Assembly: GCA_026393855.1 (NCBI GenBank)
Contig: JAPKZJ010000061.1
Coordinates: 37,306-101,305, forward strand
Direction of reading: 5' to 3'
DNA: 64,000 nucleotides
Origin: Candidatus Aminicenantes bacterium
GTDB lineage: Bacteria > Acidobacteriota > Aminicenantia > Aminicenantales > UBA4085
Within the stretch, counting starts at the first letter, position 1; each line of letters opens with the position of its first letter. The notes beneath the pieces are model-generated. The model saw only the letters and a program-made list of their open reading frames with translations, searched no databases and had not been told where the DNA came from. Positions 1-64,000 of the stretch are shown here, one piece after another. A program made the position numbers and the translations under genes.

Positions 1-355
1 CCGCCGCACCGCGGTGGGAGAGTTCCGGGTCGAACAGGCTTCGGCCCTCTCGCTATGGGACGGAGACGCCCCGGATGTAGCCGGACTCCCCTTCTGGGTA
101 CCGTTGGAACAGCTCCTGCCCGAATGGCCGCGGTTCGATTTGGACGAAGCGGATGCCCGGGCCGTCCGAGACGGGCGCTCCCTCCCTCCGGATCGCGCTA
201 TGGCGACACCCGCCCCCTCCGAAGCGGGCCCGGTCGGACCCGACGGCGAGGCTCTGATTCGCCTGTTCGATGCCGGCGGCCGGCTCGCCGCCCTGGCTCG
301 CCGGGACCCCGGAACGTCGCGGCTGGCCCCGTTCCTTGTCTTTCCGGCGGCATGA
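1..355 (+). CDS. 3' end of a gene entering from upstream of the window; probably the C-terminal (PUA-like) region of tRNA pseudouridine(55) synthase TruB
   Basis: The frame of ORF 14..355 is open from the window edge and ends at TGA 353-355. The tail ...DEADARAVRDGRSL...LIRLFDAGGRLAALARRD... resembles TruB C-termini. There is no credible start context inside the window. Confidence 0.4.
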   Translation, partial: RRTAVGEFRVEQASALSLWDGDAPDVAGLPFWVPLEQLLPEWPRFDLDEADARAVRDGRSLPPDRAMATPAPSEAGPVGPDGEALIRLFDAGGRLAALARRDPGTSRLAPFLVFPAA

Positions 356-425
356 GGCTTTTTTTTCGCCGCCGGAAGCGAAAGGCCTTGAATTGTCCGC
401 CCTATTTGGTGTAAATTACCCGGTC

Positions 426-704
426 ATGAGGCTCAACAAGAACCAACTCGAACACCTGGCCGTCCTGATCGTCCGCAATCTGCTGCGGGACGGCAAGGTG
501 CTGATCGAAAGCAAGGAGGCCCTGCTCCAGGACCTCACTTCCCTTCTGAATGAGGAGTTTCTCAAGGAAGATCAGCTCGACCAAGAGGTCCGCGAGCTGC
601 TCGGCAAGCATATGGACGAGATCCGCAAAGGCAACATCGAGTATCAGACGATGTTCCGGATGATCAAGATCAAGCTGGCCAAGGAAAGGAACATGCCCTT
701 ATGA
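426..704 (+). CDS. DUF507 family protein (paralog 1)
   Basis: ATG at 426 within ORF 270..704. MRLNKNQLEHLAVLIVRNLL...EFLKEDQLDQEVRELL...IEYQTMFRMIKIKLAKE is a small charged helical protein typical of DUF507. Its stop overlaps the next start (ATGA at 701-704). Confidence 0.7.
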   Translation: MRLNKNQLEHLAVLIVRNLLRDGKVLIESKEALLQDLTSLLNEEFLKEDQLDQEVRELLGKHMDEIRKGNIEYQTMFRMIKIKLAKERNMPL

Positions 705-991
705 GCGGCCGCCTATCCCGGGAGAAGGTCAACTATCTCTCCAAGAAAGTCCTTGAGCTTTTGACCCGCAGCGACAACGTCGAGTTCCTCGACGACCCTA
801 ATGAAATTCGCCTGGCCGTGGTCCGCGCTTTCGAGGAAGAGATGAAGCTCTACGAGCTCCTCGACAAGCGGGCCATGGACAAGATCAAGTCGCAGAAAAA
901 GCCGATCGAGGAAGGCAGCCGCGAATGGGACATCCTCTATCGGAAGTATTACAACGAAGAATTGAACAAGCTCGGCAAGCTATCCGAGTGA
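701..991 (+). CDS. DUF507 family protein (paralog 2)
   Basis: ORF 701..991. LSREKVNYLSKKVLELL...DPNEIRLAVVRAFEEEMKLYELLDKRAMDKIKSQKK is the same family style as the upstream gene, and the two share a 4-nt overlap. Confidence 0.7.
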   Translation: MSGRLSREKVNYLSKKVLELLTRSDNVEFLDDPNEIRLAVVRAFEEEMKLYELLDKRAMDKIKSQKKPIEEGSREWDILYRKYYNEELNKLGKLSE

Positions 992-998
992 CGGCCGT

Positions 999-1865
999 TC
1001 AGACGGCTGTTTCCCTGGCCCTCGCCTCCAGATAGACCGCCAGCGCGGCCTTCCAATCCGAACACCCAGGCAGCCCCAAGGCCCTCGCCTTGGCGTCGGC
1101 CAGGACGGAATAGGCCGGCCGCCGGGCCCGGGCTCCGAACTCGGCCGACCCGACCGGCCTCAGATCCCCCTTCACCTTCGCCAGATCGAAGATTGCCTGG
1201 GCAAATTCGAGCCAGGAGCAACAGCCCCGGCTGGTCAGATGGTAAAGCCCGAAGGCTTCAGTCCGAAGCAGAGCTTGGACGTTGGCCGCCAGCTCAAGAG
1301 TCGAGGTCGGAGCCACGATCTGGTCGGAGACGACCCGGATCGGTTTTCCCGAAGAGGCCAGCCAAAGCATGGTTTCGACGAAGTTCCGCCCTTTTTCCAA
1401 GCAGCCGGCCCGGCCGAAGAGGCCGCAGGTTCGGATAATGAAATGGCGATCCCACTCCGCCGCCAGGAGATGCTCGCCGGTCAGCTTGGAGGCGGCGTAG
1501 ACGCTCAACGGCCCCGGCCGGTCCTCCTCCGTGTAGGGGATGCCGCTCCGCCCGTCGAAGACGTAGTCCGTGCTGAAATGGACCAGAACGGAGCCCATCG
1601 CCCGGCAGGCCCGGGCCAGGTCCCTGACCGCGAAGGCGTTGACCCGGAACGCGTCCTCGCTCCGAACCTCACACTCGTCCACGCGGTGGAAAGCCGAGGT
1701 GTTGATGACGACGTCGGGGCGGAGAGCCTGCAGCCGAGCGGCGGAACCGGCCGCGTCCGTCACATCGAAGTCGGGAAAGAAGAGGGGCTGCACGGAATCG
1801 GCCGGAAGGATTGTGCGCAAGTCCGATCCGAGCTGGCCGTCGGCGCCGATCAGGGCGATGTTCAT
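999..1865 (-). CDS. rfbD: dTDP-4-dehydrorhamnose reductase
   Basis: 288 aa. N-terminal Rossmann motif MNIALIGADGQLGSDL, plus STDYVFDG and YAASKLTGE (the SDR Y-x3-K), all typical of RmlD. Confidence 0.85.
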   Translation of the reverse strand: MNIALIGADGQLGSDLRTILPADSVQPLFFPDFDVTDAAGSAARLQALRPDVVINTSAFHRVDECEVRSEDAFRVNAFAVRDLARACRAMGSVLVHFSTDYVFDGRSGIPYTEEDRPGPLSVYAASKLTGEHLLAAEWDRHFIIRTCGLFGRAGCLEKGRNFVETMLWLASSGKPIRVVSDQIVAPTSTLELAANVQALLRTEAFGLYHLTSRGCCSWLEFAQAIFDLAKVKGDLRPVGSAEFGARARRPAYSVLADAKARALGLPGCSDWKAALAVYLEARARETAV

Positions 1866-1911
1866 GGCCTCATTCTAACGATTCCCCGGCCGGATTTGCA
1901 AATCCCAGCTT

Positions 1912-1946
1912 AAAAACAGGGCCGGTCCCCTTTCGGGAACCGGCCC
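1912..1946 (-). terminator. Rho-independent terminator downstream of PKD/beta-barrel gene A
   Basis: Read on the minus strand: GGGCCGGTTCCC-GAAA-GGGGACCGGCCC, followed by TGTTTTTAA. Confidence 0.6.
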
Positions 1947-1971
1947 TGCGATTCGCTTGGAAAGGGCGGGA

Positions 1972-3453
1972 TCAGAAGATGTATCGGAACCCCAGCAGGA
2001 GCTTGTAGTGGTCCGCCACGAGGCGGTCCGTGGTGATAACCGGGATTCGAGCCTCGGCGAAGATCGAGCCGGCCGAGCTGAAGTTGTTGAAGATGTTCAC
2101 CCCGAAAGCGCCGATCAGGTCAAAGCCGCCCAACCGATCGGTCTGCTCCTTAGTCGTGTAGCCAAGGCCCGCGTCCACATAGACGGCCGGACCGAGGTGC
2201 AGGTTGAGCAGGGCGTCGATCATCAGGAAGGGCTTCCAGGGCGAGCCCTGGCCGAAGACGGCGCCGCCGGCGCGCAGGATGAAATCGAGCGCGTTGGGCG
2301 CCAGGTTCCACATCAGGCCCGCCCGGGCGAAGAAGAACCCGGTGTAGGTGCCGCGGGCCAAGCCGGGACCGGCCTCGACCAGGAAGAAGAGCTTCTTCTG
2401 GGTCACTTCGAAGGCGATCCGGCAGGGGTCGGCGTTGGACGAAGCGGCGCCCATGTCGTCAAAGACGACGACGTTGATGCCGTACTTGCCCGGGGCGTAG
2501 AAAATCTTCTCCCAGACTAGGGGCTTTTCGGTCTTAGTGAAGGTGTCGATGACCTTGCCGCTCTCGTCGGTGATCTCGAAGATGGCCTTGACCACCTGGC
2601 CGTCGGGATCGGTCGAGCCCGAGGCGTCGAAAGTGATCGGCTTGCCGACATAATCCTCGCAGGGCAGGCACGACGTCCAGAGCTTGCAGACAGGCGGGGC
2701 ATTGACCACGATCTTGGTCTGGCAGGGATTGTCCGAAGCCTTGCCGTCCTCGTTGACCGCCCTGGCTTTGAACAGGTACTCGCCGGGCTTGTCGAACTTG
2801 ATCTGCCACTTGGGCGCCGCGGCCGTGAAGGCGTGGCTCTGGATCTTGACGCCCTGGGCGTTGAAGACCTCGACGTCCATGCGGACGGCGCCCTTGGTGC
2901 CGGTCATGTCGACGGTGACGGGCTCGTTCAGGTTGGCCTTGGCCGGGCCGACGACGATGTTGCAGACGGCCGCCGGGATGATCTTCTTCTCTGCGACGCC
3001 GACCTTATAAAGGGCGATGTTGCCGCACGGCTTGGGGATGATGAACTCGTAATCCTTGTCGTCCTTGAAAACGTGGAAGGAGAAGACATCGAGGGGTGCC
3101 TTGCCGGCCCATTCGACATCCTCCCAGACCTTGACCTGGTTCCGGACCCGGAAGAGCATCCAAACGAACCGATCGCCGATCGGGATGGCCTTCTCCACCA
3201 AGGCGGCTGAGCGGAGCTGGTCCAGGAACGGGAGATAGGTATCTCCCATGCCCACCAGCTCAAAGCCGTACTTGATGTCGACGGCGTATTTTTCCGCGAT
3301 CATCTTCATGACTTCGGCCGTAGGGATATTGCCCCTGACCTGGGCGAACGTGTTGACGCCGACCCGGCGCAGCTTATGCGCCTGAGCGGACGCGGTCATG
3401 ACGGAGAAAACCATCAGGACCGCGACAAACAGAATGAGCTTTCTTCCTCTCAT
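1972..3453 (-). CDS. Secreted protein: unknown N-terminal domain, Ig-like domain, PKD domain and a small C-terminal beta-barrel (tandem copy A)
   Basis: Start set at ATG 3453, which has AAGGAGA 6 nt upstream; the longer ORF to 3705 lacks coding character. Signal peptide MRGRKLILFVAVLMVFSVMTASAQA. PKD-like GKPITFDASGSTDPDGQVV. The last ~140 aa form alternating amphipathic strands ending LLLGFRYIF. Confidence 0.8.
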   Translation of the reverse strand: MRGRKLILFVAVLMVFSVMTASAQAHKLRRVGVNTFAQVRGNIPTAEVMKMIAEKYAVDIKYGFELVGMGDTYLPFLDQLRSAALVEKAIPIGDRFVWMLFRVRNQVKVWEDVEWAGKAPLDVFSFHVFKDDKDYEFIIPKPCGNIALYKVGVAEKKIIPAAVCNIVVGPAKANLNEPVTVDMTGTKGAVRMDVEVFNAQGVKIQSHAFTAAAPKWQIKFDKPGEYLFKARAVNEDGKASDNPCQTKIVVNAPPVCKLWTSCLPCEDYVGKPITFDASGSTDPDGQVVKAIFEITDESGKVIDTFTKTEKPLVWEKIFYAPGKYGINVVVFDDMGAASSNADPCRIAFEVTQKKLFFLVEAGPGLARGTYTGFFFARAGLMWNLAPNALDFILRAGGAVFGQGSPWKPFLMIDALLNLHLGPAVYVDAGLGYTTKEQTDRLGGFDLIGAFGVNIFNNFSSAGSIFAEARIPVITTDRLVADHYKLLLGFRYIF

Positions 3454-3470
3454 GGGAGTCTCCTTTCTCA
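1972..3470 (-). repeat. Direct repeat unit 1 (~1.5 kb) of a tandem gene duplication; partner is 4033..5525
   Basis: Aligns with 4033..5525 at a constant +2061 offset through the 3' two-thirds. Long stretches are nucleotide-identical. Similarity begins at the stop codon and ends just past the RBS. Confidence 0.9.
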
Positions 3471-3954
3471 TGGAACCCTCGCCTTGGCTCGCCCGACCAA
3501 TCCGGCAAGGCGTACGTATCTGCAAGGGTCGATGGATATCACTGCACGATTCATGCCAAGCTCGTTCCAAGTTGGCTATTGGTCTAGAACCCGGGCCGGC
3601 TTCAGGGAAAGGCGTCGATGACGTCTCCAATAATGAGAATCCTCTCAGAGACGCACCGCTCCGCCCGGCATCTATTCCAAGATTCGTCCAAAGAAGCAGC
3701 ACCATTCCTATTCCATAGGAAATCCGCTCCCCTTTCGAATGGTCGACGGAGAGGGTCAGCCAGGCCCCGGGAATAAACCCGCTCGATACCCCGGGCTGAA
3801 GCCCGCCCTCATTCGCTTCGCGGCTGAGGACTGCAACCCCGTCGTCGAACTGCCGGGGCGAAAGCCGAGCCCGAGGTATTAGAAGGGTTAATACTGAGCG
3901 GCGCTTATAACCCCGATTTGAAAATCGGGATTTGGCGCTGCGAACGTATCACTT

Positions 3955-4006
3955 AAAAAAAAGCCCTCACCCTCACGCTCCCCGAAGGGCGCGTGAGGAT
4001 GAGGGC
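3955..4006 (-). terminator. Rho-independent terminator downstream of PKD/beta-barrel gene B
   Basis: Minus strand: GCCCTCATCCTCACGCGC...GCGTGAGGGTGAGGGC (a ~16-bp stem) followed by T8. It lies 27 nt after the stop at 4033. Confidence 0.75.
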
Positions 4007-4032
4007 GGCTTGTCTTAGCTTCGGTTCCTGGA

Positions 4033-5508
4033 TCAGAAGATGTAGCGGAACCCCAGCAGGAGCTTGTAATGGTCGTCAACGAGGCGGTCCGTGGTGATGA
4101 CCGGGATCCGAGCTTCGGCGAAGATCGAGCCGGCCGAGGTGAAGTTGTTGAAGATGTTCACCCCGAAGGCGCCGATCAGGTCAAAGCCGCTCAGCCGGTT
4201 GGTTTGCTCCTTGGTCGTGTAGCCAAGGCCCGCGTCCATATAGACGGCCGGACCGAGGTGCACGTTGAGCAGGGCGTCGGCCATCAGGAAGGGCTTCCAG
4301 GGCGAGCCTTGGCCGAAGACGGCGCCGCCGATGCGAAGGATGAAATCGAGCGCGTTGGGCGCCAGGTTCCACATCAGGCCCGCCCGGGCGAAGAAGAACC
4401 CGGTGTAGGTGCCGCGGGCCAAGCCGGGACCGGCCTCGACCAGGAAGAAGAACTTCTTCTGGGTCACTTCGAAGGCGATCCGGCAGGGGTCGGAGTTGGA
4501 TGAAGCGGCGCCCATGTCGTCAAAGACGACGACGTTGATGCCGTACTTGCCCGGGGCGTAGAAAATCTTCTCCCAGACTAGGGGTTTGTCGGTCTTAGTG
4601 AAGGTGTCGATGACCTTGCCGCTCTCGTCGGTGATCTCGAAGATGGCCTTGACCACCTGGCCGTCGGGATCGGTCGAGCCCGAGGCATCGAAAGTGATCG
4701 GCTTGCCGACATAATCCTCGCAGGGCAGGCACGACGTCCAGAGCTTGCAGACGGGCGGCGCGTTGACCACGATCTTGGTCTGGCAGGGATTGTCCGAAGC
4801 CTTGCCGTCTTCGTTGACCGCCCTGGCTTTGAACAGGTACTCGCCGGGCTTGTCGAACTTGATCTGCCACTTGGGCGCCGCGGCCGTGAAGGCATGGCTC
4901 TGAATCTTGACGCCCTGGGCGTTGAAGACCTCGACGTCCATGCGGACGGCGCCCTTGGTGCCGGTCATGTCGACGGTGACGGGCTCGTTCAGGTTGACCT
5001 TGGCCGGGCCGACGACGATGTTGCAGACGGCCGGCGGGATCACTCTCTTCTCAACGACCTTGTACAGGGCGATGTTGCCGCACGGCTTGGGGATGACGAA
5101 CTCGTAATCCTTGTTGTCCTTGAAAACGTGGAAGGAGAAGACGTCCAGAGGCGCCTTGCCGGCCCATTCCACATCTTCCCAAACCATGACCTTGCCGCGA
5201 ACGCGGAACAGCATCCAGGCGAACCGGTCCCCGACGGGAATGGCCTTCTCAACGAAGGCGGCCGAACGGAGCTGGTCCAGGAACGGGAGATAGGTATCTC
5301 CCATGCCCACTTGGTCGAAGCCGTACTTGATGTCGCCGGCGTATTTTTCGGCGATGGTCTTCATGACTTCGGCGGTGGGAATCTTGCCCTTGACCTGGGC
5401 GAACGTGTTGACGCCGATCCGGCGCAACTTATGCGCCTGAGCGGACGCGGTCATGACGGAGAAAACCATCAGGACCGCGACAAACAGAACGAGCTTTCTT
5501 CCTCTCAC
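4033..5508 (-). CDS. Secreted protein: unknown N-terminal domain, Ig-like domain, PKD domain and a small C-terminal beta-barrel (tandem copy B)
   Basis: Start set at GTG 5508, which has AAGGAGG just upstream; the track start at 5526 is TTG. Signal peptide VRGRKLVLFVAVLMVFSVMTASAQA. The ~210-aa central block differs from copy A at only 1 residue (A/V near its start), and the protein has the same C-terminal LLLGFRYIF. Confidence 0.8.
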   Translation of the reverse strand: MRGRKLVLFVAVLMVFSVMTASAQAHKLRRIGVNTFAQVKGKIPTAEVMKTIAEKYAGDIKYGFDQVGMGDTYLPFLDQLRSAAFVEKAIPVGDRFAWMLFRVRGKVMVWEDVEWAGKAPLDVFSFHVFKDNKDYEFVIPKPCGNIALYKVVEKRVIPPAVCNIVVGPAKVNLNEPVTVDMTGTKGAVRMDVEVFNAQGVKIQSHAFTAAAPKWQIKFDKPGEYLFKARAVNEDGKASDNPCQTKIVVNAPPVCKLWTSCLPCEDYVGKPITFDASGSTDPDGQVVKAIFEITDESGKVIDTFTKTDKPLVWEKIFYAPGKYGINVVVFDDMGAASSNSDPCRIAFEVTQKKFFFLVEAGPGLARGTYTGFFFARAGLMWNLAPNALDFILRIGGAVFGQGSPWKPFLMADALLNVHLGPAVYMDAGLGYTTKEQTNRLSGFDLIGAFGVNIFNNFTSAGSIFAEARIPVITTDRLVDDHYKLLLGFRYIF

Positions 5509-5525
5509 GCGAGCCTCCTTGTCCA
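4033..5525 (-). repeat. Direct repeat unit 2 of the tandem gene duplication; partner is 1972..3470
   Basis: See unit 1. There is a 2-codon indel (VGVAEKKIIPAAV versus VVEKRVIPPAV), and substitutions cluster in the N-terminal domain and the barrel. Confidence 0.9.
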
Positions 5526-5568
5526 ACGGATCAGGCCGGTAAAGTATTTAGACAGAATCACTAACTAT

Positions 5569-5596
5569 AAAATACCTTATTTCGGACCGATGTCAA
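5569..5596 (-). promoter_or_regulatory. Putative sigma70-type promoter for PKD/beta-barrel gene B
   Basis: Minus strand: TTGACA, 16 nt, TATTTT, in an AT-rich patch. The -35 box overlaps the stop codon of the upstream amidotransferase gene. Confidence 0.4.
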
Positions 5597-6285
5597 GAAG
5601 AAAAATGGATGAACTGGCTGACAATCCTGGTAATCAAACCAGTATCCCGGTCCTCCGTCTCCAGGGCCGCAAGGTCGAGATCCCCGCTCTTGGCGCCGCG
5701 GGCGGCCAGATCGCGCATGAAAGCCCGGGCGGAAGGGACGTCGATCTCCGGGTGCATCTGCAAGCCCCAGACATTCCGGCCGTCGATCCCGAAGCCCTGG
5801 ACGCTGCAGGCTTCGGACCTGGCCAGAACGGTGCACCCCGCCGGGAGGCTCCGGACTTCGTCGAAGTGGTGCGAAAAGGCGAAGACGACGCCGACAGGAC
5901 CGAGCAGCCGGCTCGCAACGAGGGTGCGGATCGGCAGCCAGCCCACCTCGGGACTCGGGCATCGCCCGATGTGCGCCGGCCCGAACAGGGCGAAGGCCAG
6001 CAACTGGTGTCCATAGCAGCTCCCGAGAATGGAGGCCCCGGCAGCGAAAGTCTCCCGGACAAAACCGACCTCGGATTCGACCCAAGCCTCCCGATCCAGG
6101 ATCGAGGCCTCGGACCCGGTCAGGATGTAATGGCTGAAATCCGAAGGCCGGGCTGGAAGGCAACCCTCGGGAGCGCGGAAAGCCTGCCAGGGGACCGCGA
6201 GCCAGCGCGACCAATGTTCGACGGGCTTGTACGCCTCTGGTTCGATCGCGTTGTCAATGATAGCCACTCGAACATCGGATCGCAT
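5593..6285 (-). CDS. Class I glutamine amidotransferase-like protein
   Basis: 230 aa. Nucleophile elbow GSCYGHQLL and a downstream LQMHPE (His-Glu) motif, typical of the GATase1 / GMP-synthase-like family. Confidence 0.75.
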   Translation of the reverse strand: MRSDVRVAIIDNAIEPEAYKPVEHWSRWLAVPWQAFRAPEGCLPARPSDFSHYILTGSEASILDREAWVESEVGFVRETFAAGASILGSCYGHQLLAFALFGPAHIGRCPSPEVGWLPIRTLVASRLLGPVGVVFAFSHHFDEVRSLPAGCTVLARSEACSVQGFGIDGRNVWGLQMHPEIDVPSARAFMRDLAARGAKSGDLDLAALETEDRDTGLITRIVSQFIHFSS

Positions 6286-6396
6286 GGGGCCTTCCTCCGG
6301 GGAGCATTATACGGATTTCCCGGACCCCCCGCCAGGCCCCTTTTTGGCAAAGCCGCCGCGTTCTGATATAATTCTCCCCCTTGAGGAGAGCGGAAC

Positions 6397-6792
6397 TTGC
6401 ATAATGTAAGCCTGGGCACCGAGCTGCACGTCATCACCCCCAACGAACCCGGAATTCAGGGGCGCGTCCTGGGAACCCTGGCCAACGCGGGCGTCAACCT
6501 GCGCGCCATCAGCGTCTTCGCCCACGAGGCCGAGGGCCATTTCCGCCTGCTCACGTCGGACAACAAGAAGGCCGAGACGGCCCTGCGGACGCTGGGCTAC
6601 AAGGTCAAGGTCAACAAAGTCGTCGTGGTCGAGATCAGCGACCGGATCGGGGCCGGCGCCGAAATTGGGGCCCTCCTCGGGAACGCCGTGATCGACGTCG
6701 AATACAGCTATGGCAGCTCCTCGGGCAAAGCGGCGGCCTTGCTCGTCTTCAAGACAAACAATAATAAGAAGGCTTACGACACTCTGCGTTGA
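6397..6792 (+). CDS. ACT domain-containing protein
   Basis: TTG start at 6397 with GAGGAG 6 nt upstream. Two ACT-like repeats (ITPNEPGIQGRVLGTLANAGVNLRAI and VEISDRIGAGAEIGALLGNAVIDVEY). Confidence 0.6.
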   Translation: MHNVSLGTELHVITPNEPGIQGRVLGTLANAGVNLRAISVFAHEAEGHFRLLTSDNKKAETALRTLGYKVKVNKVVVVEISDRIGAGAEIGALLGNAVIDVEYSYGSSSGKAAALLVFKTNNNKKAYDTLR

Positions 6793-7847
6793 GGACCGTG
6801 GACACCCAACGCGTCCTAGTTGTCACATCCGACGTCGCGTTCGTCGAGGGGGGACATTTGTCCATCGCCCGCGGCACGGTGCGGGCGCTTCGCGAGCTCG
6901 GCCACGAGGCCGACCTGATGCTCACCCCGCAAAACCGGTTCGGGCGGCAGCTTCGCGCCTACTGGGCCACCCGGCTGACCGACGTCGGCCTGGACGGCCT
7001 GGGCCGGCCGATCGACCGGGTCATTTCGCTTCGCTTCCCCAGCTACGCCGTCAAGCACCCCGCCCACGTCTGCTGGCTTAACCACCGCATGCGCGAATAC
7101 TATGACCTCTGGGACGACCTTAAAGCCCGCCTGTCCTGGAAAGGCCGGATCAAAGAGGGCGCCCGGCGCTTCCTCATTCACCGTATCGACGGGCGCCTGC
7201 TAAAGAAAAACGTGCGCAAGGTCTTCGCCATCTCGGGCGAAGTCAAGAAGCGGCTGGACCGCTGGGGCCATATCCCGGCCGAGGTTCTCTACCCGCCGCC
7301 GCCGCAGCGGCCGTACCGTACGGAAGCCTACGGCGATTTTGTCTTCGCGGTCTCCCGCCTGACCGGCCTGAAGCGGCTCGATCTGCTGGTGGAGGCCATG
7401 GCCCGGACCCGGAACAAAGGCCTGCGGGCGGTCATCGCCGGCGAAGGCCCGGAGCGCGACGCCTTGGCCGGGCGCATCCGCGAGCGGGGCTTGGAGGGAA
7501 GGGTGTCCTTGGCCGGGCCGATCGACGAGGCCGGCCTGCTTGATCATTACGCCCGCTGCCGAGCGGTCTATTTCGCCCCTTACCACGAGGACTACGGCTT
7601 TGTCACAGGGGAAGCCTTCGCCTCGGGCAAGGCGGTGCTCACGGCCGAGGACAGCGGCGGCCCGGTCGAACAGATCCGGGACGGCGAATCGGGCTACATC
7701 GTCCCGGCCGATCCTGCCGCCATGGCCCAGAAGCTGGACGCCTGGGCCGACGACGCCGGCCTGGCCGAGCGCATGGGGCAGGCGGGCCGGCGATCCATCG
7801 CCGCCCTGAATTGGCCGGATACGATCCGCCGCCTGCTCTCGGCCTAG
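6789..7847 (+). CDS. Glycosyltransferase family 4 (GT-B fold)
   Basis: 352 aa. The C-terminal motif EDYGFVTGEAFASGKAVLTAEDSGGPVEQIRDGESGYIV is the classic GT4 E-x7-E region. The start (TTG 6789, overlapping the ACT stop, or GTG 6798) is uncertain. Confidence 0.8.
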   Translation: MRTVDTQRVLVVTSDVAFVEGGHLSIARGTVRALRELGHEADLMLTPQNRFGRQLRAYWATRLTDVGLDGLGRPIDRVISLRFPSYAVKHPAHVCWLNHRMREYYDLWDDLKARLSWKGRIKEGARRFLIHRIDGRLLKKNVRKVFAISGEVKKRLDRWGHIPAEVLYPPPPQRPYRTEAYGDFVFAVSRLTGLKRLDLLVEAMARTRNKGLRAVIAGEGPERDALAGRIRERGLEGRVSLAGPIDEAGLLDHYARCRAVYFAPYHEDYGFVTGEAFASGKAVLTAEDSGGPVEQIRDGESGYIVPADPAAMAQKLDAWADDAGLAERMGQAGRRSIAALNWPDTIRRLLSA

Positions 7848-7887
7848 CCGCCGGCTCGCGCGTTCACCAGCCGCCCCCCCGGCCGCT

Positions 7888-9636
7888 TCAAACCGCCCCC
7901 GCGACCGAAGGAGGGCGCTTTTGCCGGAAGGTTCGCACGGCCAGCATGATGACGCCCACCGCCAAGCCGAACATGATCACGTCCGCGGCCAGTAGGAGAT
8001 AATTTCGCTGACGGACATATTGGGCGAAGAGGATGCCCATCGAAGCAAGGGTGGTGACCATCATGAAGACGGCCGGGACTAAAACGAACCCGGCCTTGCG
8101 GCGCCGCAGCAGAAGCCAGGCCGAAATCGCCAGCAGGCTGAGCGCCGCCAGCATCTGATTGGCCGTCCCGAATATGGGCCAAAGCAGGTTGAAAGCGTTG
8201 GATCCGGCAAGGGCCAGCATGATGATGACCGAAAGGCCGGAATTCACCCAATACAGGCGAAGCAGGCCGGGGATCCTCTTGAATACGATGCCCCAGAGCT
8301 CCTCGAAAAGATAGCGGTTGAGCCGCACGGCGGCGTCCAGGGTGGTGACCACGAAGCCTTCGACCAGCAAGATGCCGAAAACCGTGCCCAACGCCACCGG
8401 AATGCCCAAACCGCGATGGAAGAGGTTCCCGGCCGCCAAGCTGAACCCGAGGATGGGGTTGGATTTGACGCCCGGATCGGTCGGCCAGACGATGGCGCGG
8501 TAGTCGGAGAAGGCCAGCGTCGCGCCCACGGCCAGCAGAACGCAGACCGCCAGCAGGGATTCCAGGAGCATGGCGTTATAGCCCACCCGACGGGCGTCCG
8601 TCTCCAGGGTCAGCTGCTTGCCCGTCGTGCCCCCGGCCACGAGCGCGTGGAAGCCCGAGATGGCTCCGCAGGCGATGGTGCAGAACATCATCGGCCAGAT
8701 CAAGCCCAGGCTGGCCATGCCTTGGGCCAGGTTGAAGCTCGGCGCGGTCACCCGCAGTCCGCCCAGGCCCGTCCGCAGCAGTGAGACGACCATCAGCGCG
8801 ACGCCGCCATAAAGGATTTGGACGTTGATAAAATCGCGCGGCTGCAGAATGAGCCAGACAGGCGTCCCCGCCGCCAGGAGGACGTAGCCCGAGATGATCA
8901 GCATCCAATGGGTCGGCTGGAGGCTGACCGGGAATTGGATGCCCAGCCAAACCGAGACGACGCAGATAACGGCCGCGATCAGATACGCGGGCAGGGTCTT
9001 CAGCCCCCGCTTGTGAATGAGCCAGCCGAGGAACGGCGAACACAGGGTGATGACGATGACGGACATGGAGGCGATGCCCCCGATCCGCCCCATCTCGACC
9101 CCGTTCCGGACCACGACTTTGAGGAAGGTCGCGCCGGCCGTGACGCCGATCTTGCTGAGCGGCCAGAGTGAGGTCAGGGAAATCGAGGTGGCGCTGAGGA
9201 AGGACGAAGTCACCAGAACGATCATCACCAGAGTGAAGGCGATCATTAGGTTGAAGCCCCGCCGTCCCAGCGTCTTGCGGGCCACCTCGGCCATCGACTT
9301 GCCTCCCTCGCGCATGCTGACGAACAGGGTTGTGAAGTCGTGAACGGCGCCGATGAAGATGCCGCCGAGGACGATCCAAAGCCAAGCCGGGACGAAACCA
9401 TAAAGCAGAGCCATGGTCGGTCCCAGGATGGGGCCGGCCCCGGCGATGGCCGAGAAGTGGTGGGCGAAGACGACATAGGTCTTGGTCGGAACATAATCGC
9501 GGCCGTCGCTACGGGAGATCGCGGGCGTCGGCACCGCGCGATCCTCGCCCAGCCGGCGCGCAATCCAGGCGGCATAAAATCGGCCGGCAAGGAGGAAGGC
9601 GACGGAAGCCAGGATCAGAATCAGCAGGACGTTCAT
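7888..9636 (-). CDS. cstA: Carbon starvation protein A family transporter
   Basis: 582 aa polytopic membrane protein. The N-terminus ...YVPTKTYVVFAHHFSAIAGAGPILGPTMA is diagnostic of CstA. Confidence 0.85.
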   Translation of the reverse strand: MNVLLILILASVAFLLAGRFYAAWIARRLGEDRAVPTPAISRSDGRDYVPTKTYVVFAHHFSAIAGAGPILGPTMALLYGFVPAWLWIVLGGIFIGAVHDFTTLFVSMREGGKSMAEVARKTLGRRGFNLMIAFTLVMIVLVTSSFLSATSISLTSLWPLSKIGVTAGATFLKVVVRNGVEMGRIGGIASMSVIVITLCSPFLGWLIHKRGLKTLPAYLIAAVICVVSVWLGIQFPVSLQPTHWMLIISGYVLLAAGTPVWLILQPRDFINVQILYGGVALMVVSLLRTGLGGLRVTAPSFNLAQGMASLGLIWPMMFCTIACGAISGFHALVAGGTTGKQLTLETDARRVGYNAMLLESLLAVCVLLAVGATLAFSDYRAIVWPTDPGVKSNPILGFSLAAGNLFHRGLGIPVALGTVFGILLVEGFVVTTLDAAVRLNRYLFEELWGIVFKRIPGLLRLYWVNSGLSVIIMLALAGSNAFNLLWPIFGTANQMLAALSLLAISAWLLLRRRKAGFVLVPAVFMMVTTLASMGILFAQYVRQRNYLLLAADVIMFGLAVGVIMLAVRTFRQKRPPSVAGAV

Positions 9637-9798
9637 GGGAGACCTCCGGCACGGGTCCCGGCGCCGAAGCGTCAGACTCGGCCGGATATCTTATCGCGGG
9701 CCGACGAAATTTTCAATTTGACTGAGCCGCCCGATTCTTCTAAAATAAGAATTCCTTAAGACTCTATCCGATCGGACTCTCAAAGGAGGAATAGCCTC

Positions 9799-10188
9799 AT
9801 GGCCAAAGCCGAACCCAATGTCGTCCCGCTGTGCGATGTTTTGCTCGTCCTGCTGATCATCTTCATGGTCATCACGCCGCTCGTCCAAAAGGGCATCGAT
9901 GTCCGCCTGCCCGAGACCGCCTCCGACACGGCCGGCGGCCAGCCCGTCGGGCTGATCGTCGTCACCCTGAACAAGGACCTGACCGTCGATATCAACAAGG
10001 ACCGTTTCGCCGACTTCAAGCTGGCCGGGGAAGAGCTTCGCCGGCTGTATTCGACCCGCGCGGACAAGACTATCTTCCTGCGGGCCGACGCCAAGTGCGC
10101 CTTCGCCCGGGTCGTCGAGCTGATCGACGTCTGCAAGGGCTCCGGCGCCGAAACGCTGGGCCTGGTTCCCGAATACTTCACCGAATAA
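9799..10188 (+). CDS. exbD: ExbD/TolR family biopolymer transport protein
   Basis: 129 aa. The N-terminus PNVVPLCDVLLVLLIIFMVITP (single TM with the conserved Asp), followed by the periplasmic domain, is typical of ExbD/TolR. AAAGGAGG lies upstream. Confidence 0.8.
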   Translation: MAKAEPNVVPLCDVLLVLLIIFMVITPLVQKGIDVRLPETASDTAGGQPVGLIVVTLNKDLTVDINKDRFADFKLAGEELRRLYSTRADKTIFLRADAKCAFARVVELIDVCKGSGAETLGLVPEYFTE

Positions 10189-10244
10189 CCCCATCCCGCG
10201 GCCCGGCGGCCCGCCCGCCGCGGCCTCGACCAAGACGATGGCCA

Positions 10245-10274
10245 GGGGACGCTCGCCAGAGCGTCCCCTTTTTT
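10245..10274 (+). terminator. Rho-independent terminator after exbD
   Basis: GGGGACGCTC-GCCA-GAGCGTCCCC followed by TTTTTT. Confidence 0.8.
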
Positions 10275-10289
10275 AATGCCCCGATCCGG

Positions 10290-11441
10290 CTATTCCTTGA
10301 CCGGGCCGATGACCTCGTGGCTGATGACCAACCGCTGGATCTCGTTGGTCCCTTCGTATATTTGGAGCAGCTTGGCGTCGCGCCAGAGCTTCTCGACCGG
10401 ATAGTCGCGCATGTAGCCGTAGCCGCCGTGGATCTGGATGGCCTCATTGGCCGCGGCCACGGCGATATCCGAGGCAAAGCACTTGGCCATGGCCGATTCC
10501 TTGCCGTTGGGCTTCCCCTGGTCGGAGAGCCAGGCGGCGTGCCAAACCAGATGCCGGGCGGCCTCGAGCTCCATGGCCATCTGGGCGATCTTCATCTGGG
10601 TGGTTTGATAGAGGGCCAGGGCTTTGCCGAAAGCCTTGCGGGTTTTGGCATAGGCCACCGAATGCTCCAGGGCGGCCCGGGCGATGCCCAGGGCGGCGGA
10701 GCCGACCGAGGCCCGGGTCACGTCGAAGGTCTTCATGGCGATGATGAACCCCATCCCCTCGCGGCCCAGCCGATTGGCCGCTGGGACGCGGACATCCTCG
10801 AAATACACCTCGGCCGTGTTGGAAGCCCGCTGGCCCATCTTATCCTCGACCTTACCGACGCTCAAGCCGGGCGTATCGCGCGGGACGATGAATGCGCTGA
10901 TGCCCCGGGCGCCCTTGTGCGGGGCGGTATTGGCAAAGACGGTATAGAGCCCGGCCACTCCCCCGTTGGTGATGAAGCACTTGGCCCCGTTGAGAACGTA
11001 CTCGTTCCCGTCCTTGACGGCCTTGGTCCGGACCGCTCCGGCGTCGGACCCGGCCTCGCGCTCGGTCAGGGCGTACGCGCCCAGGGTGTAGGTTCGGCAC
11101 ATCGAGCCTAGAAAAGTCTTTTTCTGCTCCTCGCTGCCGAAGAGCACGATCGGGGTTGTGGCCAGCGAACAAGCCATCATGCTGGTGAACAGGCCGGCGC
11201 AGCCCCAGGCCAGTTCCTCGCTCAGGATGGCCAGGTCCAGGCTGGACAGCCCGCCGCCGCCGTAAGCGTCGGGGATATTGCAGGTCAGGAACCCGGCCGC
11301 GAAGGCCTTTTTCATGACGTCGTGGGCGAATTCGTGGCTTTGGTCATAGCGGGCCGCCACCGGCCGCATCTCGTTCTGGGCGAATTCGCGGGCCATTTCC
11401 CGCAGGGCCGTCTGTTCCTCGCTCAGGGTGTAATCGATCAT
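10290..11441 (-). CDS. Acyl-CoA dehydrogenase (short/medium-chain type)
   Basis: 383 aa. Full-length ACAD pattern, including ALTEREAGSDAGAV, FITNGG and the C-terminal QIYEGTNEIQRLVI. Confidence 0.9.
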   Translation of the reverse strand: MIDYTLSEEQTALREMAREFAQNEMRPVAARYDQSHEFAHDVMKKAFAAGFLTCNIPDAYGGGGLSSLDLAILSEELAWGCAGLFTSMMACSLATTPIVLFGSEEQKKTFLGSMCRTYTLGAYALTEREAGSDAGAVRTKAVKDGNEYVLNGAKCFITNGGVAGLYTVFANTAPHKGARGISAFIVPRDTPGLSVGKVEDKMGQRASNTAEVYFEDVRVPAANRLGREGMGFIIAMKTFDVTRASVGSAALGIARAALEHSVAYAKTRKAFGKALALYQTTQMKIAQMAMELEAARHLVWHAAWLSDQGKPNGKESAMAKCFASDIAVAAANEAIQIHGGYGYMRDYPVEKLWRDAKLLQIYEGTNEIQRLVISHEVIGPVKE

Positions 11442-11527
11442 GGGCCGACCTCCTTACTCGATTGTCCTTTTCCGTAAAAAAACTGCCCTTTTATACATGA
11501 TTCCGATTGATTTTGTCAAACCCAACC

Positions 11528-14026
11528 TCAAGCCGAGGCCAGGACGTAGCCTTCGCGGATCATGGCGAAGGACGGCCGCTCCAGGCCCAAGGCCCGCCCG
11601 ACGAGATCCTGCGGCCGCGGGATCTTCTGGGGCCGGAAAGCCACCCGGAGGACGAGACGGACGCCGACTCCGTCCGCCTCGACCGCCTCCAGCCAGTCGA
11701 AGGCCGGATCGGCTGCGGCGGCCGATCGGACCGCCGCCGCCGCCTCGTCCGGATCGGGCGGATCGGCGAACGCGGGATCCCGAAGATCGACCGCATAGAT
11801 CATCCCCCGGATGCGCTCTTGAAATGGGCGCTCGGTCGGTCCCCGTCGGCTCAAGGCGTTGAATCGGAGGCCGCCCGGGGATACGGCGTTGAGGGCGCTT
11901 AGGAACTCGGGCTCGTCTATCTCCCGCCCCGACTTGAACTCCATGAACTCGTCTCCCCCGCCCATCCCCAAAGGCAGCGCCGGCCCGAACGACATGACCG
12001 GCTTGGGGTGGAATCCCTCGCTAAAGGCAGTCTCCGCCCCGGCTCGGCGGAACACACGCTGCAGGGCGTTGACGAGGTCGTTGTGCCCGAGGAACCGGGC
12101 CGGCCCTTCTTTGGCGTATCGGACGAGATAGCGAATCGGGGCTTCAGCCGGCCGGCCCAGGAACGCGGGCCCGGCATCGGGCCCGAGATCGATCCGCTCC
12201 GGCCCGGGTCCCCGCTTGTCCATCCCCGTCTCGCAGCCCCGACAATCACCGCATTCGCGGCTCTCGCAGGAAGGGGTCGTCTCGGCCTGCAAGGCCAGCT
12301 CCAGCTCGCGGCGAAGGAACTCGGGCTTCATTCCCGTCGCGATGGCGTCCCATGGCAAGGGGGCGCCCGGCTCGATGGCCCGAAGATAATCGCCGGAGTC
12401 GATCCCGGATCGCCGGAACGCGTCATCCCAAAGCTCGGGCCGGAATTGATCGTTCCAGCCGTCGAAGCGCGCCCCGGCTTCCCAGGCTCCCAGCAGAACG
12501 TTGTGCAGCCTCCGATCGCCCCGCGAGAAGGCCGCCTCCAAAACAGATTGCCGAATGTCGTGGGTCTTGATCTCGATCGAGCGATCCCGCCCGAGGGCGG
12601 CCCGAACCCGCATCTGCTTGTCCCGCAGCCGCCCGGGCGAGTCCATGGCCATCCACTGGAACGGCGTGTGCGGCTTGGGGATGAAAGAGGCCAGACTGAC
12701 ATGGATGCGGGGCGGACCGCCGAGGATGGCCCGTCCGCGGGCCAAGAGCTCGCGGACTAGGATCGGGATGGCCGCCACATCCTCGTCCGTCTCGGTCGGG
12801 AGCCCGATCATGAAGTAGAGCTTAAGCAGCCGCCAGCCCCGGCGGAAGGCGCTCTCGGCCGCGGACCACAGGTCGCGATCCTCGAGATGTTTGTTGATGA
12901 CCCGACGCAGGCGTTCCGTGGCCGCTTCCGGAACCAGGGTGAATCCTGTCCGACGCACTTTGGTGATCGCTTCGACGATCTCCGGCGATAGCCGTTTCGG
13001 GCGGAGCGAAGACAGCGATAAAGAGATGCGCCGCGGAGCCAGCCGCGCCATCAGAGCTTCGATGACGGGCTCGAGGCAGGGATAGTCGCCGACCGAGAGG
13101 CCGAAGAGGGAAGCGTCCTCGTAGCCGGTGGCGTCCAGGCTGGCCAGGACGGTCTTGACGACGCTTTCCGGGCTCTTGGTCCGATGGGGATGATAAAGGC
13201 TGGTCGCTTGGCAGAAGCGGCACTTCTGCGGGCAGCCTCGGGCCACCTCGACGGCCACCCGGTCGAAAACGGCCTGAAGGTTGGGCACGACGATTTTTTC
13301 GGGGAAAGGCGAATCCGCGAAACCGGCCAGAACCCGCTTGCGGACCCTGGCCGGCACGGCGCTTCCCGGCCGGGGCCGGACGGCTTGCAGCGGCGAGCCC
13401 GCCGCTTCCCATGTCTCGTAAAGGGAAGGAACATAGACGCCGGGAATCCGAGCCAGCGCGGCGATGGCCGTCGCCCGATCCGGCGCGGTCCGGCGGACCA
13501 CGTCCCAGGCATCCAGGATTTCGAGCAAGCCTTCTTCGCCGTCGCCGAGGAAGAAGGCGTCGAAGACGCGGGCCAGGGGCTCGGGATTGAACGCGGCCGG
13601 GCCCCCCGCCAGGATCAGAGGGTGGGCCGCCGTCCGGTCGGCCGCGGCGATCGGGATCCGGCCCAGGTCAAGGATGGTCAGCACGTTCGTGTCGTTCAGC
13701 TCGTAGAGCAGGGAAAAAGCGACGGCGTCGAAGGCGTCGAGCGGGAGGCCGTTCTCGAGCGACCGCAGCGGCTCCCCGGTCCGGCGAAGTGCGGCCTCGA
13801 AGTCGGGCCAGGGGGCGAAGACCCGCTCGGCCAGGATGTCCGACCGACGATTGGCCCGATCGTAGAGGATCTTCTGGCCGAGATAGGACATGCCGATCTC
13901 GTAGACGTCCGGGAAGGCCAGGGCGACCCTGATCCGGGCCGCTGCGGGATCTTTGCGGATCTCGTTCCACTCGCCGCCGGCATAGCGGGCCGGCTTCTCG
14001 ACCGAGCGCAAAGCCGGTTCAGACAT
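11528..14026 (-). CDS. Radical SAM protein fused to a DUF2344-like C-terminal domain (uncharacterised TIGR03960/TIGR03936-type architecture)
   Basis: 832 aa. CxxxCxxC cluster motif GCPQKCRFCQ in the N-terminal half. The C-terminal ~230 aa (RYLVRYAKEGPARFLGHNDLVNALQRVFRRAG...) matches the radical-SAM-linked DUF2344 style. The start overlaps the rodA stop by 8 nt. Confidence 0.75.
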   Translation of the reverse strand: MSEPALRSVEKPARYAGGEWNEIRKDPAAARIRVALAFPDVYEIGMSYLGQKILYDRANRRSDILAERVFAPWPDFEAALRRTGEPLRSLENGLPLDAFDAVAFSLLYELNDTNVLTILDLGRIPIAAADRTAAHPLILAGGPAAFNPEPLARVFDAFFLGDGEEGLLEILDAWDVVRRTAPDRATAIAALARIPGVYVPSLYETWEAAGSPLQAVRPRPGSAVPARVRKRVLAGFADSPFPEKIVVPNLQAVFDRVAVEVARGCPQKCRFCQATSLYHPHRTKSPESVVKTVLASLDATGYEDASLFGLSVGDYPCLEPVIEALMARLAPRRISLSLSSLRPKRLSPEIVEAITKVRRTGFTLVPEAATERLRRVINKHLEDRDLWSAAESAFRRGWRLLKLYFMIGLPTETDEDVAAIPILVRELLARGRAILGGPPRIHVSLASFIPKPHTPFQWMAMDSPGRLRDKQMRVRAALGRDRSIEIKTHDIRQSVLEAAFSRGDRRLHNVLLGAWEAGARFDGWNDQFRPELWDDAFRRSGIDSGDYLRAIEPGAPLPWDAIATGMKPEFLRRELELALQAETTPSCESRECGDCRGCETGMDKRGPGPERIDLGPDAGPAFLGRPAEAPIRYLVRYAKEGPARFLGHNDLVNALQRVFRRAGAETAFSEGFHPKPVMSFGPALPLGMGGGDEFMEFKSGREIDEPEFLSALNAVSPGGLRFNALSRRGPTERPFQERIRGMIYAVDLRDPAFADPPDPDEAAAAVRSAAAADPAFDWLEAVEADGVGVRLVLRVAFRPQKIPRPQDLVGRALGLERPSFAMIREGYVLASA

Positions 14027-15078
14027 TTGCGAATCGGCGCATTTTAACGTTCAGGACGAGGCCGACGGCCAAGAAGGTCGAGACGAGTGAGGAGCCGCCG
14101 TAGCTCAACAGCGGGATGGGAATGCCGGTGATCGGGAACAGCCCGATGATCATGAAGACGTTGACCAGGAACGGGAAGGTGATCATGCAGCCGACCAGGA
14201 AAATGATATACAGCCCGGCCCGATCCCGGGTCTTGCCGACGGCCCGGAAGATCCGCAGCACCAAGGCGAAGTACAGCCCCAGGACGATGATCACCCCAAC
14301 GAAGCCGAACTCCTCCCCCAGAACGGAGAAGACGAAGTCGGTATGGCGGGCCGGCAGGAAGCGGAGCTGGCTCTGGCTCCCCCGCAAAAAGCCCTTGCCG
14401 AGCCAGCCGCCGGCGCCGATGGCGATCTTGGACTGCAGAACGTGATAGCCGGCTCCCCGCGGGTCGAGGGTGGGATTGAGGACGGTCCGCAGCCGGACCT
14501 TCTGGTAATCGTGCAGCAGAAAGTTCCAGCCGAAGAAACCGAGCAGAATCGCGGCCACCAGCAGGATGACCAGGGTTTTGCGGTTCAGTCCGGCCAGGGC
14601 CAGGCAGCCGAACCAGATCGGCAGTATGCTCATGGCCGTGCCCATGTCCGGCTGCATGGCCACCAGGACGATGGGCGGCAGGGCGACCGCCGCGCTCATG
14701 GCCGCGGCGCCGAAGCTGACATAGGACCGCTTGTACTCGGCGAAAACGCGGGCCAGCAGGAGCAGGACCGCGATCTTGACCATCTCCGACGGTTGGCCGC
14801 CCATGAAAGCCAGTCCGATCCAGCTTTTGGCCCCGCCCTTGGCCTTGCCGAAGGCGAGCAGGAAACCGAGGACAAAGAGCAGCAGGATCAGGGCGTACGG
14901 CGCCATCGTCATCAGCAGCTTGTAGTCGAAGGCCAGGCAGGCGAACATCAGGGCCAAGGCAATCAGGAGCCAGAGAGCCTGCTTCAGGGCCGGGGCCCCG
15001 GGCGAGATGTGCGAAGCGCTGAAGATGAGCAGCAGGCCGATGGCCGCATTGGCCAGCAGCAGCCCGATCAGAATCCAG

Positions 15079-16873
<1,795 letters not shown>

Positions 16874-16884
<11 letters not shown>

Positions 16885-17356
16885 GGGTCCTCCGGAAGCG
16901 TCGGAACAGGGCGAAGGCGGCCGCGCCGGCCAGGCCCGTCGCCACGGGACGCAGCAGCAGGCCCCCCCGCTGCCAGGGAATCGGTTCGGCGATCACGACG
17001 GCGTTCAGAACCAATCGCTCGCCCAAGGCCAGAGCGGAGAGTCCAGTCAGGAAGATGAACGAACGCAGGAAGGTCATAATGTTGATCCGACGCGAGATCC
17101 AGCCGGACAGGAAGCCGGCCACGATGAAAGCCGCGCCGGAGATGCCGAAGACGCCTAGCGAGAAGGCGTCGGCGAACAGGCCGGCCGCCGTCCCCATCAC
17201 CGCCCCGGCCAGATCGCCCTTGACGATGGCGAACAGCAGGACGGCCACCAGGAAAGAATCCACCCCGAAAAACGAGGCGGCCAGGAAACGGCCCAGGACG
17301 GCGTGGACGAGAAAGGCGGCCATCAGGATCAGGCCGCCGTGCAGGACATCCCTCAT
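16874..17356 (-). CDS. mreD: Rod shape-determining protein MreD
   Basis: 160 aa polytopic membrane protein located between mreC and mrdA. Confidence 0.7.
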
Positions 17357-18192
17357 CGTGTCTCTCCCGTCGCCGACGTCAGGACGGCCAGCGTCTTCAG
17401 GTTCCTGATCTCCAGATAGGGCCGGACGGCGATCGCCTTGAACAGGGCGGCCTCGGTCTTGATCGAGGCGATCCGGCCCACGGGGATGCCGGCCGGAAAG
17501 ATCTTATCGTAGCCGGAGGTGACAAGCTCCTCCTCCACCTCTAGGGCCTCATTGGAAGCCTCGACGTACTTCATGCGGCATTGGCCGGTCCGCTCGTCGC
17601 CCGAAAGAACGCCCACGACCCGGGCCTTGACCGAGACCACACCGACGCCGCTGTTCTGGTTGGTCAGGAGCTCGACGGTGGCTTGGCGAATCGAAAGGGG
17701 CTTAATCGTACGGCCGACCAACCGGCCTTGAGCGTCGACGACCGGCATGTCCAGTCGCAGCCCATCGGCCGTGCCCCGGTCGATGACGATCGACTTGCGC
17801 ACGTTCAGGGCGTCCACCCCGATGGCCGATGCGGTGATGAACGAGCCGTGGAGTCCGGACAGGACGCGGGAGGCGGCCTCCCGATCCTGCAGCCGCTCCA
17901 AGCCCCGGCCCATGATCAGGTTCTCCTGCCGCAGCTGGAACGTCTCTTCGCGCAGGTCCCGGTTTTGGGCCTCGACGTCCTTCAGGTAGAGGTAGCGGTT
18001 CCAGGCGCCGCTCAACAGGCCGTAAGCGCCGTTGAGCAGGCCTTCCACCGGCGACAGGACGATGAAAACGACCCGCTCAAGATAGCTGGGGGCCTCCCCG
18101 AGCGGTACCTGTAAGGAGATGAGCAAAAGGTGGACGAAAAGCAGGCCGCCCACCACCAGGAGCTTCCTGCGTTCGGGCCGGGCCAGGGGCAT
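17353..18192 (-). CDS. mreC: Rod shape-determining protein MreC
   Basis: 279 aa. N-terminal TM, a coiled-coil segment, then beta-domains (...VVGVLSG...SGYDKIFPAGIPVGRI...). Lies directly downstream of mreB. Confidence 0.85.
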   Translation of the reverse strand: MPLARPERRKLLVVGGLLFVHLLLISLQVPLGEAPSYLERVVFIVLSPVEGLLNGAYGLLSGAWNRYLYLKDVEAQNRDLREETFQLRQENLIMGRGLERLQDREAASRVLSGLHGSFITASAIGVDALNVRKSIVIDRGTADGLRLDMPVVDAQGRLVGRTIKPLSIRQATVELLTNQNSGVGVVSVKARVVGVLSGDERTGQCRMKYVEASNEALEVEEELVTSGYDKIFPAGIPVGRIASIKTEAALFKAIAVRPYLEIRNLKTLAVLTSATGETR

Positions 18193-18211
18193 GATCCACC
18201 TTCCCGACGGC

Positions 18212-19243
18212 TTAAGGGATGGAAACCTTCTTCAGCAGCTCCATGTCGTCCAGCATCTTGCCCGCGCCCAGGACGACGGTGGTCAAGGGTTCCTCGGTGA
18301 TGAAGACAGGGAGCTGCGTCTCCTCCCGGATCCGTTTGTCCAGGTTCTTGAGAAGGGAGCCGCCGCCGGTCAGGATGATGCCGCGGTCGATGATGTCGGC
18401 CGAGAGCTCGGGCGGGGTTTTCTCCAGGGCGATCCGGATGGCGTTGACGATGGCGGCCACGACTTCCTCCAGCGCCTCCCGGATCTCCTGGTCATCGATG
18501 ACGATGGTCTTTGGGATGCCTTCGCGCAAGTCGCGGCCCTTGATCTCCATGGTGATCGGCTCGTCCAGCGGGTAAGCCGAGCCGATGGTCATCTTGACCA
18601 TCTCGGCCGACCGCTCGCCGATCAGGAGGTTGTATTTCTTCTTCAGGTACCCGATGATGGCTTCGTCCATCTCGTTGCCGGCGATCCGGATGGAATGGTT
18701 GAAGACGACACCGTCCAGCGAGATGACCGCGATGTCGGTCGTCCCGCCGCCGATGTCGACGACCATGTTGCCGGTCGGCTCGGAGATGGGCAGGTCCGCC
18801 CCGACGGCCGCGGCCATGGGCTGTTCGACCAGATAGACCTCAGTCGCCTTGGCCCGCATGGCCACGTCCTTGACCGCCCGCCGCTCGACCTGGGTGATTC
18901 CGGTCGGAATGCCGATGACGATCCGCGGCCGCAGCAGGAAGCCCTTGTTGTTGGTGGCTTTCTTAATAAAAAAGTCCAGCATCTTTTCAGCGATCTCGAA
19001 GTCGGCGATGACGCCGTCATGCATGGGCTTGATGGCCAGGACGTTGGCCGGGGTTTTGCCCAGCATGTCCTTGGCCCGCGTGCCGACCGCCTCGACCTTG
19101 CCCGTCTGCTTATTGACGACGACGATGGAGGGCTCTTGGATGATGATGCCCTTGCCCTTCAAATAAACCAGAGTATTGGCCGTGCCCAGATCGATGGCCA
19201 GATCGCAGAATAGGCGGTTCTTGAACCAGCGGACTACGCTCAT
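18212..19243 (-). CDS. mreB: Rod shape-determining protein MreB
   Basis: Start set at ATG 19243 with AAGGA upstream. The N-terminus MSVVRWFKNRLFCDLAIDLGTANTLVY and the rest of the protein follow the actin-like MreB pattern. Confidence 0.9.
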   Translation of the reverse strand: MSVVRWFKNRLFCDLAIDLGTANTLVYLKGKGIIIQEPSIVVVNKQTGKVEAVGTRAKDMLGKTPANVLAIKPMHDGVIADFEIAEKMLDFFIKKATNNKGFLLRPRIVIGIPTGITQVERRAVKDVAMRAKATEVYLVEQPMAAAVGADLPISEPTGNMVVDIGGGTTDIAVISLDGVVFNHSIRIAGNEMDEAIIGYLKKKYNLLIGERSAEMVKMTIGSAYPLDEPITMEIKGRDLREGIPKTIVIDDQEIREALEEVVAAIVNAIRIALEKTPPELSADIIDRGIILTGGGSLLKNLDKRIREETQLPVFITEEPLTTVVLGAGKMLDDMELLKKVSIP

Positions 19244-19377
19244 GATGCATCCTTTGAATGCCACTTTTTAACACAATTTCGCTCTCCTGGCAAATGGAAC
19301 GGCGGCCGCGGCCCGGATTCTTGACTCCCCCACGGTCCTGGGCTATAAGTAAGCCATCTTCCCGCAAGGAGTTCCGG

Positions 19378-21390
19378 ATGCCCCAACAACCTTATGTCCC
19401 CGAGAAGACGAACATGAAGGAGTTCACCTTCCGGGCTCTGATCATCGGCCTCTTTCTGACCATCGTTCTCGGCGCGGCCAACGCCTACTTGGGGATGCGG
19501 GCCGGGATGACCATCGCCGCAACCTATCCCGCAGCCGTCATCGGCATGGCCGTTCTGAAGCTGATGAAAGGCTCGATCCTGGAAGAGAACATCGCCCGAA
19601 CCGTCGGCTCGATCGGCGAGTCCGTGGCTGCCGGGGCCATCTTCACCCTCCCGGCCTTCCTCATCACCGGGGTCTGGGGCCAGCTCGACTACTTCAAGTC
19701 GACGCTCTTGATGTTCGTCGGCGGCTTCCTGGGCATCATGTTCGTGACCTTTCTGCGCCGGGTCATGGTCACGGACCCCGAGCTCGCTTTCCCGGAGTCC
19801 GTGGCCGCGGCCGAGATCCACAAGGCCGGCCAGCGGGGCAGCGCCGGGGCCAAGTTCCTGTTCCAGGCCATGGGCCTGGGCTCTTTGATTTACACCCTGG
19901 GCATGTTCCAGTTCTTCGCCGCCAGCAAGGATTTCATCATCCGGGTCGGTCGGCTGGGAACGAGCTTCGTCCGCATCGGCGGAGCCGCCGATTCACCGAA
20001 GATCGCAGCCGGCGGCACGGTGGCCGTCGCCGGTCCGGGCATCTTCCCGGCTTACCTGGGCGTCGGCTACATCATCGGGCCCCGGCTCGCGTCGCTCAAC
20101 TTCGCCGGCGGCATCCTGGCTTGGGGTCTCTTCGCTCCCCTCCTGGTCTTCTTCCTCGGCCCCGAGCTGGTAGCCCAGCTGGCCGGGCCCGGGACGGCGG
20201 CGGCCTCCATCGATTGGTCGGCCAACGTCACCAACGTTTGGAAGTTCATCATCCGGCCGATCGCCGTCGGCGGCATGCTCGTCGGCGCCGGCTATACCCT
20301 GTTCAAGATGCGCAAGAGCCTCGGCGCGGGCATCAAGCGCTCCCTTAGCGACGTCAAAAAAGCCACCAGCCAGGCCCAGTCGACCTCCCGGCTGGAGAAG
20401 GATCTCAACATCAAGCTCGTCCTGGGCGGCTTGGCCCTGGCTTTCGTCATGATGATCTTCGTCTACCGCATGTTCACCGGCGCCTATCCCTCGGCCCTCA
20501 TGGCGGCCGGAGTCATGGCCGTGGCCGGCTTTTTCTTCGCCGCCGTCTCCGGCAACCTGGTCGGGACGATCGGCGCCTCCAACAATCCGCTCTCCGGGCT
20601 GACGCTCTCCACGCTTATCATCGCCGCCCTGCTGATGGTCGCCATCGGAGTGTCCGGGACGCAAGGCCTGCTGGCCGTTCTTGGGGTGGCCACGGTGGTT
20701 TGCGTTTCCTCGGCCGTCGCCGGCGAGATGCTGCAGGACCTCAAGGTCGGCCATATCCTGGGCGGCACGCCCTGGAAGATGCAGGTCGGCAACCTGATCG
20801 GCATCCTGGTCGCTTCGCTGGTCCTCTATTTCCCGATCATGCTCCTGATCAAGTCGTTCGAGCTCGGCAGCAAGGACCTGCCCGCCCCGCAGGCCGGGCT
20901 GATGGCCGTTCTGGCCAAGGGCATCGTCGGCGGCGAGCTGGCCTGGCCGCTGGTCATCGTCGGCATGTTCATGGGCTTTGCCTTCATCCTCATCCAGGTC
21001 AAGTCGCCCATGCTCGTCGCCGTCGGTATGTACCTCCCGCTCGAAACCACCTTCGCCATCTTCGTCGGCGGCATGATCAAGGGACTCCTCGACAAGCGAG
21101 CGGCCAAGCGCGGCTGCAATCCGGGCCAGAAAGCCCGGCTTGAAAACGTCGGCATCCTCCTGGCGGCAGGCCTCATCGCCGGAGAAGGCTTGACCGCCTT
21201 GGTCCGAGCCCTGTGGAAGTTCCTCTTCATGAACAACATCATCCATTTCGACATCTTCAAGGTCTTCAAGGAGCCGAGCTATCTCGTCGGGCTGGCCGTC
21301 CTCGCCCTGATGGGCTGGTACCTCATCGCGGTGCCCCTCAAGAACGCCGGCGCCGCCGATGAACCTCCGCCGCCGTCGGCCGTCATCTGA
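19378..21390 (+). CDS. OPT family oligopeptide transporter
   Basis: Start ATG 19378 with AAGGAG 8 nt upstream. ~670 aa polytopic protein. EFTFRALIIGLFLTIVLGAANAYLGMRAGMT and ...LQDLKVGHILGGTPWKMQ are typical OPT motifs. Confidence 0.85.
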   Translation: MPQQPYVPEKTNMKEFTFRALIIGLFLTIVLGAANAYLGMRAGMTIAATYPAAVIGMAVLKLMKGSILEENIARTVGSIGESVAAGAIFTLPAFLITGVWGQLDYFKSTLLMFVGGFLGIMFVTFLRRVMVTDPELAFPESVAAAEIHKAGQRGSAGAKFLFQAMGLGSLIYTLGMFQFFAASKDFIIRVGRLGTSFVRIGGAADSPKIAAGGTVAVAGPGIFPAYLGVGYIIGPRLASLNFAGGILAWGLFAPLLVFFLGPELVAQLAGPGTAAASIDWSANVTNVWKFIIRPIAVGGMLVGAGYTLFKMRKSLGAGIKRSLSDVKKATSQAQSTSRLEKDLNIKLVLGGLALAFVMMIFVYRMFTGAYPSALMAAGVMAVAGFFFAAVSGNLVGTIGASNNPLSGLTLSTLIIAALLMVAIGVSGTQGLLAVLGVATVVCVSSAVAGEMLQDLKVGHILGGTPWKMQVGNLIGILVASLVLYFPIMLLIKSFELGSKDLPAPQAGLMAVLAKGIVGGELAWPLVIVGMFMGFAFILIQVKSPMLVAVGMYLPLETTFAIFVGGMIKGLLDKRAAKRGCNPGQKARLENVGILLAAGLIAGEGLTALVRALWKFLFMNNIIHFDIFKVFKEPSYLVGLAVLALMGWYLIAVPLKNAGAADEPPPPSAVI

Positions 21391-21409
21391 CGCCTTTAAT
21401 CGTCCATCC

Positions 21410-21446
21410 CGCCCCATCCGTTCCGAAAACGGATGGGGCGTTTTTT
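21410..21446 (+). terminator. Rho-independent terminator after the OPT transporter gene
   Basis: CGCCCCATCCGTT-CCGAA-AACGGATGGGGCG followed by TTTTTT. Confidence 0.8.
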
Positions 21447-21528
21447 GGGCCGACCTTGATCGGCTCTCCCGCCGCCGGTTTGTATCCAAGGCACGGAATC
21501 GACTACAATAGCGGAGGAGAGTCTATCC

Positions 21529-22041
21529 TTGGCTAAGCGCACCATCCTCAAGCTCGGGCACCCGACTTTGTCCCAGGTGTCCTCCCCGGTGGCCGAAGTC
21601 GACGCCGAAATCCGGACCCTTGTCCGCGACATGATCGAGACGATGCACAAGGCTCCGGGAATCGGTTTGTCGGCCCCCCAGCTCGACGTCAAGAAGCGGA
21701 TCATCACCGTCGATCTGAGCGTCGGCGAGGATCCCGACGCCCTCTATGTCCTGCTCAACCCGGAGATCATCAGCCGCGAAGGCAAATGCGTCCGCGAAGA
21801 AGGCTGTCTGTCGGTCCCGGAGATCTACGAAAAAGTGGCTCGCCCCCAGACGATCGTCGTCAAGGGGATGGATGCCGAAGGCCGGGACGTGAAGATCGAA
21901 GCCGCAGACATTCTGGCCCGGGCCTTCTGCCACGAGATCGACCACCTCGACGGCAAGCTCTTCGTCGATTACCTATCGCCCCTCAAGCGGAGCCTCATCC
22001 GGAAAAAATTCAAGAAGCCCGAGGCAAAGAAAAAAACCTGA
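21529..22041 (+). CDS. def: Peptide deformylase
   Basis: 170 aa. Motifs GIGLSAPQ, EGCLSVP and HEIDHLDG. TTG start with GGAGGAG upstream. Confidence 0.9.
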   Translation: MAKRTILKLGHPTLSQVSSPVAEVDAEIRTLVRDMIETMHKAPGIGLSAPQLDVKKRIITVDLSVGEDPDALYVLLNPEIISREGKCVREEGCLSVPEIYEKVARPQTIVVKGMDAEGRDVKIEAADILARAFCHEIDHLDGKLFVDYLSPLKRSLIRKKFKKPEAKKKT

Positions 22042-22997
22042 TGCGAATCGTCTTTTTCGGAAGTCCGGGAGCCGCTCTCCCATCAATGACCGCCCTCCTT
22101 GCCGCCGGCCACCAGATTCCCTTGGTCGTGACTCGACCGGACCGCCCGGCCGGCCGTGGCCGCGTCCCAACCCCCTGCCCGGTCAAGGCTTTCGCCCTGG
22201 AGCGCGGCCTGCCCACTTACGAACCCGAGAAGATTCGCCAGGACCCCCAGGCCGTCGAGAGGCTCAGGGCGGCCCGGGCCGATATCCATATCGTCGTAGC
22301 CTACGGCCAGATCATGCCCGTTTCCATCATCGATCTGCCCCCGCGCCGGTCCCTGAACCTGCATTTTTCGCTCCTCCCGGCTTTCCGAGGGGCCTCTCCC
22401 GTCTGCTGGGCCATCCGCCGCGGCGAGATCCGGACCGGGGTCACCATCTTCCGGCTGAACGAGAAGATGGACGAGGGCGCCATCTACGCCTGCGCCGGGG
22501 AGGAGATCAAGCCCGACGACACGACCGGCTCGCTCGAAGAAAGGCTGGCCGTTTTGGGAGCGGGCCTGCTCGTCCGGACGCTGGCGAACATGGGTGCCAT
22601 CATCCCCAAGCCCCAGGATCCCGAATCGGCCACCTACGCCCCCAAGCTCAAGAAAGAGGACGGCGCCATCGATTGGAGCGCCGAGGCGGGGCTCGTCGAC
22701 AGGCATGTCCGGGCCATGCTTCCATGGCCGACGGCCTTCAGCTTTTCGGCTGGGGGGCGGATCATCGTGTTGGCCGGCAAATCCGTGCCGCGGCCGGGAG
22801 GGGCCGACCCTGCCCCGGAACCGGGGAGCGTCCTTTCGGCCGGGAAGACCGGCATCCTCGTCGCCTGCGGCGGAAGGACGGCCTATGCCATACTTCGCCT
22901 GCAGCCCGAAGGGCGCAAGCCCATGGACGCAGCGGCGTTTCTGGCGGGCGGCAAGCTCGCGGCCGGCCGCAGGCTGAGCGCGATTCCGCAAGCCTAA
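22041..22997 (+). CDS. fmt: Methionyl-tRNA formyltransferase
   Basis: ATG 22041 overlaps the def stop (TGATG). MRIVFFGSPGAA...VVTRPDRPAGRG...LNLHFSLLPAFRGASP are typical Fmt motifs. Confidence 0.9.
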   Translation: MRIVFFGSPGAALPSMTALLAAGHQIPLVVTRPDRPAGRGRVPTPCPVKAFALERGLPTYEPEKIRQDPQAVERLRAARADIHIVVAYGQIMPVSIIDLPPRRSLNLHFSLLPAFRGASPVCWAIRRGEIRTGVTIFRLNEKMDEGAIYACAGEEIKPDDTTGSLEERLAVLGAGLLVRTLANMGAIIPKPQDPESATYAPKLKKEDGAIDWSAEAGLVDRHVRAMLPWPTAFSFSAGGRIIVLAGKSVPRPGGADPAPEPGSVLSAGKTGILVACGGRTAYAILRLQPEGRKPMDAAAFLAGGKLAAGRRLSAIPQA

Positions 22998-23078
22998 CGC
23001 CAAGCGCGAGATCGGCCGCCTCTTACGCGAACGGACCCACCCCTTCAAGGGAAAATGCTTGGCCCGGTTCAGGGTTGG

Positions 23079-23975
23079 CTATTCTTCGAGAATGAACAGG
23101 TAGGGGTTGACCGAGGTCCCGTTAAGCCGAATCTCATAGTGGACATGCGGCCCCAGGGCTTTGCCCGTCTGGCCGACTTCTCCGATGACGTCGCCGCGCT
23201 TGACCCTTTGGCCGATCCGGCATTTGAAGGCGCTCATATGCCCATAAATAGTGGTGTATCCCAGACCGTGGTTGATCTGAACCGATAGGCCAAAAAGCTT
23301 GTCCGAGTTGATGGCGATGACGACGCCGTCGGCCGTGGCGACGATGGGATTGCCTAGAGCGGATGCGATATCAATCCCATAATGGAAAGTCTGCTTTCTG
23401 GTAAACGGATCCGGCCGCCAGCCGAACTGCGAAGTCAGAAGGCCGACTGTCGGGTAGATGGTCGGGGTTGAAGCCAGGCGGTTTTCCTGATTCTGGAAGA
23501 AACCGACCAGCGAATCCAGATTTTTCTGGATATCTTCAGTCTTTTGCTGGATATTTTTGAGATTGCCGGAGCCAATCGCAGGCGGAAGACCGGGGATGGT
23601 CTGGCCGCTGTCGGGAGTGTAACCGCCGCCGCCGATGCCGACTTCCTTTAGGACGTCCGGCGACTTGATCCCGGCCATGAGGTTGAGCTTTTTGACGTAA
23701 TCATCAAAGGCCAGGATTCGTTTCTGCAGGGTCCCCAAGGTCGATTCATAATTGGCCAGGGTTTCCCTCTGCTTGGCGTTCTCGGCCGCCAAGTTCTTGT
23801 ACTCACGGCCTTTGACCTGGATCCGAATATAATCCGCCGTGACTCCGAGGCCTATGACGACCACAAGGATCGCGATCCATTTGACGGCGTTGATCGTCCT
23901 TTTGGAGAAGGATAGCGTCCGGAAGCCCGATTTGGTATGCGGGACGATGATCAGGGAGAGGTGTTTCTTTCCCAT
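23079..23975 (-). CDS. M23 family metallopeptidase (LytM-type peptidoglycan endopeptidase)
   Basis: 298 aa. N-terminal TM, coiled-coil region, and a C-terminal domain with HYGIDIA ... GPHVHYEIR zinc ligands. Confidence 0.85.
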   Translation of the reverse strand: MGKKHLSLIIVPHTKSGFRTLSFSKRTINAVKWIAILVVVIGLGVTADYIRIQVKGREYKNLAAENAKQRETLANYESTLGTLQKRILAFDDYVKKLNLMAGIKSPDVLKEVGIGGGGYTPDSGQTIPGLPPAIGSGNLKNIQQKTEDIQKNLDSLVGFFQNQENRLASTPTIYPTVGLLTSQFGWRPDPFTRKQTFHYGIDIASALGNPIVATADGVVIAINSDKLFGLSVQINHGLGYTTIYGHMSAFKCRIGQRVKRGDVIGEVGQTGKALGPHVHYEIRLNGTSVNPYLFILEE

Positions 23976-24036
23976 GGTATCTTTTTACGTCCTTTTGATT
24001 ACCACAGCCCAGAAATCGATGTCAAGGCCGAAGATT

Positions 24037-24798
24037 TCAGGCTCCGCATAGGACGCCTCCTCCGTTGACGCTTAGGACGGCTCCGGTGATGTGCCTGGCC
24101 AGGTCCGAAGCCAGAAAGAGGATCGGGCCGGCGATATCCTCCGGGGGGGGAATCCGCTTGAGGGGGATGGACTGCCGGACGCTCTCCCGGTAGGCCGCGT
24201 CGCCGAAGACCCCGGTGCACATGTCCGTATCGACCCAGCCCGGCGCGACGCAGTTGACGTTGATGTTCCAAGGCGCGAATTCCACCGCCCAGGACTTGGT
24301 CAGGGCGTTCATAGCACCCTTGGACGCGGCATAATGGGAGTGGAAGGCCTCCCCGCGGATGCCGGCCGTCGATCCGACGTTGACGATGGCTGACCTCGGC
24401 CTGGCTTTCAACAGCGGGAGAACGGCGTCGACGAGATAGAAGAGTCCGTCCAGGTTGACGGCCATCGTTTCGCGCCAGGCCTCGGCGTCCCCTGCCCCCA
24501 TTTCGAGCGGGGTCCAGATACCGGCGTTATTGACGAGCGCATCAAGGCCGCCCCAACGCTCCGCCAGCGCGGCCGCCAACGATCGGACCTGATCCTCACT
24601 AGATAGCTCGACTTTATAAGTAAAGCAATTGCGGCCTATCTTTTCGACAGCTGATCGAACTTCAAGAGCGGCTTCTTCCCGGCATTGGTAAGTGATGGCG
24701 ACATCGCTGCCCGCTTCGGCGAAAAGCAGGGCGGCCGCACGCCCGATGCCGCGCGACCCGCCGGTTATCAAAGTCCTCCGGCCGGTTAGATTGATCAT
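24037..24798 (-). CDS. SDR family oxidoreductase
   Basis: 253 aa. TGGSRGIG cofactor motif, NNAG and YAASKGA catalytic motif. Confidence 0.85.
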   Translation of the reverse strand: MINLTGRRTLITGGSRGIGRAAALLFAEAGSDVAITYQCREEAALEVRSAVEKIGRNCFTYKVELSSEDQVRSLAAALAERWGGLDALVNNAGIWTPLEMGAGDAEAWRETMAVNLDGLFYLVDAVLPLLKARPRSAIVNVGSTAGIRGEAFHSHYAASKGAMNALTKSWAVEFAPWNINVNCVAPGWVDTDMCTGVFGDAAYRESVRQSIPLKRIPPPEDIAGPILFLASDLARHITGAVLSVNGGGVLCGA

Positions 24799-24801
24799 CG
24801 T

Positions 24802-27345
24802 CTAACTATAACTCAAAGCGAAGTCTTTTGATTCATCAAATTGATGATACCGATATATCTCAGAGGCGAAGGGAATCACCTTCTCTCGCATGACCGCCAT
24901 GTATTCCTCCGGAGTCGGCAGCTTGCCCTTCAGCGCGGTGACCGCGGCCAGCTCGGCCGAGCCGAGATAGACCCGGGCGCCATCCCCGATTCGGTCGTCA
25001 AAATTGCGGGTCGATGTGGAAAGGACGTTGGCTCCCGGCTGAACCCGGGCCTGGTTGCCCATGCAGAGGGAACAGCCCGGAATCTCGGTCCTGGCCCCGA
25101 TCTGGGAGAGGATGGAATAAAAGCCTTCTTTCTTTAACTGGATCTCATCCATCTTTGTCGGTGGAGTGATCCAGATCCTTGTCTTGGGGTAAGGCGCCTT
25201 GTCCCAGATGCGCCCTGCGGCTCTAAAGTGGCCGATATTGACCATGCAGGAGCCGATGAAGACCTCGTCGATCCGATCCCCCGCCACCTCGGAGAGCCGC
25301 CTGACGTCGTCGGGATCGTTAGGGCAGGCCAGGATGGGCTCGGCGATCTCGGACAGGTCGATTTCCAGAACGGCGGCATAGGAAGCACTTGCGTCGGCCG
25401 CCGCGAGGGCCGGCTTGGCCAGCCAGGCCCGGGCCGCTTCGATCCGACGCCGCAGGGTATCGGCGGCCTGGTATCCGGACGAGATCATCTTCTCCATCAG
25501 GGCGATGTTGCTTTTCAAGAAAGCGGCGACCGTCGCGGGCCCTAAGGCGATGGAGCTGCCGGCCGCCGATCGCTCGGCCGAAGCGTCCGTAAGCTCGTAG
25601 GCCTGCTCCACGGTCAGGTCCGGCAGGCCCTCCATCTCCAGAATCCGGCCGTTGAAGACGTTTTTCTTGCCCTTCTTGACCACGGTCAAAAGCCCGCGTT
25701 GGATGGCGTAATACGGGATCGCGTTGACTGCATCCCGCAGCGTTATCCCGGGATTGAGGCGGCCTTTGAAACGGACCAGAACGGACTCCGGCATATCCAG
25801 CGGCATGAAACCCAACGCTCCGGCAAAGGCGACCAACCCCGATCCGGCCGGGAAGCTCAAGCCGATCGGGAATCGGGTGTGAGAGTCTCCTCCTGTGCCC
25901 ATGGCATCGGGAAGCAGAAGCCGGTTGAGCCAGGAGTGGATGACCCCGTCGCCCGGCTTCAAGGCGACGCCCTTGCGGGCCACGACGAAGGCGGGCAGGG
26001 ACTTGTGCATCTTGACGTCGGCTGCTTTGGGGTAGGCCGCGGTATGGCAGAACGACTGCATGAACAGGTCGGCCTGAAACTCCAGGCAAGCCAGCTCCTT
26101 GAGCTCGTCGGCGGTCATCGGCCCCGTCGTGTCCTGCGAGCCGACCGTTGTCATGTGGGGCTCGCAGGCCGTGCCCGGCAGAACACCGGGCATCCCGCAG
26201 GCCAGGCCGACGATCTTCTGGGCCTGGGAGAAGCCCTGGCCCGGCCGCGGCTCCGGATTGGCGACCTTGGTGAAGAAATCCGCCTCGGCCAAGCCGAGGG
26301 CGGCCCGGGCCTTGCCCGTCAAAGCCCGGCCGATGATCAGGTTCAGCCGGCCGCCGGCTCGGAACTCGTCCTGGAGCGTGGAGGGCTTGAGCGCGAAGCG
26401 CGACATCTCCCGGCCGCCTTCGTCCTTGAGGACGCCGGCCGCGAGGTCGAGGACGATCTGATCACCCGTCTTGAGGCCCGTCACATCGAGCTTCTCGATC
26501 GGCAGGGCGCCGGAATCCTCAGCGGTGTTGAAGAAGATCGGAGCGATCAGCCCGCCCAGGATCACACCGCCCCGCCGCTTATTGGGAACGAAGGGGATGT
26601 CCTCTCCGATATGCCAGAGGACCGAATTGCAGGCCGATTTGCGAGAAGAACCCGTGCCTACGACGTCACCGATGAAGGCGACCCGATGGCCCTCGGCCCT
26701 GAAGCGGGCGATCGTTTCCAGTCCCCCGGGGAACCGGGTCAGCCCCATGGCCAGGGCATGCAGGGGGATATCCGGCCGCGTCGCGGCATGCTTGGCCGGC
26801 GAAAAATCATCCGTGTTGATCTCCCCGTCGACCTTGAAAACCTTGAGCGTCATCGTCGCCGGCAGCCCGGGCCTGGCCAGGAACCACTCCCCCGCCGCCC
26901 AGGACTCTAGGACGGATCGGGCGGCGGCGTTTCGTTCGGACAGGCGGAGGACGGCCTCGAAGGCCCCGTAGACCAGGATGGTGGATTTCAGGGCCACGGC
27001 CGCTGCCGCGGACAGATCCTTGTCCTCCAAAAGGGCGACCAGGGGCCCGACATTGTACCCACCCAGCATCGTCCCGAGCATGAAGACGGCGTCGCCTCGC
27101 GTCACCGCCGGGGACTTCGTCCTTCCCTCGGCCACCCCGGCCAGCCATTCGGCCTTGACCTTGGCCGCCGGGTCGACTCCCGGCGAAACTCGTTCCCGTA
27201 GCAGCCCGATGAGCATTGTCTCTTTTCCGGCGAGAGGGGCCTCCAAAAGGCGGCAGATCTCAGCGGTCTCGTCGGGGCTCAGGGGCAGAGGCGGGATGCC
27301 CAGCGCCCGGCGCTCGGCTTCCATCTTGAAATAGCTCTCCAGCAT
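24802..27345 (-). CDS. acnB: Aconitate hydratase 2 / 2-methylisocitrate dehydratase
   Basis: 847 aa. The AcnB-specific N-terminal HEAT-like domain (MLESYFKMEAERRALGIPPLPL...) is followed by aconitase domains, including GSCM and CSLCMGNQ cluster ligand regions. Confidence 0.9.
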   Translation of the reverse strand: MLESYFKMEAERRALGIPPLPLSPDETAEICRLLEAPLAGKETMLIGLLRERVSPGVDPAAKVKAEWLAGVAEGRTKSPAVTRGDAVFMLGTMLGGYNVGPLVALLEDKDLSAAAAVALKSTILVYGAFEAVLRLSERNAAARSVLESWAAGEWFLARPGLPATMTLKVFKVDGEINTDDFSPAKHAATRPDIPLHALAMGLTRFPGGLETIARFRAEGHRVAFIGDVVGTGSSRKSACNSVLWHIGEDIPFVPNKRRGGVILGGLIAPIFFNTAEDSGALPIEKLDVTGLKTGDQIVLDLAAGVLKDEGGREMSRFALKPSTLQDEFRAGGRLNLIIGRALTGKARAALGLAEADFFTKVANPEPRPGQGFSQAQKIVGLACGMPGVLPGTACEPHMTTVGSQDTTGPMTADELKELACLEFQADLFMQSFCHTAAYPKAADVKMHKSLPAFVVARKGVALKPGDGVIHSWLNRLLLPDAMGTGGDSHTRFPIGLSFPAGSGLVAFAGALGFMPLDMPESVLVRFKGRLNPGITLRDAVNAIPYYAIQRGLLTVVKKGKKNVFNGRILEMEGLPDLTVEQAYELTDASAERSAAGSSIALGPATVAAFLKSNIALMEKMISSGYQAADTLRRRIEAARAWLAKPALAAADASASYAAVLEIDLSEIAEPILACPNDPDDVRRLSEVAGDRIDEVFIGSCMVNIGHFRAAGRIWDKAPYPKTRIWITPPTKMDEIQLKKEGFYSILSQIGARTEIPGCSLCMGNQARVQPGANVLSTSTRNFDDRIGDGARVYLGSAELAAVTALKGKLPTPEEYMAVMREKVIPFASEIYRYHQFDESKDFALSYS

Positions 27346-27392
27346 GGGTCACTCCTCGGACGGGACTCTCCCGCGAACGTCGGGGGTCTTTA

Positions 27393-27421
27393 GGTATAAA
27401 AGAAAGGGACGGCGAGGTCAA
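27393..27421 (-). promoter_or_regulatory. Putative sigma70-type promoter for acnB
   Basis: Minus strand: TTGACC, 17 nt, TATACC, about 45 nt upstream of the acnB ATG. Confidence 0.35.
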
Positions 27422-27452
27422 GCCGGGGAGCCCGCCACGGGCCGGCGGCGGA

Positions 27453-27481
27453 TTGCTTTCAGCTCGAACTTCCACTAAAAT
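27453..27481 (+). promoter_or_regulatory. Putative sigma70-type promoter for mdh
   Basis: TTGCTT, 17 nt, TAAAAT, about 100 nt upstream of the mdh ATG. Confidence 0.35.
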
Positions 27482-27586
27482 ACGGGTCCCTTTTAGGGCT
27501 GACGAGCTCCCGGAAGGCGACGATAAGGATCGAACGGCCCGGGTACCCATTCCGGGTTCCACCAATACATCAAAGGAGCTTCCGCA

Positions 27587-28519
27587 ATGAGAAAGAAGAT
27601 CGCACTGATCGGCGGCGGCCAGATCGGCCAGATCCTGGCCATGCTGGCGGCCCAAAAGGAGATGGGGGACATCGTCATCCTGGATATCCCCGAGCTCGAG
27701 AATCCGGCCAAGGGCAAGGCCCTCGACCTGATGGAGATGGCGCCCCACGGCAATTACGACGCCACCATCACCGGGACCTCCGACTACAAGGACATCGCCG
27801 GCGCCGACGTCGTCATCGTCACGGCCGGCAAGCCCCGCCAAGCCGGCATGACCCGCGAGGACCTGCTGGCCGTCAACCTGCAGATCATCGAGACGGTGGC
27901 CAAGGGCGTCAAGCAGTACGCGCCCAAAGCTTTCTGCCTGATCGTCACCAACCCCCTCGACGCCATGGTTTACGCTTTCTACAAGATGACCGGCTTCCCC
28001 AAGCATCAGGTGCTGGGCATGGCCGGGACGCTCGATACGGCCCGCTGGCGCGCCTTCATCGCCATGGAACTGGGCGTATCGGTGGTCGACGTCGCCGGGA
28101 CCGTCCTCGGCGGCCACGGCCCGGACATGGTCCCCCTGCCTCGCCTGACCACGGTCGGCGGCGTCCCCCTGACCGAGATCGCCTCCAAGGAGCTGATCGA
28201 CAAGATCGCCCTGCGGACGCGCGAAGCCGGAACCGAGATCGTCAAGCTCTTCGGCAAAGGCTCGGCCTTCTTCAGCCCCGCCTGGAGTGCGATCGTCATG
28301 GCCGAAAGCTTCCTCAAGGACAAGAAACGCGTTCTCCCCGCCTGCGCCCTATGCGAGGGCGAATACGGCGTCAACGGCCTGTTCATCGGCGTCCCCTGCC
28401 TGATCGGAGCCAAGGGTCTGGAACGGATCTTCGAGATCAAGCTGAACGACGAGGAGAAGGCCCAGCTTCAGAAGACCATCGGTTCGGTCAAGAAGACCGT
28501 CGAGGAGACCAAGCTCTAA
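27587..28519 (+). CDS. mdh: Malate dehydrogenase (LDH-like type)
   Basis: 310 aa. MRKKIALIGGGQIGQ Rossmann motif, plus ...VTAGKPRQAGMTREDL... and ...GGHG catalytic region. AAGGAG RBS. Confidence 0.9.
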   Translation: MRKKIALIGGGQIGQILAMLAAQKEMGDIVILDIPELENPAKGKALDLMEMAPHGNYDATITGTSDYKDIAGADVVIVTAGKPRQAGMTREDLLAVNLQIIETVAKGVKQYAPKAFCLIVTNPLDAMVYAFYKMTGFPKHQVLGMAGTLDTARWRAFIAMELGVSVVDVAGTVLGGHGPDMVPLPRLTTVGGVPLTEIASKELIDKIALRTREAGTEIVKLFGKGSAFFSPAWSAIVMAESFLKDKKRVLPACALCEGEYGVNGLFIGVPCLIGAKGLERIFEIKLNDEEKAQLQKTIGSVKKTVEETKL

Positions 28520-28548
28520 AACCGATTTGATCCGACTTCGTCTTTCCG

Positions 28549-28580
28549 GCCGGCAAGGGCCCAGCTCTTGCCGGCTTTTC
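28549..28580 (+). terminator. Rho-independent terminator after mdh
   Basis: GCCGGCAAG-(9-nt loop)-CTTGCCGGC followed by TTTTCC. Confidence 0.6.
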
Positions 28581-28644
28581 CATGTCCGGCCGCGGATGAC
28601 CGGCGCCGCCGATTGGGATAGAATACGGGTGCTTTCGGATCATC

Positions 28645-29814
28645 ATGAGACTCCACGAAGACCAGGCCAAATCGATCCTGTCGGCCCGCGGCATCGCCGT
28701 GCCGCGGGGCTTCACGGCGTCCTCCGCGGAGGAGGCTGCATCTGTCGCGGCCCAAATCGGCGGCCCCGTCGTCGTCAAGGCCCTGATTTTATCGGGAGGC
28801 CGCGGAAAAGCGGGCGGCGTGCGCACCGCCCAAACGCCCGATGAGGCCGGCCGCATCGCCGCCGGCTTGCTGTCGGGCCGTCTTGTGACATCCCAGACCG
28901 GTCCCTCGGGAGCCGTCGTCAGACGCGTCCTGATCGAAGAATCAATTCCCGTCGTCAGAGAAACCTATCTGGCGATGGCCGTCGATCGAGGGCTGGGCCG
29001 CGTCGTCGTCCTCGCCTCCGGGCAAGGCGGGATGGAGCTCGAAGCCTTGGCCGCGGCTTCGCCGCAGGCCGTCATCCGGGAAACCGTTCCGATCCCCACC
29101 GGTCCCTCTTCCGTCCAAGCTGAAGCCATTGCCGCAGCCTGCGGACTGGCCGGCCCGGATGCCGAGGGCTTTACCCGGGCCCTGCTCGCCCTCTGGCGGG
29201 CTTTCCGCGACTCCGACGCCGGCCTGATCGAAATCAATCCCCTGGGACTGGCGCTGGGAGGGGGCTGGCTTGCCTTGGACGCCAAGATGATCTTGGACGA
29301 CAGCGCCCTGTCCCGCCATCCCGAACTGGCCCGTTTACGCGATTCCGCCGACGACGACCCGCGCGAAGCTGAGGCGGCCGCCGTCGGCTTAAGCTACGTC
29401 CGGCTGGACGGCGACATCGGCTGTCTGGTCAACGGAGCCGGGCTGGCCATGGCTACCGCCGACATCATTGAGATGGCCGGCGGGCACCCGGCCGACTTCC
29501 TCGACATCGGCGGCGGCGTCGGCGAGGACGCTTTGCGCGAAGGCTACCGGATCGTCGCTTCCGACCCGGCGGTTCGGGCGATCTTGATCAACGTCTTCGG
29601 CGGCATCGTCCGCTGCGATCTGGTGGCCAGTGGCGTCGTTCGCGCCTGCCGCGATTTCAGCCTCGACGCTCCCCTGGTCGTCCGGATGCTCGGAACCAAC
29701 GACGAAGATGGCCGCCGGATCCTGGCCGAATCGGGATTGGCCTTCCAAACGGCCGAAACCATGGACGAGGCGGCCGCCAAATCGGTTGCCGCCGCCGCAG
29801 GAGCCCGGTCGTGA
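28645..29814 (+). CDS. sucC: Succinyl-CoA synthetase beta subunit
   Basis: 389 aa. [20 protein letters not shown] (ATP-grasp N-terminus) and ...[11 protein letters not shown]... motifs. Confidence 0.9.
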
Positions 29815-30728
29815 GCATCCTGGCCGGATCGGCAACCCGCGTCCTTGTGCAAGGCTTCACCGGCCGGGAGGGGACGTTTCACGCCCAGCGGATGATCGAA
29901 TACGGAACGCGGGTCGTCGGCGGCACCTCGCCCGGCAAGGGCGGGAGCAGGCATCTCGGACTTCCCGTTTTCGACACCATGGCCGAGGCGCTGACGGCGA
30001 CCGGCGCTACCGCTTCGGTCGTCTTTGTCCCCCCTCTACGGGCGGCCGGGGCCGTCCGGGAGGCGGCTGAGGCGGGCATCGGCTTGGTCGTCTGCATCAC
30101 CGAGGGCATTCCGGTCCTGGACGTGATCGAAGTCAAAGCTTGGCTGGCCGCGAAAGGAACGCTTCTCATCGGACCCAACACGCCCGGGATCATTGTTCCG
30201 GGCGAGACCAAGATCGGGATCATGCCCGGATCGATCCATCGGCCGGGAACGGTGGGCCTCGTCTCCCGCTCGGGGACGCTGACTTACGAGGCCGTCCATC
30301 AATTGACCGCGGCCGGCCTCGGCCAGTCGACGGCCATGGGCATCGGAGGCGATCCCGTCATCGGCTTGGACTTCATCGATTGCCTGGCGGCTTTCCGTGA
30401 CGATCCCCGAACGGAAGCCGTCGTCCTGATCGGAGAAATCGGCGGCTCGGCCGAAGAGGACGCCGCCGACTATCTCCGCTCCGGATACCCCAAGCCCGTT
30501 TTCGCCTATGTCGCCGGCCGGACTGCGCCTCCGGGCAAGCGCATGGGCCACGCCGGGGCCATCATCGAGGCCGCGGGAGTGACCAGGCTTCCGGGGCCCC
30601 GCCAAACGAACTCAGCAGGGAACGGGATCGCCGCCGCCAAGATCGCGGCTCTGCGCGAAGCAGGCGCCATGGTCATCGACAGCCCGGCCGCGATTGGGGA
30701 AACCGTCCGGAGGAGGCTCCGTTGCTGA
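29811..30728 (+). CDS. sucD: Succinyl-CoA synthetase alpha subunit
   Basis: 305 aa. [26 protein letters not shown] and the phosphohistidine motif MGHAGAII. The start overlaps the sucC stop (GTGA). Confidence 0.9.
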
Positions 30729-31405
30729 AAGTCGATCTGCACACCCATTCGGGCGACGATCCCCAGGACCGCATCCGGTATTCCAGCCGGGATCTCATCG
30801 ATCGGGCGGCAGGGCTCGGCTTCGACGCACTGGCCATCACCAACCACAACGCCTTGGCTCACACGCCCGCGCTGGCCGCCTACGCCGCCGCGCGCGGCCT
30901 CTTGCTTCTACCGGGAGTGGAAATCACGGTCGGAGGCTGCCATGTGCTGGTCATCAACCCCGAGTTCGCCGCCTCGCCTTCCGTCAAATACACGCTCGCC
31001 GACATCCCGAGCCTTAAAACCCCAGGCAGCCTTTTCATCGCTCCGCATCCGTATTTCGTCTTCTTCCAGTCCCTGGGAAAGAGGATCGAAGCCGTGCTCC
31101 CCTATTTAGACGCCATCGAATTCGCGTCCTATTATAATCGAGTGATCGACTTTAACCGGCCGGCCGTGCGCTTGGCCGCCCGAACGGGGAAGCCTCTCAT
31201 CGGCACTTCCGACTGCCATACCGTCCGACAGCTCGGCCGCACCTATTCCCTGATCGAGGCAGAAAAGACGCCGGAATCCATCCTGGCGGCCGTCAAAACC
31301 GGCCGGGTCGAGGTCCGGAGCGTGCCGATCTCGCTGGCGATGATGGCCTCGATCGTCTTGGGCCAATTTTCGATCCGCAAGCTGGCCCGGTTGTTCGAGC
31401 GCTGA
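30722..31405 (+). CDS. PHP domain-containing phosphoesterase
   Basis: 227 aa. N-terminal [11 protein letters not shown] (the PHP H-x-H metal motif), ITNHN and a later SDCH. The TTG start overlaps the sucD end by 7 nt, so the start is uncertain. Confidence 0.65.
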
Positions 31406-31406
31406 T

Positions 31407-31478
31407 CGCGGCCCCGCCTACCGCTTCTAGCGGGAAAGGGGCCAGGCCGCCGCGGCCCCGCCAACCGCTCCTAGCGGG
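31407..31478. repeat. Two 28-nt near-identical units (31407-31434 and 31451-31478), each containing a short hairpin
   Basis: CGCGGCCCCGCCTACCGCTTCTAGCGGG versus CGCGGCCCCGCCAACCGCTCCTAGCGGG (26/28 identical). Each has an internal CCGCT-NCT-AGCGG inverted repeat. They lie in the intergenic region between the PHP and MBL genes. Confidence 0.7.
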
Positions 31479-31544
31479 GAGCGGGGTTGCCTTTGCTCAG
31501 CGGCCCGGAGTATAAATCCTTTTAGCCACCGCAGGAGATACCTC

Positions 31545-32459
31545 ATGATGAAAAAGCTGTCGCTTGTAGCCGCCCTGACTTTGGCCCTCTCATTCGCGGG
31601 GCACCCCGCCTTTGCCCAGCAAACCCAGCCCGCGGCCAAGCCGGCCATGCCGGAGATGGCCGCGATGACCGTGCAACAGATCGCCCCGGCTCTCTATCTG
31701 GTCAAGGGCGGCAGCGGCGCCAATACCGCATTCTATGTCGCCAATAAATTCGTCATGGCCATCGACGCCAAGATGTCCGCCGACGCCGCCCGTCAGATGA
31801 TCGCCGCCATCGCCAAGACGACCCCCAACCCCATCCAAACCCTGATCCTCACCCACAGCGACCAGGATCACGTCAACGGCCTGAACGGCTTCCCGGCCGG
31901 GCTGACGATCCTGTCCAGCGAAGGCACGAAGCGGGAGATGGAAGAGGCCTTCAGGGACGAGAAGATGGCCGCGCTTCGCGCTTACCTGCCCACCCAAACC
32001 TATAAAAGCTCATACGACCTGAACGGGGATCTTCCCGGCGGCAAGAAATTCAAGATCTCGCTATTCCACTTCGGCCCGGCCCACACGAGCGGAGATACGA
32101 TCATCCTCTTCCGCGATGAGAAAGTCGCCTTTGTCGGCGATCTGGCTTTCACCGGCCGCGACCCCCTGATTCACCGCCAGAAGGGCGGGACCTCGATCGG
32201 CTATATCGCCACTCTGAAAAAGATGATCGACCTGCCCGCCGACTCGTATCTCTCCGGCCACGCCGATCCTCTGACCAAGGACGACCTGCGGGCCCTGCTG
32301 AAGAGCATGGAAGAGAAGCTGACCAAGGTCAAAGAGCTCGTCGGACAGGGCAAGACGCTGGACGAGGTCAAGACGGCGATGGGCGTCCAGACCCAGGCCG
32401 GGAGCCGCTGGCCCAGCCTGGTCGAGGTCATGTACCTCGATCTGACCGAGAAGCGTTGA
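31545..32459 (+). CDS. Secreted MBL-fold metallo-hydrolase
   Basis: 304 aa. Signal peptide MMKKLSLVAALTLALSFAGHPAFA. Metallo-beta-lactamase motif LTHSDQDHVNG. AGGAGA RBS. Confidence 0.8.
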   Translation: MMKKLSLVAALTLALSFAGHPAFAQQTQPAAKPAMPEMAAMTVQQIAPALYLVKGGSGANTAFYVANKFVMAIDAKMSADAARQMIAAIAKTTPNPIQTLILTHSDQDHVNGLNGFPAGLTILSSEGTKREMEEAFRDEKMAALRAYLPTQTYKSSYDLNGDLPGGKKFKISLFHFGPAHTSGDTIILFRDEKVAFVGDLAFTGRDPLIHRQKGGTSIGYIATLKKMIDLPADSYLSGHADPLTKDDLRALLKSMEEKLTKVKELVGQGKTLDEVKTAMGVQTQAGSRWPSLVEVMYLDLTEKR

Positions 32460-32463
32460 CCGC

Positions 32464-33723
32464 TTACTTCTTCTCGGGGACCGGAGGCATCGCCGGCGGC
32501 GGTGTCTCCTTGAGCGTCAGGACGACATCTTTCTCGACGCCGGCCCGCAGCAGATGGAACTTGATTTCCGCGTCCCAGCCGAACGTCGCCAGATAGATCC
32601 GTAGCTCGTTGGCCTCGTTGAAGGATTTGCCATCGACGAAGAGGACGACATCGCCTCTCTCGAAGCCCTGCCCGACGGCCGCGCCGTCGATGGGCTTGGA
32701 CTCGATGACCAGGTTGTCCATCCCCTTGACCTTCTTGAAGCCCAGCCCGATCGAGGGATAGACCGCCCGGGCCTCGTCGGGGATGCCGACGATGTAATCG
32801 GCCAGGGTCCTCGCCACCTTGATCGACGCCTGCCCCTTGGGCACCGGCACGGCCACGACGGTCTTGAACGGCAGGCCGCTGCGCTCATGCGCCCGCGCGT
32901 TCAGGCCCAGATTGTAAATGAGGTGTCCCGACCCGACCAGGACGACGACCTTGCGGCCCTCGACCTGATGGGCCTTCACGGCATTGGCCCCCATGACCTC
33001 GTTCCAGGCCGATTGGCCGCGCAGCAGGCCCTCGAACATGGCATTGGAGCCCGTGCCCCGCATAGCCGCCGGCATGCCCTCGTTGGAGAAGACCTGCTTC
33101 ATCAGCTCCCGATGCTCGACGCTGCTCAGATCGGGCTTGGGGGCCAGGGCCTTCTCCGCCTCGGACAACGCATCCCAACCCTGCATCCGGATCTTGCTGA
33201 TGATTTCGCGCGGCGCGTTCAAGGCGTAGAGGGGAATCGCTCCGGCCTTGATGATATCGAAGATGGGCTTGTAGAAAGCGTAGTTCTGATTCCAGGTCGT
33301 GTACCACAGGCCTTCCCGGATGAACTGAGCCTCGGTCAGGATGCCCAGGCTCCACTTGGTCAGGACTTCCTGCTGGGTCTCGGGATACATCTCCAGGCCC
33401 ACCGCCAGGCGCCGGTCCTGCTCCAGGAGGGCGGCGATGATCCGAGCCTGCAGCTCGTGAATGGCCATCGAGTTGTGGGTCTCGCCGATATGGACGAACG
33501 GGACGGGCTTCATCTCCTTGATCATCTGTTCGAAGGAGATCGGCTTCCCCGATTCCATGGCCAGGATCTGCCCCACCGCCACGTCGACGGTCTTGTCCTT
33601 GAAGCGCGGATCGCCGAGCTTGAGCGTCAGCGTCTTATCGGGCCCTTCCTGGGCGGCCAGCCCTGCGGCCAGCGCACCAGAGGCCAGAAGAATAATCGGA
33701 ATCAATCGGAGAGATTTCTTCAT
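32464..33723 (-). CDS. Secreted ChaN-like (haem-binding uptake / Tiki superfamily) domain protein with a C-terminal PDZ domain
   Basis: 419 aa. Signal peptide; FVHIGETHNSMAIHELQ (the GE-x-H motif of the ChaN/Cofac_haem_bdg family); C-terminal PDZ-like GLGFKKVKG...GAAVGQGFERGDVVLFVDGKSF. Confidence 0.6.
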   Translation of the reverse strand: MKKSLRLIPIILLASGALAAGLAAQEGPDKTLTLKLGDPRFKDKTVDVAVGQILAMESGKPISFEQMIKEMKPVPFVHIGETHNSMAIHELQARIIAALLEQDRRLAVGLEMYPETQQEVLTKWSLGILTEAQFIREGLWYTTWNQNYAFYKPIFDIIKAGAIPLYALNAPREIISKIRMQGWDALSEAEKALAPKPDLSSVEHRELMKQVFSNEGMPAAMRGTGSNAMFEGLLRGQSAWNEVMGANAVKAHQVEGRKVVVLVGSGHLIYNLGLNARAHERSGLPFKTVVAVPVPKGQASIKVARTLADYIVGIPDEARAVYPSIGLGFKKVKGMDNLVIESKPIDGAAVGQGFERGDVVLFVDGKSFNEANELRIYLATFGWDAEIKFHLLRAGVEKDVVLTLKETPPPAMPPVPEKK

Positions 33724-33803
33724 GATGCGGCTCCTCGTACGAGTTGACGAAAAAAGTCGTGAATAACCGACACGGCGCCGGAGCAGGCAGGACCCGTCTC
33801 TTT

Positions 33804-35897
33804 CTATTCTTCTTCCTGCCGGACCCGGCCTTCCTTGACCGCCTCGGCGATGATCTTCTGCTGGAGGTGGGACGGGACCTCATCCAGATGGCTGAAAACC
33901 ATCAGGAAAGAGCCGCGGCCGCCGGTGATCGAGGTTAGAGTCGGCTCGAAGTCGAGCATCTCCGACATGGGCACGACGGCCTTCAGGATGCGCATGGTAC
34001 CCTTCTGCTCCATGCCGCTGACCTTGCCCCGTCGGCCGTTGAGGTTGCCCATGATGTCGCCCATGTACTGCTCGGGCGTGTAGACCTCGACGTTCATGAC
34101 CGGCTCCAGGATGGTCGGCTTGGCCTGCTGCATGGCCAGCTTGAAGGCCTTATGGGCGGCGATCTTGAAAGCGATGTCCGAGGAATCGACGTCGTGGTAG
34201 GACCCGTCGTAAAGGATGATCTTTAAGTCGACCACCGGATAACCGGCCAGCACGCCCTTCTTGCGGGCTTCGAGCATCCCCTTCTCGACCGAGGGGATGA
34301 AGTTGCGCGGGATGGCCCCGCCGAAGATCTTATCGTCGAACTCAAAGTCCTTACCGCGCGCCAGGGGCTCCATCTTGATCCAGATATCGCCGAACTGGCC
34401 GCGGCCGCCGGTCTGTTTCTTGTGCCGGCCCTGGACGTCGGCCCGCCCCTTGATCGTCTCTTTGTAGGAGATCTTCGGGGGCTTGAGCTCGACGTCGACG
34501 TTATACCGCTTCTTTAGCTTTTCGGTGATGATGCGGACGTGCAGCTCCCCTCCGCCGGAGATCAGAAGCTGGGCCGAATCCGGATCGCGCTCGAAGCCGA
34601 CCGTGGGATCCTCTTCCATGATCCGATGCGAGGCCTGACTGATCTTGTCTTCGTCGGCCCGCGTCTTGGGCTCGATGGCGAAGGAGATCGAGGGCGCGGG
34701 GAACTTGATGGCCGGGATGGCGATCCCGCAGCCCTTGCCGGACAGGGTTTCGCCGGTGGCCGTAGCTTTTAGCTTGGCCGTGGCCACGATGTCGCCGGCA
34801 TGCGCCTGGCCGGCCGGAATCTGTTCCTTGCCCTGGAGGAAGAACAGGCCGCCCAGCTTCTCGTCCATCTCTTTGGCCGTATTGGCCAGGAGGGCGTCGG
34901 GGTTCGCCCGGCCGGAGAAGACCCGCATCACGCTGATGCGGCCGGTATAGGGATCGGATAAGGTCTTGAAGATCAGCGCGGCGAACGGGCCGTCGGAGGA
35001 AGGGGCGATCTTGTCGTCCTTGCCCGCGACGACCGCGGCCACCGGGCCGCGCTCGACCGGGGTCGGCATCAGGCCGAGAATCCCGTCGAGAAGGGTCTGA
35101 ACGCCGATGTTCTGGCCGCCCGAAACGGCGAAGACCGGGTAGATTTGGCGGGCCAGAATAGCCTTTTTCAAACCCCTGGCGATGTCATCGGCCGGGAGCT
35201 CGCCGGCCTCCAGGTATTTCTCCATCAGTTTCTCATCGCACTCCGCGATCATCTCGACCAGCTCGCGGAAGCGGTGCTCGGCGTCCTCTTTGATTTCAGC
35301 CGGGATGGGTCCTTCGGTGAACTTGCCGCTCTCGTCCTTCTCATACAGATAGGCCTTTTGAGAGACCAGGTCGACCACGCCCCGGAAGTTCTTCTCTTCG
35401 CCGATCGGGATCTGGACGGGAACGGCCTGGCGGCCGAAAAACTGCTGCACGGATTCGATCGTCCGGCTGAAATTGGCGTTCTCGCGGTCCATCTTGCTGA
35501 TGACGACGAGCCGGGGCAGGCTGAACTCCTCCAGCATCTCCCAGACCTTCTCGGTCCCCACTTCGACCCCGGCCACGGCGTCCACCAGGACGGCGGCGCC
35601 GTCGACGGCCCGCAGCCCGGCCGACGTATCCCACAGAAAATTGCTGTAGCCGGGCGTGTCGATGATGTTGATTTTATTATCGTTCCACTCGACAAAACAG
35701 GCCGCCGAGCTGATCGAGATCTTGCGCTCGATCTCCTCGGGCTCGAAATCGGTGATCGTGTTGCCCTTGTCCACCTTGGTCAGGCGGTTGGAGACGCCGG
35801 CATCGAAGAGGACGGCGGCGGCCAGCGTCGTTTTACCGGACGAGCCGTGTCCGACCAGGGCGATGTTCCTGATTTTTTCGACGGGGTAATCTTTCAT
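33804..35897 (-). CDS. Elongation factor G paralog (EF-G2 type)
   Basis: 697 aa translational GTPase. G1 motif VGHGSSGKTT (not the AHIDAGKTT of canonical EF-G), DTPGY, SKMD, then EF-G domains II-V. It is not in an str-operon context. Confidence 0.8.
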   Translation of the reverse strand: MKDYPVEKIRNIALVGHGSSGKTTLAAAVLFDAGVSNRLTKVDKGNTITDFEPEEIERKISISSAACFVEWNDNKINIIDTPGYSNFLWDTSAGLRAVDGAAVLVDAVAGVEVGTEKVWEMLEEFSLPRLVVISKMDRENANFSRTIESVQQFFGRQAVPVQIPIGEEKNFRGVVDLVSQKAYLYEKDESGKFTEGPIPAEIKEDAEHRFRELVEMIAECDEKLMEKYLEAGELPADDIARGLKKAILARQIYPVFAVSGGQNIGVQTLLDGILGLMPTPVERGPVAAVVAGKDDKIAPSSDGPFAALIFKTLSDPYTGRISVMRVFSGRANPDALLANTAKEMDEKLGGLFFLQGKEQIPAGQAHAGDIVATAKLKATATGETLSGKGCGIAIPAIKFPAPSISFAIEPKTRADEDKISQASHRIMEEDPTVGFERDPDSAQLLISGGGELHVRIITEKLKKRYNVDVELKPPKISYKETIKGRADVQGRHKKQTGGRGQFGDIWIKMEPLARGKDFEFDDKIFGGAIPRNFIPSVEKGMLEARKKGVLAGYPVVDLKIILYDGSYHDVDSSDIAFKIAAHKAFKLAMQQAKPTILEPVMNVEVYTPEQYMGDIMGNLNGRRGKVSGMEQKGTMRILKAVVPMSEMLDFEPTLTSITGGRGSFLMVFSHLDEVPSHLQQKIIAEAVKEGRVRQEEE

Positions 35898-36021
35898 GCG
35901 GGAAGCCTCCAGGCGATTGTGTGGCGAAGATCTCTTGAGGTCATCATTTCACGCAAAAGTGAACGCCATCATACACCAAAGAGGGGGACGGCCTCAAGCG
36001 GGGCCGATCCGGCCCGCCCCG

Positions 36022-36978
36022 TCAGCGGCGGCGCTTCTTCGGCAGGGGGCGGGGCGGCTCCGCGCCGCGATGAAGGGCTTTGAGGACCAGGGCCAATTCG
36101 CGCGCCAAGGGAGCCTGGAACTCCATCCAGGCTTCGGTCGTCGGGTGCCGGAACCCGAGAACCCGGGCCTGGAGAAAAAGCCGCGGGAAGCTGGGCCGGC
36201 CTTTCTGGCCCCCATAGCGGCGGTCACCGACGACCGGATGACCGGCCGTGGACAAATGGACCCGAATCTGATGGGTGCGGCCGGTCCGAGGGTGGACTTC
36301 GAGCAGGGCAAAGGGGCCGAAGTTCCGGATCACCCGGTATTCGGTGATGGCCACGCGGGGCCGGCGGGTTTTGATCGAATAGATATGGCCGTCGGTGACA
36401 TGGCGGCCGATCGGCCAATCCAGAGTGCCGGAGTTGCGATGCATGGGTCCCCAGACCAGGGCCCAATAGATCTTCTTGACCTCCCGCTCCTTGAACTGGC
36501 GCTTGAGCTCAACCATGGCACGCTCCGAACGGGCCACGACCATGACGCCCGAGGTGTCGCCGTCCAGGCGGTGAACGATCCCCCAACGGTCCTCCTCCCC
36601 CAACCCCTCGATCTCGGGAAAATGATGAAGCAGAGCATTGACCAAGGTCCCATCCCGATTGCCGGCGCCGGGGTGGACGACCAGGCCGCTGGGCTTGTCG
36701 ATCACGACGATGTCGGCGTCGGCGTAGATGAGATCGAGCGGAATCGGCTCGGCCTTGGCCGGCGCGGGCACGGGAATCTCGACGTCGATTTCGACGCGGT
36801 CCCCCGCCCGCAGCTTGATGCCGGACTTGCGAGCCTCGCCGTTGACCCAGACCTGGCCCTTATCGACGAAGTGCTGGAACTGGGACCGGGTAAAATCCGG
36901 GACTTGGCGGGCCAGAAAGACGTCCAGGCGCACGCCTTCGCCGGCATCGGGCCGGACGAGGAACGAGGTTTTCGGCAC
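36022..36978 (-). CDS. rluD: RluA family 23S rRNA pseudouridine synthase (RluD-like)
   Basis: 318 aa. N-terminal S4 domain (GVRLDVFLARQV) and catalytic motif HRLDGDTSGVMVVA. Confidence 0.85.
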   Translation of the reverse strand: MPKTSFLVRPDAGEGVRLDVFLARQVPDFTRSQFQHFVDKGQVWVNGEARKSGIKLRAGDRVEIDVEIPVPAPAKAEPIPLDLIYADADIVVIDKPSGLVVHPGAGNRDGTLVNALLHHFPEIEGLGEEDRWGIVHRLDGDTSGVMVVARSERAMVELKRQFKEREVKKIYWALVWGPMHRNSGTLDWPIGRHVTDGHIYSIKTRRPRVAITEYRVIRNFGPFALLEVHPRTGRTHQIRVHLSTAGHPVVGDRRYGGQKGRPSFPRLFLQARVLGFRHPTTEAWMEFQAPLARELALVLKALHRGAEPPRPLPKKRRR

Positions 36979-36981
36979 GGC

Positions 36982-37779
36982 TTAGACGCGGGCCCGCTTG
37001 GCAAAGATCCGGAGCATCAGCAGGGACGCGGCCAGCCCCAGCAGGCAGAAAAGCTGGGGGTAGGAGACGCTCAACAGGGGCGAGGGGCCGCGCAGGAGGA
37101 AGGCCCGGTCCGGGTGGTCGCCCCGGAAGAACTCGGTGATGTAGCGAATGATGGAATAGTTCAGGACATAGAGGGAGAAGACCTGCCCCTCGAACTTCTT
37201 CTTCCGCAGGACAAGGAACAGGATCAGCGCGTTGAGGAAGTTGAGGGCCGACTCGTAGAGCTGAACCGGGTGAAGCGGCGTTCCCAACGGGATGCCGGTC
37301 AGGTTATGGGCATATTCGGAATGGAACGTCGCCTTCCAGGGCAGGGCGCACTCCGTGCCGTAGCAGCAGCCGGCTAGGAAACAGCCGATGCGGCCGAAGC
37401 CGTGGCCCAGGGCCAGGGCCGGGACGGCCAGGTCGGCGATCTTCCAGGTCGGCATCTTGTGCCGGCGGAAGTACCACAGGGCGAACAGGATCCCGAAGGC
37501 CAGCCCACCCTGGAAGACGCCGCCGGTGCGGGCGACCCAGATGAGCTCCTTGGGGTTCTTGAAGTAGTAGCCGATGTTGCCCAGGAGCAGGATCAGCTTG
37601 GCCCCGACGAGGGCCACGATCATGATGTAGAAAGCGGCGTCGAGGAGGCGGGGGGCGTCCATCCCCTGCTTTTTCGCCTGACGATAGATGAACCACAGGG
37701 CGAGGGCTACGCCCAAGGCCATCATGAAGCCGTAGGAATGGATGGTCAGCGGACCGAGCTTGATCAGAATGGGTTTCAC
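36982..37779 (-). CDS. lgt: Prolipoprotein diacylglyceryl transferase
   Basis: 265 aa polytopic protein. GPLTIHSYGFMMALG and HGFGRIGCFLAGCCYG are typical Lgt motifs. Confidence 0.9.
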   Translation of the reverse strand: MKPILIKLGPLTIHSYGFMMALGVALALWFIYRQAKKQGMDAPRLLDAAFYIMIVALVGAKLILLLGNIGYYFKNPKELIWVARTGGVFQGGLAFGILFALWYFRRHKMPTWKIADLAVPALALGHGFGRIGCFLAGCCYGTECALPWKATFHSEYAHNLTGIPLGTPLHPVQLYESALNFLNALILFLVLRKKKFEGQVFSLYVLNYSIIRYITEFFRGDHPDRAFLLRGPSPLLSVSYPQLFCLLGLAASLLMLRIFAKRARV

Positions 37780-38255
37780 GCGGGTTGTCTCCTCACAAAA
37801 AAGACGAAGATGAGCAGGACGGCGCCGATGGTGATGCAGCTGTCGGCGACGTTAAAAGTGGGCCAGTAGAAGCTCTTGACGTGCATTTCCAGGAAATCGA
37901 CGACGTAGCCGTGGGCCACCCGGTCGACCAGGTTGCCCAGGGCCCCGGCGATGATGAAGGCGAAGGAGGCCCGGACTAGCTTCTGGGAAGCGGGTGTCCG
38001 AAGGAAATAGACCGCGACCAGGATCATGGCGGCAAAGGCCAGAAGGCCGAGCCCCAGCGGGACGAGGCGGCTGCCGGAAGCGTTGAAGACGCCCAGGATG
38101 GCCCCCTTGTTGCGGAGATGGGTCAGGTTGAAGAACCCGCGGACGACAGGGATCGTCTCGTGCAGGCCGATCTTCGCTTCGATCAGGGCCTTGGAGGCCT
38201 GATCCAGCCCGACCAGCGCAGCCATCAAAGCCAAGTATGGCCAATTCTTCTTCAT
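37776..38255 (-). CDS. lspA: Signal peptidase II (lipoprotein signal peptidase)
   Basis: Start ATG 38255 overlaps the ileS stop (ATGA). MKKNWPYLALMAALVGLDQASK..., GALGNLVDR and FNVADS are typical LspA motifs. Confidence 0.9.
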   Translation of the reverse strand: MKKNWPYLALMAALVGLDQASKALIEAKIGLHETIPVVRGFFNLTHLRNKGAILGVFNASGSRLVPLGLGLLAFAAMILVAVYFLRTPASQKLVRASFAFIIAGALGNLVDRVAHGYVVDFLEMHVKSFYWPTFNVADSCITIGAVLLIFVFFVRRQPA

Positions 38256-41029
38256 CGCGCCCTCCCCGAGACGACGTCGTCGCAGCGGCGGCAGAACTCC
38301 GGATGGTCCGGACTGGTGCCGACGTATTCGGAATAGGTCCAGCAGCGAAGGCATTTGCCGCCCGGCACGGGGCTGACGGCGGCTTCCAGGGCGTCGCCCG
38401 CAGCCGGCTCGACAGCCACGTCGGAGACGATGAACAGCGAAGCGAGCTGGTCGCGATACCGCTCGATCAGGCCGGCCTGCGCCGGCTGCACCCCCAGGCG
38501 GACCCGGGCCTCCAACGATGTGCCGATCTCTTTCCGCTCGCGGGCGTTTTCAAGGACCTTGAGGACCGTCTCCCGGACCGTGAGCAGTTCTTCCCACTCC
38601 GCAGCCTCGACGTCGTCCATCCATTCCTCTTTCAGGTCGGGGAAAAGCGCCAAATGGACCGATTCCTCACGGCCTACCCGGGGCGGGAGAACGTCCCAGG
38701 CTTCCTCGGCCGTGAACGGAAGGATGGGGGCCATCAGGGTCAGGGAGTCCCGCAGGATGCGGTAGAGGGCCGTCTGGGCCGAACGGCGCAGCCGCGAGGA
38801 CTTGGCCGAGCAGTATAAACGGTCTTTAAGGACGTCCAGATAGAAGGCGCTCAAGTCGACGGTGAAGAACTGGGCCAGGGCGTGATAGACGACGTGGAAT
38901 TCGTAGTCGGCATAGCCCTTGCGCATGCGCCGGCCGACCTCGGTAAAGCGGCGCAAAGCCCAGCGGTCCAGCGGTTCCATCTCCGCGGCCGGAACCGCAT
39001 CCGTGTCGGGCGAAAAGTCGGAAAGGTTGCCCAGGAGGAAGCGCCAGGTGTTGCGGATCTTCCGGTAAGCCTCGACGATGCGGGCCTCGATCTCCACCCC
39101 GTAGGGGGCGTCTTCCTTGTAATTGAGCATGGCCACCCACAGGCGCAGGATTTCGGCTCCGCCGCGGGCGATGATTTCCTTAGGCTCAATAACGTTGCCG
39201 GCCGATTTGGACATGGCCCGGCCCTTGGCGTCGAGGACGAAGCCGCAGGTGATGCAGGCGCGATAGGGCGAGCTGCCCTTGGCCCCGACCCCGATAACCA
39301 TGGAGCTGTTGAACCAGCCCCTGTGCTGGTCGTGGCCTTCAATGTAGACGTCGGCCGGCCAAGGCAGATCGGGGCGCTTACCCAGCACGTTTTGGCTGGC
39401 CCCCGACTCGAACCAGACGTCGAGGATGTTGCTTTCTTTTTCAAGGTCGGACGAGCCGCACTGCGGGCAGACCGTCCCCGGCGGCAGCAGCTCGGCCGCG
39501 GTCTTCTCGAACCAGACGTTCGAACCGCCGGCCTGGAAGAGGTCGGCCACTCGCAGGGCGATCGCCTCGTCAGCCAGGACATGCCCGCATTGGCGGCAGT
39601 CGAAGGCGGGAATAGGGACACCCCAGGACCTCTGACGGGAGATGCACCAATCCGGCCGGCCGGCCATCATGGAGGCCATGCGCTCTTCGCCCCAAGCCGG
39701 CACCCAGCGGACACGCTTGATCGCCTCCAGGGCCTTCGTTCGCAGCCCGGCCGCGTCCATCGAGATGAACCATTGGGCCGTGGCCCGGAAGATGACCGGG
39801 CTCTTGCACCGCCAGCAATGGGGGTAGGAGTGGGAGATCTCGTTCTCGTGCAGGAGCGAGCCGTCCTTTTTCATGTCTTCGTTGATGATCCGGTTGGCCT
39901 TGAAGACGTTGAGGCCGGCGTATTTCTCCACTTCGGGCAGGAAGCGGCCCTCGTCGTCGAGCGGAGCGTAAGGGTCCAGGCCGTAGGCGACCCCGGTCAG
40001 GAAGTCGTCGTGGCCATGGCCGGGCGCGGTGTGGACGGCGCCTGTTCCGTCCTCCAGGCTGACGTACTCGGCCAGGACGAACAGCGAGTCCCGATCGATG
40101 AAGGGATGTCGGGCCTTGCGCTTCTCCAGCACGCGGCCGGGGAAGACGGCCAGGACCCGGGGGTCTTTTAAGCCGCAGATCTCGGCCACCATGGGCATCA
40201 GCCGGTGGGCTGTGATGTAGACATCGCCGCCGGACTCCCAGGCCGCGTAGTCATGCTCGGGATGGAAAGCGATGGCCAGGTTGGCCGGCAGGGTCCAGGG
40301 GGTCGTCGTCCAGATGATGACCGATATCTTGCGCCCGGCCAGGGCGGGCGAGATGTCGGACAGGTCTGAAACGACCGGGAACTTGACATAGATCGAGGGC
40401 GAGGTCTTGTCCTTGTAGACGATCTCGGCCTCGGCCAAGGCCGTCTTGCAGACCGGGCACCAGTGGACGGCCCGCTTGCCTTTGAAGACGTTGCCAGAGG
40501 CGAAGAAGGCGGCCAGATGCCGGATGACCTCGGCTTCGAAAGCCGGGTCCATGGTCATGTAGGGCTTGTCCCATTCGCCGAGGATGCCCAAGCGCTTGAA
40601 GGACGATCGCTGGATGTCCAGGTATTTCAGGGCGTAGGCCCGACATTCCTCGCGGATCTGGATGAGCGAGAGCTCCTTCTTCTTGTCCCCCAGCAGCTTG
40701 TCGACGTGAATCTCGATCGGCAGGCCGTGGCAGTCCCAACCAGGGAGGTAGGGCGCCCGGAAGCCCTGCATGGTCTTGGACTTGATGATGAAGTCCTTGA
40801 GGATCTTATTCATGGCCGTACCCAAGTGGATGTTGCCGTTGGCATAGGGCGGCCCGTCGTGCAGGACGAAGGAGGGGGACGCGGCCCGGGCGGCCTGAAT
40901 TTTGTCATACAGGCCGATCTGTTCCCAACGCTGGAGGAGCTCAGGCTCCTTCAGGGACAGCTTGGCTTTCATCGCGAAGGGCGTCTGGGGCAGGTTAAGC
41001 GTGCTTTTCACATCCGGTCCGTCGGCCAT
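38252..41029 (-). CDS. ileS: Isoleucine--tRNA ligase
   Basis: 925 aa class I aaRS. HLGT (HIGH-type: PPYANGNIHLGTA), KMSKS (AMSKSAGN) and C-terminal zinc-finger cysteines (CLRCW...CRRC). Confidence 0.95.
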   Translation of the reverse strand: MADGPDVKSTLNLPQTPFAMKAKLSLKEPELLQRWEQIGLYDKIQAARAASPSFVLHDGPPYANGNIHLGTAMNKILKDFIIKSKTMQGFRAPYLPGWDCHGLPIEIHVDKLLGDKKKELSLIQIREECRAYALKYLDIQRSSFKRLGILGEWDKPYMTMDPAFEAEVIRHLAAFFASGNVFKGKRAVHWCPVCKTALAEAEIVYKDKTSPSIYVKFPVVSDLSDISPALAGRKISVIIWTTTPWTLPANLAIAFHPEHDYAAWESGGDVYITAHRLMPMVAEICGLKDPRVLAVFPGRVLEKRKARHPFIDRDSLFVLAEYVSLEDGTGAVHTAPGHGHDDFLTGVAYGLDPYAPLDDEGRFLPEVEKYAGLNVFKANRIINEDMKKDGSLLHENEISHSYPHCWRCKSPVIFRATAQWFISMDAAGLRTKALEAIKRVRWVPAWGEERMASMMAGRPDWCISRQRSWGVPIPAFDCRQCGHVLADEAIALRVADLFQAGGSNVWFEKTAAELLPPGTVCPQCGSSDLEKESNILDVWFESGASQNVLGKRPDLPWPADVYIEGHDQHRGWFNSSMVIGVGAKGSSPYRACITCGFVLDAKGRAMSKSAGNVIEPKEIIARGGAEILRLWVAMLNYKEDAPYGVEIEARIVEAYRKIRNTWRFLLGNLSDFSPDTDAVPAAEMEPLDRWALRRFTEVGRRMRKGYADYEFHVVYHALAQFFTVDLSAFYLDVLKDRLYCSAKSSRLRRSAQTALYRILRDSLTLMAPILPFTAEEAWDVLPPRVGREESVHLALFPDLKEEWMDDVEAAEWEELLTVRETVLKVLENARERKEIGTSLEARVRLGVQPAQAGLIERYRDQLASLFIVSDVAVEPAAGDALEAAVSPVPGGKCLRCWTYSEYVGTSPDHPEFCRRCDDVVSGRAR

Positions 41030-41324
41030 GGGGTTCTCTCCGCCTGAAAATTAACGGCTTATTATAGAACATCCGGCTCCCAGAGACCATAATGCGGTCA
41101 AAGGAACCTCTATAGACAAACATGCGGAGTTCCGTAAGATACTTAATTCCGAAGGCGCCGAACACTTTTAATTTTATTGATATCACCTCCCCAGCCCCTC
41201 CTTCCAAGGAGGGAACCGGTAAGCGCCTTCGGCTGCATGTGCCGAGACGAACTGTGGGAAAAGGCGTTAAAGACCCGAAGCCGCCGGGACGGTACTCCGA
41301 ACCGCGTTTCCCGAGGTCGGGAGA

Positions 41325-42899
41325 TCAGTCGACCCGGTAGTGGGCCCCGGCGCTGACGGGGTTGGCCAGGGCGGCATGGACGATGAGGAGGGCCGTCTCG
41401 ATGCCGTGCCGGAGCCCGACCAGGGAGGCGTCCATGACCGCCTCGCGGTAGAACCGTTCGATCCGGTGGCGCAGATACTCCAGATCCGCCTTGGCCCGCT
41501 CCAGCCGCTTGCCCCGGCGCAGGACGCCGGCGTAGTTCCACATGGTCGAGCGGATGGTCAGCCAGTCCTGGTTGATCAGAGCCGGGTCGATGGCTTCCTC
41601 GCGGGTCGGATAATACCACTCGTGGATTTCGGAATCCGGGATGAGCTCGGCCGGGGCGAAGCGGGCGACGATATCCCTGGCCGCCCGCGTCCCCCAGACC
41701 AGACCCTCCAGGAGCGAGGTTGAGGCCAGCCGGTTGGCACCGTGGACACCCGTGCAGGAGACTTCGCCGACCGCATAGAGCCCCTTGAGCGACGTCCTCC
41801 CCTGCCCGTCGACCAGGACGCCGCCGCAGCAGTAGTGGGCCGCCGGGACGACCGGGATGGGGTCGCGGGCGATGTCGATGCCGTAGCGGGCGCAGGTCTT
41901 GGCGATGTTGGGGAACCGCTTGACGATATCGATGGTCGCGTAGGAGGCCAGGTCTAAAAGGACATGGCTGGTGTTGGCGTTGATCATCTCCTCGTAAATG
42001 GCCCGGGCCACTTCGTCACGCGGGGCCAGGTCAGCCCGGTCGCTGTATTTCTCCATGAACGTCCGGCCGTCCAGGGTCTTGAGCCGGGCCCCTTCGCCGC
42101 GCACCGTCTCCGAAATCAGGAATCCTGGCGCGTCGCGGTGATAGAGGATCGTCGGATGGAACTGGACGTACTCCATGTTCACGATGCGGACCGCGGCCCG
42201 GTAAGCCATGGCGAAGCCGGCTCCGTTGGCACCGGGAGGGTTCGAAGTGTTCAGGAAGACGGACCCGCAGCCGCCCGTAGCCAGGACGGTCGTCTGGGCC
42301 AGGATCGTCCGGACGCGCCGCGAAGCGTTCTCAAGGACATAGGCTCCCAGGCAGCGCGGCTCCCGGTAGTACGCGACGGGATCCTTCGAATGATGCGGCA
42401 CCGTCAGCAGGTCGACCGCGGTCTGGCCGGTCAGGAGGCGGATGGTGGGAAAGCGGGCCAGGGCGGCTAGGAAATGCTCCTCGATCGTGCGGCCGGTCGT
42501 ATCCTCGACGTGGAGGATGCGCCGTCGGGAATGGCTGGCCTCCTGGGCGTAGTCGAGAGCGCCGGACGCGTCGCGGTCGAACGGCACCGCCAGCTCGCCC
42601 CGCAGGACGCTGTCGACGAGAGCCCGGCCGTCCGCGACCAGGATGTCAACCGCGGCGGGATCGCTCAATCCGTCGCCGGTCCGGATAATGTCGTCGCGCA
42701 GGATGGCGGGTTCGTCGTCGGGACCCAAGGTGACGATCCCGCCTTGAGCGTAGTAGGTGTTCGATTCCTCGGCCGCGGATTCTTTGGCCAGGACGACCAC
42801 GTTCAGGCCGGCCTTGGCCGCCTCGAAAGCGGCGCTGGCCCCGGCGATGCCGCAGCCGATGATCAGGACGTCGGTCCGAATCGTCTCAGCCGCGGCCAT
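41325..42899 (-). CDS. nadB: L-aspartate oxidase
   Basis: Start set at ATG 42899 (MAAAETIRTDVLIIGCGIAGASAA FAD motif). ATG 42935 is an in-frame alternative. Flavoprotein motifs are present throughout (YAQGGI, HYCCGGV). Confidence 0.9.
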   Translation of the reverse strand: MAAAETIRTDVLIIGCGIAGASAAFEAAKAGLNVVVLAKESAAEESNTYYAQGGIVTLGPDDEPAILRDDIIRTGDGLSDPAAVDILVADGRALVDSVLRGELAVPFDRDASGALDYAQEASHSRRRILHVEDTTGRTIEEHFLAALARFPTIRLLTGQTAVDLLTVPHHSKDPVAYYREPRCLGAYVLENASRRVRTILAQTTVLATGGCGSVFLNTSNPPGANGAGFAMAYRAAVRIVNMEYVQFHPTILYHRDAPGFLISETVRGEGARLKTLDGRTFMEKYSDRADLAPRDEVARAIYEEMINANTSHVLLDLASYATIDIVKRFPNIAKTCARYGIDIARDPIPVVPAAHYCCGGVLVDGQGRTSLKGLYAVGEVSCTGVHGANRLASTSLLEGLVWGTRAARDIVARFAPAELIPDSEIHEWYYPTREEAIDPALINQDWLTIRSTMWNYAGVLRRGKRLERAKADLEYLRHRIERFYREAVMDASLVGLRHGIETALLIVHAALANPVSAGAHYRVD

Positions 42900-43812
42900 G
42901 ATCGACCTTCTCGCGGAGCCTTCGCTCCAACCCATCCAATGGGACCCGGGGCTCGTCGCGGCCCAGCGGGCCGATCAGCTCCAGGCTGATGTCCGCCGCG
43001 GCAGCGGAATGGGTCAGACGGCCGATCGAGACGAAAGCGACGCCCAGAGCGGCGATCGCGGGCAGGCGCTTCAGGTCGACATTGCCCGAAACTTCGATCG
43101 GGACGCGGCCTGCGACCCAGGCTGTGATCTTGCGCATGGCCGCGATAGACACGTTGTCGAGCATGATCCGATCGGCCCCGGCCTCGACGGCCTCGCGGGC
43201 CTGGGCGAAGCTCGTCACCTCGACCTCGATCTTCATGCCGCGGCCGACCTTGCGGCGGGCCCGGGCGACGGCATCGGCGATGCCGGGGACGAGGAGAAGA
43301 TGGTTGTCCTTGATCAGGACCATATCGGAGAGACCCATCCGGTGGTTGACGCCGCCGCCGGCGGCCACGGCTTGTTTCTCCAGGACGCGCAGCCCCGGGG
43401 TCGTCTTACGGGTGTCGAGGAGCCGGGTCTTCGTCCCGGCCAGGACGTCGGCATAACGGCGGGTTACGGTCGCGATGCCGGACAGGCGCTGCAGGAAATT
43501 GAGTGCCGTCCGCTCGGCTAGCAGGAGCCCGGCCGCCTTGCCCTCGACTTCGGCCAGGATATCGCCGGGACGAAACCGATCGCCGTCCTTGAGCAGGCGG
43601 TTGAACGAGACGCGCGGATCGACCCGGCGAAAGACCCGGGCGGCCACTTCCAGGCCGGCCAGAACGCCATCCTGCTTGGCCATCAAAACGGCCCTGGCCA
43701 GCAGGCCCGGGGGAAGAAGGCTCTGCGAAGTGATATCCCCCTTAGGGGCGTCCTCGCGCAAAGCGGCCGTAATAACCCGATCGGCCGCGTCGAGCCAAGC
43801 TGTTTTCTTCAC
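42886..43812 (-). CDS. nadC: Nicotinate-nucleotide pyrophosphorylase (quinolinate phosphoribosyltransferase)
   Basis: 308 aa with a GTG start at 43812. ...REDAPKGDITSQ..., LDTRKTTPGLR, MLDN and the ...SIGRLTHSA... pattern. A ~25-aa C-terminal tail overlaps the nadB start. Confidence 0.9.
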   Translation of the reverse strand: MKKTAWLDAADRVITAALREDAPKGDITSQSLLPPGLLARAVLMAKQDGVLAGLEVAARVFRRVDPRVSFNRLLKDGDRFRPGDILAEVEGKAAGLLLAERTALNFLQRLSGIATVTRRYADVLAGTKTRLLDTRKTTPGLRVLEKQAVAAGGGVNHRMGLSDMVLIKDNHLLLVPGIADAVARARRKVGRGMKIEVEVTSFAQAREAVEAGADRIMLDNVSIAAMRKITAWVAGRVPIEVSGNVDLKRLPAIAALGVAFVSIGRLTHSAAAADISLELIGPLGRDEPRVPLDGLERRLREKVDHGRG

Positions 43813-43818
43813 CCCGGG

Positions 43819-43847
43819 ATTATAAGGTCATCGCTTTGGATCGTCAA
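43819..43847 (-). promoter_or_regulatory. Near-consensus sigma70 promoter directly abutting the nadC start codon (possible leaderless transcript)
   Basis: Minus strand: TTGACG, exactly 17 nt, TATAAT. Only 6 nt (CCCGGG) separate the -10 hexamer from GTG 43812, and no SD sequence is present. Confidence 0.5.
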
Positions 43848-43952
43848 ACCCGGATCCTCCCCGCACGATTCCCGTCCCGTTCAGCTTGGTCTTGTCCCTG
43901 CCGTCGGGATCGGTATATGATCGGGCTCCGAACGCTTCCAGAGGAGGCCGGT

Positions 43953-45344
43953 ATGGCCCGCACCGGTAAGTTCGCCGCAATCGCCGCTCAATTGGATCAG
44001 CTGAACGAGTTCGACCGCGAGCCCGTCCATCCCGACAAGCTTCAATCGGCCTCGAAGTTTATGGGCCTGTTCGCCGGGGAGCACGTGGCGGCGACCGAGT
44101 TCGTCATCGGCGCCTTCTTCGTCCTGCACGGCGTCTCGTTCGGCGACCTGCTCCTGGGCCTGCTCATCGGCAATATTTTGGCCGTCCTGTCCTGGACGTT
44201 CGTCTGCGCCCCGATCGCCGTGCGCACCCGGCTGACGCTCTATTGGTACGTGCGCAAGATCGCCGGTCCCGGCCTGACCGTCGTCTATAATATCGCCAAC
44301 GCCATCCTCTATTGCATCCTGGCCGGCGCCATGATCGCCGTCTCGGCCACGGCGATCGGCCTGGCCTTCGGCATCAAGAGCCCCAAGCTGACCGACGTCC
44401 TACCCAACAGCCTGGGCTGGGTCCTCCTAGCCATCGGCCTGGGGGCCGCCTTTACGGCCCTGGCCGTGCTGGGCTTCGAAAAGCTCAGCCGCTTCGCCCA
44501 GGGCGTATCGCCCTGGATCTTCCTCGTCTTCATCGCCGGCGCCCTGGCCTCCCTGCCCAAGCTGGGCGTCCACACGAACTTCGACAACCTCTGGGAGATC
44601 GCCCGAACCAAGATCTGGAACGGCATCCCGGTCGCCGGCCAGGAGCCGCTGGGCTTCTGGCACATCCTCTTCTTCGCCTGGTTCTGCAACTTGGCCATGC
44701 ACATCGGGCTCTCCGACATGGCCGTATTCCGCTATGCCAAGCGCTGGACGTACGGGTTTTTCACGGCCTTCGGCGTATTCCCGGGGCACTATCTGGCCTG
44801 GATCTGCTCGGGCGTCATGGTGGCCGCCGTCGGCCGCGAGATGAACCCCGGGCTGATGGCCTTTGAGGCGGCCGGATTCGCCGGCGTCGGCGCGGTCGTC
44901 CTGGCCGGCTGGACCACGGCCAACCCGACACTCTACCGGGCCGGCCTGGCCCTGCAGACGATCACGCCCGGCTGGCCGCGCTGGAAAGTGACCGTCGCGG
45001 CAGGAACGATTACGACGATCCTGGCCTGCTTCCCGATCGTCTTCATGAAGCTGCTGGACTACGTGGCCATCTACGGACTGGTCCTGATGCCGATCGGAGC
45101 CATCGTCTTCACCGAGCATTGGATACTGCCGCTGCTCAAGCTGGAGCAATTTCGGGCCGAGCATCACGGCTGGATGATCAACTGGCGCGTCCTGGCCGTC
45201 TGGATCGGCACCCTGGTCGCGGTCTTCGCCCTGCCCATCCATCTATACTTCAAATGGCTGCCCGGATACGGCATCGCCGTCGTCTTGTATCTGTTGCTGC
45301 AAGCCTGGCCCGAACGAAAGGCCGCGGCAAGGAGGCCGGCATGA
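43953..45344 (+). CDS. Polytopic membrane permease of uncertain family (NCS1/APC-superfamily-like)
   Basis: Start ATG 43953 with GAGGAGG 6 nt upstream. ~463 aa with ~12 hydrophobic segments. I cannot assign a family by eye. Confidence 0.6.
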   Translation: MARTGKFAAIAAQLDQLNEFDREPVHPDKLQSASKFMGLFAGEHVAATEFVIGAFFVLHGVSFGDLLLGLLIGNILAVLSWTFVCAPIAVRTRLTLYWYVRKIAGPGLTVVYNIANAILYCILAGAMIAVSATAIGLAFGIKSPKLTDVLPNSLGWVLLAIGLGAAFTALAVLGFEKLSRFAQGVSPWIFLVFIAGALASLPKLGVHTNFDNLWEIARTKIWNGIPVAGQEPLGFWHILFFAWFCNLAMHIGLSDMAVFRYAKRWTYGFFTAFGVFPGHYLAWICSGVMVAAVGREMNPGLMAFEAAGFAGVGAVVLAGWTTANPTLYRAGLALQTITPGWPRWKVTVAAGTITTILACFPIVFMKLLDYVAIYGLVLMPIGAIVFTEHWILPLLKLEQFRAEHHGWMINWRVLAVWIGTLVAVFALPIHLYFKWLPGYGIAVVLYLLLQAWPERKAAARRPA

Positions 45345-45514
45345 GCCGCCGTTGGTCGATCCCCCTGATGATCGTCAGCCTGGCCGTCGGGCTGGTCTTC
45401 CCGGTCCTCTACTTCCTCGGCCGGATGGACGCGGCCCGTTATAAAATCGATCTGCTGTTCGCCACCGCCGCATACTTCGTCTTCGCCGGCCTGTGGGCTT
45501 TTAAGAAAAAATAG
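45341..45514 (+). CDS. Small two-TM membrane protein translationally coupled to the upstream permease
   Basis: ATG 45341 overlaps the permease stop (ATGA), with AAGGAGG 6 nt upstream. The 57-aa product MSRRWSIPLMIVSLAVGLVFPVLYFLG...LLFATAAYFVFAGLWAFKKK has two hydrophobic helices. Confidence 0.55.
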   Translation: MSRRWSIPLMIVSLAVGLVFPVLYFLGRMDAARYKIDLLFATAAYFVFAGLWAFKKK

Positions 45515-45639
45515 GGACACATCCCGATTCCGGGATTCCAAGCGATTCGGGGTGCGCCGTTGGGGGCAACGGTGTCATGCTGCGTGAACGGTCCCTTCTG
45601 CAGCCATGATCATGGCAAGGGAACTACGCAGCAAGATCG

Positions 45640-46395
45640 GCCAACTATTCGACTTTTGAAAATTTAGACTCTCCCGTTTTTATACCTTTTGAATCATACC
45701 CGATTGACATAATTTCTTTAGGATTTAAAATTACGTACTCATGAATCCACAAAATAACTTCTGGATTAAAATTGTCAACCACATTTCCCCTAATGGTATT
45801 TTCTGTAATGAACTGACCTATCCATGTAACATACTTACCATTAGGGAAAACTAAAAAACCTTTTATTTTGCCATCTCTATCGTCAAAACCACTAAGCTCC
45901 ATAAAAACTGGAGATTTTTCACCTTTAATTTCATTGGTTACAGTTATTATCACTGCTTTCCCAAATAACTTAGTTTCCAAAATTTGAACAGTGCCTTCGT
46001 CTATAGTGCTCTGCCATGTGCCGAGCAATTGTTTCATTAACTCCATTTGATTGAGTTTTGACTGTATGGTTTGTGCTGGTATTTCATTTGAAAAGAGTAA
46101 AAGGAATACAGCCATCATTGTAGTCGAACAAAATTTATTCATAACCCTCCCTCTTGTTGAAGCTTTGTTGGGCCTGTATAGCCGCATTTATGCACATTCA
46201 AGCGTAGTTTTTGGGAATGGATAGGAATTTGCTTTTTCCAGTACGCACCGAATTCCCGCTCCAGCCGAAGAATCTCCCCTTTTGACCACGCCGAAAATAA
46301 CTGCCGGCCGCGCGGCGATGTCAATGACACCAAAAAAGGAAGCACCCCGAAAAAAATAATTCAACCCAGTTAATCCTTCAATCTCCATTTAACTC
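45640..46395. other. AT-rich islet (putative horizontally acquired insert)
   Basis: Hand counts: lines 45721-45780 and 45901-45960 are 30% and 28% G+C, whereas 45001-45060 is 55% and 46441-46500 is 73%. The transitions are abrupt on both sides. Confidence 0.8.
45645..46142 (-). CDS. Small secreted hypothetical protein (possibly a lipocalin/DUF1579-like beta-barrel), encoded in the AT-rich islet
   Basis: Start ATG 46142 with GGGAGGG upstream. Signal peptide MNKFCSTTMMAVFLLLFSNEIPAQ. The mature N-terminus has an LLGTWQS motif, followed by beta-rich sequence. Codon usage is strongly AT-biased, unlike its neighbours. Confidence 0.65.
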   Translation of the reverse strand: MNKFCSTTMMAVFLLLFSNEIPAQTIQSKLNQMELMKQLLGTWQSTIDEGTVQILETKLFGKAVIITVTNEIKGEKSPVFMELSGFDDRDGKIKGFLVFPNGKYVTWIGQFITENTIRGNVVDNFNPEVILWIHEYVILNPKEIMSIGYDSKGIKTGESKFSKVE

Positions 46396-49044
46396 GAACG
46401 CGTAGCGGCCGGACCCGGCCTTGATCCGGACGAGGTTGTCCTTGTCGACTTCCTCGACCGAGCGGACGCCCGCCGCGGTTCCCGCCGCCTTCTTCCCGGC
46501 CCAGATCACGACCCCGCCCTCCTTGAGCACGACGTCCCGAAGCGTTCCCCGCGGTAGGACGATCTCGGCTTCGCTGCCGCACGGGATCTCGACTTCAATG
46601 GCGATCGATTTGGCCGATTTCGACCAGGACGAGGTCAGGCGTCCGCGGACCGTGCCGATCGAGCCGGAGGCGTGGGTCAGGTCGCGAACCATCTGGGGTG
46701 CAATCAGGATCTTTTCGAAACCCACCGTGTCGGGCGCCCGATTGAGGCCGGTAAGGGTCTTGTACAGCCAGGCGCCGACGCTGCCGAACATCGGATGGTT
46801 GTGGGAGTTCATTGACGGGCCTTCCCGCTTCTGCCAAAGCTCCCAGAGGGTAGTGGCTCCATTCTCGATCATATAGCCCCAGCTCGGATAGCTCGTCTGG
46901 GCGGCGATGTCATAGGCCAGGTCGGCGGCGCCGAACCGGTTCAGCACTTCCATGATGTACTTGGTCCCGATGATCCCTGTCGTCAGATGGCTGTCGTTCT
47001 TGTAAGCGATGTTGTCGAAGAGGTTGCCCCAAACAGCCCCGCGCTCGGCTTCCGGCGCGAGCTCGAGGAAAAGGGCCAGCGCGTTGGCCGTCTGGGTCCC
47101 ATTGGCGTAGTTCTTCGACTTGGGGTCGAAATATTCGGCCTGGAAAGCTTCCTTGATCGAGGCCGCCAGCTCGCCGTAGGAGCGGGCCTCGGCGTCGCGC
47201 TTGAGGGCGGCGGCGATGTCGGCCAGGACGCGAACGTCGTAGTAATAATAGAATGAGGAGACGATCGCCCCCGGAGTCTTGTCCACCGCCACCCAGTCGC
47301 CGTAGTAGCTGTATTTGACGAGGCCGTTCTCGGCCTTACCGCGGAGGAACTCGACATAGGCCTTGAGCCCGTCGTAGTGCTCCTCCAGGATCCGCTTGTC
47401 CCCGTAGTACTGGTACATATACCAGGCGATCAGCGGATAGGCGGTGCCCCAGGCCGGATCGGCCGGCCGGCTGCCCCAGATGTGAGGTACGGTGTCGGTG
47501 ATCCGGCCCTGTTCGTCCTGGACGTCGCGGATATCCCGCAGGAAATTGGTATAGAAGGCGGCCATGTCGAAGTTCATAATCGCCTCTTCGGCCGTCCCTT
47601 GGGCGTCACCCATCCAACCCATCCGTTCGTCCCGCTGGTCGCAGTCCGTGGGCACGCTGTGGAGGTTCGTCTTCTGGCCCCAGGTGATGATCCTCTGGAG
47701 GCTGTTGAGAATCGGCTTGGAACAGGAGAAGGAGCCCGTCTGTCCGACGCCCGAATGGACCACCCGGCCGCGCAAGGTCTCCGCTGTCGGCACGCCGGGG
47801 AAGCCGGTCATCTCCACGTAACGGAAGCCGTGATAGGTGAAACGAGGTTCGTAGGTCTCTTCCCCTTCGCCCTTGAGAGTATAAACGTCCTCGGCCCGGG
47901 CACTGCGCAGGTTCTCCTGGTTGATCAGGCCGTTGCCGTAGGTTAATTCGGCGAAGCGCAGGCGGACGGCCGCGCCGCACGGACCGGAGACCCGCAGCCG
48001 GGCCCAGCCGCTGAAGTTCTGGCCCATATCGAAGACATAGACGCCCGGTTTGGGGTTGGTCATCTTGAACGGGACGATCGTGTCCATGACCCGGATGGCG
48101 GGCATCATCTGGGCGGAGAGAACGCCTTTCGGGCCTTCGATCGCCGCAGCCGCTTTCCAGCCCTTGTCCGAAAAGCCGGGCTCGTCCCAGCCGGGGGTCT
48201 CGAGCCGCGCATCGTACGCCTCGCCGTTGTAGAGGCTGTCGGCCGTGATCGGCCCCGGCGCCGCCTTCCAGCTCGCGTCGCTGACCAGCGAAACGCGGCC
48301 GCCGTCGGCCGTTTCGACATCCAGGCGCAGAAGCAGTCCCCGGTTTTTATACCAGCCCTGCCCCAGCATAACTCCAACCGCGTTAGCGCCGGAGCGAAGC
48401 AGCGAAGTCAAATCGTAGGTGACATAGAGAACGCGCTTGTCATAGGTTGTCCAGCCAGGTTCCAGAACGCCGTCGCCGGCCTTTCGGCCGTTGACCCGGA
48501 GCTCGTGATAGCCAAGCCCTGCGACATAGGCGCGGGCCCGGACTACGGATGCGGCGAGAGTGAGTTCTTTGCGCAATAGCCCGCCGCCGCCGATCCAGGC
48601 GCCTTTCCAATCGGCCTTTTCAAAGAGCCCCGTGTCGAAACGGGCGACCTCGCTCCAGGGCCCGGCGGCCCCGGATGTGTCCCAGGATCGGATTTTCCAA
48701 AAGTAGGAGGTCGCGGACGCCAGAGGTTTCCCGCCATAGACGACGTGGACGAAAGCCGTCGAAGCGATCTTGCCGCTGTCCCAGATATCGCCTTTGGCGC
48801 ACAAGGCATCCCGGCTGACGAGAATCTGGTAGGCGGATTGGCCCTCTCCCCTGACCGCCGGCCGGGGAGTCCAGTAAAATCGCGGCAAGCGCACATCGAC
48901 GCCCAGCGGATCGGTCATGTACTCAAGCCGCAGCCCCGTCGGCGCCTGGGGCGCAGCTTCAGATCCCGCGGCACGGACCGCGGCGAAGGCTAGAAAGATG
49001 AGGCCAGCGATCGCCGCCGCCTTCAAGTGAGCAGGATTCGACAT
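46378..49044 (-). CDS. Alpha-L-rhamnosidase (GH78), secreted
   Basis: Start ATG 49044 with AGGAGGG upstream and a signal peptide ...AGLIFLAFAAVRAAG. The ~888-aa product has the GH78 layout, including ...DCDQRDERMGWMGDAQ... in the catalytic (alpha/alpha)6 region. Confidence 0.85.
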   Translation of the reverse strand: MSNPAHLKAAAIAGLIFLAFAAVRAAGSEAAPQAPTGLRLEYMTDPLGVDVRLPRFYWTPRPAVRGEGQSAYQILVSRDALCAKGDIWDSGKIASTAFVHVVYGGKPLASATSYFWKIRSWDTSGAAGPWSEVARFDTGLFEKADWKGAWIGGGGLLRKELTLAASVVRARAYVAGLGYHELRVNGRKAGDGVLEPGWTTYDKRVLYVTYDLTSLLRSGANAVGVMLGQGWYKNRGLLLRLDVETADGGRVSLVSDASWKAAPGPITADSLYNGEAYDARLETPGWDEPGFSDKGWKAAAAIEGPKGVLSAQMMPAIRVMDTIVPFKMTNPKPGVYVFDMGQNFSGWARLRVSGPCGAAVRLRFAELTYGNGLINQENLRSARAEDVYTLKGEGEETYEPRFTYHGFRYVEMTGFPGVPTAETLRGRVVHSGVGQTGSFSCSKPILNSLQRIITWGQKTNLHSVPTDCDQRDERMGWMGDAQGTAEEAIMNFDMAAFYTNFLRDIRDVQDEQGRITDTVPHIWGSRPADPAWGTAYPLIAWYMYQYYGDKRILEEHYDGLKAYVEFLRGKAENGLVKYSYYGDWVAVDKTPGAIVSSFYYYYDVRVLADIAAALKRDAEARSYGELAASIKEAFQAEYFDPKSKNYANGTQTANALALFLELAPEAERGAVWGNLFDNIAYKNDSHLTTGIIGTKYIMEVLNRFGAADLAYDIAAQTSYPSWGYMIENGATTLWELWQKREGPSMNSHNHPMFGSVGAWLYKTLTGLNRAPDTVGFEKILIAPQMVRDLTHASGSIGTVRGRLTSSWSKSAKSIAIEVEIPCGSEAEIVLPRGTLRDVVLKEGGVVIWAGKKAAGTAAGVRSVEEVDKDNLVRIKAGSGRYAFELNGD

Positions 49045-49210
49045 GGCTCCCTCCTGGACGGGATTGGATGAAAGGAACGGAACGATCCACATGAAGCTGG
49101 CGCCAGCATAACAAATCCCCTCGCGCGCTGACAAGCGGGCTTAGATTGAAAAGATCCTCCGAAAGCGATTGAATGTCGCGGCCCGACCCCCTATACTATG
49201 GAGCGATCCC

Positions 49211-50635
49211 ATGCTATCCCCCGCCTTCGATATCCGCCAACGCTTCGGACTGGACGCCGCCGGGCTGCGCTCCGTGCTGGACGCCGCCCTGGCCAGCGGC
49301 GGGGATTTCGCCGAGATCTTCCTCGAATACCGCGAGTATCGCTCCGCCTTCATGGAAGAGGACATCCTCAAGGACACCTCCGAGAGCTTCAGCCTGGGGC
49401 TCGGACTGCGCGTCTGGGCGGGCGAGACGACGGGCTACGGCTACACCAACGACTTATCCATGGACAAGATTCTGCGGACCGCCCGGGCCGCCTCAGCGGT
49501 GGCCTCATCGGGCCGGACGATCCCGGCGCTCGATCTTCGTCTGCAGGAAGGCGGCGCCGATGTCTACCGGGTCATCCGGCCGCCCGATCAGGCTCCTTTC
49601 GAGACTAAAATCGCCCTGGTCCGGGAGGCCTATGAAGCCTGCCGCGAGTTTTCTCCGCTCATCAAAAAGGTCAAAGCCGCCATCCAGGACCAAGTCCAAT
49701 TCATCGCCGTGGCCAACTCCGAGGGGCTTTTGGCGATCGATCGGCGCCCCCTGGTCAAGCTGACCTGCGTCGGAATCGCCGAGAAGGACGGCAAGCGCGA
49801 ATCCGGGTATTCGGGCGGCGGCGGCCGGGTCGGCTGGGAGCATTTCGCCGGCCCGACCTCGCCGGCGGCCATCGGCCGGGAGGCGGCCCGCGAAGCGGTC
49901 GAGCTTCTGGACGCCCGCGACGCCCCGGCCGGCGAGATGCCGGTCGTCTTGGCTCCCGGGCACGCCGGCGTCCTCATCCACGAGGCCGTCGGGCATCTTC
50001 TGGAGGCCGATTTCGTCCGCAAGAAGACGTCAGTCTTCTGGAACAAATCAGGCCGGAAGGTCGGCTCGCCGGCCGTCACCATCTACGACGATCCCACGAT
50101 CCCCGCCTCCCGCGGCTCCTACGCCATCGACGACGAGGGGACGATTCCGCAGAAGACCCTGCTCATCGAAAAAGGCGTCGTCCGCGGCCTGCTGCAGGAC
50201 AAGCTCTGCGCCAAGCTGATGAACCGTTCGCTGACCGGCCACGGCCGGCGCCAGGATTACACGGACTACCCGATCCCGCGCATGGCCAACACGTACATCG
50301 ATCGCGGCGAAGACGATCCGGCCGACATCATCCGCTCCGTTCGCAAAGGGCTTTACGCGGAGCGGTTCACGGGCGGCCAGGTCGAAGACTCCGGCAAGTT
50401 CACCTTCTCCGTCAGCTCGGGATACTTGATCGAGGAAGGGCGGCTGACCGCCCCGGTCAAGCAGGCCACCCTGATCGGCAGCAACGTGGATATTCTCAAG
50501 AAGATCGAAATGGTCGGTTCGGACCTCGCGTTCGGCCTGCCGACCGGGACTTGCAGCAAGGAAGGGCAGGATGTCCCGGTCAATGACGGCTGCCCGACGT
50601 TGAAGATTTCTCTAATGACGGTCGGAGGGAAATGA
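49211..50635 (+). CDS. tldD: TldD family metalloprotease
   Basis: Start ATG 49211. HEAVGHLLE (HExxxH) motif. Family-typical length, and paired with pmbA. Confidence 0.85.
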   Translation: MLSPAFDIRQRFGLDAAGLRSVLDAALASGGDFAEIFLEYREYRSAFMEEDILKDTSESFSLGLGLRVWAGETTGYGYTNDLSMDKILRTARAASAVASSGRTIPALDLRLQEGGADVYRVIRPPDQAPFETKIALVREAYEACREFSPLIKKVKAAIQDQVQFIAVANSEGLLAIDRRPLVKLTCVGIAEKDGKRESGYSGGGGRVGWEHFAGPTSPAAIGREAAREAVELLDARDAPAGEMPVVLAPGHAGVLIHEAVGHLLEADFVRKKTSVFWNKSGRKVGSPAVTIYDDPTIPASRGSYAIDDEGTIPQKTLLIEKGVVRGLLQDKLCAKLMNRSLTGHGRRQDYTDYPIPRMANTYIDRGEDDPADIIRSVRKGLYAERFTGGQVEDSGKFTFSVSSGYLIEEGRLTAPVKQATLIGSNVDILKKIEMVGSDLAFGLPTGTCSKEGQDVPVNDGCPTLKISLMTVGGK

Positions 50636-51981
50636 GGCCCGATCCCTTTGCTCCCGGCGACGACTTGGCCCTGGCCGAGCGGCTGGTGCGGTTCGGCCGC
50701 TCCTGCGGCGCGGACGAGATTGAGGTCGGCATCGGCGAGGGTGAGGAGTTCAGCGTCGATGTCCGCATGGGCCAGATCGAGAACCTGGTCGAAGCCGGCT
50801 CACGCTACGCCGGCATCCGGGTCATCAAGGACAAGCGCACGGCGTTCGCCTCCTCCTCGGACATGTCGGAAGAGGCTCTCGAGCGGTTGATCCGCAACGC
50901 CGTCAAACGGGCCGGGCTGTCCCAGCCCGACCCCTTCGCCGGTTTGGCCGACCTCTCCCCCATCCGCATCGATCCCGACGCCCTCGACATCTTCGATCCC
51001 GAAGTGATCGAGCTCGAGGCCAAGACGAAGATTCGCCTGGCCCTGGAGACCGAGCGGATCGCCTTGGCCGACAAGCGGATTTCGAACTCCCACGGCGCCG
51101 GGTTCAGCAGCCACGCCGCCCGAACCTACCTGGCGGCCTCCAACGGATTCGCCGGCACCTACGCTAAGACCTTTTGCGGGCTGGGCGTCGGCCTCCAAGC
51201 GGGCGAAACGGACGACCTGGTCGAGGACGACTGGCATTCCAGCCGGATCCATTTCCGGGATCTGGAATCGCCCGAGCAGATCGCGCGAACCGCGGTTGAA
51301 CGGACCGTCCGCCAGCTCAACCCCCGCAAGCTCGGAACCCGGCGCGTCCCGGTTATTTTCGAGCCGCAGATGACCGGCAGCCTGCTGGGTTTCCTGTTCG
51401 GCTGCATCTCCGGGACGGCCGTCTACCAGCGCTCGACCTTTCTGGCCGATCGGCTGGGTCAGAAGATCGGCCGCGATGAGCTGACCGTGATCGACGACGG
51501 ACTGATGCCCCGCCGGGTCGGGACCGGGCCGTTCGATTCCGAAGGCATCCCCGCCCAACGTACCGTGGTCGTGGATCACGGCGTTCTGAAAAGATTCCTC
51601 TGCAATACCTATGCCTCGCGCAAGCTGGGGCTTCCGGTGACCGGAAACGCCGACGGAGGCGGAGTCGGGCCGAACAACTTCTTTTTGGAACCCGGGCCGC
51701 ATGACCCCGCGGCCATCATCCGGAGTTGCGATCGGGCGCTCCTGCTCATCCGGACCCTTGGCCACGGCCTCAACGCGGTCACAGGAGACATCTCCCGCGG
51801 CGCCTTCGGCCTTTGGATCGAAAACGGCGAAATCGTTTACCCCGTCTCGGAGATCACCATCGCCGGGAACCTGGGCGATGTTCTCCAGAGCGTCGAGATG
51901 ATCGGCAGCGACCTGGATTTCCGAAGCTCGATCGCCGGCCCCACGATCAAGGTGGCCGAGATGCTCGTGGCCGGCAGCTGA
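50632..51981 (+). CDS. pmbA: PmbA/TldE family protein
   Basis: 449 aa, overlapping the tldD stop by 4 nt. PmbA-like sequence lacking HExxxH. Confidence 0.8.
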   Translation: MRPDPFAPGDDLALAERLVRFGRSCGADEIEVGIGEGEEFSVDVRMGQIENLVEAGSRYAGIRVIKDKRTAFASSSDMSEEALERLIRNAVKRAGLSQPDPFAGLADLSPIRIDPDALDIFDPEVIELEAKTKIRLALETERIALADKRISNSHGAGFSSHAARTYLAASNGFAGTYAKTFCGLGVGLQAGETDDLVEDDWHSSRIHFRDLESPEQIARTAVERTVRQLNPRKLGTRRVPVIFEPQMTGSLLGFLFGCISGTAVYQRSTFLADRLGQKIGRDELTVIDDGLMPRRVGTGPFDSEGIPAQRTVVVDHGVLKRFLCNTYASRKLGLPVTGNADGGGVGPNNFFLEPGPHDPAAIIRSCDRALLLIRTLGHGLNAVTGDISRGAFGLWIENGEIVYPVSEITIAGNLGDVLQSVEMIGSDLDFRSSIAGPTIKVAEMLVAGS

Positions 51982-51997
51982 CGCCGGCGGCCGGTCT

Positions 51998-52222
51998 TCA
52001 GTCGACCGTGGATTTCCGGTTCAGCCAGACGAACAGCAGGCCGAACGCGGTCATCAATCCCCCCCACCAGACGGCGGCGTGCAGATGGGACAAGACCTTG
52101 TTCGATTCGACATGGCGGACTAGGTCGTAAACGCCAGAGCCCAGGATGACCGCGCCCATGACGAGCAGGATCACCCCGACGAAAAACCAGATCGGCTTCA
52201 TTTTGGGCGTGTGATCGGTCAT
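51998..52222 (-). CDS. Small two-TM membrane protein downstream of the SSS symporter
   Basis: ATG 52222, 14 nt after the symporter stop. The 74-aa product MTDHTPKMKPIWFFVGVILLVMGAVILGSG...AAVWWGGLMTAFGLLFVWL has two hydrophobic helices. Confidence 0.5.
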   Translation of the reverse strand: MTDHTPKMKPIWFFVGVILLVMGAVILGSGVYDLVRHVESNKVLSHLHAAVWWGGLMTAFGLLFVWLNRKSTVD

Positions 52223-52236
52223 GAGGGTGTTCCTTC

Positions 52237-53898
52237 TCACCAAAAGATGACGTTGAGCACGACGAAAACGATTAGGGACAGAACGGCGTAGAAGGCCGGT
52301 CGCTTGAATAAGGGGACCGGCTCCAAGGGGGCTCCCGCCGTCAGGCCTTTGACCAGCCCGACCAGCTCGGCCTCGGGCCGCTTCTTGGTGAACCAGCTGA
52401 CGACGATGGTCACGACGAAGGTGATGAGCCAGGCCCACCAGGCCCGCCAGAAGTTGGCGGCCATGTCGCTGGCCGTTTTGGACATGGTCAGGAAACCGAC
52501 CGAAATCCAGCCGAACTTGACGGCCAGGTACATCGTGAACGACGAGCCCATGCCGGTGATGAGGCCCCAGAAGGCCCCGTTGGGGGTGATCCATTTGACG
52601 AACATCCCTAGGAGCATGGTGGCGAAGAGCGGGGCGTTGACCCAGGAGAAGATGGCCTGCATGTAGTCCATGATCGTGGGCATGCTCTTGGCCCAGTAGG
52701 CGGTGCCGACGCTGACGACGACGGCGAAGATGGTCGCCACCCGGCCCATCCAGAGGAGGTTCTTGGGGGAAGCTTTCTTCCGGATGATCGACTGATAGAT
52801 GTCATAGGTCCAGACGGTGTTGAAGGCGCTGATGTTGCCGGCCTGCCCGGCCATGAACCCGGCCAGGAGGGCGGTGATGCCGAGGCCCACCAGGCCTCGC
52901 GGGAAATAGCGGGCGATGAGCATGGGCAAGGCCGAATCGTAGTTAAGCTTGCCTCCGTCGCTCATCAGCGAGAACCCGCTCTTGGGGTCGTTGGACAGGG
53001 CCAGGGCGGCCAGCCCGGCCACGATGACGATGAACGGCACCGCCATCTTGAAGAACGAGGCGATGATGGGCGTCATCCGGGCCGAGCGCAGGTTCTTGGC
53101 CGAGAAGGCCCGCTGGACGACCAGGAAGTCCGTCGTCCAATAGCCGAAGGAGAGGACGAAGCCAAGCCCCAGGACAATGCCGCCCCACCCCACCAGCATA
53201 CCGTTCGCCGAGGGGTCGCCGGTGTTGCGCCAGAGATGGGAGAAAGCCTCGGGCACCCGCTTCATGATGTCGCCGAAGCTGCCGACCTCAACGATGCCCA
53301 GGATTGAGACCAGGAACAGGCCGAACCAGATCAGGAAGAATTGGATGATCTCGGTGAAGATGGCCGACATGAGCCCGCTCAAGGTGACGTAGCAGGCCAC
53401 GGTGGCCGCCGAGGCCAGCATGCTGACGTCCCAGTTCCAGCCCAGGAACGTGTGCAGGACGAGGGCCATGGCGTAGAGGTTGATGCCGCTGACCAGCAGG
53501 GTCATGATGGCGAAGGAGAAGCCGTTGAGGACGCGGGTCTTCTCGTCGAAGCGCAGCTTGAGATAGCCCGGCACGGATTTGATCCGGGCACTGTAGTAGA
53601 AGGGCATCATGAAGATGCCCAGGAAGAGCATGGCCGGGATGGCCCCGATCCAGTAGAAATGGGCCACCGACATGCCGTACTTGTAGGTGTTGCCGGTCAT
53701 GCCCAGAAGCTCCAGAGCCCCCAGGTTGGCCGAGAGGAAGGCCAGCCCGGCGACCCAGGACGAGTTCCGGCGGCCGGCCAGGAAGAAGTCCTCTTCGCTC
53801 TTGGTGTAGCGCTTGAGATAGAAGCCCAGGCCGATGATGAAGACAAAATAGAACAGGATGATGAACCAGTCGACGAAGTGAAGTCCGATCGCTTGCAT
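52237..53898 (-). CDS. Sodium:solute symporter family transporter (SGLT-like)
   Basis: 553 aa, ~13-14 TM. The N-terminus ...EDFFLAGRRNSSWVAGLAFLSANLGALELLGMTG is typical of the SSS family. Confidence 0.85.
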   Translation of the reverse strand: MQAIGLHFVDWFIILFYFVFIIGLGFYLKRYTKSEEDFFLAGRRNSSWVAGLAFLSANLGALELLGMTGNTYKYGMSVAHFYWIGAIPAMLFLGIFMMPFYYSARIKSVPGYLKLRFDEKTRVLNGFSFAIMTLLVSGINLYAMALVLHTFLGWNWDVSMLASAATVACYVTLSGLMSAIFTEIIQFFLIWFGLFLVSILGIVEVGSFGDIMKRVPEAFSHLWRNTGDPSANGMLVGWGGIVLGLGFVLSFGYWTTDFLVVQRAFSAKNLRSARMTPIIASFFKMAVPFIVIVAGLAALALSNDPKSGFSLMSDGGKLNYDSALPMLIARYFPRGLVGLGITALLAGFMAGQAGNISAFNTVWTYDIYQSIIRKKASPKNLLWMGRVATIFAVVVSVGTAYWAKSMPTIMDYMQAIFSWVNAPLFATMLLGMFVKWITPNGAFWGLITGMGSSFTMYLAVKFGWISVGFLTMSKTASDMAANFWRAWWAWLITFVVTIVVSWFTKKRPEAELVGLVKGLTAGAPLEPVPLFKRPAFYAVLSLIVFVVLNVIFW

Positions 53899-53998
53899 GG
53901 GCCGCTCTCCTTCGGAAATCCGAAGTCAGGACTATCATATCCCCGGCGCCCGAGTCAATTGATCCGGGATCATATAGCCGCGACGGCGCGATCACCGG

Positions 53999-54574
53999 CT
54001 AGAACGCGTTGAAGTGGCAGACGTCCCGGAGCTTGCGCTTGGGGACATGGAACGAGCCGTCGGGATTCTTCCAATAACGCGGCGAGTCCGCATAGTCTTC
54101 CACGGTGGAAGTCTCGGCCGGATACCCCAGGGCCAGAACGGAATCAACCCGATAGGGCTCGGGGATCCCCAGGGTTTCCTGGATCCTGGCCCGGTCGATT
54201 GAGATCAGCCAGCAGCTTCCGATCCCCTCGGACCAAGCCGAGACGGCCATGGCTTCGACGGCCGCGCCGACATCGTATTCGTACATCTTCTCCCGCACCT
54301 TGGTATTGACCAGGACGAAGATGTAAGCCTGCGGCTCCTGCCCCGGCTTGGGGTCGCCGTGGGGATGGATGTAGGCAGCCCACTTGAGGGCCGGAAAGAC
54401 CCGCGCGCAGACCTCGGGTTCGTCGACGACGATGAACTCGAGAGGCTGCAGGTTGGCGGCCGAAGGGGCCAGGCGGCCGGCATCGACCAGTCTCTCCAAC
54501 GCTTCGCGGACGACGGGGCGAGGTTGATACTGACGGATCGTCCGGCGGGTCATGACGGCTTCATGGACGTTCAT
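53999..54574 (-). CDS. Nitroreductase family protein
   Basis: 191 aa. RRTIRQY and ...APSAANLQP... motifs of the FMN nitroreductase fold. Confidence 0.8.
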   Translation of the reverse strand: MNVHEAVMTRRTIRQYQPRPVVREALERLVDAGRLAPSAANLQPLEFIVVDEPEVCARVFPALKWAAYIHPHGDPKPGQEPQAYIFVLVNTKVREKMYEYDVGAAVEAMAVSAWSEGIGSCWLISIDRARIQETLGIPEPYRVDSVLALGYPAETSTVEDYADSPRYWKNPDGSFHVPKRKLRDVCHFNAF

Positions 54575-54643
54575 CGGATTCCTCCCATTCGGAAACGAAA
54601 GACGCTCCGATCATTCTACCATGATCGAGCTTTCCGGAAACCA

Positions 54644-55840
54644 TCATCCGGCCCGGCGGACTTTCGGCGCCTTGAGCCCGAAGACCGCCGTGGAAAGGAG
54701 GAGCAGGATGCCGGCCACGATATACATCCCGCGGTATCCGGCCCGGTCCGAGACCCAGCCGAAGAAAGGCGAGCCCAACCCCATGCCGACATCGAAGAGG
54801 GCCAGGTAAAGACTTAAGCCGAAACCCTTGTGGGCCAGCCCGACGATGTCGATGATGTAGGTGCTGAGCGCGGGGAAGATCAGGCCCTGCCCGAACCCGG
54901 CCAGGAAGGCGTTGACGAGGAACATCGAGCTCGACCGGACCTGGGAGATCCAGAACAGATTGAGGCCGATGATGGCCGCGGCCGGCAGGATGACCGCCTT
55001 GCGACCGTAGCGGTCGGAAACGTCCCCGGCCACTATCCGGGTCAGGATGGCTGACGCCGAGAAAACGGCGAAGAAGGGGCCGACCCGGCCGAGCCCGGCG
55101 GAGCGTGCGAATAGGGCGGCGAAATTGACGATCGAGCCGCGGATGGCGCCGTGGAAAACGGGCATGGCCGCGGCCACCGCAAGGGTGGCCAGGGCGTAGC
55201 CGCGCAGCGGCGCCGCGGTCATCTTCTCCGGATCGCGAAGCGCCGGCTCGATAGTCCGGGTCAGAAGGAGGCAGGCCAGCGCGGCGGCCAGGAAGGCCAG
55301 GCTGGCGTTGTAGAGGCCCCCGTACCCGAATCGGCGGACGATCTCCTCCGCCAAGGCCGGCCCGGCCGCACTGGCCACGATGCCGGCGACGCCGATGACG
55401 CCGATCGAACGGGCCAGCCGCTCGACCGGGGCGAGGTCGGAGCAGACCGCCATGCTGGCGGTCATCGAGACCCCCCAAGCGATCCCGCTCAAAGCCCGCA
55501 ATAGGAGCGGCAGCCAACCGGCGTCATGCACAAGATGGAAGAACGGGATCACGGCCATGAAGAAAAGGAGCCCATAAATCGAGATGGCCCGGCCGCCCTT
55601 GCGGTCGATCAACCGGCCGAAGAACGGACGCACCCCGATGGCCAGGATGCTGTGGATGCCCATGATCAGGCCGACTTTGGCTTTGGCCGCGCCGAATGAT
55701 TCGAGCCGGAGGGGAAAGATATAGAACAGGGCGACGCTCAAGAAAAGAAAGAAATATCCGACTAGAGCCAGCAGGAAATCGCGCCTCCAGAATCCTCCCG
55801 GCGGCGGCAGCGGGCACGAGTCTTTCGTCGGCGTCGTCAT
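54644..55840 (-). CDS. MFS transporter
   Basis: Start tentatively ATG 55840 (GAGGA upstream); ATG 55927 is the alternative. 12 TM with the MFS loop motif GRLIDRKGGR. Confidence 0.75.
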   Translation of the reverse strand: MTTPTKDSCPLPPPGGFWRRDFLLALVGYFFLFLSVALFYIFPLRLESFGAAKAKVGLIMGIHSILAIGVRPFFGRLIDRKGGRAISIYGLLFFMAVIPFFHLVHDAGWLPLLLRALSGIAWGVSMTASMAVCSDLAPVERLARSIGVIGVAGIVASAAGPALAEEIVRRFGYGGLYNASLAFLAAALACLLLTRTIEPALRDPEKMTAAPLRGYALATLAVAAAMPVFHGAIRGSIVNFAALFARSAGLGRVGPFFAVFSASAILTRIVAGDVSDRYGRKAVILPAAAIIGLNLFWISQVRSSSMFLVNAFLAGFGQGLIFPALSTYIIDIVGLAHKGFGLSLYLALFDVGMGLGSPFFGWVSDRAGYRGMYIVAGILLLLSTAVFGLKAPKVRRAG

Positions 55841-56054
55841 CCTGTCCTCGGGGCCGGAGATCGTCGGCCGCCTCCCCCGCCCCTGGGGGAGGAAGGGCTG
55901 GCTGTTTTCGGGGTTTGGGGAAATCAAGCCGAAGGGGGATTATGAAAAAGGTCGCAGCTTCACACAGCCAGCGAAGCAAAGCTAATTGGGCGCTATTCTA
56001 ACCGAATCCGGTTCCGGAAGCAACGCCCCAACCGATCTTCCCGTTGTGCCGAAA

Positions 56055-56702
56055 TCAGCGGAGCGAAGCGACGAGCGCAGCCGCCCGGGCCGTCAGATCG
56101 TCCCAGCGCCCCTCGGCGATCAGGGCCTTGTCCAGGAGCGCCGTACCGAGCCCGACGCAGCAGGCGCCGGCGTCGATAAAGGCCCGGGCGTTGCCCGGCG
56201 TCACCCCGCCCGTCGGCATCAGGCGGATGCCCGGGAACGGCCCTTTGAGGTCCTTGAAATACGCCGGCCCGAGCGAGGTGGCCGGGAAAACCTTGACGAT
56301 GTCGGCGCCCTCGCTCCAGGCCCGCCAGATCTCAGCCGGCGTGAAAGCCCCCGGCGCGACCAAAACGCCGCAGCGGCGGCACTCCCGGATCATCCCGGCG
56401 TCCGCGACCGGAGAGACGACGAAATCGGCTCCGGCCTCGATCACGGCGACCGCCGTCTCGGCGTCCATGACCGTTCCCGCGCCCAGCCGGATGCCGGGCA
56501 GCCCACGGTCGGCCAGGCCGCGGATGATGTCCACGGCCCCGGGCACGGTCATGGTGATCTCGACGGCCCGCACGCCGCCCCTTTCAATGGCTTCGACAAC
56601 CCGCAAGAGCTTTTCGGGATCGGTCATCCGGACGACCGCCACCACTTTGTGCTCGAGCAGGAAGGCCAGGGTTTCATCGCGGTGCATGGTGCCCTCCCTC
56701 AT
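56055..56702 (-). CDS. eda: 2-dehydro-3-deoxyphosphogluconate (KDPG) / 4-hydroxy-2-oxoglutarate aldolase
   Basis: 215 aa. ...VVAVVRM..., VEITMTVPGA, GAGTV and VKVFPA (Schiff-base Lys region), typical of Eda. Confidence 0.85.
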   Translation of the reverse strand: MREGTMHRDETLAFLLEHKVVAVVRMTDPEKLLRVVEAIERGGVRAVEITMTVPGAVDIIRGLADRGLPGIRLGAGTVMDAETAVAVIEAGADFVVSPVADAGMIRECRRCGVLVAPGAFTPAEIWRAWSEGADIVKVFPATSLGPAYFKDLKGPFPGIRLMPTGGVTPGNARAFIDAGACCVGLGTALLDKALIAEGRWDDLTARAAALVASLR

Positions 56703-57727
56703 CTCCGGATCCGCCCAGACGCGTCGCCCGCAACGAGATCGAGGACCTCCCGCTCCGAAACCAGGTTGAAATCGCCCGCCACCGTGTGCTTGAGGCAGGA
56801 CGCGGCAACGGCGAAGGTCAGGGCCCGGGCGTCGTCCTCGAAGGCCAGGAGTCCGTGGATGAGACCGGCGGCAAAGGCATCTCCGGCGCCGACCCGATCC
56901 ACGATATTCTCGATCTCGTGGGACGGGCCGGCCAGGAATCCGGCGCGGCTTCGCAGGACCGCGGACCAGCCGTTGCGATCGGCGCTGCGGCTCGTCCGCA
57001 GCGTCACCGCCGCCCGGGCCAGGTTCGGGTAGGCCGCCAGGACGTCCGCCGTCAGCTTTTCATAGGCCTTGAGGTCGAACGCCCCGTCACCGCCGGGCGA
57101 GCACTTCAGGCCCAGCGCCTTCTGGCAATCCTCCTCGTTCGCCAGGAGAAGATCCGCCCGAGCCGCGAGCGTCGGCATGACCTCCGCAGCCGGAACCCCG
57201 TAGCGCCACAGCTTGGCCCGGTAGTTCAAGTCGAGCGAGACCGTGAGCCCCGCCGCCTTGGCCGCGATCATCCCCTCCTGGGTCAGGTCGGCGGCGCTTC
57301 GGCTGAGGGCGGGCGTGATCCCGGTGACATGGAACCAGGATGCGCCCGCGAAGGCCCTAGCCCAATCGATGTCCCCCGGCCCGGCTTCGGATATGGCCGA
57401 GCCGTCGCGATCGTAGAGAACGGTCGACGGCCGCGGCCCGGACCCCGTTTCCGCAAAATAGATTCCCATCCGCCGACCGCGCCGGATGATGCCGCCCGTA
57501 TCGATGCCATGCCGACGGAGCTCCGCAATCCCGGCCTCGGCGACGGGGTTGTCCGGCAGGACGGTGAGGAAGCTCGTTTCCCGGCCGAAGCGGGCCAGGG
57601 AGACGGCCACGTTGGCCTCCCCGCCCCCGAACCGCGCCTGCAATCGGTCGGATTGGAAAAACCGCTCCCGCCCGGGCGGCGACAGCCGGAGCAGGAGCTC
57701 GCCGAAAGTGACGATGCGATGGGCCAT
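56699..57727 (-). CDS. kdgK: 2-dehydro-3-deoxygluconokinase (PfkB family)
   Basis: Start ATG 57727 with GGAG upstream. MAHRIVTFGELLLRLSPPG...FGGGEANVAVSLARFG and C-terminal VDRVGAGDAF. Overlaps the eda start by 4 nt. Confidence 0.85.
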   Translation of the reverse strand: MAHRIVTFGELLLRLSPPGRERFFQSDRLQARFGGGEANVAVSLARFGRETSFLTVLPDNPVAEAGIAELRRHGIDTGGIIRRGRRMGIYFAETGSGPRPSTVLYDRDGSAISEAGPGDIDWARAFAGASWFHVTGITPALSRSAADLTQEGMIAAKAAGLTVSLDLNYRAKLWRYGVPAAEVMPTLAARADLLLANEEDCQKALGLKCSPGGDGAFDLKAYEKLTADVLAAYPNLARAAVTLRTSRSADRNGWSAVLRSRAGFLAGPSHEIENIVDRVGAGDAFAAGLIHGLLAFEDDARALTFAVAASCLKHTVAGDFNLVSEREVLDLVAGDASGRIRR

Positions 57728-57738
57728 GGGTGACTCCG

Positions 57739-59520
57739 TTATTCGCCGATCATCTTCCAGCCGCGCCGGCGCAAGTCGAAGTAGATGACCGCCCCGAAGA
57801 GAGCGCCGGAGGCAAGGAAGACGAGGCCGATCGGCCAGGCGCCGAAGAGGATCTTGCCCGTGCCGAAGAGGAAGGCATAGATCATCGCGACGCCGCTCAG
57901 CCAATCCTTAAGGTTGAAGATTCCGTCCCGGCTCGGCGGGACATCGACAGCTTCCCGAGCCACGGGTCCCCAGAGCGCCGCGCTGGGCCGGACGCGCCTA
58001 TAGAAAGCCAGTAGGACCTCGCGCGGTTCGGGTCCCGTCAGCAGGGTTACGGTCAACCAGACGACCGTCGTAACCGCCACGGTGATCAGGACGATCCAGG
58101 CAAACTGGAGCGGGTCGCTCTCCTTCCAGCCGAACCCGAGCCGGAGAGTGACCGAAGTGACCAAGGCGGCCAGCATGGCCGAAATTTCGCTCCAGGCATT
58201 GATCCGCCACCAGAACCAGCGCAGCAGGTAAACGAGTCCCGTTCCCGCCCCAATGGCGATCATGAACTTCCAGGCGTCCGCGATCGAATCCATGAAGAAG
58301 GTCACCATGGCCGAGAGAACCATCAAGAGCATGGTTACCGCCTGCGAGGCCCGGACATAATGCTTCTCGCCGCGGCCGCGGGCCATAAACCGCCGGTAGA
58401 GGTCGTTGATAAGGTAGCTGGCACCCCAGTTGAGCTCGGTTCCGATGGTCGACATATACGCGGCGGCGAAGGCGGCCAGCATCAGCCCCCGCAGGGAGGC
58501 CGGAAGGTCGGCCATCAGGATCCGGATATAGCCGGATTCGGGGTCCGCGGCGAACGCGGGGTCGCCGCTGAAGCGGACGACCGCGGCCAGAGCCACGATG
58601 ATCCAAGGCCAGGGCCGGAGGGCATAATGGGCCAGGTTGAACCAAAGAGTCGCCAGCAGGCCGTTCTTCTCGTCCTTGGCGCAGAGGATGCGCTGGGCGA
58701 TGAATCCCCCGCCGCCCGGCTCGGCTCCCGGGTACCAGGAGGCCCACCAATTGACGGCCACATAGACGAAGAAGGTCAAAAACGGCATCCAGGCCGAGTT
58801 CAGGTCCGGGACGAACGAGAGCAGCGATCCGTGCCCGGCCCGGGTCGCGTCGATGGCTTTGATTCCCGCCACCAGCCCGGACATGCCGCCCAGCGATTTG
58901 ACGGCGAAGATCGCCAAAAGGATGACCATGCCCATCTTGAGGACGAACTGGAAAAGATCGGTGACCAGCACACCCCACAACCCGGACAGGGTCGAGATCG
59001 AGGCGGTCAGGACCATGATCGCCACGGCGATCAGCAGGGCCTGGACCTTGGTGACACCTAGGACGAGCATCAGGATCTTGACCATGGCCAAGTTGACCCA
59101 GCCCATGATGATCAGGTTGATCGGCAGTCCAAGGTAGAAGGCCCGGAAGCCGCGCAGGAAGCGGGCCGGCCCGCCGCTGTAGCGGATCTCGGCGAACTCG
59201 ACGTCGGTCAGGACTCCGGCCCGCCGCCAAAGGCGGGCATAGAAGAAGACCGTCAGCATGCCGCTCGCGGCCATGCTCCACCAAATCCAGTTGCCGGCGA
59301 TGCCGTTGCGGGCGACCAATCCCGTCACGGCCAGGGGGGTGTCGGCGGCGAAGGTGGTGGCCACCATCGACGTCCCGGCCAGCCACCAGGACACGTTTCG
59401 GCCGGAGATGAAAAAGTCGTTGACGCTGCGAGTGGCCCGCTTGCGATAATAAAGGCCGACCGCCAGGTTGAAGGCGAAATACGCGGCGATGACCGCGATG
59501 TCGATGGTTGTCAGGCGCAT
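57739..59520 (-). CDS. Sodium:solute symporter family transporter
   Basis: 593 aa polytopic protein. The N-terminus ...NDFFISGRNVSWWLAGTSMVATTFAADTPL is typical of SSS. It is the first gene of the SSS-kdgK-eda operon. Confidence 0.85.
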   Translation of the reverse strand: MRLTTIDIAVIAAYFAFNLAVGLYYRKRATRSVNDFFISGRNVSWWLAGTSMVATTFAADTPLAVTGLVARNGIAGNWIWWSMAASGMLTVFFYARLWRRAGVLTDVEFAEIRYSGGPARFLRGFRAFYLGLPINLIIMGWVNLAMVKILMLVLGVTKVQALLIAVAIMVLTASISTLSGLWGVLVTDLFQFVLKMGMVILLAIFAVKSLGGMSGLVAGIKAIDATRAGHGSLLSFVPDLNSAWMPFLTFFVYVAVNWWASWYPGAEPGGGGFIAQRILCAKDEKNGLLATLWFNLAHYALRPWPWIIVALAAVVRFSGDPAFAADPESGYIRILMADLPASLRGLMLAAFAAAYMSTIGTELNWGASYLINDLYRRFMARGRGEKHYVRASQAVTMLLMVLSAMVTFFMDSIADAWKFMIAIGAGTGLVYLLRWFWWRINAWSEISAMLAALVTSVTLRLGFGWKESDPLQFAWIVLITVAVTTVVWLTVTLLTGPEPREVLLAFYRRVRPSAALWGPVAREAVDVPPSRDGIFNLKDWLSGVAMIYAFLFGTGKILFGAWPIGLVFLASGALFGAVIYFDLRRRGWKMIGE

Positions 59521-59537
59521 CGGACCCGTTCCTCGCC

Positions 59538-59566
59538 TTGCTTTTTACTACACATTGTCATAAATA
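59538..59566 (+). promoter_or_regulatory. Putative sigma70-type promoter for the secreted-protein/M24-like operon
   Basis: TTGCTT, 17 nt, TAAATA, about 35 nt upstream of ATG 59601. It has the same -35 hexamer as the putative mdh promoter. Confidence 0.35.
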
Positions 59567-59600
59567 TGAAGCGATTTCGTCCCGCTCCCTAGGAGGGTCC

Positions 59601-61340
59601 ATGCGCAAGCTTTTCCCCGCGATCGCTTTGTTCGCCCTGATCGCCGGCTTGGCCTCGGCGGCCGATTTCGGCTACCCGACGGCCGGCGAACCCTGGTACT
59701 CGATCAAGCTCGGCTTCCAAGCCGCTCCCGCCGCCCTCGGCGCGGGAAACTGGACGCTCATCCGGATCACCGTCAACGGCCAAAGGGCGCGCAACTTCGC
59801 CCTCCTGCAGGGCGGCCGGGAGACGACCGCACCCGAAATCGACGCCGCCAAGCCGTTCGAGCTGAAGGTGCGCTGGAGCTGGGAGGCGCGGCAAGCCTAC
59901 GAGATCAAGGCCGATTTCGAGGGCGGCGCCGGCAAGACCGTGAAAACCCTGACGGCCAAAGAAAAGGCGCCCTCCGGCAAAGGATACTGGAACTCGGCTT
60001 GGAAGAACTACCTTTCGCTTCTCGTCTCGGAGGACGACGGCTTGGAGCGGACCCGGATGCCGGTCCATGCCACCTTCGGGGTCCTGTCGTCCTATCTCAA
60101 GTCGGCCGACGAGATCCGTGTCGTCCGGGCCGAGCGCAAGGGCGACGACGTCGTCTACGAGGAAGTCCCCTTCCAGGTCTACGACGTCCGAACCTGGAAC
60201 GATCCCAAGATCACAGCCCAGGTCGACAAGGACGAGAAAACCGGGAAGACGACCGTCCGCTATCACCCCACGACGTCCTTCAGCCTGGCCTTCCTGACCG
60301 ACCTCAAGCCGCGCCAGAAAGCCACTTATCTAGTGTTCTACAACAACCCCGGCGCCCGGCGCCCAGCGTTCAAATCCGACTTGAAAGTGTCCGGCCAAGG
60401 CCTGGGCAAGACGATCGAGAACGCCTTCTACAAGGTCGTCCTGCACCCCAAGAGCGGGACGATCTACGAGGTCGTCGAGAAGTCCTCGGCCGTCAAGCTC
60501 GAACACAAGCTCGAGACCAACGGATCGGTGCACTGGAACCCTGACGTGTACGCGCCGCCGCACGCCTGGTACCACGTCTCGGATTGGGACAAACCGGCCT
60601 ACAGCGAGGACTCCGGGCCGGTTTTCTACTCGCTCCGGCGCGAGGCGCCCCTGCCCATGCCCAAGGGCATCAAGGTGGCCGTCACCTACTACTTCTACGC
60701 CGGCGCGCCCTTCATCCTGGCCGAGTCGGCCATGACCATCGAGAACGACATCTTCGTCGAATCCCTGCGCAACGCCGAGATCGTCTTCAACAAGGCGGTC
60801 TTCAACAAGGCCGCCTGGCGGGGAGTCGACGGCAAGCTCACAACCCTGGACTTCGCCTCCTCCCGCATGCATCCCAAACACGCCGCCCGCATCCGGACCG
60901 ATGTGCCCTGGATCGCCTTCTACAGCGACTCCCGAGGCCTCGGCTTTGCCAGCCTGTTCCTCGACCAGGCCTTGCCCAACCTGCACGGCGGCTCGGCTTC
61001 CCAGGAGCAACCGCACATTTACATCGAGCACGGGCCGTGGTACTACATGTCGCGCGGAATCGTCGACTCCTTCGGCTCCAACAATCAAACTCGGCTGCTC
61101 GCGGTCAAGGCCGGGAGCCTCTACTATGAACGCAACGCCTGGCTGCCCTTCGCTTTCGCCAAGGAGCAGGGCTTCGCCGGCCGGCTGGATGCTCTCTACG
61201 GCATGCTCAAGCATCCCGTCGGTCTGGCCGAGGACATCGAGACCTATCTCGAGAGCCCCGAGGGCTGGATCGTCCCCATCCTGACCGAGCCGTTCGAGGA
61301 AGGCGTCAAGGGCGCGATCGGGGCGCCAAAAAAGAAATGA
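59601..61340 (+). CDS. Secreted protein of unknown function (paralog A of 62919..>64000)
   Basis: Start ATG 59601 with AGGAGG upstream. Signal peptide MRKLFPAIALFALIAGLASAA. 579 aa. Shares colinear blocks with the gene at 62919, for example GLGKT..., HWNPDVYAPPHAWYHVSDWDKP and AGAPFILAE. Confidence 0.75.
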   Translation: MRKLFPAIALFALIAGLASAADFGYPTAGEPWYSIKLGFQAAPAALGAGNWTLIRITVNGQRARNFALLQGGRETTAPEIDAAKPFELKVRWSWEARQAYEIKADFEGGAGKTVKTLTAKEKAPSGKGYWNSAWKNYLSLLVSEDDGLERTRMPVHATFGVLSSYLKSADEIRVVRAERKGDDVVYEEVPFQVYDVRTWNDPKITAQVDKDEKTGKTTVRYHPTTSFSLAFLTDLKPRQKATYLVFYNNPGARRPAFKSDLKVSGQGLGKTIENAFYKVVLHPKSGTIYEVVEKSSAVKLEHKLETNGSVHWNPDVYAPPHAWYHVSDWDKPAYSEDSGPVFYSLRREAPLPMPKGIKVAVTYYFYAGAPFILAESAMTIENDIFVESLRNAEIVFNKAVFNKAAWRGVDGKLTTLDFASSRMHPKHAARIRTDVPWIAFYSDSRGLGFASLFLDQALPNLHGGSASQEQPHIYIEHGPWYYMSRGIVDSFGSNNQTRLLAVKAGSLYYERNAWLPFAFAKEQGFAGRLDALYGMLKHPVGLAEDIETYLESPEGWIVPILTEPFEEGVKGAIGAPKKK

Positions 61341-62728
61341 ACGCCCTCCTCGCCGATGCCATCGTCGAGCGGCAGGCGCCGCTTGTGGACCGCGGCAAGT
61401 CCGTCACGGCGGCCGAATACCGCCGCCGCTGGGCCGCCGTCCGCAAGGCCATGGCGGATCGCGGGTACGACCTGCTCTACGTTTGCGGGTCCGAGCTCGA
61501 CCGCTCGGACGCGGCTTGGCTGGCCGGCATCAACGACCCGATCATCGAACGGTACGGAGTGATCGTACCGCGGACGGGTCCACCGGTAGCCTTGGCCGGC
61601 TCCGAGGGCGGCCATGTCATCGAGGACTGCACCCGGGCTTCTGGCGTTCGGGTGGCTTTGCTCCGCGAATTCCAGATCTCGGACGAGGACTATCGCTTCG
61701 CCCGCTTCGGGACGATCGAGGACCTCGTCGCGTCTCTCGTCCCGGCCAAGCCCGGCCGGCCGATCCGCTTGGCCGTCGCCTCGAGCGGGCAGTTCGTCCC
61801 GCACGACCATATCCTGATGCTCCAGGGCCGTTTCGGCTCGGACAACGTGATCTTCGATACCGACCTGCTGCGGCGGATCAAATACGAGAAATCGCCGCTC
61901 GAGCTGACTTTGATCGGCACCGCCGCCTCAATCGCCGACGCCGCTTTTCTGGGCATGTTGGCGGCGATCCGCCCGGGAATCGCCGAGCTCGATGTGGCCG
62001 CCGTCGGCGATTACATCATGAAACGGCTGGGCGCGGGGCGGACGGGCTTCCCGACCATCGTCTCTTCCGGCCCGCGCGGCCGGAGCGTCATCGGGCCGGC
62101 CACAAATCGGACGATCCGCGACGGCGAATTCGTCTCGCTCGGCCTCAGCCCGACCTTCCAGGGCTACCATGGCGTCATGCGCCGGACGGTCAAGGCCGGC
62201 GGCGAACGGACCTTCGCCGAGGATCAGTTTCTGGCCGCCCTGCGCGGCCTCTATCACGCCGTGATGAAGGCCACCATCCAGGCAGCCTGGAAGGGCCTTC
62301 CCTCCCGCTCCATCGACGCCGCCGGCAAGGCTTATCTGGAGAATACCCGGCTCAAGGACGTTCGGGGGCGATTCCGGACGCCCCGCGAACCTTACACCTT
62401 CATTCACAACACCGGCTGTTCGGAATGCCAGGAGGGCTTCGGGGCCGTGACCCCTTATACCCGGGAGCCTTTGGGGGACGCGGTCGCCCTGATGATCGAC
62501 GTCGCCTTCATGGGCTTCGACGAAAAGAAACGGCTCGTTTTCCCGATCGAGTACGCAGTCATCGAGGACGGGTTCTGGAGGGCGGGCCGCGAGGTCGGCG
62601 TCTACAACAGGATGCCTCTTGACGTGCAATCTCTTGTCGGCGGGGACGCCGTTGAGATCCCGGCCGCGGCCGTCAATCCCTATCACCGGCCTTGGGCGCG
62701 ATCAGAAGGATGCCCTATCCGAAGCTAA
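61337..62728 (+). CDS. M24 (pita-bread fold) aminopeptidase/creatinase-like protein with non-canonical active-site residues
   Basis: 463 aa, overlapping the upstream stop by 4 nt. Creatinase/prolidase-like N-domain, and a C-domain alignable by eye to M24B (…GEFVSLGLSPTFQGYHGVMRRT…FIHNTGCSECQEG…MIDVAF…IEDG). Confidence 0.7.
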   Translation: MNALLADAIVERQAPLVDRGKSVTAAEYRRRWAAVRKAMADRGYDLLYVCGSELDRSDAAWLAGINDPIIERYGVIVPRTGPPVALAGSEGGHVIEDCTRASGVRVALLREFQISDEDYRFARFGTIEDLVASLVPAKPGRPIRLAVASSGQFVPHDHILMLQGRFGSDNVIFDTDLLRRIKYEKSPLELTLIGTAASIADAAFLGMLAAIRPGIAELDVAAVGDYIMKRLGAGRTGFPTIVSSGPRGRSVIGPATNRTIRDGEFVSLGLSPTFQGYHGVMRRTVKAGGERTFAEDQFLAALRGLYHAVMKATIQAAWKGLPSRSIDAAGKAYLENTRLKDVRGRFRTPREPYTFIHNTGCSECQEGFGAVTPYTREPLGDAVALMIDVAFMGFDEKKRLVFPIEYAVIEDGFWRAGREVGVYNRMPLDVQSLVGGDAVEIPAAAVNPYHRPWARSEGCPIRS

Positions 62729-62918
62729 CGCTGAACCGATGAAAGCGAATATGAATTGTCGTCCCGAGCACCGCCAAAGGCGGTGCGTGGGGACCTCGAT
62801 GGAGTTATTTTTTGAGGAAGGAAAATGATAAAAGGTTGCCACGCTTCGCTCGCAACGACAAAAAACCAAGTTATTCCCAATGATTCGGCCAATGAATTCG
62901 TTGCTAAGAGCAACTGAT

Positions 62919-64000
62919 ATGAAGAATCGATTGACTAACCTGATCGTGCTGTTCTTTATAGGATTGGCCGCGGCGCGTCCGTGTTCGGCCGCCGTCCTCA
63001 AGCTCGAATTCCAGGCCCCGACAGTCGCGGGGCCCATCTACCTGATCAAAGCGGGATTCGAGGTGAAGGGTAAGATTTTTCGTTTCATCGACGTCGATCT
63101 GCCGTATGGCCGACCCTGGCCGGACGTTCAAATATTAAAGAACGGACGGCCCGTCGATACCACCAAGAATCTCGAGCCGGGCCTCTATGAAGCCCGTCTT
63201 CGCTACGCCTGGCAGCCCAACACATCCTATAAAGCCTTCCTCCACTGCATCGAGGACGAGACCGAAGGCCCGAAGGTTTTGGAAATGGCCGGCATTTCCC
63301 CCGCGGCCGGCGGCGTTCCGGCTACGGCGCAAGAGGGATTCTCCCAATCTTTTTTGATCGAGGAGACGGCCGGGATCGTCCGCCGCGGCGAGATCGTCTA
63401 TTTGACGGTCACAGCACCCAAGGCCAGCCTCGAAGGGGCGGGGCTCGCCGTCTATGACGGCGAGCGGCTCCTCCCCTGCCAGATCATCGAGAGCAAGGAT
63501 TCCATCCCTCCCGAATCCCAGGCCAAGACCCATCCCCTGACCCGGACCGTCAAGATCGCGGTCGCGATCGACGCCTCCGCTCGCGGAACGAAACTTCTCC
63601 GTGTCTTCTTGTCCGATCCCCCCCCCGCTTACCCGCCGGCTTTCGCGCTGACGGGCGAGGGACTCGGCAAGACCGCGCGCGGCGAAAGGCTGATTCTGGC
63701 GTTCAGCCCCCAGAGCGGACAGATCCTGACTATCGAAGACCCGATGGCAGGCGTCAAGCTCTATAACAAGGCCGGCGTCATCCACTGGAACCCCGATGTC
63801 TTCACCCCGGGGATCGCCTGGGATCATTCCTTCGACTGGAACCCGCCCCAATCCTTCGCCGAAAAGAACGGCCCCCTGGTCTACCTCAACGCCCGCAAGG
63901 GACCCATGCCGCATATCAAAGACGTCTTCCTCGAGGTCAAGTACACCCTGGCCCAGGGCGCGCCCTACTTCATCGCCGAAACCCGGACCCGGGTCGACAA
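62919..64000 (+). CDS. Secreted protein of unknown function (paralog B of 59601..61340), 3'-truncated by the window end
   Basis: This ORF is not in the supplied track because it has no stop in the window; I translated it by hand from ATG 62919. MKNRLTNLIVLFFIGLAAARPCSAA signal peptide; ...GLGKTARGERLILAFSPQSGQILTIE...VIHWNPDVFTPGIAWDHSFDWNPP...QGAPYFIAETRTRVD is colinear with paralog A. Confidence 0.7.
   Translation, partial: MKNRLTNLIVLFFIGLAAARPCSAAVLKLEFQAPTVAGPIYLIKAGFEVKGKIFRFIDVDLPYGRPWPDVQILKNGRPVDTTKNLEPGLYEARLRYAWQPNTSYKAFLHCIEDETEGPKVLEMAGISPAAGGVPATAQEGFSQSFLIEETAGIVRRGEIVYLTVTAPKASLEGAGLAVYDGERLLPCQIIESKDSIPPESQAKTHPLTRTVKIAVAIDASARGTKLLRVFLSDPPPAYPPAFALTGEGLGKTARGERLILAFSPQSGQILTIEDPMAGVKLYNKAGVIHWNPDVFTPGIAWDHSFDWNPPQSFAEKNGPLVYLNARKGPMPHIKDVFLEVKYTLAQGAPYFIAETRTRVD

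Follow-up and report, generated by a model that had tools for sequence, protein, structure and literature searches.

A locus at the end of the DNA analyzed here (the window, 64,000 nucleotides from an Aminicenantes bacterium; locus at 56055-64000) on balance probably serves in the catabolism of a carbohydrate in which an acidic sugar occurs together with an N-acetylated amino sugar, or of oligosaccharides derived from such a carbohydrate. It consists of two divergent operons, with every gene at the position given by an earlier analysis of the same letters, hereafter the sequence-only reading (Table 1). The minus-strand operon comprises the genes for a sodium:solute symporter (SSS), a KdgK-type kinase and Eda; kdgK and eda overlap by 4 nt and SSS and kdgK are separated by 11 nt. 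These tight junctions, and the distance to the divergent operon, had been described before and agree with the coordinates. The plus-strand operon is ordered A, M24-like, B, with a 4-nt overlap of the first two genes. Extension of the contig past position 64000 revealed a longer operon than had been seen previously: on the identical contig L001, a PIG-L gene and then an FGGY kinase gene come after B in the same orientation. A GH78 rhamnosidase gene (46378-49134) is located 10 kb upstream.

Table 1. Features of the divergent locus. Positions are those of the window unless contig L001 is named.
Feature	Position	Strand	Basis
eda, KDPG/KHG aldolase, 215 aa	56055..56702	-	PF01081, TIGR01182
kdgK-type PfkB sugar kinase, 342 aa	56699..57727	-	PF00294, NF041633 kinase half
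SGLT-like sodium:solute symporter (SSS), 593 aa	57739..59520	-	PF00474
Divergent intergenic gap, 80 bp	59521-59600		
Conserved block in divergent gap	59534..59573 (about)		near-invariance among related genomes
Exported protein A, 579 aa	59601..61340	+	family without annotation; two beta-sandwich domains and galactose-mutarotase-like supersandwich
M24-like protein, creatinase/prolidase fold, 463 aa	61337..62728	+	PF00557, partial
Spacer between M24-like gene and B, 190 nt	62729..62918	+	
Exported protein B, paralog of A, truncated by window end	62919..64000	+	BLASTP against A
B on L001, full length, 525 aa	9200-10777 (L001)		
PIG-L on L001, 276 aa	10777-11607 (L001)		PF02585
FGGY xylulokinase on L001, 502 aa	11617 to about 13125 (L001)		TIGR01312

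Eda matched PF01081 (E = 1.3e-43) and passed TIGR01182 with 183.4 bits against a cutoff of 156.05. KdgK belongs to the PfkB family (PF00294, E = 1e-29) and matched the kinase half of the aldolase/kinase fusion model NF041633 (447 bits, E = 1e-133); with the models for KDG and KDGal kinases it reached 220 and 99 bits, below the equivalog cutoffs of 440 and 400. Its assignment, at the family level, is therefore based on the NF041633 match and on the overlap with eda. The symporter (PF00474, E = 1e-24, 87 bits) has vSGLT 2xq2 (E = 8.5e-22), SGLT1/2 and the sialic-acid symporter 5nv9 (SiaT) as best relatives among PDB sequences and, judged by these, belongs to the sugar (SGLT) branch. The sequence-only reading had stated that the usual upstream enzymes of uronate degradation are missing from the window; among the 26 window proteins scanned, 20 of them outside the locus, none belonged to KduI, UxaABC or polysaccharide-lyase families, leaving aside one SDR protein of KduD's family (24037-24798, minus strand). 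PIG-L was assigned to PF02585 (CE14 N-deacetylase) in L001-L005 and L086-L087; its sequence carries PHDDD and HREHADH motifs, and searches of NCBIfam and PDB sequences returned no match. The FGGY kinase of L001 is of the xylulokinase type (TIGR01312 XylB, 502.2 bits against a cutoff of 380.25).

Comparison of five related genomes (the window and L008-L011) revealed that about 40 bp within the divergent gap are nearly invariant and that the flanks have diverged, which makes a regulatory element plausible at this position. The block is probably a shared promoter or operator, as far as its conservation indicates. A promoter of the form TTGCTT-17-TAAATA had been proposed here; these strings exist and fall inside the conserved block, but each hexamer has just three of its six positions in common with the sigma-70 consensus, and a sigma-70 promoter scan called none in the gap. 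The spacer preceding B folds with z = -4.15 and is lineage-specific: in L008-L011 it is not kept and B follows closely after the preceding gene. Neither the conserved block nor the spacer matched Rfam.

Protein A has a signal-peptide-like N-terminus (MRKLFPAIALFALIAGLASA/AD), and Sec-type N-termini were found in both A and B. The two proteins are paralogs (26% identity across about 370 residues, BLASTP E = 1e-27) and matched nothing in Pfam, NCBIfam or PDB sequences; no characterized non-carbohydrate family was found for either of them. The A family comprises 325 clusters at 50% identity with E ≤ 1e-3. Residues E144, R150, Q192, Y363, R390, Y482, R485 and four Trp are conserved; no fewer than 52 of the 54 sequences, with a mean identity of about 25%, retain these seven polar residues, and the whole set (E, Q, three Arg, two Tyr, four Trp) persists down to about 22% identity. 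Such a polar and aromatic set fits a specific sugar site. The A/B family is widespread, lacks annotation and possibly represents carbohydrate-active proteins of a new kind; as a lead, it concerns a new family rather than a new kind of system.

A likeness of A and B to DUF4861 proteins, suggested in the sequence-only reading, did not hold. PF16153 was matched by none of 54 diverse family members at E ≤ 5, NF058564 did not match A or B, and an hhalign comparison of profile A2 with the DUF4861 protein of L090 (2813-4012) gave a probability of 0.3% (E = 0.21; BLASTP E = 1.5). The block on which the suggestion was based is a beta-sandwich motif with a marginal alignment to GH38 mannosidase II (E = 0.076). 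A true DUF4861 gene does occur in sister loci as a separate neighbor. By InterPro, DUF4861 belongs to the galactose-mutarotase-like superfamily, the fold class predicted for A.

The AlphaFold model of A (pLDDT 88.7, pTM 0.87) is all-beta from residue 22 and contains three domains in total, Ig-like domains and a galactose-mutarotase-like supersandwich. Foldseek aligned it with the C-terminal part of GH38 mannosidases (3lvt, 5kbp, 2wyi; E = 3e-11 to 1e-7), with the PL26 exo-rhamnogalacturonan lyase 5xq3 (E = 2e-9 over about 540 columns) and with galactose mutarotase (E about 1e-5, TMq 0.27-0.29). Even for the closest matches, the non-catalytic GH38 domains, TM values were only 0.35-0.44 (best TMq 0.44). 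Sequence signals to Glyco_hydro_38C, Laman-like_dom and dGMII (residues 554-626; E = 0.076) were faint and below significance; PF07748, covering GH38 C-terminal domains, was matched by only 3 of 54 family members (best E = 0.0048). The carbohydrate-related nature proposed earlier for the paralogs thus agrees with the carbohydrate-type predicted fold. Assignment of A as a GH38 alpha-mannosidase was rejected, as the catalytic domain PF01074 was unmatched and the model is all-beta; unlike GH38 enzymes, A has neither the catalytic N-terminal domain nor the helical linker and is a stand-alone exported protein. Assignment as an aldose 1-epimerase was rejected as well, with no Pfam match and a likeness at the fold level only.

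These structural relatives bear on two alternatives. A and B might be non-catalytic exported carbohydrate-binding proteins for capture or accessory functions, comparable to the surface glycan-binding proteins of PULs, that pass the substrate to the SSS or to enzymes encoded elsewhere. The best structural matches of A, non-catalytic GH38 C-terminal beta-domains and LacZ domain 5, would suit such a function, sequence searches revealed no catalytic family in A or B, and the partner protein of about 890 aa found with the Bacteroidota homolog (see below) could be the real enzyme. However, conservation of the seven polar residues looks more like an active site than a lectin surface, A is large, with three domains, the Aminicenantes loci offer no other glycosidase or lyase candidate, and the galactose-mutarotase-like fold is catalytic in aldose epimerases; we consider a pure binding function unlikely. 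Closer to the sequence-only reading, A and B could be distant PL26-like lyases cutting beside uronic acid, the resulting unsaturated uronates being channeled via KDG to KdgK and Eda. The long Foldseek alignment with 5xq3, the linkage to kdgK and eda, the GH78 rhamnosidase gene upstream and the three invariant Arg together with Tyr and His residues of the A family are in line with this proposal; the latter may resemble the carboxylate-neutralizing and base residues of metal-independent lyases. It is nevertheless quite improbable, given TM values of only 0.35-0.40 at an rmsd of about 10 Å and the lack of GH88/GH105 and KduI/KduD-type enzymes at the locus. Membership in PL26 by sequence was rejected, as profiles A1 and A2 recovered no PL26 PDB chain at E ≤ 10 with 5xq3 among the chains searched.

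The M24-like protein matched PF00557 (E = 7e-21, 75.3 bits against a cutoff of 23) over profile positions 3-147 of 208 only. In alignments to 1pv9, 1wy2, 3q6d and 5cnx, the positions of the prolidase ligand Asp residues are occupied by Gly269 and Gly279, both invariant in 33 orthologs; the remaining three ligands would, by motif position only, be H357, D388 and E410. The motif HNTGCSECQEG is invariant and unique to this protein. Its AlphaFold model (pLDDT 86.1) resembles creatinase 7yto (TMq 0.68), the ectoine hydrolase EutD 6twk (TMq 0.65) and prolidases (E about 1e-19, TMt 0.75-0.82). Judged from these alignments, the pita-bread fold is kept and both Asp metal ligands are lost, so that the protein cannot be a normal metallopeptidase, and its earlier description as an atypical pita-bread enzyme is borne out. 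Creatinase, too, is not known to have the canonical Asp ligands. The two-domain creatinase/prolidase fold is shared with creatinase and EutD (DoeA). In work by Mais et al. 2020, the ectoine hydrolase EutD/DoeA is reportedly paired with the deacetylase EutE; likewise, a deacetylase gene invariably accompanies the M24-like gene. Unlike ectoine hydrolases, however, it scored only 29-42 bits with the respective NCBIfam models (cutoffs 575-613), its partner is PIG-L instead of an EutE-type enzyme, and it has a motif of its own.

Gene neighborhoods of A-family loci were surveyed in 48 Aminicenantes genomes. kdgK and eda were found at most 10 kb from an A-family gene in 23 of 48 loci, and in 12 of the 25 with full flanks; since related genomes share ancestry, these counts do not represent independent events. 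Of the 39 loci with sufficient sequence upstream, 27 have an SSS gene next to the A-family gene, and the two genes often overlap by 4 bp; XylB is encoded downstream in 18 of 38 loci, and M24-like protein and PIG-L co-occur in the module. Linkage to kdgK and eda was found in two different architectures. In architecture II, present in sister loci, A' occurs with KdgK and Eda, with a genuine member of DUF4861, with another PIG-L and with a NagB scoring above its NCBIfam cutoffs; it is an amino-sugar branch joined to a KDG branch. These sister loci also encode a 466-aa protein family without functional annotation.

The coupling of both operons assumed in the sequence-only reading is thus reflected in recurrent linkage, but the two genes do not accompany every module: in L005, L012, L020, L086 and L087 the complete five-gene module is found without kdgK and eda. 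The two operons could accordingly be functionally independent, the plus strand serving, for example, a xyloside or pentose through XylB or, through the M24-like protein and PIG-L, an amino-acid or peptide derivative that is glycosylated or acetylated, and the proximity of kdgK and eda being inherited synteny. A is accompanied more persistently by XylB than by any other partner, as A-XylB or as A-B-XylB. The SSS ortholog is grouped with an ornithine-cyclodeaminase-like gene in L086 and L087 and additionally a cyclase-family gene in L086, a hint at amino-acid-like substrates; neighbors in L086/L087 and L004 include OCD/mu-crystallin, cyclase, M20 deacylase, aminotransferase and S9 peptidases. 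On the other hand, two unrelated arrangements link kdgK and eda with A-family genes, the divergent pair has the 40-bp conserved element in common, and the SSS is of the sugar type, so that we regard independence of the operons as rather unlikely. Far less probable still is a non-catabolic module for remodeling or recycling glycans of the cell's own envelope, such as in peptidoglycan or capsule turnover. PIG-L enzymes have biosynthetic roles too, and the conserved downstream neighborhood includes a NamZ gene (exo-N-acetylmuramidase family) and an HGSNAT/DUF5009 gene; yet the latter two are located on the opposite strand, past GlnA and URO-D, the module holds an importer, catabolic kinases and an aldolase, and the Bacteroidota homologs occur in SusC/D nutrient-acquisition loci.

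These Bacteroidota SusC/D loci, found also in the cultured species Chitinophaga alhagiae and Agriterribacter humi, encode distant homologs of A with about 30% identity, always paired with the uncharacterized protein of about 890 aa. Among 110 neighbor proteins, 12 DUF4838 proteins, five SGSH-type sulfatases and six CBM9 proteins were identified, and F5/8-type C domains were also present. DUF4838 is the catalytic domain of GH163/GH185 (PMC10570127). PIG-L, NagB, DUF4838 and sulfatase as recurring partners indicate substrates containing N-acetyl-hexosamine, not pectate, alginate or ulvan. Hence, the polysaccharide or uronate module of the sequence-only reading stands in outline, upheld by the predicted fold, the conserved linkage and the Bacteroidota PUL context, but the neighborhoods favor N-acetylated amino sugars over pectin or alginate.

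Gene identities, folds, export signals, loss of the M24 metal ligands and conserved linkage rest on observation; for the favored catabolism of an acidic, N-acetylated glycan, we infer the substrate, catalysis by A and B and the following order of steps. Exported A and B would act on the glycan in the periplasm or at the cell surface, binding and probably cleaving it, and the small sugar released would be brought in with sodium by the SGLT-like SSS, as its family suggests. In the cytoplasm, PIG-L would take off the N-acetyl group, and the M24-like protein, which has no dinuclear metal site, might, speculatively, perform C-N hydrolysis or deamination on the product. The xylulokinase-type FGGY kinase would phosphorylate a ketose-like product, and KdgK and Eda, given their family-level assignment, would convert 2-keto-3-deoxygluconate to pyruvate and glyceraldehyde-3-phosphate. 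Against this explanation, it is not apparent why an amino-sugar/uronate route should need a xylulokinase, KduI and UxaABC, which would convert uronate to KDG, were not found among the proteins scanned, and, as far as the model can tell, the nearest structural matches of A are non-catalytic and no catalytic activity is assignable to A or B. It is conceivable, though less likely than not, that A and B constitute a new CAZyme family with a stand-alone GH38-C/mutarotase-like scaffold for periplasmic cleavage of acidic, N-acetyl-hexosamine-containing and possibly sulfated glycans, and that the M24-like protein with its CSEC motif is a new amino-sugar C-N hydrolase or deaminase working with PIG-L; together they would form an undescribed route to KDG and pentulose phosphate.

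Aminicenantes are abundant, uncultured bacteria of sediment, peat and digesters, and their carbon sources are mostly inferred. The locus is kept in dozens of their genomes and contains, with its sister loci, at least two families without functional annotation (A/B and the 466-aa protein) as well as an M24 derivative. If A and B are enzymes, they would represent a new CAZy family and point to a glycan substrate missed by current annotation; if they are binding proteins, they would stand for a new class of accessory proteins in sugar uptake by SSS transporters. Occurrence of the A family in PULs of cultured Bacteroidota makes it experimentally tractable.

Unlike those PULs, the Aminicenantes locus lacks SusC/D and the 890-aa partner; it has an SSS importer and cytoplasmic enzymes that the PULs lack. 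B. thetaiotaomicron depends on the DUF4861 protein BT3233 to grow on glycosaminoglycans (PMC8121099). Architecture II sister loci resemble this system in holding a genuine DUF4861 protein with KdgK, Eda, NagB and an A-family protein, whereas the locus of the window is devoid of DUF4861, NagB, GH88 and PL8/12/13. The ong pathway of Pseudoalteromonas for oxidized chitin (GlcNAc1A) relies on a hydrolase in the periplasm, import by an SSS transporter, a deacetylase, a deaminase and KdgK and includes an ongIT-kdgK-ongA operon; the acidic N-acetyl amino sugar is freed in the periplasm, imported, deacetylated and deaminated to KDG, from which KdgK forms KDG-6-P for the aldolase (PMC9537276). The enzymes of both systems are non-homologous: PIG-L takes the place of the D-aminoacylase OngB, the M24-like protein that of the PLP deaminase OngC, and A/B that of the GH20 enzyme OngA. 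Furthermore, the Aminicenantes locus adds a xylulokinase and has neither TonB receptors nor an LPMO. Nevertheless, it follows the same logic as the ong cluster, and the gene order is partly the same, with the SSS gene beside kdgK.

Genes were called from a listing of open reading frames with their translations, followed by Pfam and NCBIfam scans. The gene layout described for both operons by the sequence-only reading was confirmed overall, and on the minus strand eda and kdgK overlap by 4 nt, with an 11-nt gap between kdgK and the gene of the sodium:solute symporter (SSS), exactly as had been reported. The PfkB kinase scored below the equivalog cutoffs of KDG kinases in the NCBIfam scan; the nearest relatives of the symporter are vSGLT, SGLT1/2, and the sialic-acid symporter.

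Protein A, encoded on the plus strand beyond an 80-bp gap, has an identical counterpart, annotated as hypothetical, in a Candidatus Aminicenantes MAG. On the identical Logan contig L001, the genes that come next on the strand of protein B encode a deacetylase of the PIG-L family (276 aa) and an FGGY kinase passing the xylulokinase equivalog cutoff (TIGR01312, 502 bits vs 380). Past this kinase, convergent housekeeping genes encode PRPP synthetase, URO-D, and GlnA; the unit therefore comprises A, the M24-like protein, B, PIG-L, and XylB.

Features of the window and of related loci (L numbers denote loci with A-family genes)
Feature	Coordinates	Strand	Remarks
GH78 alpha-L-rhamnosidase	46378-49134	-	all five Pfam domains; 10 kb upstream of the locus
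TldD/PmbA metallopeptidase pair	49169-51981	+	between rhamnosidase and eda
Second, unrelated SSS transporter	52237-53898	-	24% identical to the SSS of sister locus L090
Nitroreductase	53999-54574	-	between rhamnosidase and eda
MFS transporter	54644-55927	-	between rhamnosidase and eda
eda	56055-56702	-	PF01081, 1e-43; TIGR01182, 183 bits vs cutoff 156
PfkB kinase (kdgK)	56699-57727	-	kinase half of aldolase/kinase fusion model NF041633, 1e-133
Sodium:solute symporter (SSS)	57739-59520	-	Pfam/NCBIfam scans
Conserved ~40-bp block CGCCTTGCTTTTTACTACACATTGTCATAAATATGAAGCG	59534-59573		divergent intergenic region; almost invariant in five genomes, flanks differ
Protein A	59601-61340	+	579 aa, signal-peptide-like start
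M24-like protein	61337-62728	+	4-nt overlap with A
M24-B spacer, 190 nt	62729-62918		-62.9 kcal/mol, z = -4.15 vs shuffles
Protein B	from 62919, cut by window end	+	signal-peptide-like start; 525 aa on L001
~890-aa lipoprotein, Bacteroidota	L070 7226-9907; L059 7142-9895; L079 7309-9978		about 20 other Bacteroidota loci
Architecture II, examples	L090 1-11797; L028-L033, L036, L039-L041, L049, L051-L053, L091

Within the ~40-bp block between the divergent operons, TTTTTA-N13-TAAA(T/A)A forms an imperfect, AT-rich inverted repeat; the block is probably a control region shared by both operons. The promoter hexamers proposed earlier are present inside this block, but they are weak and a sigma-70 scan called none. 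The 190-nt M24-B spacer, which harbors a perfect 8-bp hairpin (62768-62786), was rejected as a conserved RNA element because close relatives lack it; no Rfam family was matched there or anywhere else in 55500-64000.

A and B are paralogs (26% identity, E 1e-27), and neither matched any Pfam or NCBIfam model. Searches of the PDB with a single protein and with family profiles gave no sequence match, and no GH, PL, or CBM family was found by sequence in Pfam, NCBIfam, or the PDB. A more diverse profile yielded one marginal match to residues 554-626 of Drosophila mannosidase II (E 0.076), which falls on the very block that had been likened to DUF4861. A relaxed Pfam scan of 54 diverse members returned faint matches only, namely Glyco_hydro_38C in 3 and Laman-like_dom in 2. 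The likeness to DUF4861 itself was not borne out: the Pfam and NCBIfam scans assigned it to neither A nor B, none of the 54 members matched it, and the A-family profile aligned with the genuine DUF4861 protein of the sister locus at an hhalign probability of 0.3%.

From 65 sequences of the A and B family, AlphaFold gave a confident model of A (pLDDT 88.7, pTM 0.87). It is all-beta, and two sandwich domains precede a large supersandwich. In a Foldseek comparison with the PDB, the model matched bacterial GH38 mannosidases in their C-terminal part (E 3e-11, TMq 0.44), the exo-rhamnogalacturonan lyase of family PL26 (E 2e-9, TMq 0.35-0.40), and galactose mutarotases together with LacZ domain 5 (E ~1e-5). 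From this fold match and the negative sequence searches it follows that A and B constitute a family that lacks annotation and adopts a carbohydrate-type fold. Judged by the model, they are at best distant relatives of the non-catalytic half of GH38. They may be PL26-like lyases, as the fold match allows, but the TM-scores are low and sequence support for such a lyase is lacking.

The A family comprises 325 clusters at 50% identity with E <= 1e-3 and was found in Aminicenantes, Bacteroidota, Latescibacterota, Gemmatimonadota, and Anaerolineae. Across 54 diverse members with a mean identity of ~25%, the residues W94, E144, R150, Q192, W323, W329, Y363, R390, W437, Y482, and R485 are kept in at least 51. 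Such conservation is suggestive of a specific site for sugar binding, which may also be catalytic. Among distant members with extra regions (P0254, P0364, P0367, and P0242-P0247), one weak N-terminal match to a GFO_IDH_MocA oxidoreductase and two C-terminal FeS_assembly_P domains were detected; several long homologs carry N-terminal extensions of 150-240 aa without a Pfam match. The contigs of the distant metagenomic homologs P0249 and P0242 are too short to reveal an informative gene neighborhood.

Bacteroidota homologs of A (~30% identity) are located in SusC/SusD loci, always immediately downstream of a gene for a ~890-aa lipoprotein. This protein shows 49% identity between Chitinophaga and Proteiniphilum, and searches of Pfam and the PDB found no match for it. 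It represents another family without annotation, and in Bacteroidota its pairing with the A family is strict. Homology between A and this partner was rejected (hhalign probability 0.3%). A and B may be non-catalytic binding proteins, a reading favored by this obligate partner and by structural neighbors that are non-catalytic domains. Enriched among 110 neighboring proteins in Bacteroidota were DUF4838 (12), CBM9 (6), SGSH-type sulfatases (5), SBP_bac_5 (4), and Peptidase_M1 (4). GH163 and GH185, beta-GlcNAc-type glycosidases including a 6-sulfo-GlcNAcase, have DUF4838 as their catalytic domain (PMC10570127).

The M24-like protein is very strongly conserved, with 65-86% identity among the 120 homologs listed, which carry no annotation beyond M24 peptidase or Xaa-Pro aminopeptidase. 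Its Pfam match ends at profile position 147 of 208. HMMER alignments to the prolidases 3q6d, 1wy2, and 1pv9 and to YpdF revealed that both aspartate metal ligands are replaced by glycines, which are invariant among the orthologs, as is the motif HNTGCSECQEG. Residues 353-373 contain the invariant segment REPYTFIHNTGCSECQEGFGAVTP with a CxxC pair, replacing the usual His-containing metal-ligand region; this segment may serve as a metal or redox site of a new kind. The AlphaFold model (pLDDT 86.1) displays the complete two-domain creatinase/prolidase architecture, with top TM-scores for creatinase 7yto (0.68), prolidases, and the ectoine hydrolase EutD (0.65). Since the aspartate ligands are lost and the fold is kept, this is a pita-bread enzyme incapable of forming the canonical dinuclear metal site. 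Enzymes of this fold that are known not to be peptidases hydrolyze C-N bonds in small molecules. An assignment as ectoine hydrolase was rejected (NCBIfam 29-42 bits vs cutoffs of 575-613).

A scan of one genome per species yielded 79 loci, whose six-frame ORFs were searched with the proteins of the window and of a sister locus. Aminicenantes displayed two architectures around A-family genes. Architecture I, that of the window, is [eda-kdgK-]SSS divergent from A-M24-B-PIG-L-XylB, with the reduced forms A-B-XylB and A-XylB. Architecture II, complete in at least 14 genome loci, has eda-kdgK divergent from YitT, DUF4861 (PF16153), a 466-aa unknown protein, PIG-L, NagB, Usp, a 55-aa membrane protein, SSS, and the A paralog A'. 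Its NagB passes NCBIfam cutoffs, and the cluster looks like a combined hexosamine-plus-KDG catabolic island. The 466-aa protein had no Pfam, NCBIfam, or PDB match; motifs alone hint that it may be a ROK-type sugar kinase (BLASTP E 0.058 against an approximate sequence of E. coli NagK). Hybrid architectures occur in L005/L021 and L006/L026/L038.

Of 39 loci with sufficient flanking sequence, 27 have an SSS gene next to the A-family gene, and XylB lies downstream in 18 of 38. Both kdgK and eda lie within 10 kb of an A-family gene in 12 of 25 full-flank Aminicenantes loci and in 23 of 48 overall. None of these counts is made up of independent events, since the genomes are related. Even so, kdgK and eda are associated with an A-family gene in two different arrangements, which speaks for a functional connection. 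This connection is not obligatory, because the five-gene module also exists without kdgK and eda. The latter occurrence would also fit two divergent operons that are independent of each other, which may be the case, as would the amino-acid-type neighbors at some loci.

At four loci (L004, L005, L086, and L087), the module is followed on the opposite strand by URO-D-like, GlnA, NamZ, and HGSNAT/DUF5009 genes in conserved order; NamZ is an exo-N-acetylmuramidase family, and PRPP synthetase is inserted downstream of the module in the window's lineage. In L004 (448-9922), a complete-chromosome MAG, genes for an M20 ArgE/DapE-type deacylase, a Zn-dependent dehydrogenase, a GFO/IDH/MocA oxidoreductase, and a D-2-hydroxyacid dehydrogenase precede the module, and the other strand carries kdgK and eda along with genes for a class III aminotransferase and another SSS. 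Enzymes of sugar oxidation thus stand beside enzymes that handle amines in this extended island.

The remainder of the window mostly encodes housekeeping functions (EF-G, IleRS, aconitase B, succinyl-CoA ligase, MreC, and RmlD). The GH78 rhamnosidase deserves mention given the match of protein A to the rhamnogalacturonan lyase fold of PL26. KduI, UxaABC, and lyase families were absent from the window proteins scanned, in agreement with the earlier observation; one SDR, the family of KduD, is encoded at 24037-24798.

Taken together, the evidence consistently indicates carbohydrate utilization; a role of the module in envelope recycling is a weak alternative. The earlier proposal of a utilization locus was upheld in this respect, but pectate, alginate, and ulvan fit less well as substrates than glycosaminoglycan-like or oxidized amino-sugar compounds. 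PIG-L, NagB, DUF4838, sulfatases, DUF4861, KdgK, and Eda as partners point to glycans with N-acetyl-hexosamines and acidic sugars. B. thetaiotaomicron needs the DUF4861 protein BT3233 for growth on chondroitin sulfate, hyaluronan, and heparin (PMC8121099).

The nearest characterized analogue, in logic, is the ong pathway, in which a periplasmic hydrolase frees GlcNAc1A, the SSS of the ongIT-kdgK-ongA operon imports it, and the KDG made from it by a deacetylase and a deaminase is then phosphorylated by KdgK (PMC9537276). By analogy, proteins A and B would act in the periplasm, the SSS would import the product, PIG-L would deacetylate it, the M24-like protein would cleave the C-N bond, and KdgK and Eda would carry out the final steps. 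The variable enzymes have no homology to their ong counterparts and the xylulokinase has no place in the ong scheme; we therefore lean only slightly towards a catabolic locus for a carbohydrate with an acidic sugar and an N-acetylated amino sugar. By kind, the system is an ordinary sugar-utilization locus, yet two of its components stand out: a widespread family of exported proteins that lacks annotation, and an aberrant M24 enzyme, both of them with strong and reproducible genomic associations. The locus offers a good lead toward a new carbohydrate-active family rather than a categorically new system.
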